A DNA stretch of 64,000 nt from the NCBI GenBank assembly GCA_023957245.1, contig JAMLHJ010000005.1, forward strand, positions 309 through 64,308. The letters are read 5' to 3'. Position 1 is the first letter of the stretch; each line of letters starts with the position of its first letter. Position numbers and translations under genes: made by a program. This DNA comes from Chitinophagales bacterium. GTDB lineage: Bacteria; Bacteroidota; Bacteroidia; Chitinophagales; JADIYW01. The notes under the pieces were generated by a model that was not told where the DNA came from, did not search any database, and saw nothing but the letters and a program-made list of their open reading frames with translations. Shown here one piece after another: positions 1-64,000 of this stretch.

Positions 1-59
1 GAAAGTCCAAGCGACACTTCTATCAATATAATAATGGAATACGCTAAAGGCTAAGTGCT

Positions 60-773
60 TTATTTTTCTTCTTCATTTTTCTCAATAGTGCGAGGTTGAC
101 TATTTTCAGTGTTGGAGTCTGAATCTAGTTGATTAGTTATAGTATCTAAATTGTCATCATTAACATTAATATCCTCAGTGACAGATTTTGACACTATTTC
201 CTCATTTATATCAGGGATTTCTATGTCAGGAGACTCTGTATGCTCTTTTTCATCTAAAAGGTCTTCCAAATATATCACCTCTTCTGCATCCTTATTGACT
301 TCCTTTTTATTTGACAATTTAAATTTACTTTTAGGGATAGTGAATTGATCTACAATAGGAATAAAAAAATCCATTCCTAAAAATTTGATGTGAACATCAC
401 CTTTTACATCCATAGACACCGTATCATTCCAAGTAAATCTCAATAACTGAAAAAGTGCAGTTATATGATTCATTTGAACATCCATAGTAATATTGCGTTG
501 GCTCTTGGGTTCTAGTTTTACTGCTCCACTATATAGCACCTTACCGACTACAAGATTTTTATTCATTAATTGAAGCTCTATACTTTCTAGTTGGACAGGA
601 ATTCTAAATTTATTCAACACAATAGATTTATTTTCCAAAAGGACATAAGGTAATTTGATGCTTTTTTGTTCTATCATCTCTAGTTGCCATGTGTCTTGAA
701 ATACAAATTTTCGTTCTACAATTGGTTGCAAAAAAACTTGAAGCCAATTCAATAATATACTTTTAAGTGACAT
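60..773 (-). CDS. hypothetical protein with acidic low-complexity C-terminal tail
   Basis: 237-aa ORF with ATG start. The only competitor is a short antisense ORF. The C-terminal ~70 aa are D/E/N-rich. No family recognised by eye. Confidence 0.55.
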   Translation of the reverse strand: MSLKSILLNWLQVFLQPIVERKFVFQDTWQLEMIEQKSIKLPYVLLENKSIVLNKFRIPVQLESIELQLMNKNLVVGKVLYSGAVKLEPKSQRNITMDVQMNHITALFQLLRFTWNDTVSMDVKGDVHIKFLGMDFFIPIVDQFTIPKSKFKLSNKKEVNKDAEEVIYLEDLLDEKEHTESPDIEIPDINEEIVSKSVTEDINVNDDNLDTITNQLDSDSNTENSQPRTIEKNEEEK

Positions 774-922
774 CGCTTTAAATTACAAAGGGAAAGTATG
801 TAAAAAATAGAGTAAAACCACAATCATATACATTATTAAAAAAAGCATAAAGTAAGAAGTGCTGAAATAATACAGTGTATAATTATAAATTTACACAACG
901 ATAAAAGTTTAAAGGAAATAAA

Positions 923-1993
923 ATGAAAATTCACAATTTTGGAGCTGGACCTTGTATTTTGCCACAAGAAGTATTTGAAAAAGCCGCTGCTGCTGTTCTT
1001 AATCTCAATAACTCTGGACTGAGTATTTTAGAAATTTCTCATAGGAGTGCTGCTTTTGATGAAATCATCAACAATGCCCAAAATTTAGTGAAAGAACTAC
1101 TAGGCGTGCCAGAAGGATATAAAGTGCTATTTCTTCAAGGTGGTGCGAGCTTACAATTTTCTATGGTTCCAATGAATTATTTACCACAAGATGGCAAGGC
1201 TGCATATTTGGATACAGGTGTTTGGTCATCCAAAGGGATTAAAGAAGCTACTTTATTTGGAGAGGTATTAACGATTGCTAGCTCTAAGGACAAAAACTAT
1301 AGTTATATTCCTAAAGGTTTTGATTTGCCGAAAGATGTGTCTTATTTTCATATCACTACGAATAACACTATATATGGCACAGAAATATTTGAAGATTACG
1401 ATGTCAAAGTACCTTTGATTGCAGATATGTCTTCAGATATTTTCAGTAGAAAAATAGATGTGTCTAAATATGACCTTATCTATGCTGGTGCTCAAAAAAA
1501 CATAGGACCAGCAGGTGCAACTGTGGTCATTGTAAAAGAAAGTTTTTTACAAAACAAAGCTAGGGTTGTACCTACAATGTTAGATTATCAAGTTCATGCC
1601 AAGAATGATTCTCTTTTTAACACACCTCCCGTATTTCCTATATATGTGAGTATGTTGAATTTGGAATGGCTGAAGGAACAAGGTGGTATAGATGCTATTG
1701 AGAAAATAAATATCAAAAAGGCAGAGCTATTATATCAAGAGATTGAAAGAAACTCATTATTTGTAGGAAATGTTGAAAAAGACTCTCGTTCAAGAATGAA
1801 TATAACATTCTCTGCAATTAATGAAGATATTGAAGCCAAGTTCTTAGCTATATGTAAAGCAAAAGGTATTCACGGTATCAAAGGGCACAGATTATCTGGA
1901 GGATTCAGAGCTTCATTATACAATGCTCTACCATTATCAAGTGTAGAATATTTGGTTGAGGCAATGCAGGATTTTGAGAAAGAAAATAAGTAG
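923..1993 (+). CDS. serC: phosphoserine aminotransferase
   Basis: 356 aa. N-terminal FGAGPCILPQEV, GGASLQF, and the PLP-lysine context AGAQKNIGPAG are typical of SerC. Confidence 0.93.
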   Translation: MKIHNFGAGPCILPQEVFEKAAAAVLNLNNSGLSILEISHRSAAFDEIINNAQNLVKELLGVPEGYKVLFLQGGASLQFSMVPMNYLPQDGKAAYLDTGVWSSKGIKEATLFGEVLTIASSKDKNYSYIPKGFDLPKDVSYFHITTNNTIYGTEIFEDYDVKVPLIADMSSDIFSRKIDVSKYDLIYAGAQKNIGPAGATVVIVKESFLQNKARVVPTMLDYQVHAKNDSLFNTPPVFPIYVSMLNLEWLKEQGGIDAIEKINIKKAELLYQEIERNSLFVGNVEKDSRSRMNITFSAINEDIEAKFLAICKAKGIHGIKGHRLSGGFRASLYNALPLSSVEYLVEAMQDFEKENK

Positions 1994-2028
1994 TCCAATT
2001 ATTTTTTTTAGGAAACTCTAAAAAATGA

Positions 2029-2592
2029 TTACTGAGTAATTTTATTAGGATTATTTTTTACAAAACTTGCCCAAGAATTTTTACTTCCTCCTCCTGAAGA
2101 TGTAATGCCATGTTTTAATTTAAAATGATGACAAACTGCAACTGCTAGACCATCAGTAGCATCTAATTGCTTAGGGAGATCTTTGGCATTCAAAATATGG
2201 GTCAACATATCCGCAACTTGTTCTTTAGATGCATTGCCATTACCTGTGATGGCTTGCTTAACAGCTTTGGGTGCATATTCAAATACTGGCAATTTATGAG
2301 TCAATGCTGCGGCCATAGCTACTCCTTGTGCTCTTCCTAATTTGAGCATAGATTGTACATTCTTAGAATAAAACGGAGCTTCGATAGCCAAACAATGAGG
2401 TCGATACTCTTTAATTAATTCTAAAGTCCTATCGTAAATGCATGCTAATCTATCATAATGGTCATCATATTTTTCCATAAAAATAGAACCAACAATCACC
2501 AAATCTGCACGGTGTCCATTGGAGGCAATTATACCATAACCAGTAACATGAGTGCCTGGGTCTATGCCAATAATAATTTGTTGTTTTGCCAC
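2029..2592 (-). CDS. ruvC: crossover junction endodeoxyribonuclease RuvC
   Basis: 187 aa. IIGIDPGTHVTGYGII N-terminus and overall RuvC length and pattern. Confidence 0.92.
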   Translation of the reverse strand: MAKQQIIIGIDPGTHVTGYGIIASNGHRADLVIVGSIFMEKYDDHYDRLACIYDRTLELIKEYRPHCLAIEAPFYSKNVQSMLKLGRAQGVAMAAALTHKLPVFEYAPKAVKQAITGNGNASKEQVADMLTHILNAKDLPKQLDATDGLAVAVCHHFKLKHGITSSGGGSKNSWASFVKNNPNKITQ

Positions 2593-3599
2593 AGTGTCAA
2601 ATTTTTCTATTTTTGATAGATTTTACGGTGAAGGTACAAAGCAAATATCTTAATTCAATATTAAAGTTACTCCTCTTTATAGGATTGGGATATGCATTAT
2701 ATAAGCAAGTATTCACTAATACAGATGTCAAAGATGCTTTACAAACATTAAAATCCAATTTGATTCATGGAAGAGGTTGGTTTATCATTGTTGTCGTCTT
2801 ATCTATATTCAATTGGTCTATAGAGGCTGCCAAATGGAGATATTTGGTTCGTAAGTTTGAACATATTTCATTCTTCAGGTCTATTATAGGAATATTATTT
2901 GGTATATCTTTTTCTCTTTTTACACCCAACAGATTGGGAGAATATGGCGGCAGGGTACTAGTTTTAACTCATCATCGTTTAATAGCAATTGTTTCCACAT
3001 TAGTAGGAAGTTATAGTCAAATCGTAGTCAACATGTCTATTGGAGGATTAGCTTGTTTAATATATTTATGGGTATATGTCGATTTACATGCTTACTTATG
3101 GTTAGCGGTTCTATTTATCTACATTTTATTAAGTACGTTTTTATTTATCAGCTTCTTCAATTTGGAAGTTGTCAGCGTTGTCTTTAAGAAGTATAGTATC
3201 TTTAAAAAAATAGCTCCCTATACAGAGATTATTGGTCAGTACAATTCAAAAGATTTAAAAAGGCTATTAGCCTATTCTTCGTTTCGATATGGCACATATT
3301 GTTTACAATTTTTATTGCTTTTAAAAGTTTTTCGGACAGGAGTTCATTGGGTAGATGGCTTAGTTTTGATTCCCAATGTATTTTTCATTCAAGGGATATT
3401 ACCAACAATGGCAATTTTGGATATTTCGCTAAGAGGTCAGATTGCATTACAAATCATAGGCAAATATGCTAGTGGAGAAATGATTGATATAATAGCTGCT
3501 TCAGTAGTATTATGGTTTGTCAATCTGATAGTGCCTGCAATATTAGGAGGTATATTTGCAATATTTTATAAATTCTCAAGAGGGAATAATCATTCTTGA
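2586..3599 (+). CDS. UPF0104 / LPG-synthase-TM-like (flippase-like) integral membrane protein
   Basis: Multi-pass hydrophobic 337-aa ORF. IEAAKWRYLV and NRLGEYGGRV motifs resemble the UPF0104 family. The start is uncertain: TTG at 2586 overlaps the ruvC start, and an in-frame GTG at 2628 is an alternative. Confidence 0.6.
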   Translation: MPQCQIFLFLIDFTVKVQSKYLNSILKLLLFIGLGYALYKQVFTNTDVKDALQTLKSNLIHGRGWFIIVVVLSIFNWSIEAAKWRYLVRKFEHISFFRSIIGILFGISFSLFTPNRLGEYGGRVLVLTHHRLIAIVSTLVGSYSQIVVNMSIGGLACLIYLWVYVDLHAYLWLAVLFIYILLSTFLFISFFNLEVVSVVFKKYSIFKKIAPYTEIIGQYNSKDLKRLLAYSSFRYGTYCLQFLLLLKVFRTGVHWVDGLVLIPNVFFIQGILPTMAILDISLRGQIALQIIGKYASGEMIDIIAASVVLWFVNLIVPAILGGIFAIFYKFSRGNNHS

Positions 3600-3647
3600 A
3601 GCTACATTATTTATTAAATTACATTATTTTCAAACAAAAAATAAGTT

Positions 3648-5135
3648 ATGGCTAATACAGCTCAACAAAATACAGAAGAATTCTATTTTTCAGACAATAC
3701 AAAAGGTCATCCAAAACAATTGGCATTGTTATTCATGACAGAAATGTGGGAGCGTTTCAGTTTTTATGGCATGCGTGCATTACTGATCTTATACATGGTC
3801 AGCCAACTTCAATACTCAGATGAAAAGGGTAATTTGGTCTATGGTTCCTACCAAGCATTGGTATATACTATGCCACTTTTTGGTGGTTTGATTGCAGATA
3901 AAATCTTTGGATTTAGGCGTTCTGTTGTATTAGGAGGATTGTTGATGGCAATTGGTCATTTGATATTGGCTATCCCAGAGGAACATACCTTTTATATAGG
4001 ATTGGGATTTTTGATTTCGGGTAATGGTTTTTTTAAACCTAATATTTCCAGTATGGTAGGTCGTTTATATCGTCCTGGTGATAGTAGAAGAGATGCAGGA
4101 TTTTCAATTTTCTATTTAGGAATCAACGTTGGTGCATTTATGGGAGGATTGGCTTGTGGCTATCTAGGTCAAAAAGTCAATTGGCACTATGGTTTTGGAC
4201 TCGCAGGAATATTCATGGTATTGGGTCTTGTTATATTTATTATAGGTCAAAAATCTTTAGGTCATATTGGAATTGCTCCACCAGCTGAAACTATAAAAAA
4301 TTATAAGCAAAAGCAAATAGGAGTTGTCGTATTAGGATTTTTGCAAGTTCCTATTTTTGTTCTATTGCTATTGAATTATAAATTGATGGGTTACTTATTA
4401 TTGCCATTTTGCATTTTGGCAATAATTTGGGTATTAATTATTGCTCTTAAACAAGATAAAGTAGCACGCCAAAAGATGCTTACTGCAATGGTATTGATAT
4501 TTTTCAGTACGTTTTTCTGGGCATTTTACGAACAAGGCGGTGGTTCACTCAATCTATTTGCAGACAGGAATGTAGATATGTTGGGAATGTCTTCTGCGGC
4601 TATCAATAACTCTATTAATCCCTTTTATATCTTATTATTGACTTTCCCAATGGCTTGGCTTTGGGTAACGCTATCTAAGAAAAATATGAATCCATCTACT
4701 CCAGCTAAATTTGGAATCGCATTTATATTATTAGGAATAGGATATTATGTATTTGTTTCTGGTGGATTCTTCAGCAATGAAGGTATGGTTAATTTAGGCT
4801 TTTTCGCTGGTGGATATATGTTGATTACAATTGGGGAGTTATTTATTTCGCCAATAGGTCTTTCCATGATTACCAAATTGTCTCCGGAGAAATATACAGG
4901 AATGATGATGGGGTTTTGGTTTTTAGCAAGTGCGATGGGACAATATCTTGCAGGCATCATTGGTTCGCTAATGGCTGTACCAAGTGAAGGTGGCAATAAA
5001 ATTTTTACATCAATAGATACATTAGGAATATATTCTAGTGTGTTCACCAAAATTACTATTGCATCTATTATTGTGGCTATTATTCTTTTTGCATTTACTC
5101 CATTATTGAAAAGATGGATGCATGATGTGAAATAA
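3648..5135 (+). CDS. proton-dependent oligopeptide transporter (POT/PTR2 family di-/tripeptide permease)
   Basis: 495 aa with about 12-14 TM segments. PTR2 signature region WERFSFYGMRALLILYM and FGGLIADKIFG. Confidence 0.9.
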   Translation: MANTAQQNTEEFYFSDNTKGHPKQLALLFMTEMWERFSFYGMRALLILYMVSQLQYSDEKGNLVYGSYQALVYTMPLFGGLIADKIFGFRRSVVLGGLLMAIGHLILAIPEEHTFYIGLGFLISGNGFFKPNISSMVGRLYRPGDSRRDAGFSIFYLGINVGAFMGGLACGYLGQKVNWHYGFGLAGIFMVLGLVIFIIGQKSLGHIGIAPPAETIKNYKQKQIGVVVLGFLQVPIFVLLLLNYKLMGYLLLPFCILAIIWVLIIALKQDKVARQKMLTAMVLIFFSTFFWAFYEQGGGSLNLFADRNVDMLGMSSAAINNSINPFYILLLTFPMAWLWVTLSKKNMNPSTPAKFGIAFILLGIGYYVFVSGGFFSNEGMVNLGFFAGGYMLITIGELFISPIGLSMITKLSPEKYTGMMMGFWFLASAMGQYLAGIIGSLMAVPSEGGNKIFTSIDTLGIYSSVFTKITIASIIVAIILFAFTPLLKRWMHDVK

Positions 5136-5510
5136 TGTGGAGATTTGAAGATGTTGAAAATTAAAAATTACGAAGTACGAGGTACAAAATACAAAGTACG
5201 AATAAAAAAGCTGGTGGTTAATTGCTTCAAAATTTAACCACAAAGCACACTAAGCTTCTACACAAAGATCACAGAGTTTATTGAAATAATGCGGAGATTT
5301 GAAGATGTTGAAAATTAAAACTCACGAAGTACGAGGTACAAAATACGAAGTACGAATAAAAAAGCTGGAGGTTGATTGCTTCAAAATTTAACCACAAAGC
5401 TCACAGAGTTTCTACACAAAGCTCACAGAGTTTATTGAAATAATGTGGAGATATGAAGATGTTAAATTAAAAAATTACGAAGTACGAGGTACAAAATACG
5501 AAGTACGAAT
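5128..5510. repeat. tandem 154-bp mosaic intergenic repeat, about 2.4 copies
   Basis: Hand alignment gives units starting at 5128/5136, 5282/5290 and 5436/5444. Each unit contains TGGAGATTTGAAGATG, the TACGAAGTACGAGGTACAAAATACGAAGTACGAAT block, the CTGGTGGTT...TTAACCAC hairpin core and a CACAAAG tail. Homology begins inside the last codons of the transporter gene. Confidence 0.9.
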
Positions 5511-5551
5511 ACCAAATTGATGTCCCATGACATCACTCGAATATACCCAAC

Positions 5552-5579
5552 AAAAAAAGACCTTTTAAGGTCTTTTTTT
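5552..5579. terminator. bidirectional rho-independent terminator candidate
   Basis: AAAAAAAGACCTT-TT-AAGGTCTTTTTTT is a GC-containing stem flanked by an A-run and a T-run. It lies between the convergent transporter gene and the 5611-6135 gene. Confidence 0.7.
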
Positions 5580-5610
5580 GTTATATTCTATTCAATTTTA
5601 ATAGGATAGA

Positions 5611-6135
5611 TTAATCTCCACCAGTTCCTTTGAATTGATCTTCTTTAAATCTAAAAAGGATATTAAAAGAAGTCAATGAACCATAGATTCTTGTAATATA
5701 TTGTTGTAAATCCACCTTTTCTTCATCACTTAATTTAGAAGCATTAATTTTTTGCTCCATCACTCTAAGTCGGTCTCTGACCATTACAATTTTATGAAAG
5801 AAGGTTTCTATTGGGATAATTTTAGATTGCAAATCTGAATTTTCTGGTTGAAGTACAAGATTGCCACCTTTCCATTTGTCTCCCAAATAAATCTGTTCAG
5901 AAGGAGCTGTAATAGGCTCTAAAATGTCTCTGAGCAATGTTTCTACTTGATCTAAAGAAATAGCATCATCTGGTTTTTGTACCTCTTTGACAATGACATA
6001 ATTGTCAAAAGTCTTTCCTATTTCCTTTTCACCATGATCTGAAAAATAAATCTCATAATATCTTTCTTCCACACCAATAATGACACCATTTCCATAAGTC
6101 GGATGTATCAAACGTGTTCCAATACCCAATTCCAT
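5611..6135 (-). CDS. hypothetical protein
   Basis: 174-aa ORF with ATG start, tightly followed by frr on the same strand. The N-terminal IGTRLIHPTYGNGVIIGVE is vaguely CarD/Tudor-like, but I cannot assign it. Confidence 0.6.
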   Translation of the reverse strand: MELGIGTRLIHPTYGNGVIIGVEERYYEIYFSDHGEKEIGKTFDNYVIVKEVQKPDDAISLDQVETLLRDILEPITAPSEQIYLGDKWKGGNLVLQPENSDLQSKIIPIETFFHKIVMVRDRLRVMEQKINASKLSDEEKVDLQQYITRIYGSLTSFNILFRFKEDQFKGTGGD

Positions 6136-6143
6136 AGCTCTAC

Positions 6144-6707
6144 TTATATTGTCATAATTTCTTCTTCTTTCATTGCCAACATTTTATCCACCTTAGTGAT
6201 ATAATCATTGGTGATATGTTGAATATCTTCTTCGGCACCTTTGGACAAATCTTCAGATAGACCTTCTTTTAATAATGCTTTAATAGCATCATTTCCTTCT
6301 TTACGAGCAGAGCGAATTACTACTTTGGAATTTTCTCCTGAAGCTTTCGTTTGTTTGGCTAAATCTTTTCTTCTTTCTTCTGTCAAAGGAGGAATTACAA
6401 TACGAATATTTTCACCATCATTTTGAGGTGTCACTCCCAAATTGGCTTGAAAAATTGCTCTTTCAACATCACCAATTAATTTTCTTTCAAAAGGAACAAT
6501 AACAAGCGTTCTAGCATCTTGAAGTTTTACAGACGCTACTTGTTGAAGAGGTGTAGGCATACCGTAATACTCAATTTTGATAGCAGAAAGCATATCAGGG
6601 CTTGCTTTACCTGCTCGCACTCTTCTCAAATCTTCTTCCAAATGCTTTAATGCTTTATGCATCGCTTCTTTGGTCTCGTCAATTATAAACTGTACTTCTT
6701 CATTCAT
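6144..6707 (-). CDS. frr: ribosome recycling factor
   Basis: 187 aa with a typical RRF sequence (LRRVRAGKASPDML, PPLTEERRKDL). Sits in the conserved pyrH-frr arrangement. Confidence 0.93.
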   Translation of the reverse strand: MNEEVQFIIDETKEAMHKALKHLEEDLRRVRAGKASPDMLSAIKIEYYGMPTPLQQVASVKLQDARTLVIVPFERKLIGDVERAIFQANLGVTPQNDGENIRIVIPPLTEERRKDLAKQTKASGENSKVVIRSARKEGNDAIKALLKEGLSEDLSKGAEEDIQHITNDYITKVDKMLAMKEEEIMTI

Positions 6708-6725
6708 AATAAAATCTTTTGAATA

Positions 6726-7433
6726 TTATTTAACTATTGTACCAATTTTTTCTCCGTTCAAAATTCTAAGAATATTGCCTTGCTCTTTAATAGAAAAAAC
6801 AACGATAGGTAATTTATTTTCCTTACATAACGTAAAAGATGTTTGATCCATAACCCCCAATTCTCTAGTAATTACTTCTTGATAAGAGATTGATTCAAAT
6901 TTAGAAGCATCTGCATTTTTCTTAGGATCAGCTGTATAAATACCATCAACACTTGTGCCTTTCAACAATGCATCTGCACCTATCTCAACAGCACGAAGTG
7001 CAGCAGCTGAGTCTGTAGTAAAGAAAGGATTGCCTGTACCTGCTGCCAAAATAATTACTCGACCTTTTTCTAAGTGTCTTACTGCTTTTCTTTTGATATA
7101 TGGTTCGCAAACTTGTTGAATAGAAACTGCAGACATTAATCTGGTTTCTATACCTCTTTTTTCCAAAACACTTTGGAGAGCCATTCCATTGATGACAGTA
7201 GCCAACATACCCATATAATCACCTTGAACTCTGTCAATTCCAAGATTGCCAGCTTGTAATCCTCTAAAGATATTTCCACCACCGATAACAACGGCAAGTT
7301 CATATCCTTGATCTACAATACTTTGAATTTCATCACCAAAATGATTAATCATATTAGCTTGAATACCGAAATGCTCGTCACCCATCAAAGCTTCACCGCT
7401 CAGTTTGAGTAAAATACGTTTAAATTGTCCCAT
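6726..7433 (-). CDS. pyrH: UMP kinase
   Basis: 235 aa. RILLKLSGEAL N-terminus, GGGNIFRG motif, and position between tsf and frr. Confidence 0.93.
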   Translation of the reverse strand: MGQFKRILLKLSGEALMGDEHFGIQANMINHFGDEIQSIVDQGYELAVVIGGGNIFRGLQAGNLGIDRVQGDYMGMLATVINGMALQSVLEKRGIETRLMSAVSIQQVCEPYIKRKAVRHLEKGRVIILAAGTGNPFFTTDSAAALRAVEIGADALLKGTSVDGIYTADPKKNADASKFESISYQEVITRELGVMDQTSFTLCKENKLPIVVFSIKEQGNILRILNGEKIGTIVK

Positions 7434-7449
7434 CAGGAGTTGAAATTAT

Positions 7450-7477
7450 AAAAAAAAGGAGAGAATTTCTTCTCTCC
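7450..7477 (-). terminator. rho-independent terminator downstream of tsf
   Basis: On the minus strand, GGAGAGAA-GAAA-TTCTCTCC is followed by T8. It lies directly after the tsf stop. Confidence 0.75.
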
Positions 7478-7497
7478 CTTACAAAATATAGTTCTTA

Positions 7498-8328
7498 TTA
7501 TGATAAAGATACTCTCTTAAAGCTAAGTACCTTCAGATCTTTGTCAACAGACTTCACGTACTGTTCAACAGTTTTACCACTATCTTTAACAAATTGCTGA
7601 CTTAATAAAGTCGATTCTTTCAACATAGAGTTGACAGCACCATCAGCGATTTTGTCTAAAAGATTTTCTGGTTTACCAGCAGCAACAGCTTTTTCTCTTG
7701 CGATAGCACGTTCACGATCTTTCACCTCATCACTTACACCTGAAGCATCTAAAGCAATAGGGTTCATAGCAGCAATTTGCATTGCTACATCTTTACCTGC
7801 AACAGTATTTGCATCGTTCAATGATTGGTTAAGCTCAACGAGTACACCCATTCTGTATCCCATGTGAATATATGGCACCAATCCTTTACCAGAAACAGAT
7901 TCATATTTTTTCACTTCGATTTTCTCTCCGATTTTAGCTACTGTATCTAAAAGGACATTAGCTACTGTAGTACCTCTAAAAGGAGTTGCGTTCAAAGCAT
8001 CTACATCAGCAGGTTGAGTTTCCAATGCTAATTGAGCGATTTCTTTTGCTAATGCAATAAAATCTTCATTTTTAGCAACGAAATCTGTTTCAGCAGATAA
8101 ATTTAATAGGATACCGAAAGTGCTATCTTCATTAGTCAAGGCGATAACTACACCTTCATTAGCTTCACGCTCAGCTCTGTTAGCTGCAATCTTAGCTCCT
8201 TTTTTACGAAGGAAATCGATTGCTGCTTCAAAATCACCATTAGTTTCAACTAGTGCTTTTTTGCAGTCCATCAAACCAGCACCAGTTTCTTGTCGTAATT
8301 TATTTACTTCTGCAGCAGAAATTGACAT
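7498..8328 (-). CDS. tsf: translation elongation factor Ts
   Basis: 276 aa. N-terminal UBA-like AAEVNKLRQETGAGLMDCKKAL is typical of EF-Ts. Lies downstream of rpsB. Confidence 0.93.
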   Translation of the reverse strand: MSISAAEVNKLRQETGAGLMDCKKALVETNGDFEAAIDFLRKKGAKIAANRAEREANEGVVIALTNEDSTFGILLNLSAETDFVAKNEDFIALAKEIAQLALETQPADVDALNATPFRGTTVANVLLDTVAKIGEKIEVKKYESVSGKGLVPYIHMGYRMGVLVELNQSLNDANTVAGKDVAMQIAAMNPIALDASGVSDEVKDRERAIAREKAVAAGKPENLLDKIADGAVNSMLKESTLLSQQFVKDSGKTVEQYVKSVDKDLKVLSFKRVSLS

Positions 8329-8354
8329 ATAATATTTATTTTTTTGTTTATAGA

Positions 8355-9155
8355 TTATTCGCTATCAGTTGAACCTTCTTCGTCTTCTCCTTCTTCATCG
8401 TTAGCGTCAATAACTTCATCAACGACAACTTCTTCTTCTTCAACTTCTTCTTCAGAATCTTTATCACGTTTTCTATCAGCCAAACCTTCTTTAATAGCTT
8501 CGATGACGTATTCAGTGATAATTTTGATAGATTTAGAAGCATCGTCATTTGCTGGGATAGCAAAGTCAACTAAAGTAGGATCTGAGTTAGTATCAACGAT
8601 ACCAAAAGTTTTAATACCTAAGTTTTTAGCTTCAGCCAAAGCAATGTGTTCATGAGAGATATCTACCATGAAGATAGCAGCAGGGATACGCAATAAATGC
8701 TCGATACCACCTAATACTTTATCCAATTTTGCTTGTTGACGAGCCAACATTAGACGCTCTTTCTTAGTAATGTTGTTCAATGCACCATCAGCCAACATTT
8801 TCTCAATGTTTTGTTTTTTCTTGATAGATTTTTTGATGGTAGCAAAGTTAGTCAACATACCACCCAACCAACGTTCAGTTACATAAGGCATATTAACACT
8901 AGCAGCTAATTCAGCTACTATATCTTTCGCTTGTTTTTTAGTAGCGACGAAAAGGATTTTCTTTCCAGATTTTGCCATTTGGCGTAAAGCAGCAGCAGAC
9001 TCTTCGAGTTTAGACTGAGTTTTATTCAAATCTATGATATGAATACCTTTACGTTCCATGAATATATATGGCAACATCTTTGGATTCCATTTTTTCTTGA
9101 GGTGACCAAAGTGAGCACCTGCATCCAATAATTGTTGCTGAGATATTTTTTCCAT
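8355..9155 (-). CDS. rpsB: 30S ribosomal protein S2 (with acidic C-terminal extension)
   Basis: 266 aa. LLDAGAHFGH and WLGGMLTN motifs. The last ~40 aa are almost entirely D/E. Confidence 0.93.
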   Translation of the reverse strand: MEKISQQQLLDAGAHFGHLKKKWNPKMLPYIFMERKGIHIIDLNKTQSKLEESAAALRQMAKSGKKILFVATKKQAKDIVAELAASVNMPYVTERWLGGMLTNFATIKKSIKKKQNIEKMLADGALNNITKKERLMLARQQAKLDKVLGGIEHLLRIPAAIFMVDISHEHIALAEAKNLGIKTFGIVDTNSDPTLVDFAIPANDDASKSIKIITEYVIEAIKEGLADRKRDKDSEEEVEEEEVVVDEVIDANDEEGEDEEGSTDSE

Positions 9156-9185
9156 ATTGCAGTTACAAATTGTTCTGTGAATAAA

Positions 9186-9578
9186 TTAACGTTTACTGAA
9201 CTGGAAGCTCTTACGGGCTTTTTTACGTCCAAATTTCTTACGCTCAACCATTCTAGGGTCACGCGTCAATAACTTCTCTGATTTAAGAGTCGGTTTATTC
9301 TCTTCATTGATTTTCACCAAAGCACGAGAAACACCCAAAGCAATCGCTTCAATTTGACCCTTAATTCCTCCGCCTTTTACATTTACTTTTACATCATATT
9401 GACCTACAGTATTTGTAATTTCGAAAGGTTGAGTTAATTTAATCGCTAAGTGTTGAACGGGAAAATAAACTTTAGAATCTTTACCATTAACAGTAATTGT
9501 TCCTGTTCCTGGCTTAAGATAAACTCTAGCAACAGAAGTCTTTCTTCTGCCTAATGCATTAGTATAGGTAGTTGCCAT
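9186..9578 (-). CDS. rpsI: 30S ribosomal protein S9
   Basis: 130 aa. GGGIKGQIEAIALGVSRAL and a C-terminal basic tail ending in KR. Confidence 0.93.
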   Translation of the reverse strand: MATTYTNALGRRKTSVARVYLKPGTGTITVNGKDSKVYFPVQHLAIKLTQPFEITNTVGQYDVKVNVKGGGIKGQIEAIALGVSRALVKINEENKPTLKSEKLLTRDPRMVERKKFGRKKARKSFQFSKR

Positions 9579-9584
9579 TTCTTA

Positions 9585-10028
9585 TTAAAATTTTATAATT
9601 TCAGGTTTTTGCGCTGCATAAGAATGCTCAGCTCCTACAACTACATGTAGTTTTTTGTACATGGCTCTACCTAGTCTTGTTCTAGGAAGCATGTGTTTTA
9701 CTGCATTCTCAATAATAAATTCTGGCTTTTTAGCCAAGGCTTCTTTTGGTGTCATAAAACGTTGCCCTCCAGGATAACCAGTGTGTCTAACATAGACTTT
9801 ATCATTTAATTTGTTACCTGTCAATACAACTTTCTCTGCATTGATAACAATTACATGATCACCAGTATCTACATGTGGAGTATAGCTCGCTTTGTGCTTA
9901 CCTTGTAGAACCTTTGCAATTTCAGAACTCAAACGACCTAATGTTTGATTTTCTGCATCTACTACCAACCATTTACGCTCAACTGTCTGAGGGGTGGCTG
10001 ATACCGTACGATAACTTAATGTATTCAC
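9585..10028 (-). CDS. rplM: 50S ribosomal protein L13
   Basis: 147 aa. [20 protein letters not shown] is typical of L13. Sits in an operon with rpsI. Confidence 0.93.
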
Positions 10029-10062
10029 GGAAATAATGGTTTTCTTTTTTCTAATTAAAATT

Positions 10063-10076
10063 GGACTGCAAAGATA
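10063..10076 (-). promoter_or_regulatory. Bacteroidota-type -7 promoter box (TATCTTTG) upstream of rplM
   Basis: The minus strand reads TATCTTTGCAGTCC, which matches the TAnnTTTG consensus, about 40 nt upstream of the rplM ATG. A TTTG lies about 23 nt further upstream. The identical 14-mer recurs upstream of rpmH. Confidence 0.6.
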
Positions 10077-10181
10077 GTATTTATTTATATACCTAGTTGC
10101 AAACTCTTAATTTATTTTTGAAAATAATTATTAACTATTTGATTATCAATGAAATTATCGCACAAAATAATTATAAGTTAT

Positions 10182-10433
10182 GATGGACGATGGACAGTGG
10201 ACGATGGACAATGGGCGATGGACTATGGGCGATGGACGATGGACGATGGACGATGGACGATGGACGATAGACGATGGGCGATGGACGATGGACAATAGAC
10301 TATGGACTATGGACGATGGACAGTGGACGATGGACGATAGACAATGGACGATGGACAATGGACGATGGACGATGGACGATAGACGATAGACAATGGACGA
10401 TGGACAATGGACAATGGACGATGGACGATGGAC
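10182..10433. repeat. heptanucleotide tandem array, 36 units (GATGGAC / AATGGAC and variants)
   Basis: Parsed by hand into 36 consecutive 7-mers with no phase break. Variants are GATGGAC, AATGGAC, AGTGGAC, GATAGAC, AATAGAC, TATGGAC, AATGGGC, GATGGGC and TATGGGC. Confidence 0.97.
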
Positions 10434-10500
10434 GAAGAGACGAAGAGACGAAGAGACGAAGGGAAAATACTGGAGGTTGAGCGCTTCGACTTTATTCAGC
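10434..10500. repeat. mosaic repeat module: (GAAGAGAC)x3 plus conserved core CTGGAGGTTGAGCGCTTCGA
   Basis: An 8-bp repeat in 3 copies directly abuts the heptamer array. It is followed by the same core seen at at least 9 other sites in the window. Confidence 0.8.
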
Positions 10501-10584
10501 AACCGCCTGTCAAAACCAGAAAGAAGATGTGAGAAGTAAAAAAATACCTTATTATAAATCTTTAAATGTTAATATATTAGAGAA

Positions 10585-12435
10585 ATGTTTCGTCGTCCTC
10601 TAGCAATTATTATTGGAGTGGGTTTGATATTGTTGAGTTTTCTACATTATTCAAATGCGCTTACAAATGATTTTTCTTTAGACGATTATTTGTATTTAGC
10701 ACAAGTAAAAAATATCCATCGCTGGTCTGACTTGCAATCTATATTCCAAATCCCTTTTGGGATATCAGATTATCGACCTATAACTACACTTTCATTTGGC
10801 ATTGAAAAATTATTATCTGGAGGGAATATCTACCCTCATATTGCTCACTGGGTCAACCTAATATTATACATTTTATGTAGCTTGAGTCTTTACCGTTTTG
10901 TAAAAAAAATAGCTACTCATCAATATTTACCTCATATAGCTATCATCACTACTATTATTTTCATAACAATACCTCTCCACAACTCCATGATATCCAATAT
11001 AAAATCGAGAGATGGCTTACTCAGTTTTATGTTTGGGATGATTTATTTAAATCTTATTATAGAAGCATTAACATACAAAAGGAATAATCTAGGGAAAATA
11101 ATTCTATCAATTTTGGCAATAGGATTTGTCATATTATCTATCTTTTCTAAAGTTGATGGCTTCAATTTTATATTCATCACGCCATTGCTTTATATCATCT
11201 ACTTTAAAAAGTTCAGTTTAAAATATATTATTAGAACAATCATCATCTTCATACTCCTTACCAAAATCAGCATTAGCATATACTCTAATTGGACAACACA
11301 AAAAGATACGGCTGTAGAAAAATACAATAAAGTTGTACAAAATGATCCTGTTTTATTCACAGAAAACCCTATCGTCAATTATACTTCTTGGGATGATAAA
11401 ATTGCATACTCGATTCTCACCTATTATGAATATACTAAAATGCTCTTACGACCTAATCATCATTACTATTATTATGGTTATGATATGGTTCCTGTATTAA
11501 AAATAAATGACCCAAAAGTAATAGCTGCTGGAATATTTTTGCTCTTACTAATAGTATCTATATTCCTATTTTACAAGAAAAATAAGGTTTATAGTTTCGG
11601 TGTTGCCTTTTATTTAGTTGGACTATTGTATTGTTCCAATTTGATTATCCCTGTTTCTGGTATTGTAGCTGATAGATATGCTTTTATAGCATCTGCTGGT
11701 GCTTGTACTGCAATAGCTGTACTCATCCAAATGGTAATGGTCAAACTAATAACTCTAAAGAAACAGGCTATCCCAATTACTTATAGAAACAAAACAATCA
11801 CTCAAATTCCTACATCTACTATATATCTAATTCCAATATTCTTATTGAGCTCGTTGTTCTATCTACCTGAAAATAGAGAACGGTCAAAAGAATGGGCAAG
11901 TCTTCAAAGTATATTTGAAGCAGATCTTCCTGAAATCACTCATCAGTCTTATGAAGGAAATCTCATTGCAATAAAAAGTTTTATGGCAATGGCACAGAAT
12001 AATGACTCCATCGAAAGTAAGAAATATTATAACAAAGTGCTGTATTATGGAAGTAATGCAAAAAGAATATACCCTGATGGGCAATATGCACAAGACTTAA
12101 TGATTACAGCATATTATGAACTAGGTCAAATGTATGAAGCTATGGAATTGGCTAGGAAGGTGGTAGAAAAATTTGATTCTACTGAAATTGGATGGAGAGT
12201 ACTCAACGAATATTATTATATACAAGAATATAGAGATAGTCTAGAAAATTCATGCAAAAAGGTATTAAGTTTTGCTCCTTTAGATCCTGTAGTCAATATG
12301 ATGTATGTCAGTAATCTCAAATATCTTCATCAAACCAATGTAGCTCAACAATATTTAGATGAACTAGAAAGAAAATATCCTGAAAGTTCAATTCCAGAGG
12401 ATACAAGAAAATATTTGAACTCCAAGCCTGAATGA
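10585..12435 (+). CDS. multi-pass membrane protein, PMT/TMTC-like glycosyltransferase-type N-terminal region with TPR-like C-terminal domain
   Basis: 616 aa with about 10 or more TM segments. The N-terminal pattern (DDYLYL...DYRPITTLSF...HIAHWVNLILYIL) resembles family-39/TMTC-like membrane glycosyltransferases. The soluble C-terminal ~180 aa is helical-repeat-like. The family call is by eye only. Confidence 0.65.
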   Translation: MFRRPLAIIIGVGLILLSFLHYSNALTNDFSLDDYLYLAQVKNIHRWSDLQSIFQIPFGISDYRPITTLSFGIEKLLSGGNIYPHIAHWVNLILYILCSLSLYRFVKKIATHQYLPHIAIITTIIFITIPLHNSMISNIKSRDGLLSFMFGMIYLNLIIEALTYKRNNLGKIILSILAIGFVILSIFSKVDGFNFIFITPLLYIIYFKKFSLKYIIRTIIIFILLTKISISIYSNWTTQKDTAVEKYNKVVQNDPVLFTENPIVNYTSWDDKIAYSILTYYEYTKMLLRPNHHYYYYGYDMVPVLKINDPKVIAAGIFLLLLIVSIFLFYKKNKVYSFGVAFYLVGLLYCSNLIIPVSGIVADRYAFIASAGACTAIAVLIQMVMVKLITLKKQAIPITYRNKTITQIPTSTIYLIPIFLLSSLFYLPENRERSKEWASLQSIFEADLPEITHQSYEGNLIAIKSFMAMAQNNDSIESKKYYNKVLYYGSNAKRIYPDGQYAQDLMITAYYELGQMYEAMELARKVVEKFDSTEIGWRVLNEYYYIQEYRDSLENSCKKVLSFAPLDPVVNMMYVSNLKYLHQTNVAQQYLDELERKYPESSIPEDTRKYLNSKPE

Positions 12436-12551
12436 TTTATGATTTATGAAGACGATGGACGATAGACGATGGACAATGGACGATGGACAATAGACGATGG
12501 ACGATGGACGATGGACAATGGACAATGGACAATGGACGATGGTCGATGGAC
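12434..12551. repeat. heptanucleotide tandem array: 2 GATTTAT units, a 6-nt GAAGAC, then 14 GATGGAC-type units
   Basis: Hand-parsed. The 14 GATGGAC-type units span 12454-12551. The array begins overlapping the TGA stop (12433-12435) of the upstream gene. Confidence 0.95.
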
Positions 12552-12620
12552 AAGTTACATTCTGCCTCTAAAATAATCTAACAACATCACCACATTATCT
12601 AATCTTCACGTCTTCACATT

Positions 12621-12656
12621 AAAAAAGGGTTATCTGAAATCAGACAACCCTTTTTT
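12621..12656. terminator. bidirectional rho-independent terminator candidate
   Basis: AAAAAAGGGTTATCTGA-AA-TCAGACAACCCTTTTTT lies between the convergent 10585-12435 gene and the giant gene. Confidence 0.75.
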
Positions 12657-12676
12657 ATTTTGAATAATGAGAAAAA

Positions 12677-15600
12677 TTATTGTTTCACTACTTTGGCATC
12701 AAATTCTTTTCCGCTTTCGTCTGTGAATGAGATGATATATGTAGCTGCAGGGTAATTGGCTAAGCTCAATTTGACACGGTTGACACCAGTAGCCAAGTCC
12801 ACTTCTTTATTACCCATCACTTTGCCATTCATATCTAAAATGCGAATATTGACATGTTGATTCAATTTAGAATTAATTGTCGCTTCCACAGGGCCATCAG
12901 TAGGATTTGGATGAAGTGCTACAAATCCATCTCCTTTACTAGCTAAGTTCAACTCAATTTGAATGATCTTAGAATAGTGATGAGCACCATCAAAGTCCAC
13001 TTGTTTCAATCTGTAATAATTGATACCATTGAAAGGTTCATTATCCCATAATTGATACTGATGTGGATCTGAAGTAGTACCATGCCCTTTCACAGTGCCA
13101 ATAGATGACCAATTTTTAGCATCATTGCTTTTCTCTACAATGAAGTAATCATTATTCAATTCAGAAGCAGTCTCCCAATTCAACAACACTTTATCTTCTA
13201 TCAATGTACCTGTAAAATGTACCAATGTAATCGGTAGAACATTAATATCTGGACTGACTCGGATAGCTATACCACCTCCAGAGAAACCATCCCATGCTAC
13301 TTCTGCAAAGTGAGTACCCAACATATTACCCACTGCACCATAAGGCAAACTTGACAACAAGTGTCCGACATAAACAAAATTATTGATAGTAGTCGGTTGA
13401 ATATCAGTCGTAGCAGAGTTCACAGGAACACTAAATGCTGTAACTGGACCAGCGACAAATTGTGTATGATCGGTATTTTTGAATACCTGAGCAGGGCCAG
13501 TCGTTAAAGGTAATCCACAAGTCATATTATAAAGTGCTCGCCATGCATTTGCTCTTGCTAAAGTCGCAGCTTCCTCAGCTGGTTTATAGAAAAATCTTGT
13601 TTTTATAAAGCCGTTAGGAGTACCAGATATCACTCTTACATTCCAATATCTCGGCATGACAAAGTTACCCTCGCATGCTGTCAAATCTTGAGCAAAGAAC
13701 ACATCATCCTGAGTAGTAGGGTTAGGAGTCACTGTAATATCCACCTCTGCAGTAAACAAAGCGGTATTGGCACCAGGTACAACGGATGGTGTTTTCTGAA
13801 TAGCAAAAAGATATTCATACGGTGTGGCTGTAGTAGCATACCAAGTCCATCCTGCAGTGTCCACACATACTTCAACAGCTGTAGTCGTTGCATTATCTGG
13901 AGCATAAACAATATAAGCAGGGGATGATGTACACAAACAAGTATCTACGACAGTAACAGATTTAGAAACAGCACTTGTAGTTGAACAAGGTGCTGGAGCT
14001 TCTGCTCTGACGTAATATATGATATTCGTTGCAGGTGAATGTGTAAACACTCCAGTAGTATTAGCAGCTATCTGAGTGCCTCCACTTGTAGGATCACCAT
14101 TATACAATACCCATTGAGCACCAGCACCTAAAGAACCTCCATGTTGCGTAATCGTAATTGCATCTCCTTTACACACCATATCAGGTGCAGTAATAGAATC
14201 TGGTGCAACTGATGGCTCAACAATAGTGACAGTCACAGGTGTAGGAATTGAATTGCCACATCGGTTTTCGATACGAACATAATAAGTAGTTGTCGCAGCA
14301 GGTCTAGGTATCTTAATAGTACGATATGTCATCAAGGTATCTCCCTTGGGAACACCTTTATTGCCGATATAGATAGGGGTATGAGGTCCTAAAGTATCTG
14401 GTCTAGTATCATAGAAATAGAACTTGCCATCATTACCAAGATTTCCTCCCCATACTCTGAGAGATATAGAATCTGGAGCAGATGCATCATTACATATTAA
14501 AGTATCTGAAGCTCGCAAGGAATCTTGCTGTATAAATGGTATCACTGTTACGACTGTTCTTCTCTGCCATCTTGGAGAATAAGTATCTTTACTTGCAGCT
14601 GCTCTAAATGCAGCATCAGTAAAGCAACGACCGACCAGATTGACAAAATAAGTGGTAGTTGTATCTATGATGGTCTGTATCTGCGAGAATGGAGCGCGCT
14701 TTGTAATAATAGTATCACCAGTAATCGAATCAATTGATGCAACCGCTATACTATCTCCTGTGTATGAAGTATAAGTCAAGAAATCAGTAGTGGCTGAACC
14801 TGGGTTTCTGAAACAAGTAGCAGTAGAAATATCTAGCGGGTTGGTACACCTAGAACCAAAGCAAGCGTTAGAAGGACCCAACCTATTATTATAAGGTCCA
14901 CCTTCTAAGCTATACCACGCATACTGCTGCATAAACTTAGCTTTAAAACCATTGATAGAATCAGTCGGCATCTCCAATGTAATCAATGTGCCTGGACATA
15001 CAGTATCAGGAGCTATCATCATACAAGAGCCTTGATAATGCAAATAATCATTCAACCCATTTGTAGCATTACTACACCATGCATTGGTATATGGAACAGG
15101 AACTGCTGCTGCAGTAGCATAACACAATCCCCAAGGAGTTTCCTTATTATAAATCAAAGAATATACTTCATTACTAGTATCTCTACAAACTAGGTCTCCA
15201 GGACTCATTGACACCATACGTCTGAAATAGACAGTTCCTGGATCGGTATTTCCTGGTGTTTGATTAAATACATTCGTAGATGCACTATAAATATTAAATG
15301 CTGTACCTACACCAGGATCCCAACTTTGAGCAACAGCACCAATACCTTGTGGTGCACCAGATGTAGTCGGCCAAGAAGGAGCTACAGTGGTCCATACTCC
15401 ATTCACTTTTATCTGCCATTCATAGAAATAAGTAGTAGGGTCAGAAGGTCCTAATGGAATATTACCATTCATGACACCGATATCCACATTATTCGCAGTA
15501 ACATTTCCTGAATTTCGTAAAGGAGGAGCAATAGAAGCATTACAATCTGCAGCTGGTGGAATAGGAAAATCAATCAAATTATTAGAAAAATTATCTTTCA

Positions 15601-18600
15601 CAATAATCGTTCGGATATTGGAAGTATCAGAACATACCAAAGAAGATGAAGATACTATTCTATAAAAACGATAAGTTCCATTTCCACTGAAAATTGGAGG
15701 AATATACGTTTCATTAACTTCTCCAGACAAAGCCGTAAAGGCTCCTCCATTGGCACTTTGATACCATTGGAATGTCCAATTTCCTCCTGGAACGTGCATA
15801 GGCAATGGGAAAGAAACATGTGACTGAATCGTATCTACTTGTCCGATATTACAGATATAAATGGTATCTGCACTCAATGGGAAAGTATTGATTTCATTAA
15901 CAATTTCAGGATTGACCGTAATGGTGTCATAAATAGGAATAGACCATCCACAACAATTATCTCTTACACGATATCTTACTTGATAATTGACAGGACTTCC
16001 AGTATTATTTAATGGGAGTGTCAATCCTGTAGGATTAGCAACGCCATAAATTTCAATATTTGGAACTGGCGCAGTCTTAACACCACCAACAGGAGCTTTT
16101 TGAATTATCCATTCATGGTCAATCGGATTAGCCATACCAGGTGTAGAGCTCAAAGAAAAAGTAGTTCCAGAACACATGGTATCTGGGACATTAATTGTTG
16201 GTAATGGGCGTTCATATCTGATATACAATTGATTCTGATAAGTACCCCCTGGTATTGTCAACAAATGTTTTGGCCCTAAAAACCCTGTTGGCACATAGAC
16301 ATTTTTGGGACTTGATGTTGGCAAATTTGTAGAAGAAAGATTGTTCGTTATATCATTATAGTTCAATACATTCTGAGGAATCAAGTTACCCCATGAAGTA
16401 GTAGCCTTGCGAATAGTGAGTTTGGAATTAGTACATCCAGATGTATAATCAGATTCTACTCTATCTGAAGGATATGATCCATCAGGCGCATCTTTTGTAA
16501 AAGTTGAAGTAGGACTGATATATTGAGCCATGTTAAAGCCTGCGACTCCTCCAGGAGCACCCATACCACCCGTACCTCCTGTACCTCCTGAACCTCCATC
16601 ACCAGCAACTGTTACCTGACCTGCATAACCCGGATTACCCGCAGCTCCCATACCTCCTAACGGTGCAGCAGAAGTAGATACTAATGGTACAAAATTACGA
16701 TTGGTACCAGAGGAAGTACGACCAATCCATATTCCAAAGGCACCACCACTGCCCCATCCTGGTCTTCCTCCGAATCCACCCAAGCCACCCAAGCCACCAG
16801 CATTGCCAGCGTTTCCTCCGCCGCCGCCGCCGCCGCCACCTGACAGACCATTGAGTAAAGGAATACTTTGACCTTTAGGAAAATAATATTGCATTGGTGT
16901 CAAATCAGATAAAACTAATCCTACATCGACACCAGCAAATCCAATATCGTCACCCGGCACACCGTCATAACCATTTGTATTCACTGCTCCTCCTGTACCT
17001 CTCAAGCCAGGTAATCCCAAAGCAGGATCATTCACAATAGCAGCTCCTCCTGGATTACCAGGAGCTCCATCATTACCTCCTGCTCTATTTCCACACAAAT
17101 TCCCATAGAAAGGAGGAACAGCACAAGGGGCATCTATTCTTACTCCACTAGAGTCTCCATCAGAGCCTATACCTGCCTGTCCAGCAGTAGCAATGACATT
17201 GATGATACGCCATCCAGTAGCACTATCTATATGGATAGCATAATTGCTCAATCCTCTACCTTTGGGATAAGATCCCAAAAGAGCATCTCTAGCAGGAGCA
17301 TCTGTAGTAGTGATATTGACATCTTGAATAATCCAATTGTTTCCGATAGATCTAAATCCAATTCTATGGATACGATTATCATCAATACGCTCTATAATAT
17401 TACTTGTGATATTGGTAACCGCATCTGAACGTTTGACCCAAATATTTTCACCTAAGTCCGCATCCCACTCTTCCACATATCCTCCTTCCGCTACGAGGCT
17501 ATCTCTCATGACCAATGCACGATTGCCTGATAAGGTATAACTTCCCGCTAATATCTTGATATGTCTTATGGTATTACTTGGAGCAGCTGTCACCATATTG
17601 AAAGCTTCTTCCAAGGTATAAGGTCTGCTGATAGTACCAATTCCTGTTCCTGGCACAGCCAAGTGAGATGCATATAACACTCCTGTCACCCCTGAGCAAC
17701 CAGGGTCTTCTGTCTGGAAGTAACATGTAGTGGAATAATTGGTAGCTGATGGACAGATATCTGTTACGACTGTAGTCATCGTCACAGAAACTGTTGTCGG
17801 TGAAGTATTTGGGAAAGAAAGTGTTGTTTTCCAAGGAGAGCCTCCTGGAACAGCAGGAGATACCGTACCTCCAGTAGATGCCCATGTATATCTTATCCCT
17901 GGAATAGGTGTTGATCCAGGAGCAGGAGGAAGTACCGGTTGCAATTCAATAGAAGCACCCGCTCTCACTTTAGTTGGACTTCCAGCTGTACCACATGCTA
18001 GCACACCTGCATCTATAGGGACAATAATACTATCTAATACCGTGATACGTGTACATTGTGTAAATGCTTCAGCAAATTTATCACCATTGGGCGTTTTACT
18101 ACCATCTCCATTTCTATTGAATACTTTGAGACGATATACTCTTGTTCCGTTAAAAGTTCCAGTATTGAATCCAGTGGGGCAGACACCTCCCTGAGCAGCA
18201 GGGACATCTATCCAAGTTGTTCCTGCTGGTGGACAAGCTGGACCAGCTGGTGTATTGACTTCAGCATATTGCCACTGGTAGAAAGTAGAATTTAGGGAGC
18301 CTGTCACACTCATTGTATGAGTAGCACCTGGACAAATGATGACATCTCTAGGTCCATCAACAGTACCAGCGATAGGTTTGGCTATCTCCCATCTATATCT
18401 CAAACGAGCGAGATGGCTTTGCATTCTATTACCAGACAATCTAATCGGTACATAAATATAATTATCTGTAAATGGAGGACTATTTCTCCAATTGATAGTA
18501 CCATTGGCAGTAGCATAATTATCATTGTCACTTGCGCTAATCTTTGCCAATTCATTCAAAGGCCAAATAGGCCACACACAGAATCCGCCCAACCAGCTTG

Positions 18601-20197
18601 GCGCATGAGTATCACAACAATCACTACCGGATCCAATCAAACAAGAAACACAACTATTTGTAGGTGCATCTGTACCACAATCACTCTCCCAAGATTCTAT
18701 TCTATAACTGAAAGTATTGGCATTGGTGTTAGCTCCAGTAAAAGTTCTATTCAATAATAGCGTATTGGTATTAACCCAAGCTGGATCGTCCTGCGAGGTT
18801 TTTACTGTAGGAGCATATCCTGGTTCAGCAGTGAACTGGTTGTCCCATGCTTTGGCTCTTATGTATTTCTCGTCATCTTTTGTTACTGCTTGAGGACCTA
18901 AAGGCACATCATTACAATCTTGTGAAATGAATCCAAAGACATCACCCAAAACTGAAATATTAAGACCATCATGGTCAGAGTCCATAAAATGTCCATCAAG
19001 CCATACTTGGAGTTTGATGCCATTCATATCATCGTAAGTGGTGTCACAAAGTTGAGCTTGATTCTTTACTGTGTTGGAGTTAGGTTCTTTGAAGCCTGAT
19101 TGTGCTCCCGTCCAGCTCCATCGATGTGCAAAGACAAGGATATAACCTTCGTTGTCGATACTATTCCAGATACTTCCATCTCTATTATCTGAAACTACAA
19201 TTTTTTGAGAGGTAAAATATCCCACTTCCCCTGGAGGTGTTCCTCTGAAAAATGCAGGGTCAGTTATAAAACTTATCTTTGAAGCATAGGAGTCATCATA
19301 ATCGGAAATACCTACTGCGGAAGCAATGATATTCACAATATTCAATGGGTCAAGCTCCCATCCAAAAAAGTTTATACAAGCTCCTAAACCAGCTCCCCAT
19401 GCCAATCCTGTCACCCCCATTGAGTCCACAATAAGTGATGTCATGATGATATCATAAGGGAAAATAGCCTTTTTACCTTCATAATATTGAGGAAGTCCGA
19501 AGGTGGTTTTACAACCGACTCCTCCGATATTCATCACCGCTTCAGAGCCTGAAATATCTGCATCAGACTCATAAGCATCCACTAACTGAAATTGATATCT
19601 ATCAGGAGCTTTGCCACCAGAAAAGGTAGCATCATAAAGCAAATAGCCTAAAGTACCTGGAGTATTCACTCCTACTGGCCTAGCATATCCATCGACTGTT
19701 TGAGGATATGGATTAGGAGCAATATCAGAAACATTTTTAGCCATAAAAACACTTCCTGGAAAAATTGGTAGAGTGGCTTTGGGAAAAGTTGATTCTCTAA
19801 ATGGAAAGAAAGGGTTCTGCATTCTAAACTTTGAATCATTTACTTTCCAAAAGTGTTGATTATTTTTATCTTTTATGGTGAACCGCATATCCTGCGCAAA
19901 AAAGTTGTTCAAAATATTGAACTGCGGGAATCTATCCATAACAAAGCCAGAGCCATTTGCTGCCCGGATACGCAATTTATTAAATTGAAACTTGGTAGGG
20001 CCAGTGATGACGTTCTCACTACAGTTGGCATCCGAATAGACGGCATGCAACCATACTTCCAGTCGCATATCTGCATCATTAAACACTTCGTTTTGTGCAA
20101 AAGTGTTCTTGCTCCAAAGGACTAATGTTAATATTAATATTAGTTTTGAAATATTGCTCAGAATACTGGGGAAACTGTTGAGTATATTTTTTTTCAT
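12677..20197 (-). CDS. giant (2506 aa) T9SS-secreted cell-surface protein, adhesin-like, Cys-rich Ig-like repeats, central Gly-rich block, C-terminal T9SS sorting domain
   Basis: - N-terminal signal peptide ending in ...NTFAQNE.
- C-terminal ~80 aa (FVALHPNPTDGPVEATINS...IRILDMNGKVMG...ATYIISF...) match the T9SS type-A sorting-domain pattern.
- The preceding segment (LLNWETASELNNDYFIVEKSNDAKNW...YYRLKQVDFDG) is common in Bacteroidota secreted proteins.
- All antisense ORFs in the track are shorter and compositionally implausible. Confidence 0.9.
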   Translation of the reverse strand: MKKNILNSFPSILSNISKLILILTLVLWSKNTFAQNEVFNDADMRLEVWLHAVYSDANCSENVITGPTKFQFNKLRIRAANGSGFVMDRFPQFNILNNFFAQDMRFTIKDKNNQHFWKVNDSKFRMQNPFFPFRESTFPKATLPIFPGSVFMAKNVSDIAPNPYPQTVDGYARPVGVNTPGTLGYLLYDATFSGGKAPDRYQFQLVDAYESDADISGSEAVMNIGGVGCKTTFGLPQYYEGKKAIFPYDIIMTSLIVDSMGVTGLAWGAGLGACINFFGWELDPLNIVNIIASAVGISDYDDSYASKISFITDPAFFRGTPPGEVGYFTSQKIVVSDNRDGSIWNSIDNEGYILVFAHRWSWTGAQSGFKEPNSNTVKNQAQLCDTTYDDMNGIKLQVWLDGHFMDSDHDGLNISVLGDVFGFISQDCNDVPLGPQAVTKDDEKYIRAKAWDNQFTAEPGYAPTVKTSQDDPAWVNTNTLLLNRTFTGANTNANTFSYRIESWESDCGTDAPTNSCVSCLIGSGSDCCDTHAPSWLGGFCVWPIWPLNELAKISASDNDNYATANGTINWRNSPPFTDNYIYVPIRLSGNRMQSHLARLRYRWEIAKPIAGTVDGPRDVIICPGATHTMSVTGSLNSTFYQWQYAEVNTPAGPACPPAGTTWIDVPAAQGGVCPTGFNTGTFNGTRVYRLKVFNRNGDGSKTPNGDKFAEAFTQCTRITVLDSIIVPIDAGVLACGTAGSPTKVRAGASIELQPVLPPAPGSTPIPGIRYTWASTGGTVSPAVPGGSPWKTTLSFPNTSPTTVSVTMTTVVTDICPSATNYSTTCYFQTEDPGCSGVTGVLYASHLAVPGTGIGTISRPYTLEEAFNMVTAAPSNTIRHIKILAGSYTLSGNRALVMRDSLVAEGGYVEEWDADLGENIWVKRSDAVTNITSNIIERIDDNRIHRIGFRSIGNNWIIQDVNITTTDAPARDALLGSYPKGRGLSNYAIHIDSATGWRIINVIATAGQAGIGSDGDSSGVRIDAPCAVPPFYGNLCGNRAGGNDGAPGNPGGAAIVNDPALGLPGLRGTGGAVNTNGYDGVPGDDIGFAGVDVGLVLSDLTPMQYYFPKGQSIPLLNGLSGGGGGGGGGNAGNAGGLGGLGGFGGRPGWGSGGAFGIWIGRTSSGTNRNFVPLVSTSAAPLGGMGAAGNPGYAGQVTVAGDGGSGGTGGTGGMGAPGGVAGFNMAQYISPTSTFTKDAPDGSYPSDRVESDYTSGCTNSKLTIRKATTSWGNLIPQNVLNYNDITNNLSSTNLPTSSPKNVYVPTGFLGPKHLLTIPGGTYQNQLYIRYERPLPTINVPDTMCSGTTFSLSSTPGMANPIDHEWIIQKAPVGGVKTAPVPNIEIYGVANPTGLTLPLNNTGSPVNYQVRYRVRDNCCGWSIPIYDTITVNPEIVNEINTFPLSADTIYICNIGQVDTIQSHVSFPLPMHVPGGNWTFQWYQSANGGAFTALSGEVNETYIPPIFSGNGTYRFYRIVSSSSLVCSDTSNIRTIIVKDNFSNNLIDFPIPPAADCNASIAPPLRNSGNVTANNVDIGVMNGNIPLGPSDPTTYFYEWQIKVNGVWTTVAPSWPTTSGAPQGIGAVAQSWDPGVGTAFNIYSASTNVFNQTPGNTDPGTVYFRRMVSMSPGDLVCRDTSNEVYSLIYNKETPWGLCYATAAAVPVPYTNAWCSNATNGLNDYLHYQGSCMMIAPDTVCPGTLITLEMPTDSINGFKAKFMQQYAWYSLEGGPYNNRLGPSNACFGSRCTNPLDISTATCFRNPGSATTDFLTYTSYTGDSIAVASIDSITGDTIITKRAPFSQIQTIIDTTTTYFVNLVGRCFTDAAFRAAASKDTYSPRWQRRTVVTVIPFIQQDSLRASDTLICNDASAPDSISLRVWGGNLGNDGKFYFYDTRPDTLGPHTPIYIGNKGVPKGDTLMTYRTIKIPRPAATTTYYVRIENRCGNSIPTPVTVTIVEPSVAPDSITAPDMVCKGDAITITQHGGSLGAGAQWVLYNGDPTSGGTQIAANTTGVFTHSPATNIIYYVRAEAPAPCSTTSAVSKSVTVVDTCLCTSSPAYIVYAPDNATTTAVEVCVDTAGWTWYATTATPYEYLFAIQKTPSVVPGANTALFTAEVDITVTPNPTTQDDVFFAQDLTACEGNFVMPRYWNVRVISGTPNGFIKTRFFYKPAEEAATLARANAWRALYNMTCGLPLTTGPAQVFKNTDHTQFVAGPVTAFSVPVNSATTDIQPTTINNFVYVGHLLSSLPYGAVGNMLGTHFAEVAWDGFSGGGIAIRVSPDINVLPITLVHFTGTLIEDKVLLNWETASELNNDYFIVEKSNDAKNWSSIGTVKGHGTTSDPHQYQLWDNEPFNGINYYRLKQVDFDGAHHYSKIIQIELNLASKGDGFVALHPNPTDGPVEATINSKLNQHVNIRILDMNGKVMGNKEVDLATGVNRVKLSLANYPAATYIISFTDESGKEFDAKVVKQ

Positions 20198-20316
20198 AAG
20201 CCTCTATATTATATTGTCAAATTACCAAATCTTAAATATCATTACCAAATTGACAATTATCCCAAAGTTAAATAAATATTTCCAAATGTGTAATGTTTTA
20301 ACAAAAAAAAGAAAAA

Positions 20317-20638
20317 GAGGGACAATGGACGATGGACAATGGACGATGGACGATGGACAATGGACAATGGACGATGGACAATGGACGATGGATGATGGAT
20401 GATGGACGATGGACGATGGACGATGGACAATGGACGATGGACAATGGACGATGGACGATGGACGATGGACAATGGACGATGGACAATGGACAATGGACAA
20501 TAGACGATGGACGATGGACAATAGACGATGGACAATGGACGATGGACGATGGACAATGGACGATGGACGATGGACGATGGACGATGGACGATGGACAATG
20601 GACGATGGACGATGGACGATGGATGATGGATGATTTAC
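20317..20638. repeat. heptanucleotide tandem array, 46 units (GATGGAC / AATGGAC)
   Basis: Parsed by hand into 46 consecutive 7-mers, including the degenerate first unit GAGGGAC and last unit GATTTAC, with no phase break. It starts 119 bp upstream of the giant gene's start codon. Confidence 0.97.
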
Positions 20639-20880
20639 GAAGTTAGAAGTTAGAAGTACGAATGAAAAATGCTGGTGGTTGAGTGCTTCGAAACTAACTG
20701 CAAAGGAGAGTGAAAATTAACCACAAAGCACACAAAGTCTCTACACAAAGAACACGAAGTTTAATGAAGTAATATGGAGATATGGAGATTTGGAAATGTG
20801 AAGATGTGAAGATGTGAAGATGTGAAAATACTGGTGGTTGAGTGCTTCGAAGCCAACTGCAAAGGAGGGTGAAAATTAAC
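20639..20880. repeat. two consecutive mosaic repeat modules (STR block + CTGGTGGTTGAGTGCTTCGAA core + AACCACAAAGCACACAAAG...CTACACAAAG tail)
   Basis: The first module is preceded by (AGAAGTT)x2-TACGAAT. The second is preceded by (GTGAAGAT)x3. The cores start at 20672 and 20831. Confidence 0.9.
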
Positions 20881-21138
20881 CACAAAGCACACAAAGGTTC
20901 TACACAAAGTTCACGAAGTGATAGACATAACTACACGTTGCGAATGCACCATGCACCATAGATTCTGATGCTGGGCACCCACTATACGAAGAAAGCGTAA
21001 TTTCTTCAACTGTTTGAGATGGAGTCGAGTTTTGAAGAAATAGCTTTCAAGTATTTAGTGGGTCAGCGAAAAATCCGGTGCTGGTCACTGAGTTTGTCGA
21101 AGTGCTTTTGCATACTTTTTCTTCTAAAGAAAAGTATG
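20881..21138 (+). repeat. repeat element A (~260 bp), copy 1; potentially structured
   Basis: About 90% or more identical by eye to the reverse complement of 33592-33858. It contains a 7-bp closing stem (CCCACTA 20978-20984 / TAGTGGG 21056-21062), a 7-bp hairpin (GAAGAAA-GCGTAA-TTTCTTC, 20988-21007) and a hairpin CATACTTTT...AAAAGTATG. Confidence 0.85.
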
Positions 21139-21149
21139 ATAGGAAAATA

Positions 21150-21315
21150 AAATGTGAAAATGTTGGTGGTTGAGGTTCTCGATTTAACCACAAAGCACAC
21201 AAAGTTATTCCACAAAGAAGCACTGAGTTTCACAAAGAATTTGTGTGGTGAAATGTGAGAGGTGAAATGTAAGATGAAAAATGTGAGATGTGAGATGTGA
21301 GATGTGAGATGAGCA
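21150..21315. repeat. mosaic repeat module with core TTGGTGGTTGAGGTTCTCGATTTAACCAC and (GTGAGAT)x4
   Basis: Core at 21163. The 7-bp GTGAGAT repeat in 4 copies spans 21283-21310. Confidence 0.85.
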
Positions 21316-21339
21316 TCTTTATATTTGATTCAGCAGAAC

Positions 21340-21371
21340 AAAAAAAGGCTACCTTAAATTAGATAGCCTTT
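21340..21371 (-). terminator. rho-independent terminator downstream of the acyl-CoA synthetase pair
   Basis: On the minus strand, AAAGGCTATC-loop-GGTAGCCTTT is followed by a T-run. It lies 25 bp after the stop of the 21397-23157 gene. Confidence 0.7.
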
Positions 21372-21396
21372 CTTAATATTTTGAAAAGTTCAGTAC

Positions 21397-23157
21397 TTAT
21401 TCGCCATAGATTTCTGCAATCTCGCGAGCGTATTTTTCTGTAATTACTTTACGTTTGATTTTCATGGTAGGCGTCAATTCCTTAGTATCTACCGTCCATT
21501 CGTTGGCAAGTAATTTGAATTTTTTGATTTGCTCAATATGGTTGAAATTAGGATTGGTTTCTTTAACAATATCCTCATACAATTTCACAACTTGATCATT
21601 TTTAATAAGTTCCTCATTGTTTTTAAATGACACCCCTTTTTCTTTTGCCCAGTCGTGAAGTGCTTGATAAGCAGGAACAATCAATGCAGAAACAAATTTT
21701 TTACCTTCACCCACGACCATGATTTGCTCGACAAAGAAAGATTCTCTAAATAGACTTTCTATAGGTGCTGGAGCTACATACTTTCCTCCAGAAGTTTTAA
21801 GAAGTTCTTTTTTACGGTCAGTTATTTTCAAAAATTTATTCCCATTAGCTCCTGTGAGGAATGTACCTACGTCACCTGTATGGAACCAATCTCCGCTCAT
21901 GACTTCTGCTGTCTTGTCTGGAGCTTTGTAATAACCCATCATGATATTAGGACCTTTTGCTAAGATTTCTCCATCTTCAGCAATTTTTACTTCTACTCTA
22001 TCAATAGGCATACCTACAGTTCCCAACATAGATCCACCTTCAGTAAATCTATTGAAAGTAACTACTGGAGAAGTTTCTGTCAATCCATAACCTTCTCTGA
22101 TAGGCACTCCTGCTGCTGAGAACACTCTTGCAATCTTCAATGGACATGCAGCAGAACCTGTTACGATACCTACTACTCTTCCACCTAATGCTTCACGCCA
22201 TTTGCTGAAAATCAATTTATCAGCAATCTTCATTTGCAAGCCTGGTTTTTGGTCGTATTGATAATCATCAGTCAATGAAAGTGCCCAGAAAAATAATTTC
22301 TTTTTCAGGCCTTTTAATTCCAATCCTTTATTGACGATTTTCTCATATACTTTCTCCAATAATCTAGGTACAGTAGTAAAGAAATGTGGGCGAACTGTTT
22401 GTAATTTTTCTCCCAATGTATCAATGTCAGAATAATATACATTCACACCATTATAAAGGTAGGTGTAGATAACCATACGTTCAAAGATATGACATAGCGG
22501 CAAAAAGCTTAAAGAGATTTGTCCTGCTTCGATAGGCAATTCTTTAGAAACTGCTAATAGATTGGAGACAATATTCTCATGTGATAACATTACGCCTTTT
22601 GGAAGTCCTGTAGTTCCAGAAGTATAAATAATAGTAGCTAAATCTTTTGCTTGGATTTTTTCTGCTCTTTCTTTGATAAGATTGATATCGCCATTTTCTC
22701 CAGCTTTGATGACTTCTGTCCAATTATTAGCAGAAGCAACTTCTTCCCAAGTATATACATTAGTCAATGTAGCTACTCTATCTTTGGCTGCCATTACCTT
22801 TCTGTATAATCCTTCATCAGAAACGATACAGATTTTGGCTTCAGCATGATTTAAAATATACTCATATTCGCTAGGGCTGATAGTAGGATATAAAGGAACA
22901 TTGATAGCTCCAATTTGGCTGATAGCGATATCGCAGATATTCCATTCTGGTCTGTTTGCAGTAGTTACTACAGCGATTTTGTCTCCTGGTTGGATGCCCA
23001 ATGAAATAAGTCCAAGGCTAAGTTTATTGGATAACTCAATAACTTCAGCCGTGCTGTATTTTACCCATTGTCCATTTTTTATCCCAGCTAAACATACTTC
23101 TTGAGGCTTGTTTTGTGCCTGATACTGGATTACGTCAAATAATCTTGAAACATTCAT
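21397..23157 (-). CDS. long-chain fatty acid--CoA ligase (AMP-dependent synthetase/ligase)
   Basis: 586 aa. AMP-binding motif IIYTSGTTGLPKGVMLSHENI, GYGLTETSP and TGDVG...ITDRKKELLKTSGGKYVAP are typical of FadD-like bacterial ACSL enzymes. Confidence 0.88.
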   Translation of the reverse strand: MNVSRLFDVIQYQAQNKPQEVCLAGIKNGQWVKYSTAEVIELSNKLSLGLISLGIQPGDKIAVVTTANRPEWNICDIAISQIGAINVPLYPTISPSEYEYILNHAEAKICIVSDEGLYRKVMAAKDRVATLTNVYTWEEVASANNWTEVIKAGENGDINLIKERAEKIQAKDLATIIYTSGTTGLPKGVMLSHENIVSNLLAVSKELPIEAGQISLSFLPLCHIFERMVIYTYLYNGVNVYYSDIDTLGEKLQTVRPHFFTTVPRLLEKVYEKIVNKGLELKGLKKKLFFWALSLTDDYQYDQKPGLQMKIADKLIFSKWREALGGRVVGIVTGSAACPLKIARVFSAAGVPIREGYGLTETSPVVTFNRFTEGGSMLGTVGMPIDRVEVKIAEDGEILAKGPNIMMGYYKAPDKTAEVMSGDWFHTGDVGTFLTGANGNKFLKITDRKKELLKTSGGKYVAPAPIESLFRESFFVEQIMVVGEGKKFVSALIVPAYQALHDWAKEKGVSFKNNEELIKNDQVVKLYEDIVKETNPNFNHIEQIKKFKLLANEWTVDTKELTPTMKIKRKVITEKYAREIAEIYGE

Positions 23158-23162
23158 TTGTA

Positions 23163-24935
23163 TTAGATATTTTCTTTGTTGTTGTAAAACGAATTTATGA
23201 TTGATTTGTATTTATTATTAATATACTTTCGCTTGGTTTTCATTGTCGCAGTCAATTCTCCTCCTTCTATAGTCCATTCATTTTCTAGCAAAGCTATTCT
23301 TTTTATTTGTTCTACTTTAGAGAAATGGATATTCATTTGTTGTACAATATTAAAAAAATAATTATTAACTTCCTTTGATTCTATCATTTCCTTTTTAGAA
23401 TATAATGAAAGATGATTTTCTTGACACCATTTTTCTAAAAAGTCAAAATTAGGAACAATTAATGCAGAAACAAATTTTTCGCCATCTCCAACTACTACAA
23501 TTTGCTCAATATAAGGAGATTCTTTCATTTTATTTTCTAAAACAGCAGGTGCAACGTATTTTCCTCCAGAAGTTTTAAAAAGTTCTTTTTTTCTATCTGT
23601 AATGACTAGGTATTGTTCGTCAGTAAAATATCCAATATCTCCTGTTTTCAGCCAGCCATCATCAGTAAATGATGCTTGGGTATTCTCTTTATCTTTATAA
23701 TATCCTTGCATGACATTGGGGGCATTCACTAATATTTCACCATCTTCAGCAAACTTTATATGTACAGATGGTAATGTAACTCCTACAGAACCGGGTCTTA
23801 CTCCATATTTTTTCAATGGATTGACAGTTAACACAGGAGAGGTTTCGGTTAAGCCATAGCCTTCTATCAATGGGATCTGTGCATTGTTAAATATTTGTGC
23901 CATTCTAGCCTGTAAAGGTGCAGAACCACAAATGATAGCTTTGATTTGACCACCTAAGGCTTCTCTCCATTTTTTAAACACCAATTTATCAGCAATTTGC
24001 AATTGGATTTTACTCCAAAGACTTGCACTTCCGTCTATAGGAGTCTTTTCTGCTAAGCGAAGTGCCCAAATAAATATCTTCTTTTTGAAAGGAGGAAGAC
24101 CTCTTGCTTTGCGCAATATTCCTTCATATATTTTTTCTATCAATCGAGGCACAGTGGCAAAATATTGCACTCGAACATCTACTATATTTTGGGCGATTGA
24201 TTCCAGTCCATCAGCAAAATAAATAGGAGAGCAACTGTACATATAAGTATAATTCAATATGCGCTCAAATACATGGCAAAGTGGCAAAAAACTTAAAGCT
24301 TTTTCTTCAAATTGGGTTTGAACTACCTGCACACAATCTTTGACATTGCTCATGATATTATAGTGACTGAGCATGACACCTTTAGGTTGTCCTGTAGTGC
24401 CTGATGTATATATAATAGTGGCAGTATCGGTTTCTTTTATCTCAGATTTTAACTTGTATAACTCATTCAGTTCACTATCTTTCAACAACTCTTTCCAATG
24501 TTTTATTCCTTCAATATTATCAAATGAATAAACGCCTTTTATTTGAGGCAGATTAGAGATGACTGGATTTAATTTTCTGGCTAGCAATCTATCAGAAATA
24601 AAGACATATTGTATTTCGGCATGTTGGAAAATGTATTCATATTCTCCAGCACTAATAGTCGGATAAATGGGGACATTGATAAGGCCTATTTGAAGAGTAG
24701 CTATATCTGTAATATGCCATTCAGGACGATTAGTCGAGGAAATAATTGCAATTTTATCTCCTTTTTTTAGACCCAATTCAAGTAAGCCTACTGACAATTG
24801 ATGGGATAAATCAATGATTTGCTGCGTACTGTATTTTGTCCATGACTTTTTATCTTCCCTTCTTGCAAAAGTATCTTCCAATGCATGCGTACTCAATTGG
24901 TGTTCGAGGATATCAAATATTCGGGAAGAGTTCAA
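23163..24935 (-). CDS. long-chain fatty acid--CoA ligase, tandem paralog
   Basis: 590 aa with the same motif set (IIYTSGTTGQPKGVMLSHYNI, GYGLTETSP, ITDRKKELFKTSGGKYVAP). Only 5 bp separate it from the downstream paralog. Confidence 0.88.
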   Translation of the reverse strand: MNSSRIFDILEHQLSTHALEDTFARREDKKSWTKYSTQQIIDLSHQLSVGLLELGLKKGDKIAIISSTNRPEWHITDIATLQIGLINVPIYPTISAGEYEYIFQHAEIQYVFISDRLLARKLNPVISNLPQIKGVYSFDNIEGIKHWKELLKDSELNELYKLKSEIKETDTATIIYTSGTTGQPKGVMLSHYNIMSNVKDCVQVVQTQFEEKALSFLPLCHVFERILNYTYMYSCSPIYFADGLESIAQNIVDVRVQYFATVPRLIEKIYEGILRKARGLPPFKKKIFIWALRLAEKTPIDGSASLWSKIQLQIADKLVFKKWREALGGQIKAIICGSAPLQARMAQIFNNAQIPLIEGYGLTETSPVLTVNPLKKYGVRPGSVGVTLPSVHIKFAEDGEILVNAPNVMQGYYKDKENTQASFTDDGWLKTGDIGYFTDEQYLVITDRKKELFKTSGGKYVAPAVLENKMKESPYIEQIVVVGDGEKFVSALIVPNFDFLEKWCQENHLSLYSKKEMIESKEVNNYFFNIVQQMNIHFSKVEQIKRIALLENEWTIEGGELTATMKTKRKYINNKYKSIINSFYNNKENI

Positions 24936-24983
24936 GTCTCTATTTATTTATAAGGCTCAATATAAAGAAAAGTTTGCAAAATA

Positions 24984-25161
24984 GATTTATGAGGTATGAT
25001 TTATGAAGTACGAAGTTAGAAGTTAGAAGTACGAATGGAAAATTCTGGTGCTTGAGTGCTTCAAAATTTAACCACAAAGCACACTAAGCTTCTACACAAA
25101 GTTCACGGAGTTTATTGAAGTAATGTGGAGATGTGAAGATGTGAAGATGTGAGATAAAAAT
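24984..25161. repeat. mosaic repeat module (GATTTAT / AGAAGTT STRs, core CTGGTGCTTGAGTGCTTCAAAATTTAACCAC, CACAAAG tail, (GTGAAGAT)x2)
   Basis: Near-identical to the modules at 20632-20760 and 27715-27790, by hand alignment. Confidence 0.85.
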
Positions 25162-25354
25162 GCTGATGATTGAATTTGCCTCGTAGAGGCTACCACTTGG
25201 TAATAATAAATAAATAACCAACTATTGCTCCGTAGGAGCTACCCTAAATAATAATGTCGTCAAATTATACCACAAAGATTCACAAAGAAGAACGAAGTTT
25301 CTCAAAGAATTGCTTTGTGTCTTTTGTGCCTTCTTAGTGTTTTTTGTGTAATAG
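25162..25354 (+). repeat. repeat element B (~190 bp), copy 1
   Basis: Its reverse complement aligns with 33339-33509. Shared strings include GGCAAATTCAATCATCAGC, GGTAGCCTCTACGAGG, GGGTAGCTCCTACGGAGCAATAGTTGG and CAAAGCAATTCTTTGAGAAACTTCGTTCTTCTTTGTGAA. Confidence 0.85.
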
Positions 25355-25490
25355 TTTGATAATGAAGAAATGTGGAAATGTGGAGATGTGGAGATGTGGA
25401 GATGTGGAGATGTAAAAATTAAAAATTACGAGGTACAAAGTACGAATGAAAAATTCTGGAGGTTGAGTGCTTCAACTTTACTTTAAACAA
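25355..25490. repeat. mosaic repeat module: GTGGAAAT + (GTGGAGAT)x4, TACGAGGTACAAAGTACGAAT, core CTGGAGGTTGAGTGCTTCAA
   Basis: 8-bp repeat units span 25372-25411. Core at 25456. Confidence 0.85.
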
Positions 25491-25497
25491 GCAACAC

Positions 25498-26082
25498 TCA
25501 AATCAACTCTATCAAACAATTTTCATTATAATTTTCGAAAAATATTCTTTGATCTTTTAAAGAAGTAAATCTTCCATTTTCTTGTTGTATATCTCCATTT
25601 ATTAGCCATTCATCAATTTTTCCTGTAAGTGCGAACTGTTGGTCTTGCGCAAACCATTTATTCCATTTCACTGGTGGACAAGTCCATTTTTGATGAAGTG
25701 TGATACCGATAAGATATTGTTTTAGTGGTTGTGCAGTATTGAAAAAAATTTTTTTTAACTCCTCCTCATTTAGTCCTATAATATAATTGTGAAGAGGACG
25801 CTGATATAATTCATTCCAAATATCGTTTTCAATATTTTCAGTATTAATCAATTCAATAGGATATAATGATGGTAGAATATTCAGATTTTCTGTTTGATGC
25901 GAATGAAAATATACTTTATCTATCTTTATTTGAAGTGAAATTAACCATTCTGCTGCCAGCAAAGTAGCATTTACGGTAGGACTCCATTCTAAAAGTTGAT
26001 GTATGGTATCCACTTCAAAATGTCTATCTAAAACCCATATTGCAGGTTCTTGGTTTTCCTTGACAAAATGATGTGATGACAT
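25498..26082 (-). CDS. hypothetical protein
   Basis: 194-aa ORF with ATG start. It lies 3 bp downstream of the phosphatase gene on the same strand, so it is probably co-transcribed. No family recognised. Confidence 0.6.
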   Translation of the reverse strand: MSSHHFVKENQEPAIWVLDRHFEVDTIHQLLEWSPTVNATLLAAEWLISLQIKIDKVYFHSHQTENLNILPSLYPIELINTENIENDIWNELYQRPLHNYIIGLNEEELKKIFFNTAQPLKQYLIGITLHQKWTCPPVKWNKWFAQDQQFALTGKIDEWLINGDIQQENGRFTSLKDQRIFFENYNENCLIELI

Positions 26083-26085
26083 TAT

Positions 26086-26541
26086 TTATTGATGTCTGTA
26101 TTTTTCGATGATGATATCACAAGCTTCATCTAACATTTGATAAACTTTCTCAAATCCATTATCATCCCAATAGGGATCGGGTACACTCTTGTTGGCTCCT
26201 GGGTAAACTTCATTAAGAATCATTTTTATTTTTTTCTTTTCTTCTTCTCTCGCCAAACCAAGAATATCTTTATAATTCTGTGTATCCATTGCAAATATGA
26301 GGTCAAATTCCTCATAGTCTATACTTCTCAGTTTTCGAGATTGCTGGTATGTAATGTCAATTCCATGTTTTTGAGCAACTTGTATTGACCTTTTATCTGG
26401 TGGCGCACCATTATGCCAACCACTCGTTCCTGCCGAATCAACTTCCCATTGGAGTTGGTTTTGTTTAATTTTTACTTTTAAGATACCTTCTGCTAATGGA
26501 GATCTGCAAATATTCCCTAAACAAACCATTAAAATTTTCAT
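26086..26541 (-). CDS. low-molecular-weight protein-tyrosine phosphatase
   Basis: 151 aa. The N-terminal P-loop VCLGNICRSPLAEG (CX5R-S) and a downstream DP motif are typical of the LMW-PTP family. Confidence 0.9.
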   Translation of the reverse strand: MKILMVCLGNICRSPLAEGILKVKIKQNQLQWEVDSAGTSGWHNGAPPDKRSIQVAQKHGIDITYQQSRKLRSIDYEEFDLIFAMDTQNYKDILGLAREEEKKKIKMILNEVYPGANKSVPDPYWDDNGFEKVYQMLDEACDIIIEKYRHQ

Positions 26542-26588
26542 GTTAAAATATATTTTTGAAAGGTAATCATCCTTACATTTATTTACAA

Positions 26589-27443
26589 ATGAAAATACGC
26601 TATATCTTTTTTGTTTTCTGCTTCATGATTTGGGATTTTGCTTTTGCTCAAGATACAGTAAGTATTGCCAATCATACTCGTTATGTGATTACTCAATCCT
26701 CAAAAGACACAACTCATCCTAAGAAGGGAGACATTATCAAAATGAAGCTTGCTAAATATACTCAGAGCGGAACTTTGCTTTTTGATACAGAATTGTTGAA
26801 TATGCCTGAAGGTGTAGAGATGTCCATTCAAGATGATTTTGTTCCTGGTGATATTTTAGATGTGTTTCTGAATATGAGCAAGAATGAAAAAGCAACTGCT
26901 TATGTTCCAGTCTGGGTAGCTGATAAGGATACAGTCAATAAACATTCCAATGAAACTTATATTTATCAGATAGAGCTTATAGATTTTATCAGTCCAGAAG
27001 CTTTAAAAATTCGACAAGCAGAATTATTAAAAACATTAAGGATAGAGCAAAAAAATCTTTTTGATAGTATTGCCCACACTTTGGCTCCTTTATATCATAT
27101 TGTATATCAGAAAGATGGACTCTATATTTTGAAAACATCTTCTAAGAAAATTAAGAAAAAACAAAAACTTTCTACTGGTCAAGAAGTCAAAGTACATTAT
27201 GTATTAAAGTTACTTCCAGAGAATAAGGAATTGGATAATTCATATAATAGGAAGCAAGCGTTTTCGCTAAAAGTCAATGTAGGTCAGGTGATAAAAGGTT
27301 GGGATATGGCACTTCTTCAATTAAAGAAAGGTGAAAAATCTATTGTTCTTGTTCCGTCTTGGTTGGCGTATGGGTTTTACGGAAGTGGGCATGAGATTTT
27401 ACCTAATACTCCATTGTTTTTTGAGATAGAAGTATTAAATTGA
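26589..27443 (+). CDS. FKBP-type peptidyl-prolyl cis-trans isomerase, secreted
   Basis: The C-terminal ~95 aa (VKVHYVLKL...GQVIKGWDMALLQLKKGEKSIVLVPSWLAYG...LFFEIEVL) form an FKBP domain. The start is set at the ATG giving signal peptide MKIRYIFFVFCFMIWDFAFAQ. The track ORF starts at an upstream TTG (26556). Confidence 0.85.
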   Translation: MKIRYIFFVFCFMIWDFAFAQDTVSIANHTRYVITQSSKDTTHPKKGDIIKMKLAKYTQSGTLLFDTELLNMPEGVEMSIQDDFVPGDILDVFLNMSKNEKATAYVPVWVADKDTVNKHSNETYIYQIELIDFISPEALKIRQAELLKTLRIEQKNLFDSIAHTLAPLYHIVYQKDGLYILKTSSKKIKKKQKLSTGQEVKVHYVLKLLPENKELDNSYNRKQAFSLKVNVGQVIKGWDMALLQLKKGEKSIVLVPSWLAYGFYGSGHEILPNTPLFFEIEVLN

Positions 27444-27461
27444 TTTCAAATATTTATTATA

Positions 27462-27683
27462 ATGAGAAGATTGCTTTTTGTTTTGATGGCTTCAGTGCTT
27501 TTGATGGCTTGTAAAAAGCAGAAGGTCTGTGTGAAATGTTTTGAATATGATGATATTGATTATGGTCTTACAACATATTGCTTAGGTGATGATTTCACTC
27601 CTACTGAGAAAGAATTTAATCAACTAATTACAGACTTGGAAGGTGAAGGGTATCTAGTAAACTATACTAAAAGATGCAGGTAG
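27462..27683 (+). CDS. small putative lipoprotein (73 aa, Cys-rich)
   Basis: Lipobox-like signal MRRLLFVLMASVLLMAC. Lies 18 bp downstream of the FKBP gene on the same strand. No homology recognised. Confidence 0.5.
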   Translation: MRRLLFVLMASVLLMACKKQKVCVKCFEYDDIDYGLTTYCLGDDFTPTEKEFNQLITDLEGEGYLVNYTKRCR

Positions 27684-27699
27684 AATTAAGTAGTACGAG

Positions 27700-27790
27700 G
27701 GACGAAGTAAGAAGTAAGATTTATGATTTACGAAGTTAGAAGTTAGAAGTACGAATGAAAAATTCTGGTGCTTGAGGTTCTCGAAATTCA
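27700..27790. repeat. mosaic repeat module (GATTTAT/AGAAGTT STRs + core CTGGTGCTTGAGGTTCTCGAA), truncated
   Basis: Same string as at 24984-25060 and 20632-20690. It lacks the CACAAAG tail. Confidence 0.8.
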
Positions 27791-27965
27791 ATAAAATACT
27801 TAACTAAACGGCATTAAATAATGAACCATTAGGCATTAAGATAATTAAGAGGTTTCTACGATGCAGTGTTAAAAATGATGAATACTTATGAATAGTAGCA
27901 AGTGAAAATTTAGATTTTGGTATAGATTTCGTATTATGGTTTTATATTTGAAAAAAACAGATGAA

Positions 27966-28610
27966 ATGATGAGAACTTTACTATTCACCATATTTATACT
28001 TCAATCATTGATTGTGAAAGCACAATATACACCTGTCGATCAAGATACAGATGATTTGAGTTATATGTTTATGAACTTTCAAGCAGGTGTAGAAAGTAAT
28101 AATCCTCAACTGGCTGCACAATTTATGGACAGCAACAGTATGGCGTACATGGAAGAAATTCTTTATGCACTACAAAACTATGACAGCACTCAATTGGTGG
28201 AGCAACGTTTTGGTATCATATTGCCGGTGATGATGTCACGCTTTATGGCTGCAGACGGTCAAATCTCTAAAATGAAAACTGGTCAAGATTATTTTATTTT
28301 TTTTATAAAAAATTCTTTAGCACCTATCTATGCTGACCAAAAAATAGTAGATATTAAAGTAGAAGGGAATAATGCTAGAGTATATACTAGAGCTGATGGT
28401 TCAGAAAATCTCAATACTTTTTATTTTTTCAAAATTGGGGAAGATTGGAAAATTTCTTTAACTAAAGAACTCGAAGAAGTTGAAAAACTACTAGACAAAT
28501 CCAAAGGAATGACTTATTACGGTGGAGATAAGGCACTATTAATGAATAAGATTGCAGAAGGTAATGGTTGGAATGGAATGGGACGAAATTTGTGGAATAT
28601 TCTGCCTTAA
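27966..28610 (+). CDS. hypothetical secreted protein
   Basis: ORF with signal peptide MMRTLLFTIFILQSLIVKAQ when started at 27966. The track start at 27936 adds 10 aa. No family recognised. Confidence 0.6.
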   Translation: MMRTLLFTIFILQSLIVKAQYTPVDQDTDDLSYMFMNFQAGVESNNPQLAAQFMDSNSMAYMEEILYALQNYDSTQLVEQRFGIILPVMMSRFMAADGQISKMKTGQDYFIFFIKNSLAPIYADQKIVDIKVEGNNARVYTRADGSENLNTFYFFKIGEDWKISLTKELEEVEKLLDKSKGMTYYGGDKALLMNKIAEGNGWNGMGRNLWNILP

Positions 28611-28699
28611 AAAATCTATTTTACCTTATCTTTCAAATATTTCACTTATTCATCAAAGGTATTTATTCAAAAAACACTTTTACTCCTAAAATCTACACA

Positions 28700-30673
28700 A
28701 TGAAACTCTTGTCATATACCCTTCTATTTTTTCTTATCATAGGCTCATATTCATTCAGCTATGGGAAAGATACGATTCCACAAGGAGAGGATTTGTGGCT
28801 GGAAGTACAGGCTGATACTTTCCCGTTTTCATTGACAGGAGATGCTATCAATACCTTGGCAGATGTTTATTTACTTTCCTATTATATCGCCATACAAAAA
28901 GCAGACTCCAACACAGCCCGTACAATAGCTCAAGCTTATTATTATAATTTACTGGCGAATAGACCTGCGGTTTGCGATAGCCTATTTTCCTCCTTATCGC
29001 CTACTGATTCAGCATATATTCATATCATGGGACACCAGGCACTCAAGGAGTATTCTGGATGTTTCGGTGTAAAATCTGCCCATTGTGATGAAGCTAAGAA
29101 AACAGTTTTACCTTTATTGAAATCTGCTTCCGAACAGAGTACTTTAATGCCCAAAGAACAATGGAAATGGCTCTATCAACTGATTACAGATTCGACCTCT
29201 TTTCTCAAGAGTGATATTACTCTCCAACTTGCCAATGATGGTATAGATTCATTAATACCTGCTTCAAAAGAAGGAGGAATATTGCGCTTTTCACTTTTTC
29301 CTAATCAGCAAAACTTATTGATTTCCAATGGTGTGAAGTCGCCAATACAGATATTACAATTGGACTCTATGTCTCAGTGGAAAGATATTACTGCAACAAC
29401 GGGACTAGCAAACTATCCAGGAGGAAGTCGCCTCTACAATATTGACTATAATGGAGATGGATGGGATGATTTATTCATTATCAGAAAATCTTCTATAATG
29501 AAAAACACTGCTAAATATTATTCCTCTTTATTAGTCAATCAAAAAGATGGAACATTAAAAGATATTTCTAAAGATTTGAAGTTAGATGCGCTGAAACGAG
29601 TCAATTGTGCATGTTGGGGAGATATCAATGAAGATGGACGATTGGATGTATTTTTAGGTTCGGAGTTTACTGGTTCAGTATGGCTTGAACAACAAGAAGA
29701 TGGGCAGTTTGTTAATAAAGCAAATAGTTATAATATACTGACAAGGAAACAAAATATAGTGGATTGTATGCTCACAGATTTGAATGAAGATGGTAAAAAT
29801 GATTTAATACTTTCTGTTTCAAGTGATTCCAATAGAGTATTTATACAAGAATTGGTTGACAATCAATATATTATCTTCAAAGATGATAAAGAAAAATATC
29901 AATTGAAAACACCTATTGCTTCTAGTCAAATCATCCAAATGGACTACCAACTCAATGGAGAAAGCGAATACTTGCTACAAGCCAATTACACCGATGATTA
30001 TCAGGCTGTTGCAGATATATTGACTGGGAAAGATACGATAGAAGCAGAACCAAGTTTGTTGTTCAGAGGTTCGGATAAGGGAATAAATGAAATCATCGCT
30101 AATCCTGAAACCTCATTTTTAAGAGCAGGCATACTCATATACTCGCCAGATAATAGCTATCTCTTGGGCTCAGGTGGTCAAAACACTGAATCTATTTATC
30201 CATTATTTGTTTATCAACTTACTGATTATGGTCAAAATATCAGCATGACTCATCCTGATTTGTGGCCTAGCTATATTCATAGTGCGACCGCATATACCGA
30301 CAAAAACAATCAACCTGTCTTGATATTTAAAGGAGGGGGCAATTATCCATTCATGGAGAATAGACAAGAGAGTTATCATATCCAAATGCCAGAAAAAGGA
30401 GAATTTGTAAGAATATTTGATAGAAGCACTGCTATTGCTGGTTCAAAAGTTCATTTTACATATATCGCTCCCAATGGAGACAAAAGTAAAAAAGTACAAA
30501 TCGTAAAGATTCCAGATAGCAGAGGATATTATGCATTACAAGAATGGCTATGGGTACCCAAAGGAGGAAAAATTGAAGATATTCAGATTGAACTCAAAAA
30601 AGGATTAGAACAAGCAGCTCCAACAAAAGCTGTTGAAAATCAATCTCCTAAGGGCAAGAAAAAGAAAAAATAA
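28700..30673 (+). CDS. FG-GAP/VCBS repeat-containing secreted protein with Lys-rich C-terminus
   Basis: Ca-binding FG-GAP-like motifs: DYNGDGWDDLFI, GDINEDGRLDVFLG, TDLNEDGKNDLIL. The start is set at the ATG giving signal peptide MKLLSYTLLFFLIIGSYSFSYG. The track ORF extends upstream and overlaps the previous gene. Confidence 0.8.
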   Translation: MKLLSYTLLFFLIIGSYSFSYGKDTIPQGEDLWLEVQADTFPFSLTGDAINTLADVYLLSYYIAIQKADSNTARTIAQAYYYNLLANRPAVCDSLFSSLSPTDSAYIHIMGHQALKEYSGCFGVKSAHCDEAKKTVLPLLKSASEQSTLMPKEQWKWLYQLITDSTSFLKSDITLQLANDGIDSLIPASKEGGILRFSLFPNQQNLLISNGVKSPIQILQLDSMSQWKDITATTGLANYPGGSRLYNIDYNGDGWDDLFIIRKSSIMKNTAKYYSSLLVNQKDGTLKDISKDLKLDALKRVNCACWGDINEDGRLDVFLGSEFTGSVWLEQQEDGQFVNKANSYNILTRKQNIVDCMLTDLNEDGKNDLILSVSSDSNRVFIQELVDNQYIIFKDDKEKYQLKTPIASSQIIQMDYQLNGESEYLLQANYTDDYQAVADILTGKDTIEAEPSLLFRGSDKGINEIIANPETSFLRAGILIYSPDNSYLLGSGGQNTESIYPLFVYQLTDYGQNISMTHPDLWPSYIHSATAYTDKNNQPVLIFKGGGNYPFMENRQESYHIQMPEKGEFVRIFDRSTAIAGSKVHFTYIAPNGDKSKKVQIVKIPDSRGYYALQEWLWVPKGGKIEDIQIELKKGLEQAAPTKAVENQSPKGKKKKK

Positions 30674-30742
30674 TTGCTTTAAAATTAAATACTAATAGAT
30701 GACTAGTCAAATTATCATCTATTCTCATCAAATTGTAATCGA

Positions 30743-33325
30743 ATGAAATATCCTTCATCTCTTTTTTGCTTATTGATATTGAATTTGTTTTCTCATCAGT
30801 TATTGGGGCAAAAGAAGTCATCTATATTACTCAGTCAAGAAACAATATTTTCTCCTGATGAATATACAGATATACAAATCAGTCCAGATGGCAAGTGGAT
30901 ATCATATATTCAAACTACTCAAAAAGGCAATGAATTATATATTTCAGCAACAGATAAAGATGTTTTAAGTCCCAATAATATTAGCGATTCACAAGGAGTC
31001 ACTTCTCAATATAAGTGGTCAGCAGATAGTAAAACACTTTTATTTGTCAGTAAAGACAATACTCAGGGAAAAGATATTTTATACTATAGAAGCATCTACA
31101 ATCCATTGTATAAAGACAAAAATGTAAGACTTTTTGAAGCTTCGTCCATACAAAACATCTATGTTGGACAGCAGGATTTTAATAAAGTTTTTGTAGAAAT
31201 AGCAGGAGAAAAAAACTTTTCAAATTCAACTCCACTTTATCAATTGAGCCTTTATGACAATCGTGTTCATGAAATAGAAACTACGACTTACAATACTATT
31301 CAATATATTTTCAACCCAAAAGATCAAATTGAATATTATATCACTCATGGGAAAAATGGAGAAAAATTTATTGTCAGAAATACAGAACAAAATCTATTGG
31401 ACACCTTATTTCAAGTTCCATTTTATAGCCAATTGAAGGATTTTCAATGGAACAAAGAGGGTACGATACTCTATTTTCTTTCAGAGGGTAATCAACAATC
31501 ATCCTCTCTTCAATTATATACAATAGATAGTACCCATCAAGTTCGTCAACATGGAAATCTCAAAGAAAATTTGGAACACGTACATTTAGATGCTCCACAT
31601 CAAGGCATTGCTGCATATCAATACGCTAATAGGACAGAATGGATAATGCCTTATTGGAAAACAATTAGTGATACATTACAAAAATATTTTCCTGATAAAA
31701 ATATTCAGTTATTAAATGTCAATTCGACACAACCTAAAATTTATTTTCTAACTTCTTCATCTATTTCCACACCAGATTTATATCAATATGAAGTGAGTTC
31801 TTCGTCTATTCAATTTATTTTAGCTACAAATCCTTCAATAAAGAAGATAAGTCAACAATTTTCTCCATCACAAAAAATTGTTTTCACAAGTAAGGATGGA
31901 ACAAAAGTCCAAGGTATGTTCAACTATCCATCACAACAGAAAGCCAAAAATCTTCCATTAGTGGTGTGGGTTAACGATAGGAGTCTATTTTCTAATACTG
32001 AAAATAAGTATCAGCCAGAAGTGCAATTTTTATTGAGTAGAGGATATGCTGTTTTGCAATTATTTTATCGCTCGCAACTAAGCAGTTCGACCAATCTATA
32101 TTCCTCTATGTTAGAAGATATTCAATCTGGTGTTCAGGCAATGATACAGAAAGGTACGATTGCGTCTGATTATATTGCTATCATGGGTCAAGGGATAGGT
32201 GGTTATTTAGCTACTGCTGCCACTGCATTCTATCCGCAATTGTTTAAAGCTGGAATTAATTTATTTGGCACTACTGACCTTCTATATTCATATCATTCTA
32301 CCCCTGATGAATGGAGCGACGAGAAAAGAAAAATTCAATACCTCTATGGAGGAAATATATCTGACGATATCTTACAAAAATACAGTTCTTCACAAGCCGT
32401 AGAAAGTATTCATACTCCTATGCTGATTGCTCAAGATTCTAGTCATCCAGATGTTTCATTACAAGCTATCAAAAGCATGGTGATACAATTGCACGACAAT
32501 AATGTTCCTGTGCAATATCTTTTTGCAAAAAATGAAAATTTTCAGTCTGCCAATTATAAACATACGCTTTATCTAGCAATCGAACAGTTTTTAGCTAAAT
32601 ATATTGGTGGAAAATTTAATTTTCTATCAGATGGAGCTACATCTGCAATTCAACAACTCAGTATTTCACCAGAAGTATTAAAAAGTGCTATTTGGAATAT
32701 CCAAAAAGTAGATACATTTCCTCAAATACAAAACCCTTTCCAACCTAAAGATTTATATTTTCAAGTAACTTACGAATTTCAAGGAGAGAAAAAGGAATAT
32801 GAATTGGCAAGAGAGGTAAATAAAAGCAATAATCGCTGGATAGTCAAAGATATTTTTAAAAATGATTTTCAACAACACGAAGAAGAAGTCTATTATACAC
32901 TATCAGGGCAAATCATTTATAGGGAAGCTCTGACTGCAAAAGATACGCTCCAGACCACCTTTAGCCAGGATACAATTTATTATAATAATCATCAAAATGT
33001 TTCAAAACAAAATACACCCAAAGCATATTTTGCACAAGTTGCTGGTTGGGATATTGTTGTTGGAACTTTACCTTTAGAGAAATACTATCATACCTATCAA
33101 TATCTGTATCAACCACTATCTAAGACATTCCAGCTTGTAGAAATCAGTGTTCTTACTGAAGATACTTATAATTATCAACCACATTTTGTCGTAAAAATTA
33201 TTAATACTGCTAATCCTGACGACTATACACTCATGTGGATAAACAAAAGTACTCGTCAGATGAGTAAGTCTGTACGACAAATTTCTGACAAGGGCCATTT
33301 GAAAATTTTCACTGAAAAAAAATAA
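30743..33325 (+). CDS. S9 (prolyl oligopeptidase/DPP) family protein with beta-propeller N-domain; catalytic Ser replaced (predicted inactive)
   Basis: 860 aa with a signal peptide. SPDGKWISY is a propeller motif. The alpha/beta-hydrolase region has IAIMGQGIGGYLA where S9 enzymes have GxSxGGY. There is a long extra C-terminal domain. Confidence 0.8.
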   Translation: MKYPSSLFCLLILNLFSHQLLGQKKSSILLSQETIFSPDEYTDIQISPDGKWISYIQTTQKGNELYISATDKDVLSPNNISDSQGVTSQYKWSADSKTLLFVSKDNTQGKDILYYRSIYNPLYKDKNVRLFEASSIQNIYVGQQDFNKVFVEIAGEKNFSNSTPLYQLSLYDNRVHEIETTTYNTIQYIFNPKDQIEYYITHGKNGEKFIVRNTEQNLLDTLFQVPFYSQLKDFQWNKEGTILYFLSEGNQQSSSLQLYTIDSTHQVRQHGNLKENLEHVHLDAPHQGIAAYQYANRTEWIMPYWKTISDTLQKYFPDKNIQLLNVNSTQPKIYFLTSSSISTPDLYQYEVSSSSIQFILATNPSIKKISQQFSPSQKIVFTSKDGTKVQGMFNYPSQQKAKNLPLVVWVNDRSLFSNTENKYQPEVQFLLSRGYAVLQLFYRSQLSSSTNLYSSMLEDIQSGVQAMIQKGTIASDYIAIMGQGIGGYLATAATAFYPQLFKAGINLFGTTDLLYSYHSTPDEWSDEKRKIQYLYGGNISDDILQKYSSSQAVESIHTPMLIAQDSSHPDVSLQAIKSMVIQLHDNNVPVQYLFAKNENFQSANYKHTLYLAIEQFLAKYIGGKFNFLSDGATSAIQQLSISPEVLKSAIWNIQKVDTFPQIQNPFQPKDLYFQVTYEFQGEKKEYELAREVNKSNNRWIVKDIFKNDFQQHEEEVYYTLSGQIIYREALTAKDTLQTTFSQDTIYYNNHQNVSKQNTPKAYFAQVAGWDIVVGTLPLEKYYHTYQYLYQPLSKTFQLVEISVLTEDTYNYQPHFVVKIINTANPDDYTLMWINKSTRQMSKSVRQISDKGHLKIFTEKK

Positions 33326-33338
33326 GGTTTAAAAAAAA

Positions 33339-33509
33339 CTATTACACAAAATACACAAAGCAATTCTTTGAGAAACTTCGTTCTTCTTTGTGAACCTTTG
33401 GTATAATTTGACGACAATATTATTTAGGGTAGCTCCTACGGAGCAATAGTTGGTTGATTATTTTTTCTTACCAAGCGGTAGCCTCTACGAGGCAAATTCA
33501 ATCATCAGC
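33339..33509 (-). repeat. repeat element B, inverted copy 2
   Basis: Reverse complement of 25162-25354 by hand alignment, with a few indels. A partial third copy lies at about 33868-33960. Confidence 0.85.
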
Positions 33510-33591
33510 TCTTTCATCTCTCATCTCTCATCTCACCACATCTTCAAATCTCCAAATCTTCACATCTCCACATTGTCTCATTATTTTTTCT
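33510..33591. repeat. STR block (reverse-complement forms of GTGAGAT / GGAGAT / GAAGAT units)
   Basis: TCTTTCATCTCTCATCTCTCATCTCACCACATCTTCAAATCTCCAAATCTTCACATCTCCACA is the complement of the STR blocks seen at 21283-21310 and 25372-25411. Confidence 0.75.
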
Positions 33592-33858
33592 TCATACTTT
33601 TCTTTAGAAGAAAAAGTATGCAAAAGCACTTCGACAAACTCAGTGACCAGCACCGGATTTTTCGCTGACCCACTAAATACTTGAAAGCTATTTCTTCAAA
33701 ACTCAACTTCGTCTCAAACAGTTGAAGAAATTACGCTTTCTTCGTATAGTGGGTGCCCAGTATCAAAATCTATGGTGCAGGGCGCATTCGCAACGTGTAG
33801 TTCTGTCATCACTCCGTGAACTTTGTGTAGAACCTTTGTGTGCTTTGCGGTTAATTTT
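33592..33858 (-). repeat. repeat element A, inverted copy 2
   Basis: Reverse complement of 20881-21138. Both the closing stem and the GAAGAAA/TTTCTTC hairpin are retained. Confidence 0.85.
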
Positions 33859-34005
33859 AAAAACTATTACACAACAGACACTAAGAAGGTACAAAATACA
33901 CAAAGCAATTCTTTGAGAAACTTCGTTCTTTTTTGTGAAACTTTGTGGTATAACTTAGCGTTCTTTGCAGTTAATTCGAGAACCTCAACCACCTGCATTT
34001 TAATT
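33859..34005. repeat. partial element B copy plus inverted core (GCAGGTGGTTGAGGTTCTCGAATTAACTGCAAAG on the minus strand)
   Basis: Hand alignment to 25260-25354 and to the cores at 21163 and 27765. Confidence 0.75.
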
Positions 34006-34080
34006 TTTCCTCTAGGTTTCGAGAAGCTAAGTGACCCTAGTTATGATGGGTAAAAAACAATATTTCGGGATATTGATATG

Positions 34081-35610
34081 CTAATCTTCGTCATCAAAAT
34101 TAATAGGAAGAGAGGCTCTAAGCCTTCTTTTGATTTCTTCGTTATAATTTTCTAGAAGCCAATTGAAATAATTTTTTGTACTCTTTGCAGTACAATTGGT
34201 ATAAACACTCAATCGGTATTTGATTTCATCTTGTAAGATTTTCAATAAATCTAAGCCGTGAAATAAATCTTCAGCGTTTTCCAAGATTCTATTAAAATGG
34301 TCATCTACAGATAAGTCAATAGCTTCAATCGTCTTTTTGCCTTTGGAGAGAAGGAAATAATATTCTTCTTCCATATCAAAATCAAAAGTATCAGTTTTGG
34401 GAAAGTTCAATTTTACCTCTTCTGGCAAAACATACATTAAACCCTTATCCAATTTTTCTTCTCTTTCTACTAGATGCTCTAGGAATCTTTCGGGATTGAC
34501 AAAAACATCTTGCCAATCAATATAATCTTGCCACAGACCTAATCTACGTGCATTATTACCTAGGTCAATAATTGTAAACTGGTCTTTATTATCTAATTTT
34601 CTACTACCACGTCCAACCATTTGGTGATAAAGTGTTAGAGAACGAGTAGCACGATTGAGGATTATTGTTTCCACAGTAGGCTCATCAAATCCCGTTGTCA
34701 AAATACCTACTGAAGTGATAATCGCATCAGGAGTATCTCTGAACCATTCTAGTGTTTCTTTCCTCTCTTGCTTATTATTGGTGCTATCCAAATGGCGAAT
34801 TTCAAAACCTGCATCATCAAAAAGACGCTCAACTTGTTTGGACATTGCAATACTACTATTGAAAATCAGTGTTTTAGTTCCAAGCGCCTTTTCTTTATAA
34901 GCAGCGATTAACCTTTCCTGCATTTCATAACCGCTATAAATTCTATCTAAAGAACTTACAGTATAATCGCCATCCATTCCTATTTTCAATCCACCTAAAT
35001 GAACATCATAGGTAAACGTAGTAGAAGAGCTTAAAAACCCCTTCTCAACTAGTTCTTTGATACTATCCCCTATAATTAACTTAGAATAATTGTCTTTGAG
35101 GGGCAATTGCTGATTGGAACTGAGAGGTGTTGCAGTAACTCCCAATATAATTGTTCCTTTAAAGTAGTGAAAGATTTTTCTAAATGAATTGTAATGAGCT
35201 TCATCGACAATCACCAATTCAATATCTTTCAGATAACAGCCATCAGATTTAAGGCGATTATTGAGCGTCTCGACCATTGCCAAAAAGCACATAAAGTTTT
35301 CTTGATCGTCCAAATCTCCAACTTCGCTAATAATTAATTTAGAAGGGACATTGGCTTCTTCTAATGCATTGGCTGTCTGTTTTAACAACTCAATTCTATG
35401 CGTCAAAATAAGTACTTTACCTCCACTCTGATTAATGAATCTTCTGGCAATCTCAGCAAAGATTACAGTCTTACCTCCTCCAGTAGGCAATTGAAATAAA
35501 AGATTTTCCTTCACAGGATTATCTGTCAAGTGCTGAAAAATCTTTTCAATATAAACTTCCTGATATGGATAAAGTTTCCTCGCGGTCTGAGGGCGCTCAA
35601 AAATCATCAT
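34081..35610 (-). CDS. superfamily-2 DEAD/DEAH-box helicase (type III restriction Res-subunit-like core) with uncharacterised C-terminal domain
   Basis: 509 aa. Walker A is LPTGGGKTVIFAEIA, motif II is VIVDEAHY, motif III-like is GVTATP, and motif VI is QMVGRGSR. The C-terminal ~140 aa were not recognised. Confidence 0.85.
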   Translation of the reverse strand: MMIFERPQTARKLYPYQEVYIEKIFQHLTDNPVKENLLFQLPTGGGKTVIFAEIARRFINQSGGKVLILTHRIELLKQTANALEEANVPSKLIISEVGDLDDQENFMCFLAMVETLNNRLKSDGCYLKDIELVIVDEAHYNSFRKIFHYFKGTIILGVTATPLSSNQQLPLKDNYSKLIIGDSIKELVEKGFLSSSTTFTYDVHLGGLKIGMDGDYTVSSLDRIYSGYEMQERLIAAYKEKALGTKTLIFNSSIAMSKQVERLFDDAGFEIRHLDSTNNKQERKETLEWFRDTPDAIITSVGILTTGFDEPTVETIILNRATRSLTLYHQMVGRGSRKLDNKDQFTIIDLGNNARRLGLWQDYIDWQDVFVNPERFLEHLVEREEKLDKGLMYVLPEEVKLNFPKTDTFDFDMEEEYYFLLSKGKKTIEAIDLSVDDHFNRILENAEDLFHGLDLLKILQDEIKYRLSVYTNCTAKSTKNYFNWLLENYNEEIKRRLRASLPINFDDED

Positions 35611-35754
35611 TTAACTGTTCTCCTGTAAATATTTTTATTCTAAAAGCGAATGTGCAAAGTTGCACAATTAAAATCAATCTATGTTCATCTCTATTTATAT
35701 TTCAAATTAAGTTCACTTCTATTTGATAAAAGTTTAAAACCAAAAATTGAAATA

Positions 35755-37797
<2,043 letters not shown>

Positions 37798-38040
37798 TTA
37801 GCGACCCAATATAACAAATAATTCCCTTTCAAACTTTAATCAATGCAAGAAATACAAAAACTTGACATCTAATTAGGATGAATCTAAATAGTAATATAGA
37901 AAAAGAAAATAATTTGCTTTTTAATTTAATAATATGTATATTTCGTTAAATAAAAAATATTATATCGTGAATAAGTATTTTTTGATTGTATCTTCAAATG
38001 TAAAGTTTTTAGTGTTTCTATCCTTTTTTATCAGCAGACG

Positions 38041-38253
38041 GTCATCGCTTATACCATTCCTGAGAATTGCCGGAACAGTAGTATTCATATCTACAATCTG
38101 AACGGTGCAGAACTCAGAAGCTATGCCATCTCACAGAAAGGGAGAGGCAGCATTACTGTGGATGCAGGTAGCCTGAAAGCAGGTATGTATCTCTATACGC
38201 TGATATGTAACGGCAAGGAAGTAGCTACCAAGAAAATGATTCTAACGAATTAA
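38041..38253 (+). pseudogene. orphan T9SS C-terminal sorting domain fragment (5'-truncated gene remnant)
   Basis: The frame translates to VIAYTIPENCRNSSIHIYNLNGAELRSYAISQKGRGSITVDAGSLKAGMYLYTLICNGKEVATKKMILTN*. IYNLNG and GMYLYTL...K.V.TKKMIL are classic T9SS CTD strands. There is no usable start codon, and an in-frame stop lies at 37972. GC is visibly higher than in the flanking DNA. Confidence 0.65.
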
Positions 38254-38266
38254 AAAGGTGTCAGCG

Positions 38267-40057
38267 ATGAAAAAATTATATTTAATAGCTTTGTTGCTGT
38301 CTATCTGCCTGACAGATAAAAGTGCAATGGCACAAGACGAACCCAAAGAGGAAAAGCCTCAATACATTGTGGAAATAGACTCGCAGTTCATCAAGGCTAC
38401 GCCTTATGAGATTAGTTTTGAAAACGGCAAAGAAATTCACCATGATGAAAATGTGGAATGGTACACAGATGCTCAGATTTATAGTTTTATTCCAAAAATG
38501 ATGGATGAAAATGGAAATATTATGGAATCACAAAGTTTATATCCTGCAATATTTTTATTATCTGGCGGTGCCTTTGTACAAAAAGATAATCAAGCGGAAT
38601 TAAACCCTTCGAATAATAGTTTGCACGATAATTTAAAATTAGCTAAAAAGCTAGCTAATGCAGGATATATTGTTAAATGGATAAATTATGGAGTTGAAAC
38701 AAATGCATTTCATAAACTTAAGATTTTGGGGTTATTAATCAATGCTAATTGTTCTTTCTTAAATGGCAGTGAAGCAAAAGCGAGATTAGAACACGCATCA
38801 TTAAAGTCGTTCAGGGATTTTAGGGTAAAGTTTAAACAAGAAATCAATAATGCAAATAATTATATTGATCCAAACAATGTATTTGTAGCCGGAATAAGTG
38901 CAGGAGCTATTTTAGCAATTTATTCTGTTTTCTTAGATCAAAATGAAATCCCTACAAGTATTCCATATTCAAATTGTGATAATGATTCCCAAACTCCAAT
39001 CCTTACAGGGGCTAATGTGATTAGTCAAGGATATCCCATGCCTAATATAAAAGGTATCATTCCTATGGCAGGTGGTAGCTTATATAATAATATATTTTCT
39101 AACAATACAACTAATACAAATAATGTTGCTGTAAATTTCATGCATGGTACTTGTGATGAACTTCTCAATCAAAATCAAGGAAGAGTAAGTTATAAATTTA
39201 CCGATGACAGCAGTTGCCCATATACATTTTATTACAATACAAATATAGTAAGCTTATATCCTCATGTTTATAGTTCAAAATATTTATATAATTTGTTGAC
39301 TTTAAATCATAATAAAATAGGATTTGGGCAAGTTATTAATGGAGGACATGGGGTTTTCGGAGCAAGTTTAAACCCTGATAATTTCTGTATAGGATCTTGG
39401 GATTTTATGCAAACTAAAATTCAATCGTCACCCTATATACCTGACATGAGTTTGTCCATCAATCAAAGAGATATAGTATTTCAAAACATTCATTATTTCA
39501 TGGAAAGTGCAATGGGCAAGCTGGGATATCCTGCGTGGGCGAACCATGCCTATTCCGTATTCCCAGATAAGCCCACTCCTGGATGTTTGTCTGATGATCT
39601 CTCTTTAATCACCCCTCCAATAATTACTGTCGATTCTGTTTGTGGTACTGTATCCGCCACCGTGAGCAATCCTCCTGCGTGGGCTACTTTCTCATGGACG
39701 GTATCGCCCAACCTACAGATAGTGGGATCTAATACAGGATCTGCCATTTCGTATAAAAGCCTTAGCACTGGCAGTGCTTGGGTAAGAGTCTCTGTGGGCT
39801 ATGGAGGCGGAGTGAACATTCCTGTGACCAAAAACGTATTAGTACCTGCCACCTGCCCGACATCGTGCAACAGCATTTTATATTATGATAACCAAACAGT
39901 GAGCATCAACACCAATATCGTACATTGCGGTCACATCCACTCACAAAATGTAGCGGTCAACAGCGGAGTGTCGCTTGCTTTGGATGCAATGGGATATGTG
40001 CTGATTCCCAGTAATTTTGAAGTACCCATAGATGCTACATTAAACATTAACCCTTGA
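38267..40057 (+). CDS. secreted alpha/beta-hydrolase (esterase/lipase-like) with C-terminal beta-rich domain
   Basis: Signal peptide MKKLYLIALLLSICLTDKSAMAQ. Nucleophile elbow VAGISAGAI (GxSxG). The C-terminal ~170 aa are encoded by a visibly more GC-rich segment. The track start at GTG 38258 is also possible. Confidence 0.72.
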   Translation: MKKLYLIALLLSICLTDKSAMAQDEPKEEKPQYIVEIDSQFIKATPYEISFENGKEIHHDENVEWYTDAQIYSFIPKMMDENGNIMESQSLYPAIFLLSGGAFVQKDNQAELNPSNNSLHDNLKLAKKLANAGYIVKWINYGVETNAFHKLKILGLLINANCSFLNGSEAKARLEHASLKSFRDFRVKFKQEINNANNYIDPNNVFVAGISAGAILAIYSVFLDQNEIPTSIPYSNCDNDSQTPILTGANVISQGYPMPNIKGIIPMAGGSLYNNIFSNNTTNTNNVAVNFMHGTCDELLNQNQGRVSYKFTDDSSCPYTFYYNTNIVSLYPHVYSSKYLYNLLTLNHNKIGFGQVINGGHGVFGASLNPDNFCIGSWDFMQTKIQSSPYIPDMSLSINQRDIVFQNIHYFMESAMGKLGYPAWANHAYSVFPDKPTPGCLSDDLSLITPPIITVDSVCGTVSATVSNPPAWATFSWTVSPNLQIVGSNTGSAISYKSLSTGSAWVRVSVGYGGGVNIPVTKNVLVPATCPTSCNSILYYDNQTVSINTNIVHCGHIHSQNVAVNSGVSLALDAMGYVLIPSNFEVPIDATLNINP

Positions 40058-40069
40058 AAATATACAATC

Positions 40070-41041
40070 ATGAAAATTTCAATTATTAAATTGCACATCT
40101 GTATCGCCGTCTTGTCTATTTTAATTGGTTGTAAAAAAGATAATGTTTCAAAAGAAGACAATCGAGATATACAAATAACAAAAGTTGAATTTATAGAAAG
40201 CAATGAGTTAAGTAAAGGAGTTTATAATTACAAATATGATTCTACAGGCCAATTAAATGATATTATACTTGAGGCATTAGGGTATTCTTCTAATCCCATA
40301 GAAATCATTAAATCTGAAAATCAAATACAATTGGTATATCTCGAAGGTGTCGCAGACTTTGGATGGATGGATACTAAAATATTAATAAGTCAGAATAAAG
40401 TTGAGAAGATAAATGTGTTAACTAAATTATTAACTATGTTATCCATAGAAGGAGAGTTAGAAATAAATAGGAAAGATAATAAATTTGAAAGAATTATGTT
40501 TAGTGATTATGTCTCAAACTCAGTTACAACATATTTTCCAATAGAGTCCAAAGTATTGAAATATAATCAATATGATTTGCCTGAATCAACAGTGATGGAT
40601 TCTAAGTTTATTCGAAATGATAAATATAGTAAGTATATGGCCTATTTTAACTTCGAATATGTGGAAGCACTTAGTATTCCTAAAAAATTAAAAAGATTAA
40701 TCAATGAAGAACTATTGTTTTTAAATAGATATGGTGTTACAAACGCTGATTTTGACTTTTTTTTAAATAACAATACAAGTGTTTTATATGGAAATAATAA
40801 TGGAAATCAATACGGAGAAGGTAATTGGCTGATTTCTTTCGGGCTACCACAGTATTATATTCTTGAAGAAAAAAGTAATTATATGGTATCCAAAAGGACT
40901 ACGGATATTTATCAAATTGATGAAGCTGGAGAGGAAAAATATCTCAAAACCAAAGTAGAAGATTTTCCATACAAGCACGATGTAGAAGCTAAAATTTTAG
41001 AGATTGCGGGACTGAAAATATGGTATGAGTTTGTGGAGTGA
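40070..41041 (+). CDS. hypothetical lipoprotein
   Basis: 323 aa with lipobox ILIGC. The coding sequence is very AT-rich: I counted 12 G+C in the 60 nt at 40381-40440. No family recognised. Confidence 0.62.
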   Translation: MKISIIKLHICIAVLSILIGCKKDNVSKEDNRDIQITKVEFIESNELSKGVYNYKYDSTGQLNDIILEALGYSSNPIEIIKSENQIQLVYLEGVADFGWMDTKILISQNKVEKINVLTKLLTMLSIEGELEINRKDNKFERIMFSDYVSNSVTTYFPIESKVLKYNQYDLPESTVMDSKFIRNDKYSKYMAYFNFEYVEALSIPKKLKRLINEELLFLNRYGVTNADFDFFLNNNTSVLYGNNNGNQYGEGNWLISFGLPQYYILEEKSNYMVSKRTTDIYQIDEAGEEKYLKTKVEDFPYKHDVEAKILEIAGLKIWYEFVE

Positions 41042-41194
41042 TGATAGGAATCGGGAATCAAGAACCATGAATCAAGATAAGAGATGAAAGATCTGAAGCC
41101 AATACTGACATCATTATGACGAATAGAAAATAGCCATGAATACAACTATCCAATACTGAGACGGTGAGGCATTTTGCTATTCGTTGTACTTCGT

Positions 41195-41315
41195 CAGGCT
41201 ATTAGATAAAAGAGAATTTGTCGAAACTAAAGTAATGAAAGTTCCATATATCCATGATGCAGAAGTATAAAACATAGAAATTGCTGAGTTGAAAATATAA
41301 TATGATTTTGTGGAA
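41195..41315 (+). pseudogene. decayed duplicate of the 3' end of the 40070-41041 gene
   Basis: The frame 41214-41315 reads EFVETKVMKVPYIHDAEV*NIEIAELKI*YDFVE. The intact C-terminus reads LKTKVEDFPYKHDVEAKILEIAGLKIWYEFVE. The copy has two in-frame stops, and an upstream part is in another frame. Confidence 0.55.
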
Positions 41316-41318
41316 AAA

Positions 41319-41552
41319 CTAAGGCACTGGGTCATAACCGTGTCCACCCCAAGGATGGCAAGATAATATACGTTTGGCAGCATAAAAGCCTCCTTTCAAC
41401 AAACCATGCTTTTTAAGAGCTTCTAATGCATAATGCGAGCAGGTAGGCTGGTAACGGCACTTATTGGGACCTAACATAGGCGAAATCACCCATTGATAGA
41501 TTTTAATCAATAGTACCAGAGGAAAGATGAGAATCTGTTGTATTCTTTTCAT
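41319..41552 (-). CDS. yidD: membrane protein insertion efficiency factor YidD
   Basis: 77 aa. [19 protein letters not shown]...[12 protein letters not shown] is the YidD signature. Confidence 0.9.
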
Positions 41553-41889
41553 GTTTCTTCACCCAAAGCTGAAAAAGATTTTTTACATATTTTGTAGTCG
41601 TAGCACTATCAGGCAATGTATTACCCATGTAAGTTAATGCAAAAAGATATCTAAATTCAGAATTATCAATAATTTGATGCAGAATTGATTGCTCATGTCG
41701 AATAGCTTCACGTATCAATCGCTTGATACGATTTCTATCCACAGCATGAGGAAATTTTTTCTTGGTAACACTGACCAAAAAACTAACTTTTTCTTTGCCT
41801 TCTGAAAGCTCTTGTTGCAAAAAATAAATTCTAAAAAGACCACTATTTAAAAAATAGCGATGCCTAAAAAGCGCATCAATATCTTTCAC
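41503..41889 (-). CDS. rnpA: ribonuclease P protein component
   Basis: 128 aa. The RNR-like motif [10 protein letters not shown] and the position between rpmH and yidD support the call. Its 3' end overlaps the yidD start by 50 nt. Confidence 0.85.
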
Positions 41890-41952
41890 GCTTTTTAGGC
41901 TTATGCTTCTAGGAAAAGTATTATTATATGACCCTTCCTTTTTCAGAATAGT

Positions 41953-42108
41953 TTATTTTAATTTTAACTCGTCAGAAACAGAAAGTTTTTTACGACCTCT
42001 TGCTCTACGTGCATTTAATACTGCTCTTCCACCTTTGGTTTTCATTCTTTCTCTAAAACCGTGTTTATTTTTTCTCTTACGTACTGAAGGTTGATAAGTC
42101 CTTTTCAT
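41953..42108 (-). CDS. rpmH: 50S ribosomal protein L34
   Basis: Not in the ORF track because it is under 60 aa. The minus strand translates to [51 protein letters not shown], a canonical L34, directly upstream of rnpA. Confidence 0.9.
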
Positions 42109-42126
42109 CTTCTATATTTTTTACAA

Positions 42127-42140
42127 GGACTGCAAAGATA
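42127..42140 (-). promoter_or_regulatory. Bacteroidota-type -7 promoter box (TATCTTTG) upstream of rpmH
   Basis: The minus strand reads TATCTTTGCAGTCC, identical to the 14-mer upstream of rplM, about 25 nt upstream of the rpmH ATG. Confidence 0.6.
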
Positions 42141-42183
42141 CGCTTTTTTACCTCTTTACAATCTTTTTATGTTAAATAATCTA

Positions 42184-44085
42184 TTATTTATTCATTGTGA
42201 TTAAAAATTCTTCGTTACTACGAGTACCTCTCATCTGATTTAATACAAATTGGATAGCTTCATCTGGGTTCATATCTGCAAGATGATTACGAAGTATCCA
42301 CATTTTCTGTTGGATTTCTTTCTTCAGTAATAAATCATCTCTTCTTGTAGAAGAAGCGACAACATCTACAGCAGGGAATACTCGTTTATTGGCAATTTTT
42401 CTATCCAATGCCAGCTCCATATTACCAGTACCTTTAAATTCTTCAAAGATAACCTCATCCATTTTAGAACCTGTGTCAATCAAAGCAGTAGCTACAATTG
42501 TAAGGGAACCACCATTTTCAATATTTCTAGCTGCGCCAAAAAATTGTTTTGGTTTATGAAGTGCATTGGCTTCAACACCTCCAGAAAGAACCTTTCCACT
42601 TGAAGGAGCTGTTGTATTGTATGCTCTTGCCAATCTTGTAATAGAGTCTAACAAAATGACTACATCATGTCCACACTCTACCAATCTTTTGGCCTTTTGT
42701 AAGACAATATTTGAAACTTTCACATGCCTATCTGCTGGCTCGTCAAAAGTAGAAGCAACGACTTCCGCATTTACACTTCGTTGCATATCTGTCACCTCTT
42801 CAGGTCGCTCATCGATTAAAAGAACAATCAAATAAACTTCAGGATGATTTTTAGCGATAGCATTAGCAATATCTTTTAACAACATTGTTTTACCCACTTT
42901 AGGTTGGGCTACAATCATACCTCTCTGACCCTTACCTATTGGCGCAAATAAATCAACTACTCTTGTAGAGAAATTATTAGGTTCTAAAAATAGATTTAAT
43001 TTTTCAGTAGGAAATAAAGGGGTCAAATAATCAAATGGTATCCTATCTCTAATCAAATGAGGTTGCTTTCCATTAATATTATCGACTTTTTGAAGTGCAA
43101 AATATTTCTCACCTTCTTTTGGTGGTCGAATAAGACCGGTAATTGTATCTCCTGTTTTTAAACCCAAGTTTTTGATTTGAGATGGAGAAACATATACATC
43201 ATCTGGAGAGGAAAGATAATTATAGTCAGCAGATCTTAAAAATCCATATCCATCAGGAATAATTTCAAGTACTCCTTCTGCAGTAATATATGCATCTAAT
43301 TGAGCAAAAATATCCACACTAGGTTTTTCTATAGACCTCTCTCCTTCTTGGGAATCAGCTTGCTTCTCTCTATCACCATTATGATGACCTTTTTCCTTAT
43401 TAGGATAAGGCATTTTATTGTTTCTATCTCTATGTTGCTTTGGATGTCCTTCAGTAGAAGCCTCTTTAACAACTTGAGTCTCAGATTCTTTAATATCCTC
43501 TACTCCTTTACCAGCTTCTGATTTCTCAAAAAATAAAGGTTCTTTGCTTTTAGGTTCTGGTGTAACAAAATCAAATACAACCTTTTCTTGAATTTTCCTT
43601 TCATCTGGAGCTTCCTCAGTTCTTCTCTTTTGATGATGATGTTGAGGTTTCCTCATCTGATTAACATTAGGAATTTCAGGCATACCTGGAGGAGTATCTA
43701 CTGATTTGCTCAAGATAGTATCTTCTAATCTATTGGTATCATTGTTCTCACTGTCAGCAGGAACATTAGCTTCTTCTTCATTTGAAGATGAATAGTTTTT
43801 AGTCTGAATAGCAACTGGTTCGGATACTTTTCTAAATATTCTGTTGCGTTTTTTCTTTTCAAAAGCGCCTAGAGCCGCATCTGTAGCTTCATCTTCTTCC
43901 ATTACTTCAACTAAATCAGTCGCTGGGGATGTATTAACAGACGATTGCCCTTGTCTATTGATGATAGTATCAATAAGATCTTGTTTCTTCATTTTTGAAA
44001 CGTTTGTCTTATTTTCTCCAAATTCTAATGCTATTTCCTTTAAATCAAGGAGTAACATCTTTTTTAAATCTTCTATTGAATGCAT
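42184..44085 (-). CDS. rho: transcription termination factor Rho with long N-terminal insertion
   Basis: 633 aa. The C-terminal ~400 aa are canonical Rho: Walker [19 protein letters not shown] and the RNA-binding CSD-like region [14 protein letters not shown]. About 200 aa of charged low-complexity sequence follow the N-terminal helical domain. Confidence 0.93.
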
Positions 44086-44369
44086 AAAATTTTAAGTACA
44101 CTTGTAGAACACACTAAAATATTGGGTTCTTATGAGTTTGTTTTAGAAAACTAACAATGAATATTGTTTATGAAATATAAAGTAATGCAAAGAAATAATA
44201 TTTTTTGGAACGTTGCAATGTTTTTAGGAAAATTTTGACATTTAAAAAGAGGAATACCCATATTTAAGTACGTTACAATGGTTTATTTAAACATGAAATT
44301 TAAGATTTTCTAGTATTGAAATCGTTTTATACTCACCTTATTTTTACCTTGTAACACTGTCCAACAAAT

Positions 44370-45425
44370 ATGAAAGAATATCAAGTTATCGGATTAATGT
44401 CTGGCACCTCACTAGATGGTTTGGATATCTGTCTAGCTCGTTTTACTGAAGAGAATGACACCTGGAGTTTTGAAATCTTAGATGCTGTTTGCTATGAATA
44501 CAATTCGGATTTTCAAGGGACACTCCGAAGTCTCCATCAAGGAACTGCATATCAATTGGCAGAAATGCACCATCAATTTTCTGTTATGCAAGCAAAATAT
44601 ATTCAACGTTTTTTTGAAAAACAACAAGGCAATCATCAAGCAGAAATCATCGTATCTCATGGTCAAACAATATTTCATCAACCACATCAATCATTTACAA
44701 CTCAGATAGGTTGTGGAGCAACATTATCAGCATTGACAGGCAAACCAGTAGTGAGTGACTTAAGAACATACGATATGGCACTTGGAGGACAAGGAGCGCC
44801 ATTAGTCCCGTTTGGTGAAAAATATTTATTTCCAGAATATTCAAGCTTTATCAATATTGGAGGCATTTGCAATATCAGTATTCACGATGTTAAGTCAATT
44901 AAAGCATTTGATGTATGCCCAGGTAATACATTATTAAATTTGCTATCTCAACAGATGGGCTTTCCTTATGATCAACATGGAGAAATCTCACGAATAGGGA
45001 AAGTCAATCCATACCTGTTAAAAACATTAGAAGCTGTTCCATATTATCAAAAACCTTTTCCTAAATCATTAGGAACAGAACATCTTTTGAGCGATTGGAT
45101 GCCACACATTGATGGTATAAATATTTCTATAGAAGATAAATTAGCGACTGTCGTAGAACATATTGCTAAAGAAATCAGCGATTCCATTCAAGGACAATCC
45201 AAAACTTTAGTTACAGGAGGAGGTGCTTACAATCAATATCTTATAGAGCGCATTCAGCATTATTCCTCTTCAAAAATTGATGTTCCTTCAAAAGAAATAA
45301 TTGAGTTTAAAGAGGCTTTAATTATTGGTTTTTTGGGGTTAATGAGATATTTAGGTAGAAATAATTGTCTATCAACAGTCACTGGAGCTAAAAGAGATAA
45401 TATGGGTGGAGCCATTTATGGCTAA
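44370..45425 (+). CDS. anmK: anhydro-N-acetylmuramic acid kinase
   Basis: 351 aa. IGLMSGTSLDGLD N-terminus, GGQGAPLVP and NIGGI motifs. Confidence 0.88.
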   Translation: MKEYQVIGLMSGTSLDGLDICLARFTEENDTWSFEILDAVCYEYNSDFQGTLRSLHQGTAYQLAEMHHQFSVMQAKYIQRFFEKQQGNHQAEIIVSHGQTIFHQPHQSFTTQIGCGATLSALTGKPVVSDLRTYDMALGGQGAPLVPFGEKYLFPEYSSFINIGGICNISIHDVKSIKAFDVCPGNTLLNLLSQQMGFPYDQHGEISRIGKVNPYLLKTLEAVPYYQKPFPKSLGTEHLLSDWMPHIDGINISIEDKLATVVEHIAKEISDSIQGQSKTLVTGGGAYNQYLIERIQHYSSSKIDVPSKEIIEFKEALIIGFLGLMRYLGRNNCLSTVTGAKRDNMGGAIYG

Positions 45426-45534
45426 TATGATTTTCTCCAATTTCAAACAATTAGATAGTTAATCATTGAAATCAGCGATTGAATGTGCAGAATTGAATTG
45501 TTGATTTCTTATCTTTGACACCTCAATTTGTTTT

Positions 45535-46803
45535 ATGTTACAATTAGAAGTTTTAAAATCTAATCCTTCAGAAGTTAAAGCACGATTAGCTAAGAAAAAT
45601 TTTCAGCAATTAGAGTTGGTAGATACGATTATCGCTATTGACGAAAAAAGACGTTCCACCAAATCGGAAATAGATAATTTATTGGCAGAGAGAAACAAAT
45701 TGTCCAAAGAAATAGGATTGTTAGTCAAAAACAAAGATCCTCAAGCAGAACAAGTCAAAGTACGTGTTGCTGAAATCAAAGATTCACTCGAAACTTTAGA
45801 ACTATTATTCCAAAATATTGAGCAAGAATTGTATCAAAATCTGGTTTTACTTCCTAATCTTCCTGCCGATATTGTACCTGCTGGGAAAACTGCTGAAGAC
45901 AACTTCATTGCTTACCAAGTTGATACTATTCCCAATGCACAAGAAGGAGCTTTGCCTCATTGGGAATTGGTAAAAAAATATAATATTATAGATTTTGAAT
46001 TAGGCACTAAATTGACAGCTCCAGGATTTCCAGTATATAAAGGTAAAGGAGCTATTCTTCAGAGAGCATTAATCAATTTCTTCTTGACAGAAGCTGCCTC
46101 AGCTGGATACACAGAGATGATGGTTCCTCACATGGTCAATGAAGATTCAGCATTTGCCACTGGACAATTACCAGATAAAGAAGGGCAAATGTATCATGCT
46201 ACTGTAGATAATTTCTATCTAATACCAACAGCTGAAGTGCCCTTGACCAATATTTATAGAGATGTTATTATTGAGGAAAAAGAATTTCCTATCAAAATTA
46301 CTGGCTATACTCCTTGTTTCAGAAGAGAGGCTGGTAGCTATGGGAAAGATGTTAGAGGTTTGAATCGTTTGCACCAATTTGACAAAGTAGAAATTGTTCA
46401 GATTCAACATCCAGAAAAATCTTATCAGACACTGGACGAGATGTGTGCACATGTAGAAGGGCTCTTAAAAAAATTGGAATTACCCTATCGAATCTTAAGA
46501 CTTTGTGGTGGAGATATGAGTTTTGCAAGTGCATTGACTTATGATTTTGAGGTTTATTCAGTAGCACAAGAAAGATGGTTGGAGGTAAGTTCTGTTTCTA
46601 ATTTTGAAACCTTTCAATCCAATAGATTAAAATTGCGATACCGAGCTGCGGATAATAAGAAAATATTGGCACATACTCTTAATGGTAGTGCAATGGCATT
46701 GCCACGAGTGCTGGCAGCTATATTAGAAATCAACCAAACAGTTGAGGGAATAAAGATTCCTACTGTATTGCAGAAATATACAGGATTTGAAATAATAGAT
46801 TAG
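45535..46803 (+). CDS. serS: serine--tRNA ligase
   Basis: 422 aa. An N-terminal coiled-coil arm plus class II motifs (LIPTAEVPLTN, GYTPCFRREAGS, NGSAMALPR). Confidence 0.93.
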   Translation: MLQLEVLKSNPSEVKARLAKKNFQQLELVDTIIAIDEKRRSTKSEIDNLLAERNKLSKEIGLLVKNKDPQAEQVKVRVAEIKDSLETLELLFQNIEQELYQNLVLLPNLPADIVPAGKTAEDNFIAYQVDTIPNAQEGALPHWELVKKYNIIDFELGTKLTAPGFPVYKGKGAILQRALINFFLTEAASAGYTEMMVPHMVNEDSAFATGQLPDKEGQMYHATVDNFYLIPTAEVPLTNIYRDVIIEEKEFPIKITGYTPCFRREAGSYGKDVRGLNRLHQFDKVEIVQIQHPEKSYQTLDEMCAHVEGLLKKLELPYRILRLCGGDMSFASALTYDFEVYSVAQERWLEVSSVSNFETFQSNRLKLRYRAADNKKILAHTLNGSAMALPRVLAAILEINQTVEGIKIPTVLQKYTGFEIID

Positions 46804-46935
46804 GAAAGTACTTTTCAAATATTTGAGTTCAAAAATGCATTTAAGCTAAATGATTTTTCGTTTGGTCTAACAATAGTCTTCTAACTTTCATTTTCTTTTA
46901 AAAATTTAGTATTTTAACTCCAAATTTTTAAATAG

Positions 46936-48111
46936 ATGATACAGTTTATTTCAAACGTCATTGAGAAATACGGAGGTCGTCCAGCAGGTTCTGAACAAGA
47001 GAAAGGTGCTCAGGAGTTTACCGCTGACACATTAAGAGGTTTCTGCGATCAAGTAAAAATAGAAGAGTTTAAAAGCCCTCTTTCTTCACACTTTGAATCG
47101 CTAAAAATATTTAGCATTATCTATTGGTTTACATTGTGGCTGATGACTACTCTTTATTCTCAAAAGATATTATTGGGAGTCTTGATTTCAGGAGTTGGTG
47201 CAATACTTTTCATTTGGCATTTTTTGACATATAGACATGTTTTGGACTTCCTATTTCCAAAAGAAAAATCTTGGAATGTAGAAGGGAAAATAGAACCTAC
47301 TGGAGAAGTAAAATCTACCCTCATCATTGCTGGGCATATCGACAGTGTATATGAATTTCAATGGTGGTATCATTTTAAAACATTTGGCATGGCACTCAAT
47401 GTCATAGCTGGCTTTGGCTTTGTCCTCTTGCCTATTTATTTAGGCTTATTATGGATATATTCTTATTTCGCTTTGCCAAAAGGTATAGCTATGTGGCCTT
47501 ATTACGTATTTGTTGCAATTTCGCCAGCAGCTTTATCTATGTTCTTTATGCATGGAGAAGAGCCAGTAGATGGTGCCATAGATAACCTGACTGGAGTAGC
47601 AATGGCAGTAGAAATGGGCAAATATTTCTCTCAAGAAAAACTGAAACATACTCGACTGAAATTGGTCAGTTTTGGAAGTGAAGAACCAGCATTAAGAGGA
47701 GCTTTCGCTTATGTAGCTGAACACAAAGAAGAACTATTAAAAGAGAAGGCTGTTTTAATCAATATAGATACAATAAAAGAAAAAGCCAATCTTACGATAG
47801 CCACAAAAGAAATCAATACCCTTGTAACATTTCCTGAAAATCTCGTTCAAAAACTAGAAACTGCCTTCCAACAAAGCAATGTACCCGTAAAAAAAGGACC
47901 TTTGCCAATAGGCGCTTCCGATGCTTCAGCATTTGCTATTAATGGTCTTCCATCTGCATTTATTTTGGGCATGGACTCAAATAAGTATGACCATAGTTAT
48001 CATACTAGATTAGATAATTTAGAACACTTGAATCCAGATGGACTTGAGGCGTTAAAAACTGTAATGATAAGATTTATTGACAACTGGGATAAAGAACAAA
48101 CTAATTCATAA
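46936..48111 (+). CDS. M28 family metallopeptidase with membrane-spanning insertions
   Basis: 391 aa. Zn-ligand-like motifs are AGHIDSV, DNLTGVA, GSEEPALRG and SYHTRLD. Several hydrophobic helices lie in the N-terminal half. Confidence 0.72.
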   Translation: MIQFISNVIEKYGGRPAGSEQEKGAQEFTADTLRGFCDQVKIEEFKSPLSSHFESLKIFSIIYWFTLWLMTTLYSQKILLGVLISGVGAILFIWHFLTYRHVLDFLFPKEKSWNVEGKIEPTGEVKSTLIIAGHIDSVYEFQWWYHFKTFGMALNVIAGFGFVLLPIYLGLLWIYSYFALPKGIAMWPYYVFVAISPAALSMFFMHGEEPVDGAIDNLTGVAMAVEMGKYFSQEKLKHTRLKLVSFGSEEPALRGAFAYVAEHKEELLKEKAVLINIDTIKEKANLTIATKEINTLVTFPENLVQKLETAFQQSNVPVKKGPLPIGASDASAFAINGLPSAFILGMDSNKYDHSYHTRLDNLEHLNPDGLEALKTVMIRFIDNWDKEQTNS

Positions 48112-48113
48112 AA

Positions 48114-49598
48114 ATGAATTTTCAAGATTATATACAATATGATGCACTCGGATTGGCTGAGTTGATTCGCAAAGGGGAAGTAAGTGCTTCGGAGGTTTTA
48201 GAAGTAGCTATTTTAAGAGCGGAACAAATCAATCCGTCCCTTAATGCAATAGTGCATACAATGTACGGAAAAGCAAGGGAGCGTGCAACTCAAGCATTAC
48301 CCAATCATATTTTAGCAGGAGTTCCATTTTTAATGAAAGATTTGGAGCTATATCTTGCAGGAGAACCTATGACTCATGGTTCACAGTCAATGAAGAGCTA
48401 TATTCCAAAAGAAGATAGTTATGCAGTGAAAAAAATGAAAAATATTGGTTTGAATATTTTTGGCAAAACCAATACACCTGAATTTGGAATTACCCCTTTT
48501 ACTGAACCTAAAGCCAATGGTATTACCAAAAACCCATGGAATCCTGCATATAGTGCTGGAGGAAGTAGCGGTGGTTCAGCGGCAGCGATAGCAGCAGGAG
48601 TTGTCCCGATGGCAAGTGCTGGAGATGGCGGTGGTTCTATCAGAATACCTGCATCAGCATGTGGTCTATTTGGCATCAAACCTAGCCGTGGGCGAATCAG
48701 CTTAGGACCAGGAAACGGGGAAGCATGGAGTGGTCTAGTATCGTCATTTGCCTTATCTAGAACAGTAAGAGATAGTGCAGCATTATTAGATGCACTCATT
48801 GGGGCTGAGCCTGGAGATCCATTTATTTTCCAAGCACCTGAAAATTCATTCCTTTCAGAAGTCAGTAGAGATCCTCAAAAACTTAGAATTGCGTATAGCA
48901 CTCAACATCCATTTGGACAATCTGTAGATGCTGATTGCCTTGATGCGATACAACAAACTGTAAAGCTTTTAAAATCTCTTGGACATGAAGTAGAAGAAAT
49001 TCCATTACCTTATGAAGAAGCATTATTGACTAAAACCTTTTTCATGTTAATGGCTGATGTAGCTGCTGACTTGGATATATTAGGAGAAATGAGAGGTCGT
49101 GAAATTCAAAAAAATGAAGTCGAATTAACTACTTGGTTACTTAATATTTTGGGACGTACTTATTCTGCAAGAGATTTTGCATATTCTCGAAAACAATGGA
49201 ACACTATCTCAAGAAGATTTGGTCAAATACATCAAACTTATGACCTTTGGCTCTGTCCAACATTGGCTCAGGCTCCAATTAAAAATGGAGCATTGCAAAG
49301 TAGTGCCATTGAGGAATTTGTCTTAAAAATTGCAATCAAAGCTGGATTGGTTCCTTACTTCAAAGGCACAAAGATTATTGATACGATTGCCAAGCGAACA
49401 TTAGGTTATATTCCTTACACTCCTATTGCCAATATGACTGGTCAACCTTCTATGAATATACCATTATATTGGAATAAAGATAATCTTCCTATTGGTGTGA
49501 TGTTTACTGCCAAAATGGGAGATGAAGCCACTTTGTTCCGTCTAGCAGGACAACTTGAAAATGCTCAACCTTGGAAAAATAGACGACCACAATTGTAA
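48114..49598 (+). CDS. amidase (amidase-signature family)
   Basis: 494 aa. The AS signature GGSSGGSAAAIAAG...GGSIRIPASACG contains the Ser-cisSer-Lys context. Confidence 0.9.
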   Translation: MNFQDYIQYDALGLAELIRKGEVSASEVLEVAILRAEQINPSLNAIVHTMYGKARERATQALPNHILAGVPFLMKDLELYLAGEPMTHGSQSMKSYIPKEDSYAVKKMKNIGLNIFGKTNTPEFGITPFTEPKANGITKNPWNPAYSAGGSSGGSAAAIAAGVVPMASAGDGGGSIRIPASACGLFGIKPSRGRISLGPGNGEAWSGLVSSFALSRTVRDSAALLDALIGAEPGDPFIFQAPENSFLSEVSRDPQKLRIAYSTQHPFGQSVDADCLDAIQQTVKLLKSLGHEVEEIPLPYEEALLTKTFFMLMADVAADLDILGEMRGREIQKNEVELTTWLLNILGRTYSARDFAYSRKQWNTISRRFGQIHQTYDLWLCPTLAQAPIKNGALQSSAIEEFVLKIAIKAGLVPYFKGTKIIDTIAKRTLGYIPYTPIANMTGQPSMNIPLYWNKDNLPIGVMFTAKMGDEATLFRLAGQLENAQPWKNRRPQL

Positions 49599-49659
49599 AA
49601 TTGGTTTATATTTTAACTATATATTTATATCTATAAATCTGTTAAACTTCTCAGTATTC

Positions 49660-50127
49660 ATGAAAGATCCCAAAACATTAAGTGCCGTTGCAGAATTTCA
49701 TCAGACATTTCAACACCCTATTCTTGACGCTCCCCAAATCCCTTCAGCAGAGAGATGCCAACTTCGTGTGTCGCTCATAGCTGAAGAATTAAAGGAATTA
49801 GAGGAAGCGATAGCTAATAATGATTTGATAGAAGTAGCAGATGCGCTTTGTGATATTCAGTATGTTTTATCGGGAGCTATTCTAGAATTTGGTTTAAAAG
49901 ATAAATTTTCAGATCTGTTTGATGAGGTTCAAAGGTCAAATATGAGTAAAGCATGCAAAACCCTTCAGGAAGCAGAAGCTACCATGAAATTCTATTTAGA
50001 AAAAGATGGTACAGAAAGTTATTATAAAGAGAAAGATGGCTTATTTCTAGTATATAGAAGTGCTGATCATAAAACTTTAAAATCTATTCAGTATTCCCCT
50101 GCTGACTTGAAGAAAATATTAGAATAG
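49660..50127 (+). CDS. MazG-like nucleoside triphosphate pyrophosphohydrolase family protein
   Basis: EFHQTFQHP...LRVSLIAEELKELEEA...EVADALCDIQYVLSG fits the all-alpha NTP-PPase (MazG-like) pattern. The start is set at the ATG at 49660. The track ORF start at 49555 overlaps the amidase gene. Confidence 0.62.
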   Translation: MKDPKTLSAVAEFHQTFQHPILDAPQIPSAERCQLRVSLIAEELKELEEAIANNDLIEVADALCDIQYVLSGAILEFGLKDKFSDLFDEVQRSNMSKACKTLQEAEATMKFYLEKDGTESYYKEKDGLFLVYRSADHKTLKSIQYSPADLKKILE

Positions 50128-50505
50128 CATCTTTTAGAGATTAATCTCTAAATCTCAAACTTCGACAACCTCATTTACATCTCTTGACTTGTCCTTGTTC
50201 CATTTAGCGTTATTTTAAGTAGCTGATTATCAGATGATGTGGCAATTAATTTAGTGCCGTAAAAAGCACTAAGCATTTTTTGCTGAAATTTCAGATAAAT
50301 GTCTCAATTGAATTATTTTAAACTTATTGATGCCATTCACCATTTTCCTTATAATCAGACTGGTAAGAGCCAATTGGAGTTTGACCTTAGATATCCTTAT
50401 CTAAAGAATAGTTAAATGCTATTGTTAAAATATATTAAGATTTCTCTAATGAAATAAAAAACTATATAGATTTAAATATCATTTTTAACCCTAAATTCAT
50501 TTTTT

Positions 50506-51009
50506 ATGAGAACACTCAATTTTATTATTTTATTATCAAGCCTATTAATTTTTAATGCTTGCAAAAAAGATGAAAGCTCCAACAAAGCAGCTGAACTACA
50601 AGCAGGGCATAGCATGGTAACGCTAACTGCTTCAGGTGCTACTTCTGGAGATTTCAAATCCAATGATCTGACAAGTCTAGTTTCGAAGTCTGGTTTCGAG
50701 ATTAATTTAAGTGCGAGTTCAGTTAACACCTCCACTTTATCCACTGAGATGGTTATGATGTTATTACCCGCAGATATTACAGCTGGGACTTATAACCTAA
50801 AAACAATGCCTTCTTCTGCTGTATTACCTACTTTTTCATATATGAAAGGATCTACAGGTTGGGCTGCTGCTCCAACAGATAACTTCACTATCGTAGTATC
50901 AAAAGCTACTTCAACAGAAATTGAAGGCACTTTTAGTGGCACACTACATAATGATTCAGATGGCACAGATGTAACAATAAGTAAAGGCACTTTTGCTGCG
51001 AAATACTAG
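50506..51009 (+). CDS. hypothetical lipoprotein
   Basis: 167 aa with lipobox LLIFNAC. S/T-rich. A terminator hairpin follows. Confidence 0.6.
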   Translation: MRTLNFIILLSSLLIFNACKKDESSNKAAELQAGHSMVTLTASGATSGDFKSNDLTSLVSKSGFEINLSASSVNTSTLSTEMVMMLLPADITAGTYNLKTMPSSAVLPTFSYMKGSTGWAAAPTDNFTIVVSKATSTEIEGTFSGTLHNDSDGTDVTISKGTFAAKY

Positions 51010-51053
51010 AAACAAATTTTAATTTAGTTAGAATTTAATCTTTTAAATTCAAC

Positions 51054-51082
51054 AAAAAGGGTATCAATTTGATGCCCTTTTT
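51054..51082. terminator. rho-independent terminator candidate (bidirectional context)
   Basis: AAAAAGGGTATCAA-TT-TGATGCCCTTTTT lies between two convergent genes. Confidence 0.7.
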
Positions 51083-51155
51083 GAATTTTTATACAAATCC
51101 GAAATTTTACTACTTTATCAATTCCAATAGTCTTAACATCTTATTGGTCTATAAA

Positions 51156-52043
51156 TTAATCTCTAAATCTTTTCACTAAATCTCCATAGTTCTCGATACG
51201 TCTATCTCTCAAAAAAGGCCAAATTCTACGCACTTTTTCAGAGCGCACCCTGTCGATTTCAATCACATCAGACACAGCAATATCATTAGGAGCACGATAA
51301 AGCAATTCTCCTTGTGGGCCAGCTACAAAACTCTGCCCCCAAAATTGTATTCCATTCGTCACACCACTCCAATCTGGCTCATGCCCTACTCTATTGACTA
51401 CTATCACTGGTAGGCCATTGGCAACTGCATGACCTCTTTGTACAATTTCCCATGCACCATGTTGACGATTTTTCTCTGACAATTCATCAGTGCTTTCCCA
51501 ACCAATCGCAGTCGGATAAATCAACAACTCTGCTCCTGCCAATGCCATCAATCGAGCGGCTTCAGGAAACCATTGATCCCAGCAAACCAGCACACCTAAT
51601 TTTCCAACGGAAGTATGAATAGGTTCAAAACCAATATCTCCAGGCGTAAAATAAAATTTTTCATAATATGCAGGATCATCAGGGATATGCATCTTTCTAT
51701 ATTTTCCAGCAACACTACCATCTTTATCAAAAACAACAGAAGTATTGTGATATAATCCAGCAGCTCTTTTCTCAAATAGAGAAGAAACTAGAACAACTTG
51801 ATTTTCTTTAGCAGCTTGGCTAAAAATTTCAGTATCTTCTCCTGGTATAGGCAATGCCAAATCAAACATATCAGTATCTTCTACCTGACAGAAATATATT
51901 CCAGTATGAAGTTCTTGAAGTACTACCAATTGAGCTCCTTTTTCTGCACAAGATTTAATTCCATCGAGGCTTTTCTGAATATTCTCCAATCGGTTTGTAC
52001 CACATGAATGTTGTACGATACCTACTTTTAAGTTATTTGCCAT
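51156..52043 (-). CDS. aguB: carbon-nitrogen hydrolase, N-carbamoylputrescine amidase-like
   Basis: CN-hydrolase triad context (VLQELH..., YRKMHIP, VLVCWDQWFPE). The start is set at MANNLKVGIVQ. The track ORF adds 19 hydrophobic aa upstream. The symbol rests on family resemblance only. Confidence 0.8.
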   Translation of the reverse strand: MANNLKVGIVQHSCGTNRLENIQKSLDGIKSCAEKGAQLVVLQELHTGIYFCQVEDTDMFDLALPIPGEDTEIFSQAAKENQVVLVSSLFEKRAAGLYHNTSVVFDKDGSVAGKYRKMHIPDDPAYYEKFYFTPGDIGFEPIHTSVGKLGVLVCWDQWFPEAARLMALAGAELLIYPTAIGWESTDELSEKNRQHGAWEIVQRGHAVANGLPVIVVNRVGHEPDWSGVTNGIQFWGQSFVAGPQGELLYRAPNDIAVSDVIEIDRVRSEKVRRIWPFLRDRRIENYGDLVKRFRD

Positions 52044-52156
52044 AGCTATATTATCAAGTATCACAAAAATACAGATTAAATAAAGACTTGACAAATTCAA
52101 TCATGAAATTGGCAATATACTTAACGGTATAAATTGGGAAGTCATTCCCTGAAAAA

Positions 52157-53020
52157 TTATTTAAAAGAGGCTTGAGAAGCTTTTTCTTCCTTCTGTTCCT
52201 CCATCTTTATTTCCCTTATTTTTCTAGCATCAGCAATCAGACTTTCAATTTCTCTTTTGACTTTTGCTACATCTTGTCCCAATTGGTAATCATGGTCATC
52301 CATATCATCAAAATACATCGGTTTACCTATTTTGATAATCACTTTAGATTTGAAAAAATAAGGCACTAGCAATGGTGCAGCTGGAAATCTTAAGAATTTC
52401 TCCAAAAAATCAACATTGCCAAAGTTGTACATAATTTCTTCACATCCAGCAATGCCCACAGGAATAATTGGCGATTGAGTCTTTTTAGCCATATACATAA
52501 ATCCATTCCCAAATCTTTGAAGGCGATACCTCTTAGACCAAGGTTTGGAAATGCCCTTGGCTCCTTCAGGAAAGACCATCACAGCCTCATCATTATTGAG
52601 CATTTTGATACAATTTTCTACATCCCCCAATGCTCCACCCATCTGACTGAACCAAATACTAAAAAATGGAATTGTAGGGATAAATCTTTCATACATTCCC
52701 TTACTTGCACGAGGGGCCAATGGGTTTTTAGCCAATGCATATCCTAGTAAAATAGCATCTATGGGCAGTTGTCCACTATGATTGGCTATGACTAAACAGC
52801 GTCCAGTTGCAGGAATATTTTCGTAACCTTCGACTTCGACTTCAAAATAATCTTCATACATGAATCGACCTAAGGCAATAAATTGCTTGATAGTTTTAAT
52901 ATTGAAACCCCATGCATCAAACCCATATTTTCCTATCTCATTAGGAAATTTGTTTAACATCTCATCTGTATCTTTGCTTTTGGGCAAAAAATCAAGAAAT
53001 TTATCTAATATGCTGCTCAT
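52157..53020 (-). CDS. lysophospholipid acyltransferase (PlsC-like) family protein
   Basis: 287 aa. The VIANHSGQLPIDA block (HX4-5D-type), FPEGAKG and IIPVGIAG blocks are typical of the PlsC superfamily. Confidence 0.78.
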   Translation of the reverse strand: MSSILDKFLDFLPKSKDTDEMLNKFPNEIGKYGFDAWGFNIKTIKQFIALGRFMYEDYFEVEVEGYENIPATGRCLVIANHSGQLPIDAILLGYALAKNPLAPRASKGMYERFIPTIPFFSIWFSQMGGALGDVENCIKMLNNDEAVMVFPEGAKGISKPWSKRYRLQRFGNGFMYMAKKTQSPIIPVGIAGCEEIMYNFGNVDFLEKFLRFPAAPLLVPYFFKSKVIIKIGKPMYFDDMDDHDYQLGQDVAKVKREIESLIADARKIREIKMEEQKEEKASQASFK

Positions 53021-53072
53021 AAGATGTTTTAAATTAATAGATTTAATTGAAAGTTTCTTAATTTCAAAAGTA

Positions 53073-54146
53073 GTGAAAAAATTAATTCCTTTTTTAATAT
53101 TAATAATTACATTTTTTTATGGATGTAAAAATGCTTCTATCGTACAGCAAACCACTCCTTCTGCTAATATAGAAAAGAGCGCTGAGAGTGACTTTAGAAT
53201 CATGACATATAATGTAGAAAATCTTTTTGATTTATATGATGACACTTTAAAAAAAGATGACGATTTTCTCCCTTGGGGAATGTATAAATGGAATGCAGAG
53301 CGATATCAAACTAAATTAAAAAAGATTTTTAAAGTCATTACCAATCTCAGTGAATGGGAATATCCTGCATTAATAGCACTGACAGAAATCGAAAATCAAA
53401 GGGTATTGGAAGACCTTGTTCAAGCGACTCCCTTGACTGAATCTGATTTTAATATTATCCATGAAGAATCTCCAGATGAACGAGGAATAGACGTTGCTTT
53501 GCTCTATCGCCGTTCTTTATTTAGACCAATACAACATCAGATTATTCCTGTCACAATGCCTCAAGATCCTCATTTCAAAACTAGAGATATCTTGTATGTC
53601 AGTGGCATAATTAACAAAACAGATACTTTGCACTTTTTCGTCGTTCATTTTCCGTCTAGAAGAGGAGGTGAAGCTATCAGTGAACCCAAAAGAATATTAG
53701 CCGCAGAAAAAGTAAGGGCAAAATGTGATAGTATTTTAAATAAACAAGCGCAAGCCAATATCATCATTACAGGAGATTTTAATGATGAGCCGAGCAATGC
53801 AAGCGTTTATGAGGTACTAAGAGGAAAAGGTGATTTGAATGAGATGCAAGATGGGGACTTTTTCAATATGATGTATGCAGCACACAAAAAGGGACATGGC
53901 TCCTATAAATTTCAGTCATCATGGAATATGTTGGACCAATATATTATCAGTCCAGCATTATTGAACCCCGACCATTCTATCTATACGACTACGACCTCTG
54001 CACATATTTTTCAACCAGATTGGCTCTCTGTTAAAGATGATGTATATCCTGGTGTCAAACCTAATAGAACATACAGTGGGCCTAGTTATTTAGGAGGTTA
54101 TAGCGACCATTACCCTATATTTATGGATATTTTCTTTAAAAAATAA
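53073..54146 (+). CDS. endonuclease/exonuclease/phosphatase (EEP) family lipoprotein
   Basis: FRIMTYNVENLFD, LTEIEN, TGDFND and SDHYPI motifs. The start is set at GTG 53073, giving the lipoprotein signal (M)KKLIPFLILIITFFYGC. An alternative ATG lies at 53010. The track start at 52860 overlaps the divergent gene by 160 nt. Confidence 0.8.
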   Translation: MKKLIPFLILIITFFYGCKNASIVQQTTPSANIEKSAESDFRIMTYNVENLFDLYDDTLKKDDDFLPWGMYKWNAERYQTKLKKIFKVITNLSEWEYPALIALTEIENQRVLEDLVQATPLTESDFNIIHEESPDERGIDVALLYRRSLFRPIQHQIIPVTMPQDPHFKTRDILYVSGIINKTDTLHFFVVHFPSRRGGEAISEPKRILAAEKVRAKCDSILNKQAQANIIITGDFNDEPSNASVYEVLRGKGDLNEMQDGDFFNMMYAAHKKGHGSYKFQSSWNMLDQYIISPALLNPDHSIYTTTTSAHIFQPDWLSVKDDVYPGVKPNRTYSGPSYLGGYSDHYPIFMDIFFKK

Positions 54147-54375
54147 TTCCCATCTAGGTTCAAATCTATCATTATTGCAAAAGTTGTCTTTAGCATACTA
54201 AACTTTATATCCTACTCAAAAGTCTCATACGATTTGTAGTAATAAATAAATATTTTAGAAAAAGTACTATCTTAGGAATAAAATATTCACTATAGAATTG
54301 AGGTAAATATTTAGACTTTAAAAAGCCAATGTAGAAGGGATACACAAGTATTATTTAAAATAGTAAATTTACAAA

Positions 54376-55152
54376 GTGGAGGAACAAGGATATATAGAAT
54401 TGAAGATCAATGGATTCAATGAAGATAATCTATTAGAACCAAAAGACCTTGACATTACTGAGATTAAAGAAATCATCAGTGACATAGAGTCCTTTTTGTA
54501 TCCATCAAGAGCTGAAAAATCTGAACGTCCACATATTTCTTATAAATTAGAAAAGGGTTCTGTTAGAAATATTTTTCATCTACCTATTTCCGCAGTATTA
54601 CTTTTTAATGGATTATGTTCAGAAATAAAAAATAGACAGAATATAGATTTTTTAGACAATAAAAGGGCAGAGATTATTGATAAATTTCAGCGTAAAGCTA
54701 CTGAAAGAAATTTAGAATTTTCATTTAACAGTTCCACTGCCCAAAAAGCCATCTTAAAAATCAATAAAGATACATCCTATTTTAAGGTAGTCGCTTCATA
54801 TATCGATACGGAGTTTATTTTATATGGGAAAATTAATGAAGAAGGTGGAAACAATCCTAATTTTCATATTTTGACTAAAGAGTATGGAAAATTAATAGTA
54901 AGCGCAACCGAACGTCAACTTTTAGAAGGAGAAAAACGGTTATTTAAAGTTTATGGAATCAGAGCTAAAGGCAAGCAAAGTCTTTCAGACAAGAAACCTT
55001 ATGACCTGAAATTAATAGATTATATTACTTACAACCCTAACTATGATGAACACAAGTTGGATTTACTGATTGAAAGAGCTTCAACAAAATGGAATTCCAT
55101 CCCCAATGTTGATTTATGGCTTGAACAAATAAGAGGAGGTTCAAATGGATAG
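54376..55152 (+). CDS. uncharacterised 258-aa protein, upstream partner of the PIN-domain protein
   Basis: A long ORF whose only possible starts are non-ATG (GTG 54376 or TTG 54400). It has no internal Met. Its stop overlaps the PIN gene start by 8 nt. No family or DNA-binding motif recognised. Confidence 0.65.
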   Translation: MEEQGYIELKINGFNEDNLLEPKDLDITEIKEIISDIESFLYPSRAEKSERPHISYKLEKGSVRNIFHLPISAVLLFNGLCSEIKNRQNIDFLDNKRAEIIDKFQRKATERNLEFSFNSSTAQKAILKINKDTSYFKVVASYIDTEFILYGKINEEGGNNPNFHILTKEYGKLIVSATERQLLEGEKRLFKVYGIRAKGKQSLSDKKPYDLKLIDYITYNPNYDEHKLDLLIERASTKWNSIPNVDLWLEQIRGGSNG

Positions 55153-55615
55153 TATTTTAATAGATACTTCTTTTTGTATTCGATTGCTAAAAAGCAATGA
55201 CACTTTACACCAAAATGCAAAAGACTATTTTAAATACTTCTTAGAAAAGAAAATTGAAATCTACCTTTCCACTATAGTTATTGCAGAATACTCAGTAAAA
55301 GACGACCCTATTAACTTGCCTATAGAGTTTGTAAAAGTTATTCCATTTGATTTCTTTGACGGAAAAACTGCAGGTGAATTTCACTCTATTTTACTGAATC
55401 ACAAGGAACAAGTCGCAAATATTGAACGAAATGTAATAAAAGATGATTGTAAGTTGATGGCACAATTGTACAATAGAAAAATACAAGGCTACATTACTAA
55501 AGATAGAAAATCATTTAATCAGATTATTTCACCATTGCAAGCAGTTAAAGATTTTCCAATCGTATTGTTAGATTTAGAAATACCATTGAAAGATTTTAAA
55601 GGAGAACTATTTTAA
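55145..55615 (+). CDS. PIN-domain (VapC-like) ribonuclease
   Basis: 156 aa. Acidic residues are spaced as in PIN domains: D7 (ILIDTS), E48 (VIAEYS), D100/D101 (IKDDCK) and D120 (ITKDRKSF). An AGGAGG lies 6 nt upstream of the ATG. Confidence 0.78.
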   Translation: MDSILIDTSFCIRLLKSNDTLHQNAKDYFKYFLEKKIEIYLSTIVIAEYSVKDDPINLPIEFVKVIPFDFFDGKTAGEFHSILLNHKEQVANIERNVIKDDCKLMAQLYNRKIQGYITKDRKSFNQIISPLQAVKDFPIVLLDLEIPLKDFKGELF

Positions 55616-55619
55616 TGTT

Positions 55620-56285
55620 CTACAAAAATCCTTGCATCGCTTTCACCACACCTTTAATATCTAAATCCATTGGGAAATGCCCTCCATCCACTTCGACATA
55701 AGGTTCATCAGGCGATCTGACTAGCTTATCCGATTTGGAATGGATACGCAAAGGATGAGGAAGGACAGACAATGGTTTTTCATCTAATGCCAGCACCATG
55801 CTTATTTTAAATAATTCTTCATTATTAAAATCTTTCATTTGCAACATTGCCCTTTCCATTGGGACAGCGACGGGTTTGCCTTTGACTTTATCCAACATAT
55901 ATTTTCTCGCATATCTACTCCCCGTAAACCCTGAAATGCTTAAAAATGGTGTAGTGAACCATGGATAGGAAAGAGGATGAACCACTTTGCCACAATCACT
56001 AAATCCTGCAATCATACAGATTTCATTTCCAATAATTTCTCTGATTAAAAAAGCAAAATATCCACCAGTAGAATGTCCTACCAATTTATCTTCAGGTTGT
56101 ATTCCATAATGTTTGATAATCAACTTGACTATTTCCCATCCACTAGTATTGAAAAAAGGAACTTGAGAAAGGATTTTTCGATAATCTACATGCTTGATTT
56201 CATAATCTTTCAAATAGGGAATCAATGGGTCGTAGGCTTCTGAATTTTCTCCAAACCCAGGAAATAAAAATATCCTTTGGTTCAT
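55620..56285 (-). CDS. alpha/beta hydrolase
   Basis: 221 aa. Nucleophile elbow VGHSTGG and a C-terminal GGHFPM. Its start overlaps the SDR stop by 1 nt. Confidence 0.7.
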   Translation of the reverse strand: MNQRIFLFPGFGENSEAYDPLIPYLKDYEIKHVDYRKILSQVPFFNTSGWEIVKLIIKHYGIQPEDKLVGHSTGGYFAFLIREIIGNEICMIAGFSDCGKVVHPLSYPWFTTPFLSISGFTGSRYARKYMLDKVKGKPVAVPMERAMLQMKDFNNEELFKISMVLALDEKPLSVLPHPLRIHSKSDKLVRSPDEPYVEVDGGHFPMDLDIKGVVKAMQGFL

Positions 56286-57106
56286 TAAGAAAGCATTTTA
56301 TTCATTCCCCAATTGATTAATTTAGTATAGTTTTGAGGCATCACTCTTGTCATCCAATCAAAAAGATAAGCTTCTTCTCCAATAAGAATTTTGTAATCTT
56401 TCTTTTTGACAGCAGTAAGAATGACATTGGCAGCTCTCTCTGGTGAATGAGCAAGCATCTTTTTGAAATTTTCCACTTCTTTCCGTTTTTTGACATCATC
56501 TCCAGCATCTTTCAAGGCATCTTCAGCGATATTGGTATTAATTCCTCCTGGATGTACGCAATACACCTCCACACTTGAACCTTCCATCTCTGCTCTCAAA
56601 GATTCGGTAAAGCCTCTAACTGCAAATTTAGTTGTACAATAAGGCAGTTGCTCAGGGATACCAGCTATACCAAAAATACTTGAAATATTAACAACGACAG
56701 CTTCTGGCCTTTTCATGAGATGAGGCAATGCTTCTTTCGTGCCATAGATTACTCCCCAAAGATTTACTCCCATGATTCTTTCCCATTCAGGATAAGATAA
56801 TTCTAATAAAGTCTTTTTACCCAAAGCAATACCAGCATTATTGAATATCATATCTATATGACCAAAATTTTGAAGTGAATCAGCAATAAATGATTGTACT
56901 TCTTCCAATGCTGCTACATTGCTCTTTTTAGAAAAAACTTTAGCCCCTAATGTTTCAGATTTTGCTACTGTTTCTTTCAGACCATCTTCATTAATATCTG
57001 TCAAAGATAAACTTGCGCCTTCCTTAGCCAATTGATAAGCTATTGCTCTTCCAATGCCTGAGCCAGCTCCTGTGATTACAGCTACTTTGTTTTTAAAACT
57101 TTTCAT
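56285..57106 (-). CDS. short-chain dehydrogenase/reductase (SDR)
   Basis: 273 aa. TGAGSGIGRA cofactor motif, NNAG, and the YCTTK catalytic YxxxK. Confidence 0.9.
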   Translation of the reverse strand: MKSFKNKVAVITGAGSGIGRAIAYQLAKEGASLSLTDINEDGLKETVAKSETLGAKVFSKKSNVAALEEVQSFIADSLQNFGHIDMIFNNAGIALGKKTLLELSYPEWERIMGVNLWGVIYGTKEALPHLMKRPEAVVVNISSIFGIAGIPEQLPYCTTKFAVRGFTESLRAEMEGSSVEVYCVHPGGINTNIAEDALKDAGDDVKKRKEVENFKKMLAHSPERAANVILTAVKKKDYKILIGEEAYLFDWMTRVMPQNYTKLINWGMNKMLS

Positions 57107-57789
57107 ATAGTTTGGTTTAAAATGTTTTTTATTGTTTCAATGATGTTTTTCTGCCATACTTGCCTATCAATATGGAAATCTGAAATCGAATCTTTCATTA
57201 TTTCTTTAAAATAGGAATCTGCTACGCTCAATTTTTCATATCCCAGCATGATAGACCATAAATTGGCAAAGATGATTTTCGCATCTGTCTGATTAAGAAT
57301 ACTCCCCTCTTTCTGACCTTTTTCTATCAACTCTACCAATAAAGAAGTGGTCAAAAATTGAGACATTAGTATCTCTTGATAATAGGAGCTTTCTCTCATT
57401 CCAGTTGTAATACCCGTCTCAAAACCAATCTGTCTTGAAGGATGTGACATGCTGAGATATTCCGTAATAGCATGTTGCAGTTCAGGATAATCTTCAATCA
57501 TTTTGAAATAAAAATTCAAAAAAATGACTATCTGCTCTTTAGAATTTTGATCTTTTATAGCATTGAGTAATTGTTCAGTATTTTCATGAATTTTCAAGAT
57601 TGAATAATGAACTAATGCCATAAATAAGTCTTCTTTATTCTTAAAATAAAAATATAAAACACCCTTACTGACACCTGCTTCTTTGGCAATATGTTCCATT
57701 TTGGTTCCATGAAAACCTTGGAAATAAAATACTTTTGTTGCTGTTTGCAAAAGAAAATCTATCTTCTTATTTCGATGCTTCATGTTCAT
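57103..57789 (-). CDS. TetR/AcrR family transcriptional regulator
   Basis: 228 aa. N-terminal HTH FYFQGFHGTKMEHIAKEAGVSKGVLYFYFKNKEDLF. A 4-nt ATGA overlap joins it to the SDR gene. Confidence 0.9.
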   Translation of the reverse strand: MNMKHRNKKIDFLLQTATKVFYFQGFHGTKMEHIAKEAGVSKGVLYFYFKNKEDLFMALVHYSILKIHENTEQLLNAIKDQNSKEQIVIFLNFYFKMIEDYPELQHAITEYLSMSHPSRQIGFETGITTGMRESSYYQEILMSQFLTTSLLVELIEKGQKEGSILNQTDAKIIFANLWSIMLGYEKLSVADSYFKEIMKDSISDFHIDRQVWQKNIIETIKNILNQTI

Positions 57790-57810
57790 AGATAATTGAA
57801 TTTATAAATA

Positions 57811-57826
57811 TTGACCGGAAAGTCAA
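57811..57826. promoter_or_regulatory. inverted repeat TTGAC-N6-GTCAA, candidate operator upstream of tetR
   Basis: TTGACCGGAAAGTCAA lies 22 nt upstream of the tetR start codon. Confidence 0.4.
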
Positions 57827-57872
57827 AATTTTTTCAATAATATTTATTCCAAATAATTCAATAGAATATTAT

Positions 57873-57893
57873 TTCTAATGACGGTCATTAGAA
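57873..57893. promoter_or_regulatory. perfect 10-bp-arm palindrome, candidate TetR operator
   Basis: TTCTAATGAC-G-GTCATTAGAA lies about 85-105 nt upstream of the tetR start. Confidence 0.45.
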
Positions 57894-58192
57894 AAGTGCA
57901 TTTAAAATTAATTGATAAATATAGCCCCACAACACACAATACTTTCATTTTCAGAGGCTACATTTATGAACATAGGGCTACCCAAACTGGCAGCTATATT
58001 GATTAAAGTAGTTTCTCAACACCAATCTGCCCAAAACACACGTATGCCTCACTCAGTCACGCTGACGAATACCAAAAAGTTCTCCTTGATTCCAGAAAGT
58101 AGCCTTTGAAAATATGAGATGTCAAGATTGAAATACTACATGAATGTAGTATGTGCTAGAAAGAAGCAGAAAAGTAGGAGAAAATTGTTGCG

Positions 58193-58558
58193 TTAGGACT
58201 TATCTCTTTGTTCTTTGATGAGTTTTTCTAATTGGTCAATTCTTTTTTCTATGGTATCAAATTTTTGAATTAGGTCAGGAGGATAATTATACTGCTTATG
58301 AAAATATCCTTGAGAATGAGGTTGAGATTGTGAGTGATTTATAAAGTTAAATACCTGCTTTTCATCAAAAGTAAGAATGTCTAAATAGTTAACTTCAAGA
58401 ACTTCAGAAATAGATTGCAATTTATCTAATGTAAGTGGAATTTCATCTCTTTCTAATCTGCTATAATTTGCTGCTGACATTTCTAAATGTACAGCCATAT
58501 ATTCCTGAGTATAGTTTTTGAATTCTCTTAGCTTTTTGATTTTGTGACCCACTTTCAT
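58193..58558 (-). CDS. XRE-family helix-turn-helix transcriptional regulator
   Basis: HTH_3 pattern KIKKLREFKNYTQEYMAVHLEMSAANYSRLERDEIPLTLDKLQSISEVL. The start is set at the ATG (MKVGHKIK). The track ORF extends to a TTG at 58609. Confidence 0.85.
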   Translation of the reverse strand: MKVGHKIKKLREFKNYTQEYMAVHLEMSAANYSRLERDEIPLTLDKLQSISEVLEVNYLDILTFDEKQVFNFINHSQSQPHSQGYFHKQYNYPPDLIQKFDTIEKRIDQLEKLIKEQRDKS

Positions 58559-58756
58559 ATCCACATATATTCTTTCTATAAAAGTAGGTTGTTTATTTTG
58601 ATTCAGCAATGAAGTTGTATTATTTCAATAAAAAACGGAGTAATTTTTTCTAATATGCACGTGACGTATATATGTCAATCTTAATGTAGAATGTTTGCAT
58701 TATATACAAGATAAACATATTGGCTTATTTTTATTTTTACGCAAATGTAATTAACT

Positions 58757-59458
58757 ATGAAAAATTTTATGCGTGTACAGTGCAGCTATGCTTTCCTAAA
58801 TGCTATTTGCCTAATTACTTTTTTAACAGTTTTTTCATCTGACAGTCTGGCTCAGAGTTTTGCTTCTGTATCTGTAGGATATGGAACACAAAAAATCGCT
58901 GTCAGAGGGGATTTTAATGTATCGGAAAGCCTTATAAATGTGGACAATTCCTCTACCCGTGTTTATATTGAGCTGGGTGGCGACTGGCAAAAATTTGAGC
59001 AGGAGACTTTTCTGTTTAATCGAATCCCATATAAGTCCAATGTATGGATGTTGGGAATTGGTGCAGGTATCGGTCAAGAATTCATCTTCAAAGATGTTTT
59101 TGTATTGTATCCGTATTTCGGCATTTACTACAAATATGCAAGATTTACAGATCAGGCTTTGGTAGAAGCGATAGGTACTCAGGGCATTCAGAGGTATGTA
59201 AATAATTATACTCGTGCCGTGGGCAAAGTAGTGAATAACGGATATGGAAACTTATTTACAGTTGACTTAGGTACTCGCATTGGGTTTCGCATAAAAGACA
59301 AATTTGAAATAGGCGGCACAGTTGGCTTGTGTCCGCAAAGATTCAGCACTCCTAATACGCTTTTTGGTAGATACTGGGCTGAGAAGCCATACGAAAATGA
59401 GTTGTATATCAAGCGTAGCTTACTGAAAGCTGAAGCTAGTCTGAAATTTCATTTCTGA
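58757..59458 (+). CDS. putative outer-membrane beta-barrel protein
   Basis: 233 aa with a signal peptide ending in SLAQS. It shows an alternating hydrophobic beta-strand pattern, is G/Y-rich, and has a C-terminal aromatic residue (LKFHF). Confidence 0.6.
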   Translation: MKNFMRVQCSYAFLNAICLITFLTVFSSDSLAQSFASVSVGYGTQKIAVRGDFNVSESLINVDNSSTRVYIELGGDWQKFEQETFLFNRIPYKSNVWMLGIGAGIGQEFIFKDVFVLYPYFGIYYKYARFTDQALVEAIGTQGIQRYVNNYTRAVGKVVNNGYGNLFTVDLGTRIGFRIKDKFEIGGTVGLCPQRFSTPNTLFGRYWAEKPYENELYIKRSLLKAEASLKFHF

Positions 59459-59479
59459 TAAAATATAAATGATTAGTAC

Positions 59480-60970
59480 ATGAAATCGCTATTCATCATC
59501 ATGCTGTCATTGTTTACATTTTGTATTGAACTAATGGGACAGACATCCTATGAGGATGTGGTTTATCTGAAAAATGGAAGTGTCATACATGGTATTATCG
59601 TAGAGCAGATACCTAATGAGTCCATTAAGATAAAAAGTGGGAACAACGTGTTCGTCTTTAAATTATCGGAAGTTCAGAAAATGACAAAAGAAGAAATTAT
59701 ATCTTCTTCAAATCAGGGAAACAGAACTAATGTCCAATATGATGAGAATGAATTAAAGACATACTTGGTCAAGAAGCTACAGACGGAGTCCAAAAGTAAC
59801 TTGCAATTTGTGGAATTTCAAAAAACAAACGGAGCGTCTAAAATTATTAATGGACAGGATTATTATGAGATTTGGTTTACATTTTCATTTAAACCTGTCA
59901 AACCTGTATATAAAGATGGGAACTCATGGTTAGTATCCTCAACTCAAGGTGGGGTTTGGAGAAATTTTGAAGTAGCTACGCAAAAAGCAGGTGGTTATGA
60001 TGCTTTTTTATCTGTTGATGGGCAAAATGAGTATGCTTCTAACCGTGTCATAAAATTATCAGGTAAAGCAGAATTGAAAAAAACGGAGCAGACATGGCTT
60101 ATAACACAATTGTCCTTTAGTAAGGAAGAGTTAGTTGCTGATGTATCAGGAGTGGCACGTCATCTTAACATAAATGGTAACATTCAAGAGGGCGAAAACT
60201 ATTTTTTGATAAAAGATGTACCTCTTACTGGTAGTGGATATACTATGTATCAGCCGGTGCAGATCAATGTCCCGGGAACAATAGCGGACTTAGCTAAAAA
60301 CATTGTTTACAAAAGCCTTTCCGGTTTTAGAAGAGGGCAAAAGGTCTCAGCAGACGAATACAATGCAGCCACTGGTGAGAAATGGATCGTCACCATGACG
60401 ATTGAAAAAGCCAGTAATTCTTTGAAATCTGGTAAGGCATTGATTGGCGGTAAACCGTATAGTGGTTACCAGTGTGAGATAGAAATGGTTTGGAAAATGT
60501 CCAAAGTAGGAGATCCTTCCACATCTTTCACAGAAAGAACCACCGTCAATACAGGAACTCCTATGGATAACAAAACCGAAGAAAAAGCGATGCAATCTGC
60601 ACTAAGTAAATTTGAAGATGAGGTAAAAGAAACCTTGTTGAAATATGGTTCTTTTCAGGCTAATGTGTTAGAAATTAATGAGTTGGATAAAAAAGGACTT
60701 CCCAGAGAGATCACTTTGGATAATGCCCAATACCTATCTTATGGAAAAACGATATACTTCTTTATTACCAAAGAGAAAGATTTATATGTAGGGTATAAAA
60801 ATGCTATCTCAATGAGATCTGTGGTAGCTACTGGTGTCTATCGTACTACTATATCGGGTAAAATAGTCTGTAAAATTCTAAGTGGAGAGCAAAACCTCTC
60901 CAGAGAACTGGCAACAGGAGAAAAACTAATAGCTATCTCAACGATTTCAAGACCTACAAAAGTAGATTAA
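59480..60970 (+). CDS. hypothetical secreted protein
   Basis: 496 aa with signal peptide MKSLFIIMLSLFTFCIELMGQ. The N-terminal VYLKNGSVIHGIIVEQIPNESIKIK beta motif is common in Bacteroidota envelope proteins. Lies 21 bp after the previous gene. Confidence 0.62.
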   Translation: MKSLFIIMLSLFTFCIELMGQTSYEDVVYLKNGSVIHGIIVEQIPNESIKIKSGNNVFVFKLSEVQKMTKEEIISSSNQGNRTNVQYDENELKTYLVKKLQTESKSNLQFVEFQKTNGASKIINGQDYYEIWFTFSFKPVKPVYKDGNSWLVSSTQGGVWRNFEVATQKAGGYDAFLSVDGQNEYASNRVIKLSGKAELKKTEQTWLITQLSFSKEELVADVSGVARHLNINGNIQEGENYFLIKDVPLTGSGYTMYQPVQINVPGTIADLAKNIVYKSLSGFRRGQKVSADEYNAATGEKWIVTMTIEKASNSLKSGKALIGGKPYSGYQCEIEMVWKMSKVGDPSTSFTERTTVNTGTPMDNKTEEKAMQSALSKFEDEVKETLLKYGSFQANVLEINELDKKGLPREITLDNAQYLSYGKTIYFFITKEKDLYVGYKNAISMRSVVATGVYRTTISGKIVCKILSGEQNLSRELATGEKLIAISTISRPTKVD

Positions 60971-61002
60971 ATAAAATTTTTAAAAGACGACAAAATATTA
61001 TT

Positions 61003-61257
61003 ATGGAGAATAAATTATTACCCTTAACAGCCACTTTAAACTTGACAAAGTTTATCTGCAATGTTGGGATTTTAATTGGTTTGTATTTTTTTCTTTATGA
61101 AGGAATTGTAGAACCATTGTTCCTTCCCGGTCATCATTTTAGTAATGATGATTCATTTCAACTGATACTAGGCTTTATACTGATAACAATCAGTCTTTTT
61201 GTCCAAACATTCTGTGAGGTGGTAAAAGCATACATAGATATGCGTATAAAACTGTAG
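61003..61257 (+). CDS. small two-TM membrane protein
   Basis: 84 aa with two hydrophobic helices. It fits the operon spacing, 32 bp after the previous gene and 23 bp before the next. No homology recognised. Confidence 0.4.
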   Translation: MENKLLPLTATLNLTKFICNVGILIGLYFFLYEGIVEPLFLPGHHFSNDDSFQLILGFILITISLFVQTFCEVVKAYIDMRIKL

Positions 61258-61280
61258 TTGAGTCAAAATAAATTTACCTC

Positions 61281-63110
61281 ATGAAATTAAAACATCTCTC
61301 ATTTTTGCTAGTAGCAGTCGGTTCACTATTACTTACAGATTGCAAAAAGGATAAACCGGAAAACCAAACGTCAATAGACCAAACGCCTGTTACTGGTTTG
61401 GAATTTACTGATGAGGAAACTTATTCTGCTATACCGGAAGCTACCGGAACTTTTGCAGGTACATTTCCATCAAATTTTGAATTGCCGTTACCTACTCCTC
61501 AGCATCAAGGGAGAGAAGGTTCCTGCGTGGCTTTTGCCGCAGCCTATGGTGTGATGGGTTTTTATATAGGTAAAGATTTAGGGAACTTGATAAACACGGA
61601 TGGTACAGTAAATGGGCACAGAGTTGGCAGCCCGGAGTTTTTGTATAATCTTACTGTCAACAGGTTATTAGGTTGCACTGCAGGTTCCCGTTTTGTCGGA
61701 ACATTTCTGACAGGAAAAGGAGCATTGGATGTACTGTTGGAAGATGGAGTCAGCACTTGGGCAAGTATGCCATATACAGATGCAGGATGCTCTGAAAAAC
61801 CTAACAGCACTCAATATGAAAATGCCCGGAATCATAAAATTGCAGGATACGAACGAGTGAAAGATTTTGGGCAGAATAATATTAAAGCACTTCTATTGGA
61901 CGGATATCCTGTGTTGATAGGGTGTAGGGTGGATAACGAGTTTGCAAATGCTCAAAGGGGAACGCATATTTGGAACAGAACCAATGGGTCAGATATCGCA
62001 GGCAACCATGCTATGGTCATCATGGGATATGATGATGCAAAAGGTGCATATAAAATTCTGAATAGTTGGGGTAATAAGTGGGCAAACGAAGGGTATGTAT
62101 ATATGGCATATAACTCTGCTCAGAATCTGATACAACAGGCGTATATAGTAGATCCCTTGATTACCAAACCTTCTGTGAGCATCCCTGTTGTCCAAACTCT
62201 TGCGGTGTCATCCGTTACAAATAATAGTGTGGTGTCAGGAGGGAATATAACAAGTAATGGTGGTGCAACTATTACAGAAAGAGGTATAGTATGGAGTACT
62301 GCTCAAAACCCCACTATTACCAATAATGTATTGCAAGCCACTAGTAATGGAACTGGACAATTCGATATGACCATTCATGGGCTTCAATCTAACACCACTT
62401 ACTATGTGAGAGCATATGCCTCCAACAGCGCAGGTCTTGCGTATGGAAATCAAGTGAGTTTTAAAACTACAAGCGGGGGAACCGTTACTAATCCATACCT
62501 GAATCCCAACCTGTCTTATGGTTCGATAACAGATATAGATGGCAATAAATACGCTACGATACAGATAGGTTTCCAGACTTGGATGGCTGAAAATTTGCGG
62601 ACTACTAAATATAACGATGGCACATCTATTCCTTTTGTTTTAGATCATAGTGAATGGATAAACCTTTCTACAGGTGCATATACGATTTATGATTATTCTC
62701 CTGAAAATGAACCCATATATGGAAAACTGTATAATCAATATGCTGTTATGACTGGAAAGTTATGTCCTAAAGGCTGGCATATACCTACAGAAGAGCAGTG
62801 GCAACAATTGCAAACTTATCTTGGTGGTCAAAATAATGCTGGGGGATCATTAAAATCAACAGGTACAATCTTGTGGGAATATCCAAATACAGGAGCTACA
62901 AATCAAAGTGGATTTTCAGCACTTCCGGGAGGGTATAGAACCAATATATCATATCAGACAGGTAGTTTTTATGATTTGAATCGTTACGGATATTGGTGGT
63001 CTTCTTCATGGAATATAATGTATGAGTTGTCAAGTGATGATACTTGGTTTTATCGTTCCAATTATAATGGAGAGAATAAAGGAGCTTCCTGCCGTTGCGT
63101 GAAGGATTAG
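61281..63110 (+). CDS. lipoprotein: papain-like C1 cysteine peptidase fused to an Ig/Fn3-like domain and a FISUMP (Fibrobacter succinogenes major paralogous) domain
   Basis: - Lipobox LLLTDC.
- C1 motifs are QGREGSCVAFA (Gln/Cys), NHAMVIMGYDD (His) and LNSWGNKWANEGYVYM (Asn/Trp).
- Residues ~300-395 form a beta domain (ERGIVWS...TTYYVRAYASNSAGLAYG).
- The C-terminal segment DIDGNKYATIQIGFQTWMAENL...GWHIPTEEQWQQL...SALPGGYR...YWWSSS...CRCVKD matches the FISUMP pattern. Confidence 0.85.
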   Translation: MKLKHLSFLLVAVGSLLLTDCKKDKPENQTSIDQTPVTGLEFTDEETYSAIPEATGTFAGTFPSNFELPLPTPQHQGREGSCVAFAAAYGVMGFYIGKDLGNLINTDGTVNGHRVGSPEFLYNLTVNRLLGCTAGSRFVGTFLTGKGALDVLLEDGVSTWASMPYTDAGCSEKPNSTQYENARNHKIAGYERVKDFGQNNIKALLLDGYPVLIGCRVDNEFANAQRGTHIWNRTNGSDIAGNHAMVIMGYDDAKGAYKILNSWGNKWANEGYVYMAYNSAQNLIQQAYIVDPLITKPSVSIPVVQTLAVSSVTNNSVVSGGNITSNGGATITERGIVWSTAQNPTITNNVLQATSNGTGQFDMTIHGLQSNTTYYVRAYASNSAGLAYGNQVSFKTTSGGTVTNPYLNPNLSYGSITDIDGNKYATIQIGFQTWMAENLRTTKYNDGTSIPFVLDHSEWINLSTGAYTIYDYSPENEPIYGKLYNQYAVMTGKLCPKGWHIPTEEQWQQLQTYLGGQNNAGGSLKSTGTILWEYPNTGATNQSGFSALPGGYRTNISYQTGSFYDLNRYGYWWSSSWNIMYELSSDDTWFYRSNYNGENKGASCRCVKD

Positions 63111-63219
63111 TTTTTGGAGAAAACCTAAGACAAGAGACGGCAGAAGATGATAACCTGAAATGTGATTTCTTGAAAGAGTAATCATTAAAATGGACAAATT
63201 ATTAAAACTCTTAAATAGA

Positions 63220-63801
63220 ATGATGAAAAAGCAGTTATTGACATTATTATCCATTATAGCAGTCGCATTTCTCCTGCAATCCTGTGGCAAGGAGCTGTCG
63301 AGATCCAAAGCAAAAGAACTGATTATTTCGGACAAAGGTTTACCTTATGACGAGACCGTCAGGCTGCCTAAGAAATATTATGTCCGTCAGTATAATGAAG
63401 GAGGCTGGCTGCCGGCTGTGGGATTATGGGGAGGTGAAAAGTATAGTGATGAAAAGGATAAGCTGGATATGCTACTGAGTCAGGGAGTGATTACTTTAGA
63501 GGATATAGATGAGAGGTTGCCCAATGGGCTTCATTGGGTGTATAAAGAAATTCGACTGACCGAAGAGGGCAAAAAGTATCTGACCGAAGAAAATGAAGAA
63601 ACACTTGTCATGAGAAGCTGCACTATTGATTTCGGTGAGGTTACAGGCATTCAAACAGATGAGCAGTACGGAGCATCAGATGTTCACTATACTTTAGTGA
63701 GAAAAAACATCACTCCGTTCGGACAGCATTTATCACAAGACCCGATAGACAAACTGGCTAACTTTTCCCTTTATGATGATGGTTGGAGGATAGGGTTATA
63801 A
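63220..63801 (+). CDS. hypothetical lipoprotein
   Basis: Lipoprotein signal MMKKQLLTLLSIIAVAFLLQSC when started at 63220. The track start at 63190 adds 10 aa. No family recognised. Confidence 0.62.
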   Translation: MMKKQLLTLLSIIAVAFLLQSCGKELSRSKAKELIISDKGLPYDETVRLPKKYYVRQYNEGGWLPAVGLWGGEKYSDEKDKLDMLLSQGVITLEDIDERLPNGLHWVYKEIRLTEEGKKYLTEENEETLVMRSCTIDFGEVTGIQTDEQYGASDVHYTLVRKNITPFGQHLSQDPIDKLANFSLYDDGWRIGL

Positions 63802-63812
63802 AACAAAAAAGC

Positions 63813-64000
63813 ATGAAAAAACTATTGTACGTATTGGGTGTGACAATGGCACTGACAGCTTGTCGGTCAGGTAGCGGAGAAAATCCGTTGAGCGGAATTC
63901 TGAATACCATTTCAGACCCCAAAGAGGATTTGATTGGATCTTTTTCCGAAAGAGAGAGTGGAAGGATTGAATACAAAATCTACAAAGAAGATGGTAAATA
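63813..64000 (+). CDS. hypothetical lipoprotein, 5' part (runs off the window end)
   Basis: The ATG at 63813 gives MKKLLYVLGVTMALTACRSGSGENPL..., a lipobox signal. The frame stays open to the window edge, 11 bp after the previous gene. Confidence 0.5.
   Translation, partial: MKKLLYVLGVTMALTACRSGSGENPLSGILNTISDPKEDLIGSFSERESGRIEYKIYKEDGK

Follow-up and report, generated by a model that had tools for sequence, protein, structure and literature searches.

Organization of the heptamer arrays and their neighboring genes

The window analyzed here, a stretch of 64,000 nucleotides, contains three arrays of the heptamer RATGGAC within 10.5 kb, all on the + strand (Table 1). A unit-by-unit parse returned exactly the 36, 14 and 46 units (96 in total), and the single orientation, of the original prediction. 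Tandem Repeats Finder placed array 1 at 10182-10435 (36.3 copies, 85% matches), array 2 at 12451-12551 (14.4 copies) and array 3 at 20320-20634 (45 copies), in each case with a period of 7 and 0% indels. Together the arrays hold 51 GATGGAC, 22 AATGGAC, 5 GATAGAC, 4 AATAGAC and 4 GATGGAT units, and AGTGGAC, TATGGAC, GATGGGC and GATGGTC contribute a few units each. The sequence RATGGACRATGGAC occurs 56 times in the window, always on the + strand, and never in 100 dinucleotide-preserving shuffles. All three behave as heptanucleotide long simple-sequence repeats of unusual length and STRR-like type, in line with the proposed analogy with STRR sequences. The 7-bp phase is strict over up to 322 bp, although calling it perfect is partly definitional because the array ends are set where the phase breaks. 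Absence of stop codons in all six frames holds for the consensus units only: GATAGAC, AATAGAC and GATGGAT-GAT bring stops, and each array carries 1 to 6 of them on the + strand.

Table 1. Repeats, genes and predicted signals around the three arrays
Feature	Position	Strand	Remarks
Predicted Bacteroidetes-type -7 box TATCTTTG of rplM	10069..10076	-	48 nt before rplM start
TAnnTTTG match TATTTTTG	10113..10120	+	motif match
Array 1	10182..10433	+	36 heptamer units: 19 GATGGAC, 5 AATGGAC, 12 variants
Octamer array GACGAAGA, 3.9 copies	10431..10461	+	directly 3′ of array 1
Conserved module head AAAATACTGGAGGTTGAGCGCTTCGA	10464..10489	+	7 copies window-wide on + strand (≤3 mismatches), this one included
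TPR/PMT-like membrane-protein gene, 616 aa	10585..12435	+	arrays 1 and 2 on its flanks
GATTTAT leader, 2 copies	12434..12447	+	overlaps TGA stop 12433-12435
Array 2	12454..12551	+	14 units; 3′ UTR of membrane-protein gene
Hairpin GGGTTATCTGAAATCAGACAACCC with A-run and T-run flanks	12621..12656	.	read by eye
Giant gene, 2506-aa ORF	12677..20197	-	Ig_7 and T9SS C-terminal sorting domain (Por_Secre_tail)
Predicted -7 box TAACTTTG of giant gene	20263..20270	-	73 nt upstream of ATG; motif match; array 3 starts 46 nt farther upstream
Array 3	20317..20638	+	46 units: 25 GATGGAC, 13 AATGGAC, 4 GATGGAT, 2 AATAGAC, GAGGGAC, GATTTAC
GAAGTTA/GAAGTAC heptamers, then mosaic module GCTGGTGGTTGAGTGCTTCGA ... 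TTAACCACAAAGCACACAAAG ... CACGAAGT	20639..20760	+
ATGTGAAG-type octamer array, then second module copy	20771..20919	+
GTGAGAT heptamer array, 9 copies	21248..21311	+	far end of the 1.2-kb intergenic gap of array 3
Hairpin GGCTA/TAGCC, then U-run	21340..21372	-	upstream of giant-gene promoter

Array 1 lies within the 556-bp gap between the divergent starts of rplM (10028, - strand) and of the TPR membrane-protein gene (10585, + strand), a configuration reported to be under-represented among heptamer repeats (PMC4692102) and to that extent a point against the explanation preferred below. If the TATTTTTG match were used as a promoter, the membrane-protein gene would have a leader about 470 nt long, with array 1 within it. 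Array 2 occupies the 3′ UTR of that gene, from the stop codon to the putative terminator hairpin. The predicted overlap of its GATTTAT leader with the stop codon was verified; the 6-nt sequence GAAGAC joins this leader to the array and leaves it one base out of phase. The same GATTTAT heptamer recurs in two repeat heads, one at 24984 and one at 27718. The hairpin at 12621-12656, which the terminator scan tool did not call, is likely a bidirectional intrinsic terminator between the two convergent genes.

The 14-unit and 46-unit arrays bracket the giant gene as described, at 125 bp from its stop codon (array 2 end) and 119 bp from its ATG at 20197 (array 3 start), and the Por_Secre_tail domain was verified.

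Position of array 3 relative to the predicted promoter of the giant gene

Some 47 bp separate the predicted -7 box of the giant gene from the start of array 3 upstream of it, which puts the array at about -59 and beyond. Because the array lies wholly upstream of this box, its unit number cannot change the core promoter spacing, and slippage would not work as an on-off switch of the giant gene. This placement speaks against the suggestion that the array controls the adhesin through promoter geometry. Further upstream, the hairpin at 21340-21372 is likely the intrinsic terminator of the AMP-binding gene (21397..23157, - strand), which puts array 3 and the mosaic sequences that follow it between a terminator and the giant-gene promoter.

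The main idea of the original prediction was that array 3 is a contingency locus, at which gain or loss of units would change how much of the giant T9SS surface protein is expressed; this might work by shifting an upstream activator site, or a UP-like site, with respect to the promoter. The start of array 3 some 47 bp from the predicted -7 box, beside a T-rich tract, and the slippage signature described below are consistent with this, and some repeat tracts upstream of the -35 element are known to modulate expression, as does the TAAA tract of Neisseria nadA. However, array 3 is outside the promoter elements, the leader and the ORF, and each 7-bp step would turn the upstream DNA by about 240 degrees, where only more repeat and mosaic DNA is found. 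RATGGAC also occurs beside rplM and the membrane-protein gene and within the latter's 3′ UTR, its neighbors in other phyla are housekeeping genes, and the published heptamer repeats have no link to surface genes (PMC4692102). We consider this explanation unlikely.

Signature of slippage in the arrays

Rare variant units adjoin identical copies more often than expected (4 observed versus 0.75 expected, P=0.004). This adjacency is a signature of slippage and bears out the idea that the arrays change by whole units. The substitutions in the units comprise 47 transitions and 7 transversions, and G-first and A-first units follow one another in an order not distinguishable from random. No words of six or more units are common to any two arrays, indicating that the arrays evolved separately. 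The 672 bp contain 54 substitutions and not one indel of 1-6 nt. Under pure drift this would be a mild surprise, and the way in which array ends are defined explains part of it. Unit number probably varies between strains, and we infer that the arrays are selectively near-neutral in this genome.

Arrays 2 and 3 are in direct orientation, 7.8 kb apart, and their longest exact run in common is 34 bp, about the minimum length for RecA-dependent exchange. Recombination between them, which would delete or amplify the giant gene, is therefore physically possible. It is very improbable that this is the selected function of the arrays: the exact tracts in common are short and interrupted, any dispersed repeat pair offers the same opportunity, and no common unit order points to past exchange between the two arrays.

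A mosaic repeat family in the intergenic regions

The RATGGAC arrays belong to a larger population of repeats: seven of the window's intergenic gaps together contain about 14 arrays whose units are 7-8 nt long. The other units are TACGAAG, GAAGTTA, GTGAGAT, AGAAGTA, ATGTGAAG, ATGTGGAG and GACGAAGA. The array-bearing gaps all lie within 5-34 kb of the window and none within 37-58 kb; their adjoining genes encode a POT transporter, ribosomal protein L13, AMP-binding enzymes, an FKBP isomerase, an S9 peptidase and a helicase. An adhesin-specific reading of the arrays is weakened by RATGGAC flanking rplM and the membrane-protein gene as well, and by the other 7-8 nt arrays in five further gaps beside unrelated genes.

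Seven sites in the window carry the module CTGGTGGTTGAGTGCTTCGA 3′ of arrays, and arrays 1 and 3 form the variable repeat head of this dispersed mosaic intergenic element. Next to array 3, the second module copy (3′ of the octamer array, within 20771..20919) is 92% identical to the first, at a spacing of 159 bp. The right-hand junction of array 3 was found again at 24975-25066 (77% identity) and 27695-27786 (84%), where GATTTAT and other heptamers replace GATGGAC. Within array 3 itself, the units grade from GATGGAC through GATGGAT and GATTTAC into GAAGTTA.

We consider it probable that the arrays are slippage-grown long simple-sequence repeats of STRR-like type, lodged in an intergenic mosaic, and not a dedicated control device of the giant gene. 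The host would belong to a divergent Chitinophagales-like lineage whose intergenic regions have been colonized by the mosaic repeat family. Arrays 1 and 3 would be cases in which the short head of 7-8 nt repeats ahead of the conserved module has over-expanded, enlarged by slipped-strand mispairing through which whole units are gained or lost in non-coding DNA. Array 2 would be a solo array lying between stop codon and terminator, the placement commonest for such arrays in other phyla. On this reading, the giant gene has arrays on both sides because consecutive gaps in a 30-kb stretch all carry such repeats.

RATGGAC arrays in other genomes

No arrays were present in 22 kb from each of the closest relatives found (membrane protein 49% identical), which indicates that the expansion is lineage-specific. 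A genome scan for (RATGGAC)≥4 recovered at least 119 stretches in at least 10 phyla. In 43 cases the array starts where a same-strand ORF of 150 codons or more ends, versus 6 antisense (binomial p=6e-8), and the bias for other purine-rich heptamers is 46:14. The ORFs that end at RATGGAC arrays are genuine, and their products are housekeeping proteins of diverse kinds, which weakens an adhesin-specific reading of the unit. The sense-strand bias after stop codons argues that transcribed arrays are not fully neutral. In viral contigs, RATGGAC gave 14 matches, a number of similar order to the 8, 2, 2 and 7 obtained with control heptamers of the same composition.

The orientation bias raises the question of an RNA-level element of transcription polarity, of which one orientation is tolerated or selected. 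The sense transcript (GAUGGAC)n, G-rich and C-poor, would be harmless downstream of a stop codon, whereas the antisense (GUCCAUC)n, C-rich, G-poor and unstructured, could serve to load Rho and thereby halt convergent or read-through transcription. Array 2 would then protect the membrane-protein gene against antisense transcripts that run out of the giant gene, and array 3 would insulate the giant-gene promoter from read-through of the AMP-binding gene. In agreement with this, the antisense RNA of array 3 (C 37%, G 13%) folds at only -0.8 kcal/mol (z +2.25), and the sense RNA forms only a weak register-slipping hairpin with an open centroid structure. Furthermore, arrays 2 and 3 offer their C-rich strand to minus-strand transcripts passing the terminators at about 12621-12656 and 21340-21372, and the heptamer repeats of Xanthomonas are mostly transcribed (PMC4692102). 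However, both places already have predicted intrinsic terminators, array 1 does not fit because nothing obvious there needs insulation, and general purine loading of transcribed strands could also produce the bias. We regard such a role as rather unlikely.

Cooperative binding of a repeat-reading protein, or of a nucleoid-associated protein, could also be imagined, the protein coating the array and silencing or organizing the locus. The model is the omega repressor, whose binding sites on plasmid pSM19035 are contiguous 7-bp heptads, and protein polymers on such heptads provide a precedent. The strict phase and the occurrence of three arrays in one orientation within a short distance are compatible with this model. 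Yet no candidate protein is encoded next to the arrays within the window, and 14-46 units far exceed the 7-10 heptads of known operators. Variants occur at every unit position, in the window as across phyla, leaving no invariant core, and RATGGAC in at least 10 phyla would require a common binder. The bias toward the sense strand after stop codons also indicates transcription, not binding to duplex DNA. Taken together, these observations make a binding platform quite improbable, and we retain the slippage-grown mosaic repeats as the preferred explanation.

Comparison with known repeat systems

The contingency loci that control surface genes in Neisseria, Haemophilus and Moraxella likewise combine a slippage-prone tandem repeat with a neighboring surface-protein gene. 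Their units of 1-5 nt are located inside the ORF, between the -35 and -10 elements, or in the leader, whereas array 3 has 7-nt units upstream of the predicted core promoter, and RATGGAC copies adjoin housekeeping genes too.

The organization of the mosaic family recalls that of the BIMEs/REP of E. coli and of the pneumococcal BOX elements, in which the number of boxB units varies. These too are dispersed modular intergenic elements, often 3′ of genes. Both combine a few conserved modules with a part of variable copy number. The modules have no sequence similarity, and the variable part is a 7-8 nt microsatellite here instead of the 45-nt box of BOX; no cognate transposase was seen for the mosaic family.

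The STRR (short tandemly repeated repetitive) sequences of heterocystous cyanobacteria are also tandem arrays of heptanucleotides scattered through non-coding DNA; a single genome has several unit types, and no function is known for them. Their units CCCCAGT, TTGGTCA and CAACAGT all differ from RATGGAC, and they occur in another phylum.

The heptameric repeats GGGAATC of Xanthomonas and GGGGAYT of Nostoc, members of the long SSR (LSSR) class of Mrazek et al. 2007, are tandem and overwhelmingly intergenic (Rehm et al. 2015, PMC4692102). They share with the RATGGAC arrays the placement at stop codons on the coding strand, adjoin random gene classes, differ in length between close relatives, and polymerase slippage is their proposed origin (PMC4692102). 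Array 2 matches their downstream, coding-strand placement, whereas array 3 is upstream, in non-coding-strand orientation, and, at 119 bp, outside their 0-50 bp class. The Xanthomonas and Nostoc repeats favor about 4 units and those here 14-46, and, unlike theirs, the RATGGAC unit is devoid of G-tracts, so that G-quadruplexes are not expected. The host here is also a Chitinophagales-like member of the Bacteroidota, and two of the three arrays are inside a mosaic repeat element.

Further parallels come from arrays of TAACTGA and accompanying heptamers in Beggiatoaceae, Cyanobacteria and five Bacteroidetes (MacGregor 2015, PMC4679880). In Beggiatoaceae, 2-6 copies just upstream of start codons suggested translational control (PMC4679880), a placement absent here. 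Although their unit differs from RATGGAC, these arrays are similarly missing from close relatives, and contigs break inside them (PMC4679880). Gramella forsetii and Aequorivita sublithincola carry heptamer arrays of up to 43 copies, and intergenic regions of Elizabethkingia anophelis contain assemblages of several different heptamers (PMC4679880). Our genome scan added RATGGAC arrays of 24-40 units in Prevotellaceae, Bacteroidaceae and Bacteroidia MAGs. The initial view that Bacteroidota have no described equivalent is not supported: heptamer arrays are already known in Bacteroidetes, and the RATGGAC arrays are a further case of a known repeat class.

Architecture of the three heptamer arrays

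Analysis with Tandem Repeats Finder revealed three arrays of period 7, with 85-90% matches across 14-46 copies and 0% indels (see the table). When they were cut unit by unit, exactly 36, 14 and 46 heptamers were obtained, as originally predicted, the dominant units being GATGGAC (n=51) and AATGGAC (n=22). A two-unit pattern gave 56 matches in the window, all 56 on the + strand, which agrees with the proposed common orientation, and no match in 100 shuffles; by this comparison, the array length is far above chance for the composition of the window. The predicted distances from array 3 to the ATG of the giant gene (119 bp) and from array 2 to its stop (125 bp) were both correct. Other details required amendment. 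The perfect phase is borne out by the lack of indels, but depends in part on where the end of an array is drawn. The GATTTAT leader of array 2 is present, yet one base out of phase with the array, and the minor variants named before were all found but are joined by GATGGGC, GATGGTC, GAGGGAC and GATTTAC. The product of the giant gene, proposed to be an adhesin, measures 2506 aa, with an Ig_7 domain and, at the C-terminus, a T9SS sorting domain, so that giant T9SS surface protein is a fair label.

The unit was also said to be free of stop codons in all six frames. This holds for the consensus unit but not for the actual arrays, which carry stops, and because 28 of 60 unit classes of the same composition share this trait, it was discarded as a special property. 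The arrays generate spurious ORFs of 100-115 aa (MDDGRWT... type), which gene callers may annotate; for the sole array ORF checked (20332-20646), no identical product was found in the public collection. CRISPR, iterons and coding repeats were dropped in view of the absence of spacers, the 7-nt period and the intergenic location.

Coordinates of the arrays, genes and associated features
Feature	Position	Strand	Remark
Array 1	10182-10433	+	between rplM and membrane-protein gene; Tandem Repeats Finder 10182-10435, 36.3 copies
Array 2	12454-12551	+	Tandem Repeats Finder 12451-12551, 14.4 copies
Array 3	20317-20638	+	Tandem Repeats Finder 20320-20634, 45.0 copies
Membrane-protein gene	10585-12435	+	TPR/PMT-like
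Giant gene	12677-20197	-	between arrays 2 and 3
Array-derived ORF	20332-20646	+	spurious
Array-derived ORF	20257-20598	-	spurious
Array-derived ORF	10155-10502	-	spurious
Mosaic, tandem	5128-5511		2.5x
Mosaic, tandem	20666-20919		2x
Mosaic	25030-25125		
Mosaic, partial	10455-10500		
Mosaic, partial	27750-27790		
Mosaic	33808-34010	-	
Recurrent array 3 junction	24975-25066		77% identity
Recurrent array 3 junction	27695-27786		84% identity
227-nt element	20924-21150	+	
227-nt element	33581-33807	-	
128-nt module	25145-25272	+	
128-nt module	33399-33526	-	
GCTGGTGG	5210-5217		inside conserved module
GCTGGTGG	20671-20678		inside conserved module
GCTGGTGG	20830-20837		inside conserved module
AMP-binding paralogue	21397-23157	-	
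AMP-binding paralogue	23163-24935	-	
Predicted -7 box of rplM	10069-10076	-	TAnnTTTG match
Predicted -7 box of giant gene	20263-20270	-	TAACTTTG; 73 nt from ATG
-7 match	10113	+	
Putative bidirectional terminator hairpin	12627-12650		flanked by A- and T-runs
Likely terminator hairpin of gene upstream of array 3	~21340-21372		
Sigma-70-like matches in array 1	10317-10415	+	TGGACA-17-GACAAT
Sigma-70-like matches in array 3	20333-20557	+	TGGACA-17-GACAAT

Probable footprints of slippage

Relative to GATGGAC, the units of the arrays differ by 47 transitions and 7 transversions. Identical rare units are adjacent four times (TATGGAC-TATGGAC, GATAGAC-GATAGAC and, twice, GATGGAT-GATGGAT), against a mean of 0.75 in unit shuffles (P=0.004), and we read such neighbours as the footprint of single-unit duplication. 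Together with the absence of sub-unit indels from all three arrays, this adjacency points, indirectly, to evolution by whole-unit gain and loss, the slippage-type evolution of long simple-sequence repeats (LSSRs). The gradient at the 3′ end of array 3 (GATGGAC, GATGGAT, GATTTAC, GAAGTTA) would be the expected product of mutation followed by expansion. In their succession, G-first and A-first units did not depart from random in shuffles. No run of at least 6 units is common to different arrays among the three, so they are not recent copies of each other. The longest exact run shared by arrays 2 and 3 measures 34 bp, and no positive evidence was obtained for a recombination cassette, a function that we consider highly improbable.

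Arrays 1 and 3 belong to a dispersed mosaic

The original prediction treated the three arrays in isolation. They turned out to be one flavour of a wider landscape of about 14 arrays with 7- or 8-nt units, spread across seven intergenic gaps of the window (35% GC), the other units being TACGAAG, GAAGTTA, GTGAGAT, AGAAGTA, ATGTGAAG, ATGTGGAG and GACGAAGA. Two conserved modules lie downstream of arrays in the window: AAAAT-GCTGGTGGTTGAGTGCTTCGA, in seven + strand copies, and TTAACCACAAAGCACACAAAG..CTACACAAAG..CACGAAGTTT, with six copies on the + strand and one on the - strand. The mosaic, a dispersed intergenic element of which the unit measures ~154-159 bp, is composed of an octamer head, a heptamer head, the AAAAT-GCTGGTGGTTGAGTGCTTCGA part and three spaced CACAAAG motifs. 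A hairpin GGTGGTT/AACCAC is predicted within the AAAAT-GCTGGTGGTTGAGTGCTTCGA part of some copies, with z-scores of -2.1 to +0.6; given these values and the lack of an Rfam match, the module was set aside as an RNA gene. Rfam 15 gave no match at the gathering score over the whole window, and a search of 20100-21450 returned just two sub-threshold, terminator-like matches. In JGI metagenome contigs the mosaic module CTGGWGGTTGAGYGCTTCRA matched 48 times, in each case by chance within high-GC coding DNA and never with the flanking context.

The right junction of array 3 (GATTTAC GAAGTTA GAAGTTA GAAGTAC GAATGAAAAATGCTGGTGG...) recurs at two other sites, where GATTTAT, GAGGTAT or AAGAAGT units replace the GATGGAC of array 3. 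Downstream of array 1 lies an octamer array, followed by the mosaic module also present beside array 3. These recurrent junctions and the shared module indicate that arrays 1 and 3 are much-expanded repeat heads of the dispersed mosaic. Array 2 is a solo array opening with GATTTAT units known from mosaic heads. The best-supported explanation, which we hold to be probable, is thus that the arrays are heptanucleotide LSSRs grown by slippage, arrays 1 and 3 having been seeded in repeat heads of a lineage-specific mosaic and array 2 at a gene's stop codon.

The giant gene is bracketed by arrays because the consecutive intergenic gaps of this region all hold such repeats. The genes beside the array-bearing gaps encode a POT transporter, ribosomal protein L13, the TPR membrane protein, two AMP-binding enzymes, an FKBP isomerase, an S9 peptidase and a helicase; the surface protein is not singled out among them. 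An interpretation of the arrays centred on the adhesin is not supported.

Several other features of the region were recorded. In a post hoc comparison, all seven array-bearing gaps fell within 5-34 kb (5000-34100), and none of the eight gaps of at least 150 bp within 37-58 kb (37000-58200) held an array. Two copies of a 227-nt element, 95% identical, lie among the mosaic modules; the element is predicted to fold into a long imperfect palindrome and a second hairpin (MFE -68.6 kcal/mol, z -4.2) and looks MITE-like. The two copies of a 128-nt module are 92% identical and contain the hairpins GCCTC-GTA-GAGGC and GCTCC-GTA-GGAGC, with a compensatory change between them and GTAG in each; this GTAG recalls REP/RAYT-type elements, but the window holds no transposase. 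The octamer GCTGGTGG, the E. coli Chi sequence, is present inside the conserved module, probably by coincidence because other module copies read GCTGGAGG or TCTGGTGC. The tandem AMP-binding (acyl-CoA ligase-like) paralogues share 72-76% DNA identity in blocks.

Position relative to promoters and terminators

Bacteroidota promoters are of the TTTG/TAnnTTTG type. TAnnTTTG, the -7 motif, was found at no more than 16 intergenic positions of the window; several lie 5-73 nt ahead of a start, among them the predicted boxes of rplM and of the giant gene. Array 3 begins 46 nt beyond the latter box, past a T-rich tract (approximately -59 and beyond), and from its far end only more repeats extend as far as the likely terminator hairpin of the upstream gene. 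Since array 3 lies outside the predicted core promoter, gain or loss of units cannot alter the spacing of promoter elements. Slippage had been proposed to change the promoter geometry, an idea at odds with the position of array 3, the whole of which lies beyond the predicted -7 box, 119 nt away from the ATG. No positive evidence was found for a phase or expression switch of the adhesin, which we regard as distinctly unlikely.

Array 2 opens at the stop codon of the membrane-protein gene and stops short of a hairpin that we read, from its flanking A- and T-runs, as a bidirectional terminator; its location between stop and hairpin would place it in the 3′ UTR. Array 1 would lie in a long leader of the membrane-protein gene if the + strand -7 match were used. 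The A-first units also create sigma-70-like matches within arrays 1 and 3. These were set aside as promoters, being a by-product of the repeat in a phylum with a different promoter type; they are probably irrelevant in Bacteroidota and could matter in phyla with canonical promoters.

Heptamer arrays in other genomes and their placement at stop codons

The membrane protein has its best homologues (49% identity) in Chitinophagales MAGs. Their loci showed no synteny and no tandem heptamers within 22 kb each, so that the expansion is lineage-specific. Four short, Illumina-type Logan contigs around rpsI, from four read sets, represent essentially the same strain (99.8-100% identity) but end before the arrays; look-ups of other exact window proteins for strain contigs gave no match.

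Scanning one genome per species, we detected (RATGGAC)4 in at least 119 stretches from at least 10 phyla. Among the matches listed, Bacteroidota are represented by Prevotellaceae, Bacteroidaceae, Paludibacteraceae, Saprospiraceae, Pedobacter, Cnuella and Leadbetterella, some Bacteroidota MAGs carrying arrays of 24, 28 and 40 units; the others include Chloroflexota, Acidobacteriota, Lentisphaeria, Bacillota, Chlorobiota/Ignavibacteriota, Cyanobacteriota, Planctomycetota, Gemmatimonadota, Armatimonadota and Patescibacteria. In these listed loci, period 7 accounts for 286 of ~500 tandem repeats, many other heptamers stand beside RATGGAC, and across phyla variants affect every position of the unit. 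A comparison with four stop-free heptamers of the same composition, made in viral contigs only, gave 14 stretches of (RATGGAC)4 against 8, 2, 2 and 7, at most a modest excess, and the idea of a privileged heptamer was dropped.

Three arrangements in the listed loci deserve mention. In seven loci of Chloroflexia and Caldilineaceae MAGs (L027, L070, L071, L075, L097, L103 and L106), the inverted complement (GTCCATC)n lies no more than a few bases downstream of (GATGGAC)n, so that long perfect hairpins stand directly behind genes. Four other loci (L008, L043, L090 and L112) hold (GATGGAC)n-(GAGGACT)n composites with a conserved tail, an architecture parallel to the mosaic of the window. In a Bacteroidia MAG (L089, CAXPEB010000047.1, 1635-1914), 40 units with a superperiod of three (GATGGAC AATAGAC CATGGAC) start 7 nt past the stop of a homocysteine S-methyltransferase-like gene.

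At least 144 RATGGAC arrays from the listed loci and the window were assessed, of which 123 were not coding-like. An array was considered stop-adjacent if a same-strand ORF of at least 150 codons ended between -14 and +40 nt of its start. This sense placement was observed for 43 of the 123 arrays, against 6 in the mirror-image arrangement (p=6e-8); for arrays defined by Tandem Repeats Finder the counts were 57 vs 7, and for other purine-rich heptamers 46 vs 14. In many stop-adjacent arrays, a variant first unit containing TAG provides the stop codon. Array 2 shares this arrangement, starting 18 nt past the stop, or 0 nt if the leader is counted. The 42 stop-adjacent ORFs of the listed matches are real genes with hits to 68 Pfam families, mostly housekeeping (including TGT, PanB, RuvX, Dus and alcohol dehydrogenases), with no excess of surface proteins. 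The proposed association with surface-protein genes is therefore not borne out in these loci, nor in the window, where rplM and metabolic genes are among the neighbours.

The orientation bias at stop codons bears on what we see as the most interesting rival, albeit a rather unlikely one: that no other than sense-oriented arrays may be tolerated, and that arrays may halt convergent or read-through transcription. For the G-rich sense RNA, just a weak, register-slipping hairpin with an open centroid structure is predicted; its antisense counterpart is rich in C (37%), poor in G (13%) and unstructured (-0.8 kcal/mol), as would be expected for Rho loading. A broader proposal, which we put forward as unlikely, makes purine-rich heptamer arrays, including the RATGGAC type, a cross-phylum functional element. 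Sense modules beginning at a stop codon would act either as an insulator through Rho loading on the C-rich antisense RNA or as sense RNA read by a conserved single-strand-binding protein, and the length of the 46-unit array would set the shielding of the giant gene's promoter from upstream transcription.

Implications and comparison with known systems

Among long simple repeats, heptanucleotide arrays are the most strongly over-represented class in many bacteria; the question of their role dates back to the papers on STRRs, the heptamer repeats of heterocystous cyanobacteria. The window adds one of the longest heptamer arrays (46 units), from a little-known Bacteroidota lineage, and its place within a mosaic element, in the head that can expand, suggests how such arrays get seeded. 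The published regularity of stop-codon placement with a purine-rich sense strand is widened to a third unit and at least 10 phyla, and of all leads this rule on stop codons and sense strands most deserves testing. For annotation, heptamer arrays disrupt short-read assemblies and produce spurious ORFs, and an adhesin phase-variation switch should not be inferred from them without promoter mapping.

In phase-variable contingency loci the repeat lies in an ORF, a leader or a core promoter, whereas array 3 lies outside the predicted promoter, and the preference of such loci for surface genes is seen neither among the window neighbours nor among the 42 ORFs in other phyla. Operators or centromeres of the omega/pSM19035 heptad type combine adjoining 7-bp units that keep an invariant core for recognition with a neighbouring gene for their cognate DNA-binding protein. 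The arrays show variants at all unit positions, and no obvious binder gene lies beside them; a DNA-binding platform, for which nothing positive was found, is in our opinion very unlikely. The arrays also differ from the cyanobacterial STRR family, in their unit (GATGGAC/AATGGAC is not an STRR heptamer) and in their host, as indicated by flanking-gene homologues from Chitinophagales MAGs and by the T9SS sorting domain.

The feature is real and striking, and it belongs to an already known class: the arrays have the head-to-tail unit of 1-11 nt, the length beyond chance and the slippage-type evolution of heptanucleotide LSSRs. It was claimed that no equivalent had been described in Bacteroidota, which is wrong, since arrays of up to 43 heptamers and multi-heptamer intergenic assemblages are known from Gramella, Aequorivita and Elizabethkingia (MacGregor, PMC4679880). 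Among the closest known systems are the repeats GGGAATC of Xanthomonas and GGGGAYT of Nostoc (Rehm et al., PMC4692102), which lie beside genes of all functional classes, differ strongly in length between close relatives and are in the majority transcribed, with no function found. Their G-quadruplex G-tracts have no counterpart here, as GATGGAC contains GG but no run of at least 3 G. They are rarer than expected between divergent genes, so that array 1 is the under-represented case, and array 3 stands upstream of the giant gene on its non-coding strand, at a distance of 119 bp that exceeds the reported 0-50 bp. Array 2 fits the placement reported for both repeats, which extends across phyla in the 43:6 sense bias.

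Follow-up and report, generated by a model that had tools for sequence, protein, structure and literature searches.

PIN/VapC proteins make up the most abundant family of toxins, and the antitoxins of canonical VapBC pairs are short proteins of about 70-100 aa whose N-terminal AbrB, RHH, HTH or PHD domain autoregulates the operon. Classical antitoxins are fast-evolving and partly disordered. To our knowledge, almost all known antidotes of PIN/VapC proteins are small DNA-binding proteins.

The organization and chemistry of these pairs are well described. A hallmark of VapC-like PIN domains is the presence of at least four acidic residues, namely an Asp after strand 1, a Glu in the helical insert after strand 2, an Asp or Glu in helix 4, and an Asp after strand 4 (PMC5499597). 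In VapB and FitA, it is the C-terminal helix that binds the VapC cleft, and overlapping vapBC ORFs have been noted (PMC5499597). Less conventional arrangements have also been reported, including PIN_10 with the DUF433 antitoxin VapB45, a PIN cluster coupled to DUF4325 genes, and DUF4411 with an HTH plus DUF955 protease (Matelska et al. 2017).

The locus addressed here lies in a stretch of 64,000 nt from a Chitinophagales bacterium, referred to below as the window. It is a cassette of about 1.27 kb, at roughly 54346-55615, in which a partner ORF of 258 aa with a GTG start (54376-55152, + strand) precedes a PIN ORF of 156 aa (55145-55615, + strand). The analysis places it among toxin-antitoxin or defence cassettes of the VapC type, with a large antitoxin that is novel. 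Judging from comparative genomics, the PIN gene product would be the toxin, presumably acting as an RNase, and the 258-aa partner would be its antitoxin.

Junction and expression signals of the cassette

The observation made in the preliminary description of this locus is real. The 8-nt overlap that it reported, ATGGATAG (55145-55152, + strand), within which the PIN gene starts and the partner gene stops, is present in the window and recurs in about 90 independent loci, so the pair is more than a chance arrangement. As had been stated, the partner frame holds no in-frame ATG and offers a GTG at 54376 or, alternatively, a TTG at 54400. It follows a 229-bp spacer behind the stop of the upstream gene at 54146, and the description of this spacer as AT-rich agrees with its GC content of 24.5%. 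The acidic residues named for the PIN ORF (D7, E48, D100, D101, and D120) are all there, and the AGGAGG hexamer, placed about 6 nt before the PIN start, ends 5 nt (TTCAA) before the ATG, making the original figure essentially right. The account of the neighbours holds in part: Pfam identifies an EEP gene upstream and convergent SDR and TetR genes downstream, but the "hydrolase" label is not confirmed in this way, since the 221-aa ORF in between has no Pfam match. The cassette of the window is surrounded by ordinary metabolic genes.

A conserved promoter block travels with the cassette and occupies 54346-54375 (+ strand), where an AT-rich stretch is followed by a -7 box and then by CAAA. The box, TAAATTTA (54364-54371, + strand), matches the Bacteroidota sigma-A element TAnnTTTG at 5/6 positions; the exact element stands at -12 to -5 relative to the GTG in 29 of 46 loci, and a 5/6 match in 13 more. 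The position of this element and its spacing of 4-5 nt to the transcription start site have been documented previously (PMC9723704, PMC6847099). The partner start codon is GTG in all 43 close loci. With the box at -12 to -5 of this conserved codon, transcription is predicted to start at the G of the GTG at 54376, and the partner would thus be translated from a leaderless GUG mRNA. A scan for sigma-70 promoters was also run, with a model that does not apply to Bacteroidota. A type III (ToxIN-like) RNA antitoxin or a cis-acting RNA was considered and rejected, as no tandem repeats occur in 53900-55900 and neither an Rfam family nor a terminator-like site was found in the cassette region.

The Shine-Dalgarno (SD)-like AGGAGG (55134-55139, + strand) lies within the partner codons for R253-G254-G255, so that it doubles as code for the conserved residues R-G-G. 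It is found before the PIN start in most loci, and codon usage shows conservation at synonymous sites: AGA serves as codon 253 in 30/32 loci, against 43% for Arg elsewhere in both genes, and GGA as codon 254 in 28/29 loci, against 38% for Gly elsewhere (p = 3e-11 for the bias at both codons versus the rest of the two genes). Codons 246-258 form the minimum of synonymous variability along the partner gene. An SD-like 5-mer precedes only 2 of the 44 large ORFs of the window, and the full AGGAGG precedes the PIN gene alone. The PIN gene is probably translated by coupling to its partner through the ATGGATAG overlap. This setting is unusual for the class: in Flavobacterium johnsoniae, rpsU (bS21) alone has been reported with a strong SD, Bacteroidia ribosomes sequester the anti-SD, and the rpsU SD is recognised by bS21-free ribosomes only (PMC13000453, PMC9976891).

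The PIN nuclease and its partner protein

The 156-aa protein is, according to its structural model, a VapC-like PIN nuclease. The AlphaFold2 model is of high quality (pLDDT 89.6, pTM 0.84), and VapC and related PIN proteins account for 18 of its top 19 Foldseek matches in the PDB, at probability 1.0, with E-values of 8e-5 to 3e-3 (for example the VapC structure 5wzf, E = 8e-5) and TM scores of 0.47-0.60 when normalised to the query (0.46-0.60 over the top hits) or 0.52-0.70 when normalised to the target. A putative catalytic quartet, encoded on the + strand, sits at the VapC catalytic positions as placed by PMC5499597: in the model, D7 (55163-55165) comes after the strand at residues 3-6, E48 (55286-55288) lies in the helix at 43-52, D101 (55445-55447) in the helix at 95-110, and D120 (55502-55504) after the strand at 115-117. 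These four residues and D100 are invariant in 52 close homologues; the quartet is also invariant in 7 distant PIN sequences of 36-56% identity, and D100 becomes N in relatives of that range. By profile, the window protein scores 20.2 bits against PF01850 (E = 9.5e-4, residues 4-50), below the curated cut-off of 23.6 bits, so the PIN assignment rests on structure and active-site residues and not on the HMM. A precomputed PF01850 match exists for several homologues at 80-85% identity, distant relatives show a "faint" PIN match, and a profile of 7 diverse members reached none of the PDB sequences.

The partner belongs to a protein family that had not been described, whose homologues of the same length comprise 519 close sequences and 442 clusters (representatives at 50% identity). 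No match to the window partner was obtained in Pfam (E <= 1), NCBIfam, PADLOC, or PHROGs, and PADLOC-DB 2.0 models gave none at E <= 1 for either the partner or the PIN protein. When 117 diverse relatives were compared with Pfam and NCBIfam, there was no informative match to any known domain, and PADLOC returned only scattered single matches at chance level. Against the PDB, searches by sequence, profile, and Foldseek yielded nothing meaningful; by sequence, the top matches are to designed helical proteins, and by structure no E-value is better than 0.15. A DNA-binding domain is not detectable in the partner or in the 117 relatives. The earlier reading of the partner as free of any recognisable HTH, RHH, AbrB, or Phd-like domain therefore stands across Pfam, NCBIfam, and the PDB, relatives included, and a check for a known antitoxin or housekeeping family in the same resources, PADLOC, and PHROGs produced no partner match.

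The partner model is of moderate confidence (pLDDT 68.9), and its most conserved segment, residues 150-190, falls below 50, so statements on the fold of the C-terminal half are weak. The N-terminus is modelled as ferredoxin-like (RRM/ACT-type), with weak Foldseek matches. Residues 142-218 follow the order beta-beta-beta-alpha-beta-beta, which in this low-confidence model recalls an OB-type barrel. An internal duplication, with two RRM-like halves as in RAMP/Cas6, was discarded after hhalign of the N- versus the C-terminal half gave a probability of 4.5%. More than 100 partner residues are invariant across orders. The polar residues conserved family-wide are D26, S62, E146, H164, N187, Y190, and R253, with H164, D26, and E146 at only 83-85%; the best-conserved residues are glycines (G61, G151, G157, and G158). 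One structural match reached significance: Foldseek against BFVD aligned the partner with the DUF6575 phage protein A0A8S5QA00 over 264 columns (E = 9.8e-6, probability 1.0), with a TM of only 0.27-0.36, an rmsd of 12 A, and a query model of pLDDT 68.9. Pfam DUF6575 was found neither in the window partner (E <= 1) nor among the top 25 of the 40 single-member matches of the 117 relatives. DUF6575 may accordingly serve as a lead for the partner, not as a family to which it belongs. The domain occurs in one validated PD defence system of E. coli (Vassallo et al. 2022, PMC9519451).

The C-terminal end of the partner offers a more specific clue. Codons 245-254 (55108-55137, + strand) encode the family-wide motif W248-L-x3-R253-G254, which the model renders as a helix at residues 245-254. 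Over the 117 relatives (22-62% identity), R253 is conserved in 94%, W248 in 76%, and G254 in 76%. In two loci the partner is truncated right after R253/G254 and the PIN gene is intact; in the single locus where residues 248 onward are lost, the PIN gene is broken too. It is proposed that residues 245-254 are a tail that neutralises the PIN protein, and the truncation pattern fits this proposal.

Linkage, decay, and mobility

Partner and PIN genes were linked in every informative locus when their adjacency across genomes was checked from both sides. A genome scan anchored on the partner found a PIN match directly downstream in 45/47 loci, and a metagenome scan anchored on the PIN gene found the partner in all 37 loci with upstream room. 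All five distant relatives that were checked, from Ignavibacteriales, Bacteroides, Pontibacter, Aquirufa, and one more contig, keep the pair, as does a Bordetella prophage; the relatives in Ignavibacteriales and in the Bordetella prophage are at 25-40% identity. The junction in distant relatives is an overlap of 8-11 nt, and in Bordetella a gap of 12 nt. The non-synonymous pairwise distances of the two genes co-vary (Spearman 0.72). With dN/dS of about 0.05-0.07 for both genes (about 0.05 for the partner) and synonymous sites saturated, both are under very strong purifying selection.

The way in which the cassette decays is one-sided. Both genes are intact in 62 loci, the PIN gene alone is broken in 11, the partner alone in 0, and both in 3; 4 of the 11 PIN-only breaks are nonsense codons. 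The chance that all 11 would fall in the PIN gene, given its length (468 of 1242 nt), is about 2e-5. Some breaks may be shared by descent, as one frameshift region is common to L005 and L022 and one stop to L063 and L082; counting perhaps 9 independent events, p is still about 1.5e-4. Some of the "broken PIN" calls are possibly assembly errors. That the partner is never lost alone suggests that the PIN protein is harmful without it, which is the signature expected of a toxin and its antidote. The suggestion that the pair is a toxin-antitoxin, abortive-infection, or defence-type module, with a partner that is other than a simple DNA-binding antidote, is thus supported by linkage, by the one-sided decay, by the lack of a detectable DNA-binding domain, and by the accessory, mobile nature of the cassette, which in some loci adjoins a type I restriction-modification operon and in one case rides on a temperate phage.

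The cassette is an accessory element that moves horizontally, also between orders. Its close clade occurs in 47 of 185,579 species genomes, and the partner family spans Bacteroidota, Ignavibacteriota, and at least one proteobacterial prophage. Neighbouring ORFs are singletons in 194 of 241 cases, with no synteny, and groups at >=90% nucleotide identity mix taxonomic orders. Similarity across loci begins about 20-30 nt upstream of the GTG and ends exactly at the PIN stop. The GC content of the cassette stays at 32.5 +/- 1.7% across flanks of 31-60%, and it is lower than that of its flanks in 41/44 loci. A housekeeping role of the pair was rejected on the basis of its distribution, its mobility, and its one-sided decay. 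A 17-nt inverted repeat (54346-54362 and 55803-55819) was considered as the ends of an element and dropped; it is AT-rich, lies outside the similarity boundary, and is probably due to chance.

Enrichment near defence islands was also checked, and the outcome is weak. About 9 of 44 loci lie beside restriction-modification (R-M) genes: in 7-8 of 44, a type I hsdM-S gene lies about 20 nt upstream on the same strand, with hsdR further upstream, and in L001 an MmeI-type IIG enzyme adjoins the cassette. These R-M-linked loci share upstream sequence and cluster together, mostly as one homologous arrangement, and the others lie among housekeeping genes. The Bordetella homologue resides in the early/lysogeny region of a BPP-1-like temperate phage. 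The close clade was not found in IMG/VR or among deposited phages, nor was the Bordetella homologue among deposited phages.

Competing readings and known systems

We consider it reasonably probable, with real room for doubt, that this is a self-contained mobile cassette of the toxin-antitoxin type, in which a PIN endoribonuclease toxin is held by a partner antidote that binds it through its tail, and which serves in addiction or abortive infection. The downstream gene would encode a VapC-like PIN endoribonuclease that is catalytically competent and acts as the toxin, and the upstream gene a folded antidote that is indispensable for as long as the PIN gene is intact. The partner would bind the PIN protein directly, its helix W248-L-x3-R253-G filling the nuclease cleft in the manner of the C-terminal helices of VapB and FitA. 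Where a DNA-binding domain would usually stand, its body would have a ferredoxin-like domain at the N-terminus and a conserved, beta-rich core after it, and release of the PIN protein may be under the control of something that this body binds, be it a ligand, RNA, or a component of a phage or of the cell; a role of the partner as a sensor is pure conjecture. Translation of the partner would proceed from a leaderless GUG mRNA starting at the G of the GTG, and that of the PIN protein through the ATGGATAG overlap behind the conserved AGGAGG, the whole being a module of mobile DNA for addiction or abortive infection. The size of the partner, its lack of a DNA-binding domain, and its very strong constraint are at odds with a classical antitoxin.

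A narrower version, which overlaps with this reading and differs in biological role only, is strict anti-phage abortive infection: a sensor partner would restrain the PIN protein and free it, or be displaced, upon meeting a phage component, so that defence would be selected, and not addiction or the stabilisation of mobile DNA. The 7-8 loci behind hsdM-S and the MmeI-type IIG enzyme beside L001 speak for it, as do carriage in the early/lysogeny region of the Bordetella temperate phage and the DUF6575 phage protein, whose domain belongs to a validated defence system, as structural neighbour; a large, strongly constrained partner body would also suit the recognition of a conserved trigger. However, the R-M-linked loci are related and may represent one ancestral arrangement, about 80% of loci, the window included, lie among housekeeping genes, and PADLOC has no match for either protein and none above chance level for the 117 relatives. 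The DUF6575 match has a low TM (0.27-0.36) on a mediocre model, and the close clade is missing from IMG/VR and deposited phages, as the Bordetella homologue is from deposited phages. We regard this version as possible, if doubtful. The partner could instead be the RNA-binding or specificity subunit of a PIN nuclease in a non-toxic RNase holoenzyme devoted to accessory RNA processing. Constraint of a housekeeping kind (dN/dS 0.05-0.07, fixed lengths, more than 100 invariant partner residues) would suit such an enzyme, and so would a ferredoxin-like (RRM/ACT-type) N-terminus with weak Foldseek matches, the OB-type order at residues 142-218, and a partner without a DNA-binding domain for autoregulation; PIN domains do work in rRNA and tRNA maturation (PMC5499597). 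What makes this unlikely is that a holoenzyme predicts equal tolerance of the loss of either subunit, whereas 11 PIN-only and 0 partner-only breaks are seen. The patchy close clade (47/185,579 species), the absence of synteny, inter-order transfer, foreign GC, prophage carriage, and frequent pseudogenes point the same way, and the OB and RRM readings come from a low-confidence model with no significant match.

Two further proposals concern how the antidote would act. An enzymatic (type VII-like) antitoxin would modify the PIN protein chemically, or repair or protect its RNA target, rather than bind it stoichiometrically; the enzyme-like size, globular fold, and strong constraint of the partner agree with this, as do the conserved polar residues D26, S62, E146, H164, N187, Y190, and R253. 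Yet neither sequence nor structure links the partner to a nucleotidyltransferase, kinase, hydrolase, or other enzyme family, the 83-85% conservation of H164, D26, and E146 is low for catalytic residues, and the top-conserved G61, G151, G157, and G158 are of the kind that typically forms turns of a binding scaffold. Direct binding would agree with the conserved Arg-bearing C-terminal helix, and enzymatic action is judged very improbable. Rather unlikely as well, and offered tentatively, is a new class of PIN system, in which a folded, ultra-conserved sensor antitoxin, composed of the ferredoxin-like domain, the beta-barrel, and the Arg-bearing tail, would gate the nuclease, and toxin/antidote stoichiometry would depend on the ribosome, the antidote being translated from a leaderless GUG mRNA. 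Because bS21, bS18, and bS6 sequester the anti-SD, ordinary Bacteroidia ribosomes would be blind to the PIN AGGAGG; with the hexamer thus hidden, PIN synthesis would rise by coupling only, or when bS21-free ribosomes accumulate. If this were true, toxin dosage would be tied to the state of the translation apparatus.

Across hundreds of sequence clusters, a VapC-like nuclease goes together with a large, structured protein whose constraint is enzyme-like. As the partner is absent from the annotation resources searched, family-based finders of toxin-antitoxin and defence systems are likely to miss such loci. Characterisation of the partner would show how a PIN protein is neutralised in a non-canonical manner and whether the large body senses a signal, and the cassette provides a natural test case for the translation of leaderless GUG mRNA and for SD use by ribosomes that are normally SD-blind.

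Among known cases, rpsU resembles the cassette in having a strong SD before a gene in the same class, which in the cassette is conserved at the nucleotide level; the cassette SD differs in lying inside the upstream coding region at an overlapping junction, where it may serve coupling only. DUF6575, found in phage and defence settings, gave the partner model its one significant structural match. The systems of Matelska et al. 2017 are similar in that VapC-like nucleases are accompanied by non-classical partners and toxin-antitoxin function was predicted from gene neighbourhood. The partner described here, however, matches none of their domains in Pfam, for itself or its 117 relatives, and is larger, in a module of two components only.

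The comparison with VapBC and FitAB is the closest. Considering the size of the partner and its modelled ferredoxin-like N-terminus, the cassette would not be a canonical VapBC member. The partner, at 258 aa, is globular and about three times larger than VapB, lacks a DNA-binding domain, and resembles no antitoxin family; conservation of both genes far exceeds that in typical toxin-antitoxin systems (dN/dS about 0.05); the mRNA is predicted to be leaderless with a GUG start; and the PIN protein is too divergent for the PF01850 cut-off or for PDB profile matches. Nevertheless, the toxin folds like VapC and carries its four acidic residues at the canonical positions, the antidote gene comes first and runs into the toxin gene, and the cassette is an accessory element that spreads horizontally. 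The partner model closes with a conserved helix whose Arg is nearly invariant, and in VapB and FitA it is a C-terminal helix that enters the VapC cleft.

Gene organization and the two encoded proteins

The module comprises two overlapping genes on the forward strand of the window, both of whose products are deposited as 'hypothetical protein' in the source Chitinophagales MAG. The gene for the 258-aa partner (54376-55152, +) starts with GTG and contains no in-frame ATG, and that for the 156-aa PIN protein (55145-55615, +) overlaps it by ATGGATAG (55145-55152), with an AGGAGG hexamer at 55134-55139, 5 nt ahead of the PIN ATG. These elements, including the non-ATG start, were recovered essentially as the preliminary description had them. 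A 229-bp spacer of 24.5% GC separates the partner from an EEP-family gene upstream, and the convergent genes downstream are a 221-aa ORF, an SDR gene and a TetR gene; the neighbours thus agree with those claimed, except that the 221-aa ORF, previously called a hydrolase, has no Pfam match. The start of the listed 428-aa EEP ORF falls within a divergent acyltransferase ORF (52157-53020; shared segment 52860-53020), and its Pfam match starts only from residue 114; the true start probably lies further downstream, near the lipoprotein-like KKLIPFLILIITFFYGC segment. A 17-nt inverted repeat (54346-54362 / 55803-55819, 94% complementary) surrounds the cassette and about 190 nt of the convergent downstream gene; it was considered as a boundary feature and is probably due to chance, because it is AT-rich and lies outside the limit of cross-locus similarity.

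The 156-aa protein scores 20.2 bits against Pfam PIN, below the 23.6 cut-off and over the N-terminal third only, and a profile built from diverse homologues reached no PDB sequence; it therefore represents a divergent PIN subfamily. Its AlphaFold2 model is confident (pLDDT 89.6, pTM 0.84), and the best PDB neighbours of this model are nearly all VapC toxins (Foldseek, probability 1.0, E from 8e-5), among them VapC20, Rickettsia VapC2, Shigella and Salmonella VapC, and VapC15. The spaced acidic residues that had suggested a VapC-like nuclease are well founded: D7, E48, D101 and D120 do not vary among 52 close homologues or among more distant relatives with as little as 36% identity. Their places in the fold are those of the VapC active site (PMC5499597): one residue follows strand 1, one lies in the helical insert behind strand 2, one in helix 4, and one follows strand 4. 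The modelled fold and active site thus identify a VapC-like PIN nuclease.

The partner has 519 close homologues; among the 120 listed, lengths are 255-259 aa and identities 73-79%. An exhaustive search yielded 442 clusters at 50% identity, with full-length proteins of 252-265 aa in nearly all of them. Pfam, NCBIfam and PADLOC gave no match for the window partner or for 117 diverse relatives (22-62% identity), PHROGs none for the window partner, and PDB sequences none for either the window partner or the profile of the 117 relatives. Its structure model, built on a shallow alignment, is moderate overall (pLDDT 68.9), with a beta-alpha-beta-beta-alpha-beta, ferredoxin-like order over residues 1-140 (pLDDT 75-91) and values below 50 over residues 150-190. 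Foldseek found nothing significant for this model in the PDB, in keeping with the initial impression of an unrecognizable partner. Against viral models there was one match, a Siphoviridae 'DUF6575 domain-containing protein' (E = 1e-5, TM only 0.27-0.36); DUF6575 is found in one validated E. coli defence system (PMC9519451), and this likeness is taken as a lead only. Internal duplication was also tried as a description of the partner, and none is present. Motifs kept family-wide are G61-S62, Q105, E146-x-Y-L-Y-G151, G157-G158, N-I-H164, N187-x-L-Y190 and, at the C-terminus, W248-L-x3-R253-G. Judged by sequence, the partner constitutes a new protein family.

Linkage, mobility and one-sided decay

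The consistent adjacency to PIN genes that the preliminary proposal called for is borne out from both sides. Anchored on the partner, a PIN match lies directly 3' in 45 of 47 species genomes, with an identical overlap wherever the PIN start aligned; anchored on PIN, the partner is present in every one of the 37 metagenome loci that extend far enough upstream to hold it. In the distant relatives, from Ignavibacteriales, Bacteroides, Pontibacter, Aquirufa and one 3.9-Mb contig, the PIN gene is always kept (158-165 aa, overlap 8-11 nt), and the non-synonymous distances of the two genes are correlated (Spearman 0.72). Bordetella bronchiseptica XX35 'plasmid pA' (L056/L057, NZ_CP132331.1) also carries a full-length homologue of the pair, at 34497-35762 in its early region. 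This 39-kb circular element encodes terminase, portal, major capsid, Bbp16 cement protein, integrase/excisionase, holin and lysozyme, and is therefore a BPP-1-like temperate phage genome, which takes the family into Betaproteobacteria and a phage. The sole close-clade copy found in a cultured isolate, Pedobacter alpinus KCTC 42456 (L040; NZ_JBHULV010000010.1, 8001-9240), is a double pseudogene, with a stop at about codon 184 of the partner and a PIN frameshift near codons 10-18; intact distant copies occur in the isolates Pontibacter pamirensis and Aquirufa ecclesiirivi.

Comparative data portray the cassette as ancient and constrained, yet accessory and mobile. The 32 intact cassettes of the close clade show saturation at synonymous sites (median pS 0.70-0.73) and little non-synonymous difference (pN 0.09-0.11); dN/dS is about 0.05-0.07 for both genes. 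The close clade is carried by 47 of 185,579 species, 194 of 241 neighbouring ORFs are singletons, and groups with at least 90% nucleotide identity combine Flavobacteriales, Chitinophagales, Bacteroidales and Cytophagales labels, these MAG labels being coarse and two probably mis-binned ('Leptospira', 'Bifidobacteriaceae'). Similarity between loci begins only about 20-30 nt 5' of the GTG and ends at the PIN stop codon. Cassette GC holds at 32.5 +/- 1.7% while flanks range over 31-60%, with no correlation between them; it lies below the flanks in 41 of 44 loci (30.0% vs 35.1% in the window). At two loci, L021 and L045, the flanks reach 60% and 52% GC with the cassette still at 31-33%, an extreme contrast that suggests a chimeric or mis-binned contig or else a very recent acquisition.

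Proximity to defence genes, raised as a check at the outset, is seen in part of the loci, and any enrichment is weak. In 7-8 loci (L002, L004, L006, L012, L017 and L022 among them, at about 5000-8000 of each), the cassette follows a fused type I R-M hsdM-S gene on the same strand at a distance of about 20 nt, with hsdR further upstream, and in L001 an MmeI-type IIG enzyme lies just downstream (9384-13028); the remaining loci, including the window, place it among unrelated metabolic genes. Since the R-M-linked loci group with one another and have upstream sequence in common, their association may be a single arrangement that spread. In these loci the promoter box falls within the end of the hsdM-S coding region, and a 23S-rRNA-IVP four-helix-bundle gene is sometimes also present. 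About 3 kb downstream of a distant copy, L055 carries an Xre-family antitoxin and RES-domain toxin pair (9165-10114), making a small cluster of TA modules, and a group II intron fragment (Rfam RF01999, 41.5 bits) lies at a contig end near another copy (L011, 1-63, -).

When loci were pooled and de-duplicated, both genes were intact in 62, including two whose partner ends 4-5 residues early, after R253/G254. The partner was intact and PIN broken in 11 (by frameshift, truncation or nonsense, the last in 4), both were broken in 3, and the reverse, a broken partner with an intact PIN, occurred in none. Some pseudogene calls may be assembly errors; if disruption were proportional to gene length, 11 of 11 in the shorter gene would have a probability of about 2e-5, or about 1.5e-4 with some 9 independent events. 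Such decay reads as the comparative signature of a toxin not kept without its antidote, and argues against the partner as a mere activator or co-subunit.

Predicted expression signals

The partner starts with GTG in 43 of 43 close-clade loci, directly preceded by a conserved block, ttTAAAattGTAAATTTGCAnn. For 29 of 46 loci, positions -12 to -5 relative to the start codon hold an exact TAnnTTTG, and 13 others have a 5/6 match, including the window (TAAATTTA, 54364-54371, in the segment 54346-54378); most relatives have TAAATTTG as this Bacteroidota -7 promoter box. Three distant members (L043, L054, L055) have TAACTTTG or TACATTTG 4-5 nt 5' of the GTG, and the box-then-GTG arrangement is kept even in relatives at 30-60% identity. 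Given that the Flavobacterium sigma-A box lies at -12 to -5, 4-5 nt from the TSS (PMC9723704, PMC6847099), transcription is predicted to begin from the G of the GTG, yielding a leaderless mRNA that starts with GUG, a class forming just 3.7-5.5% of transcripts in studied Bacteroidota. A second subgroup of loci (L003, L007, L011, L013, L014, L019, L021 and L046; also L036) shares about 140 nt of conserved non-coding sequence 5' of the partner start, containing caatggtaggaagaccgcaca...aaatttaaacattaaaataaagacaaaa; Rfam gave no match in it, and candidates are an extended promoter or leader, or a carrier-element remnant.

Sequestration of the anti-SD by bS21, bS18 and bS6 is reported to make the ribosomes of Bacteroidia 'blind' to SD sequences, and in F. 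johnsoniae a strong SD occurs on rpsU only (PMC13000453, PMC9976891, PMC10798248). The SD-like AGGAGG singled out earlier is indeed unusual: any SD-like 5-mer lies upstream of only 2 of 44 ORFs in the window, AGA encodes residue 253 in 30 of 32 loci and GGA residue 254 in 28 of 29, as against 43% and 38% elsewhere (p = 3e-11), and synonymous variability in the partner gene is lowest at codons 246-258 and 1-8. This codon bias points to selection on AGGAGG at the nucleotide level, where it would act as the SD for the PIN gene.

Interpretation and relation to known systems

Linkage and one-sided decay best support reading the cassette as a VapC-type toxin-antitoxin with a new, large, structured antitoxin, which bears out the original proposal of a toxin-antitoxin, abortive-infection or defence-type module whose large partner is no simple DNA-binding antidote. 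The partner would neutralize PIN by direct binding, in which the conserved helix at the partner's C-terminus, with R253, inserts into the PIN cleft; we infer this because the C-terminal helices of VapB and FitA in the VapC cleft offer a precedent (PMC5499597) and the truncation pattern fits. The body of the partner might, conjecturally, add sensing or target recruitment. A dedicated abortive-infection system and an enzymatic antitoxin are rival accounts of the same pair, and a non-toxic RNase holoenzyme with the partner as co-subunit is disfavoured, as both the distribution of the cassette and its one-sided decay speak against it.

As a toxin-antitoxin, the cassette would work like VapBC, and fold and active site place its putative toxin in the PIN/VapC-like group. 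However, the small DNA-binding antitoxin that defines VapBC is absent, and the cassette is therefore not filed as canonical VapBC. It is instead grouped with those PIN modules, a minority, whose partners are non-canonical (PMC5499597), and it matches none of them.
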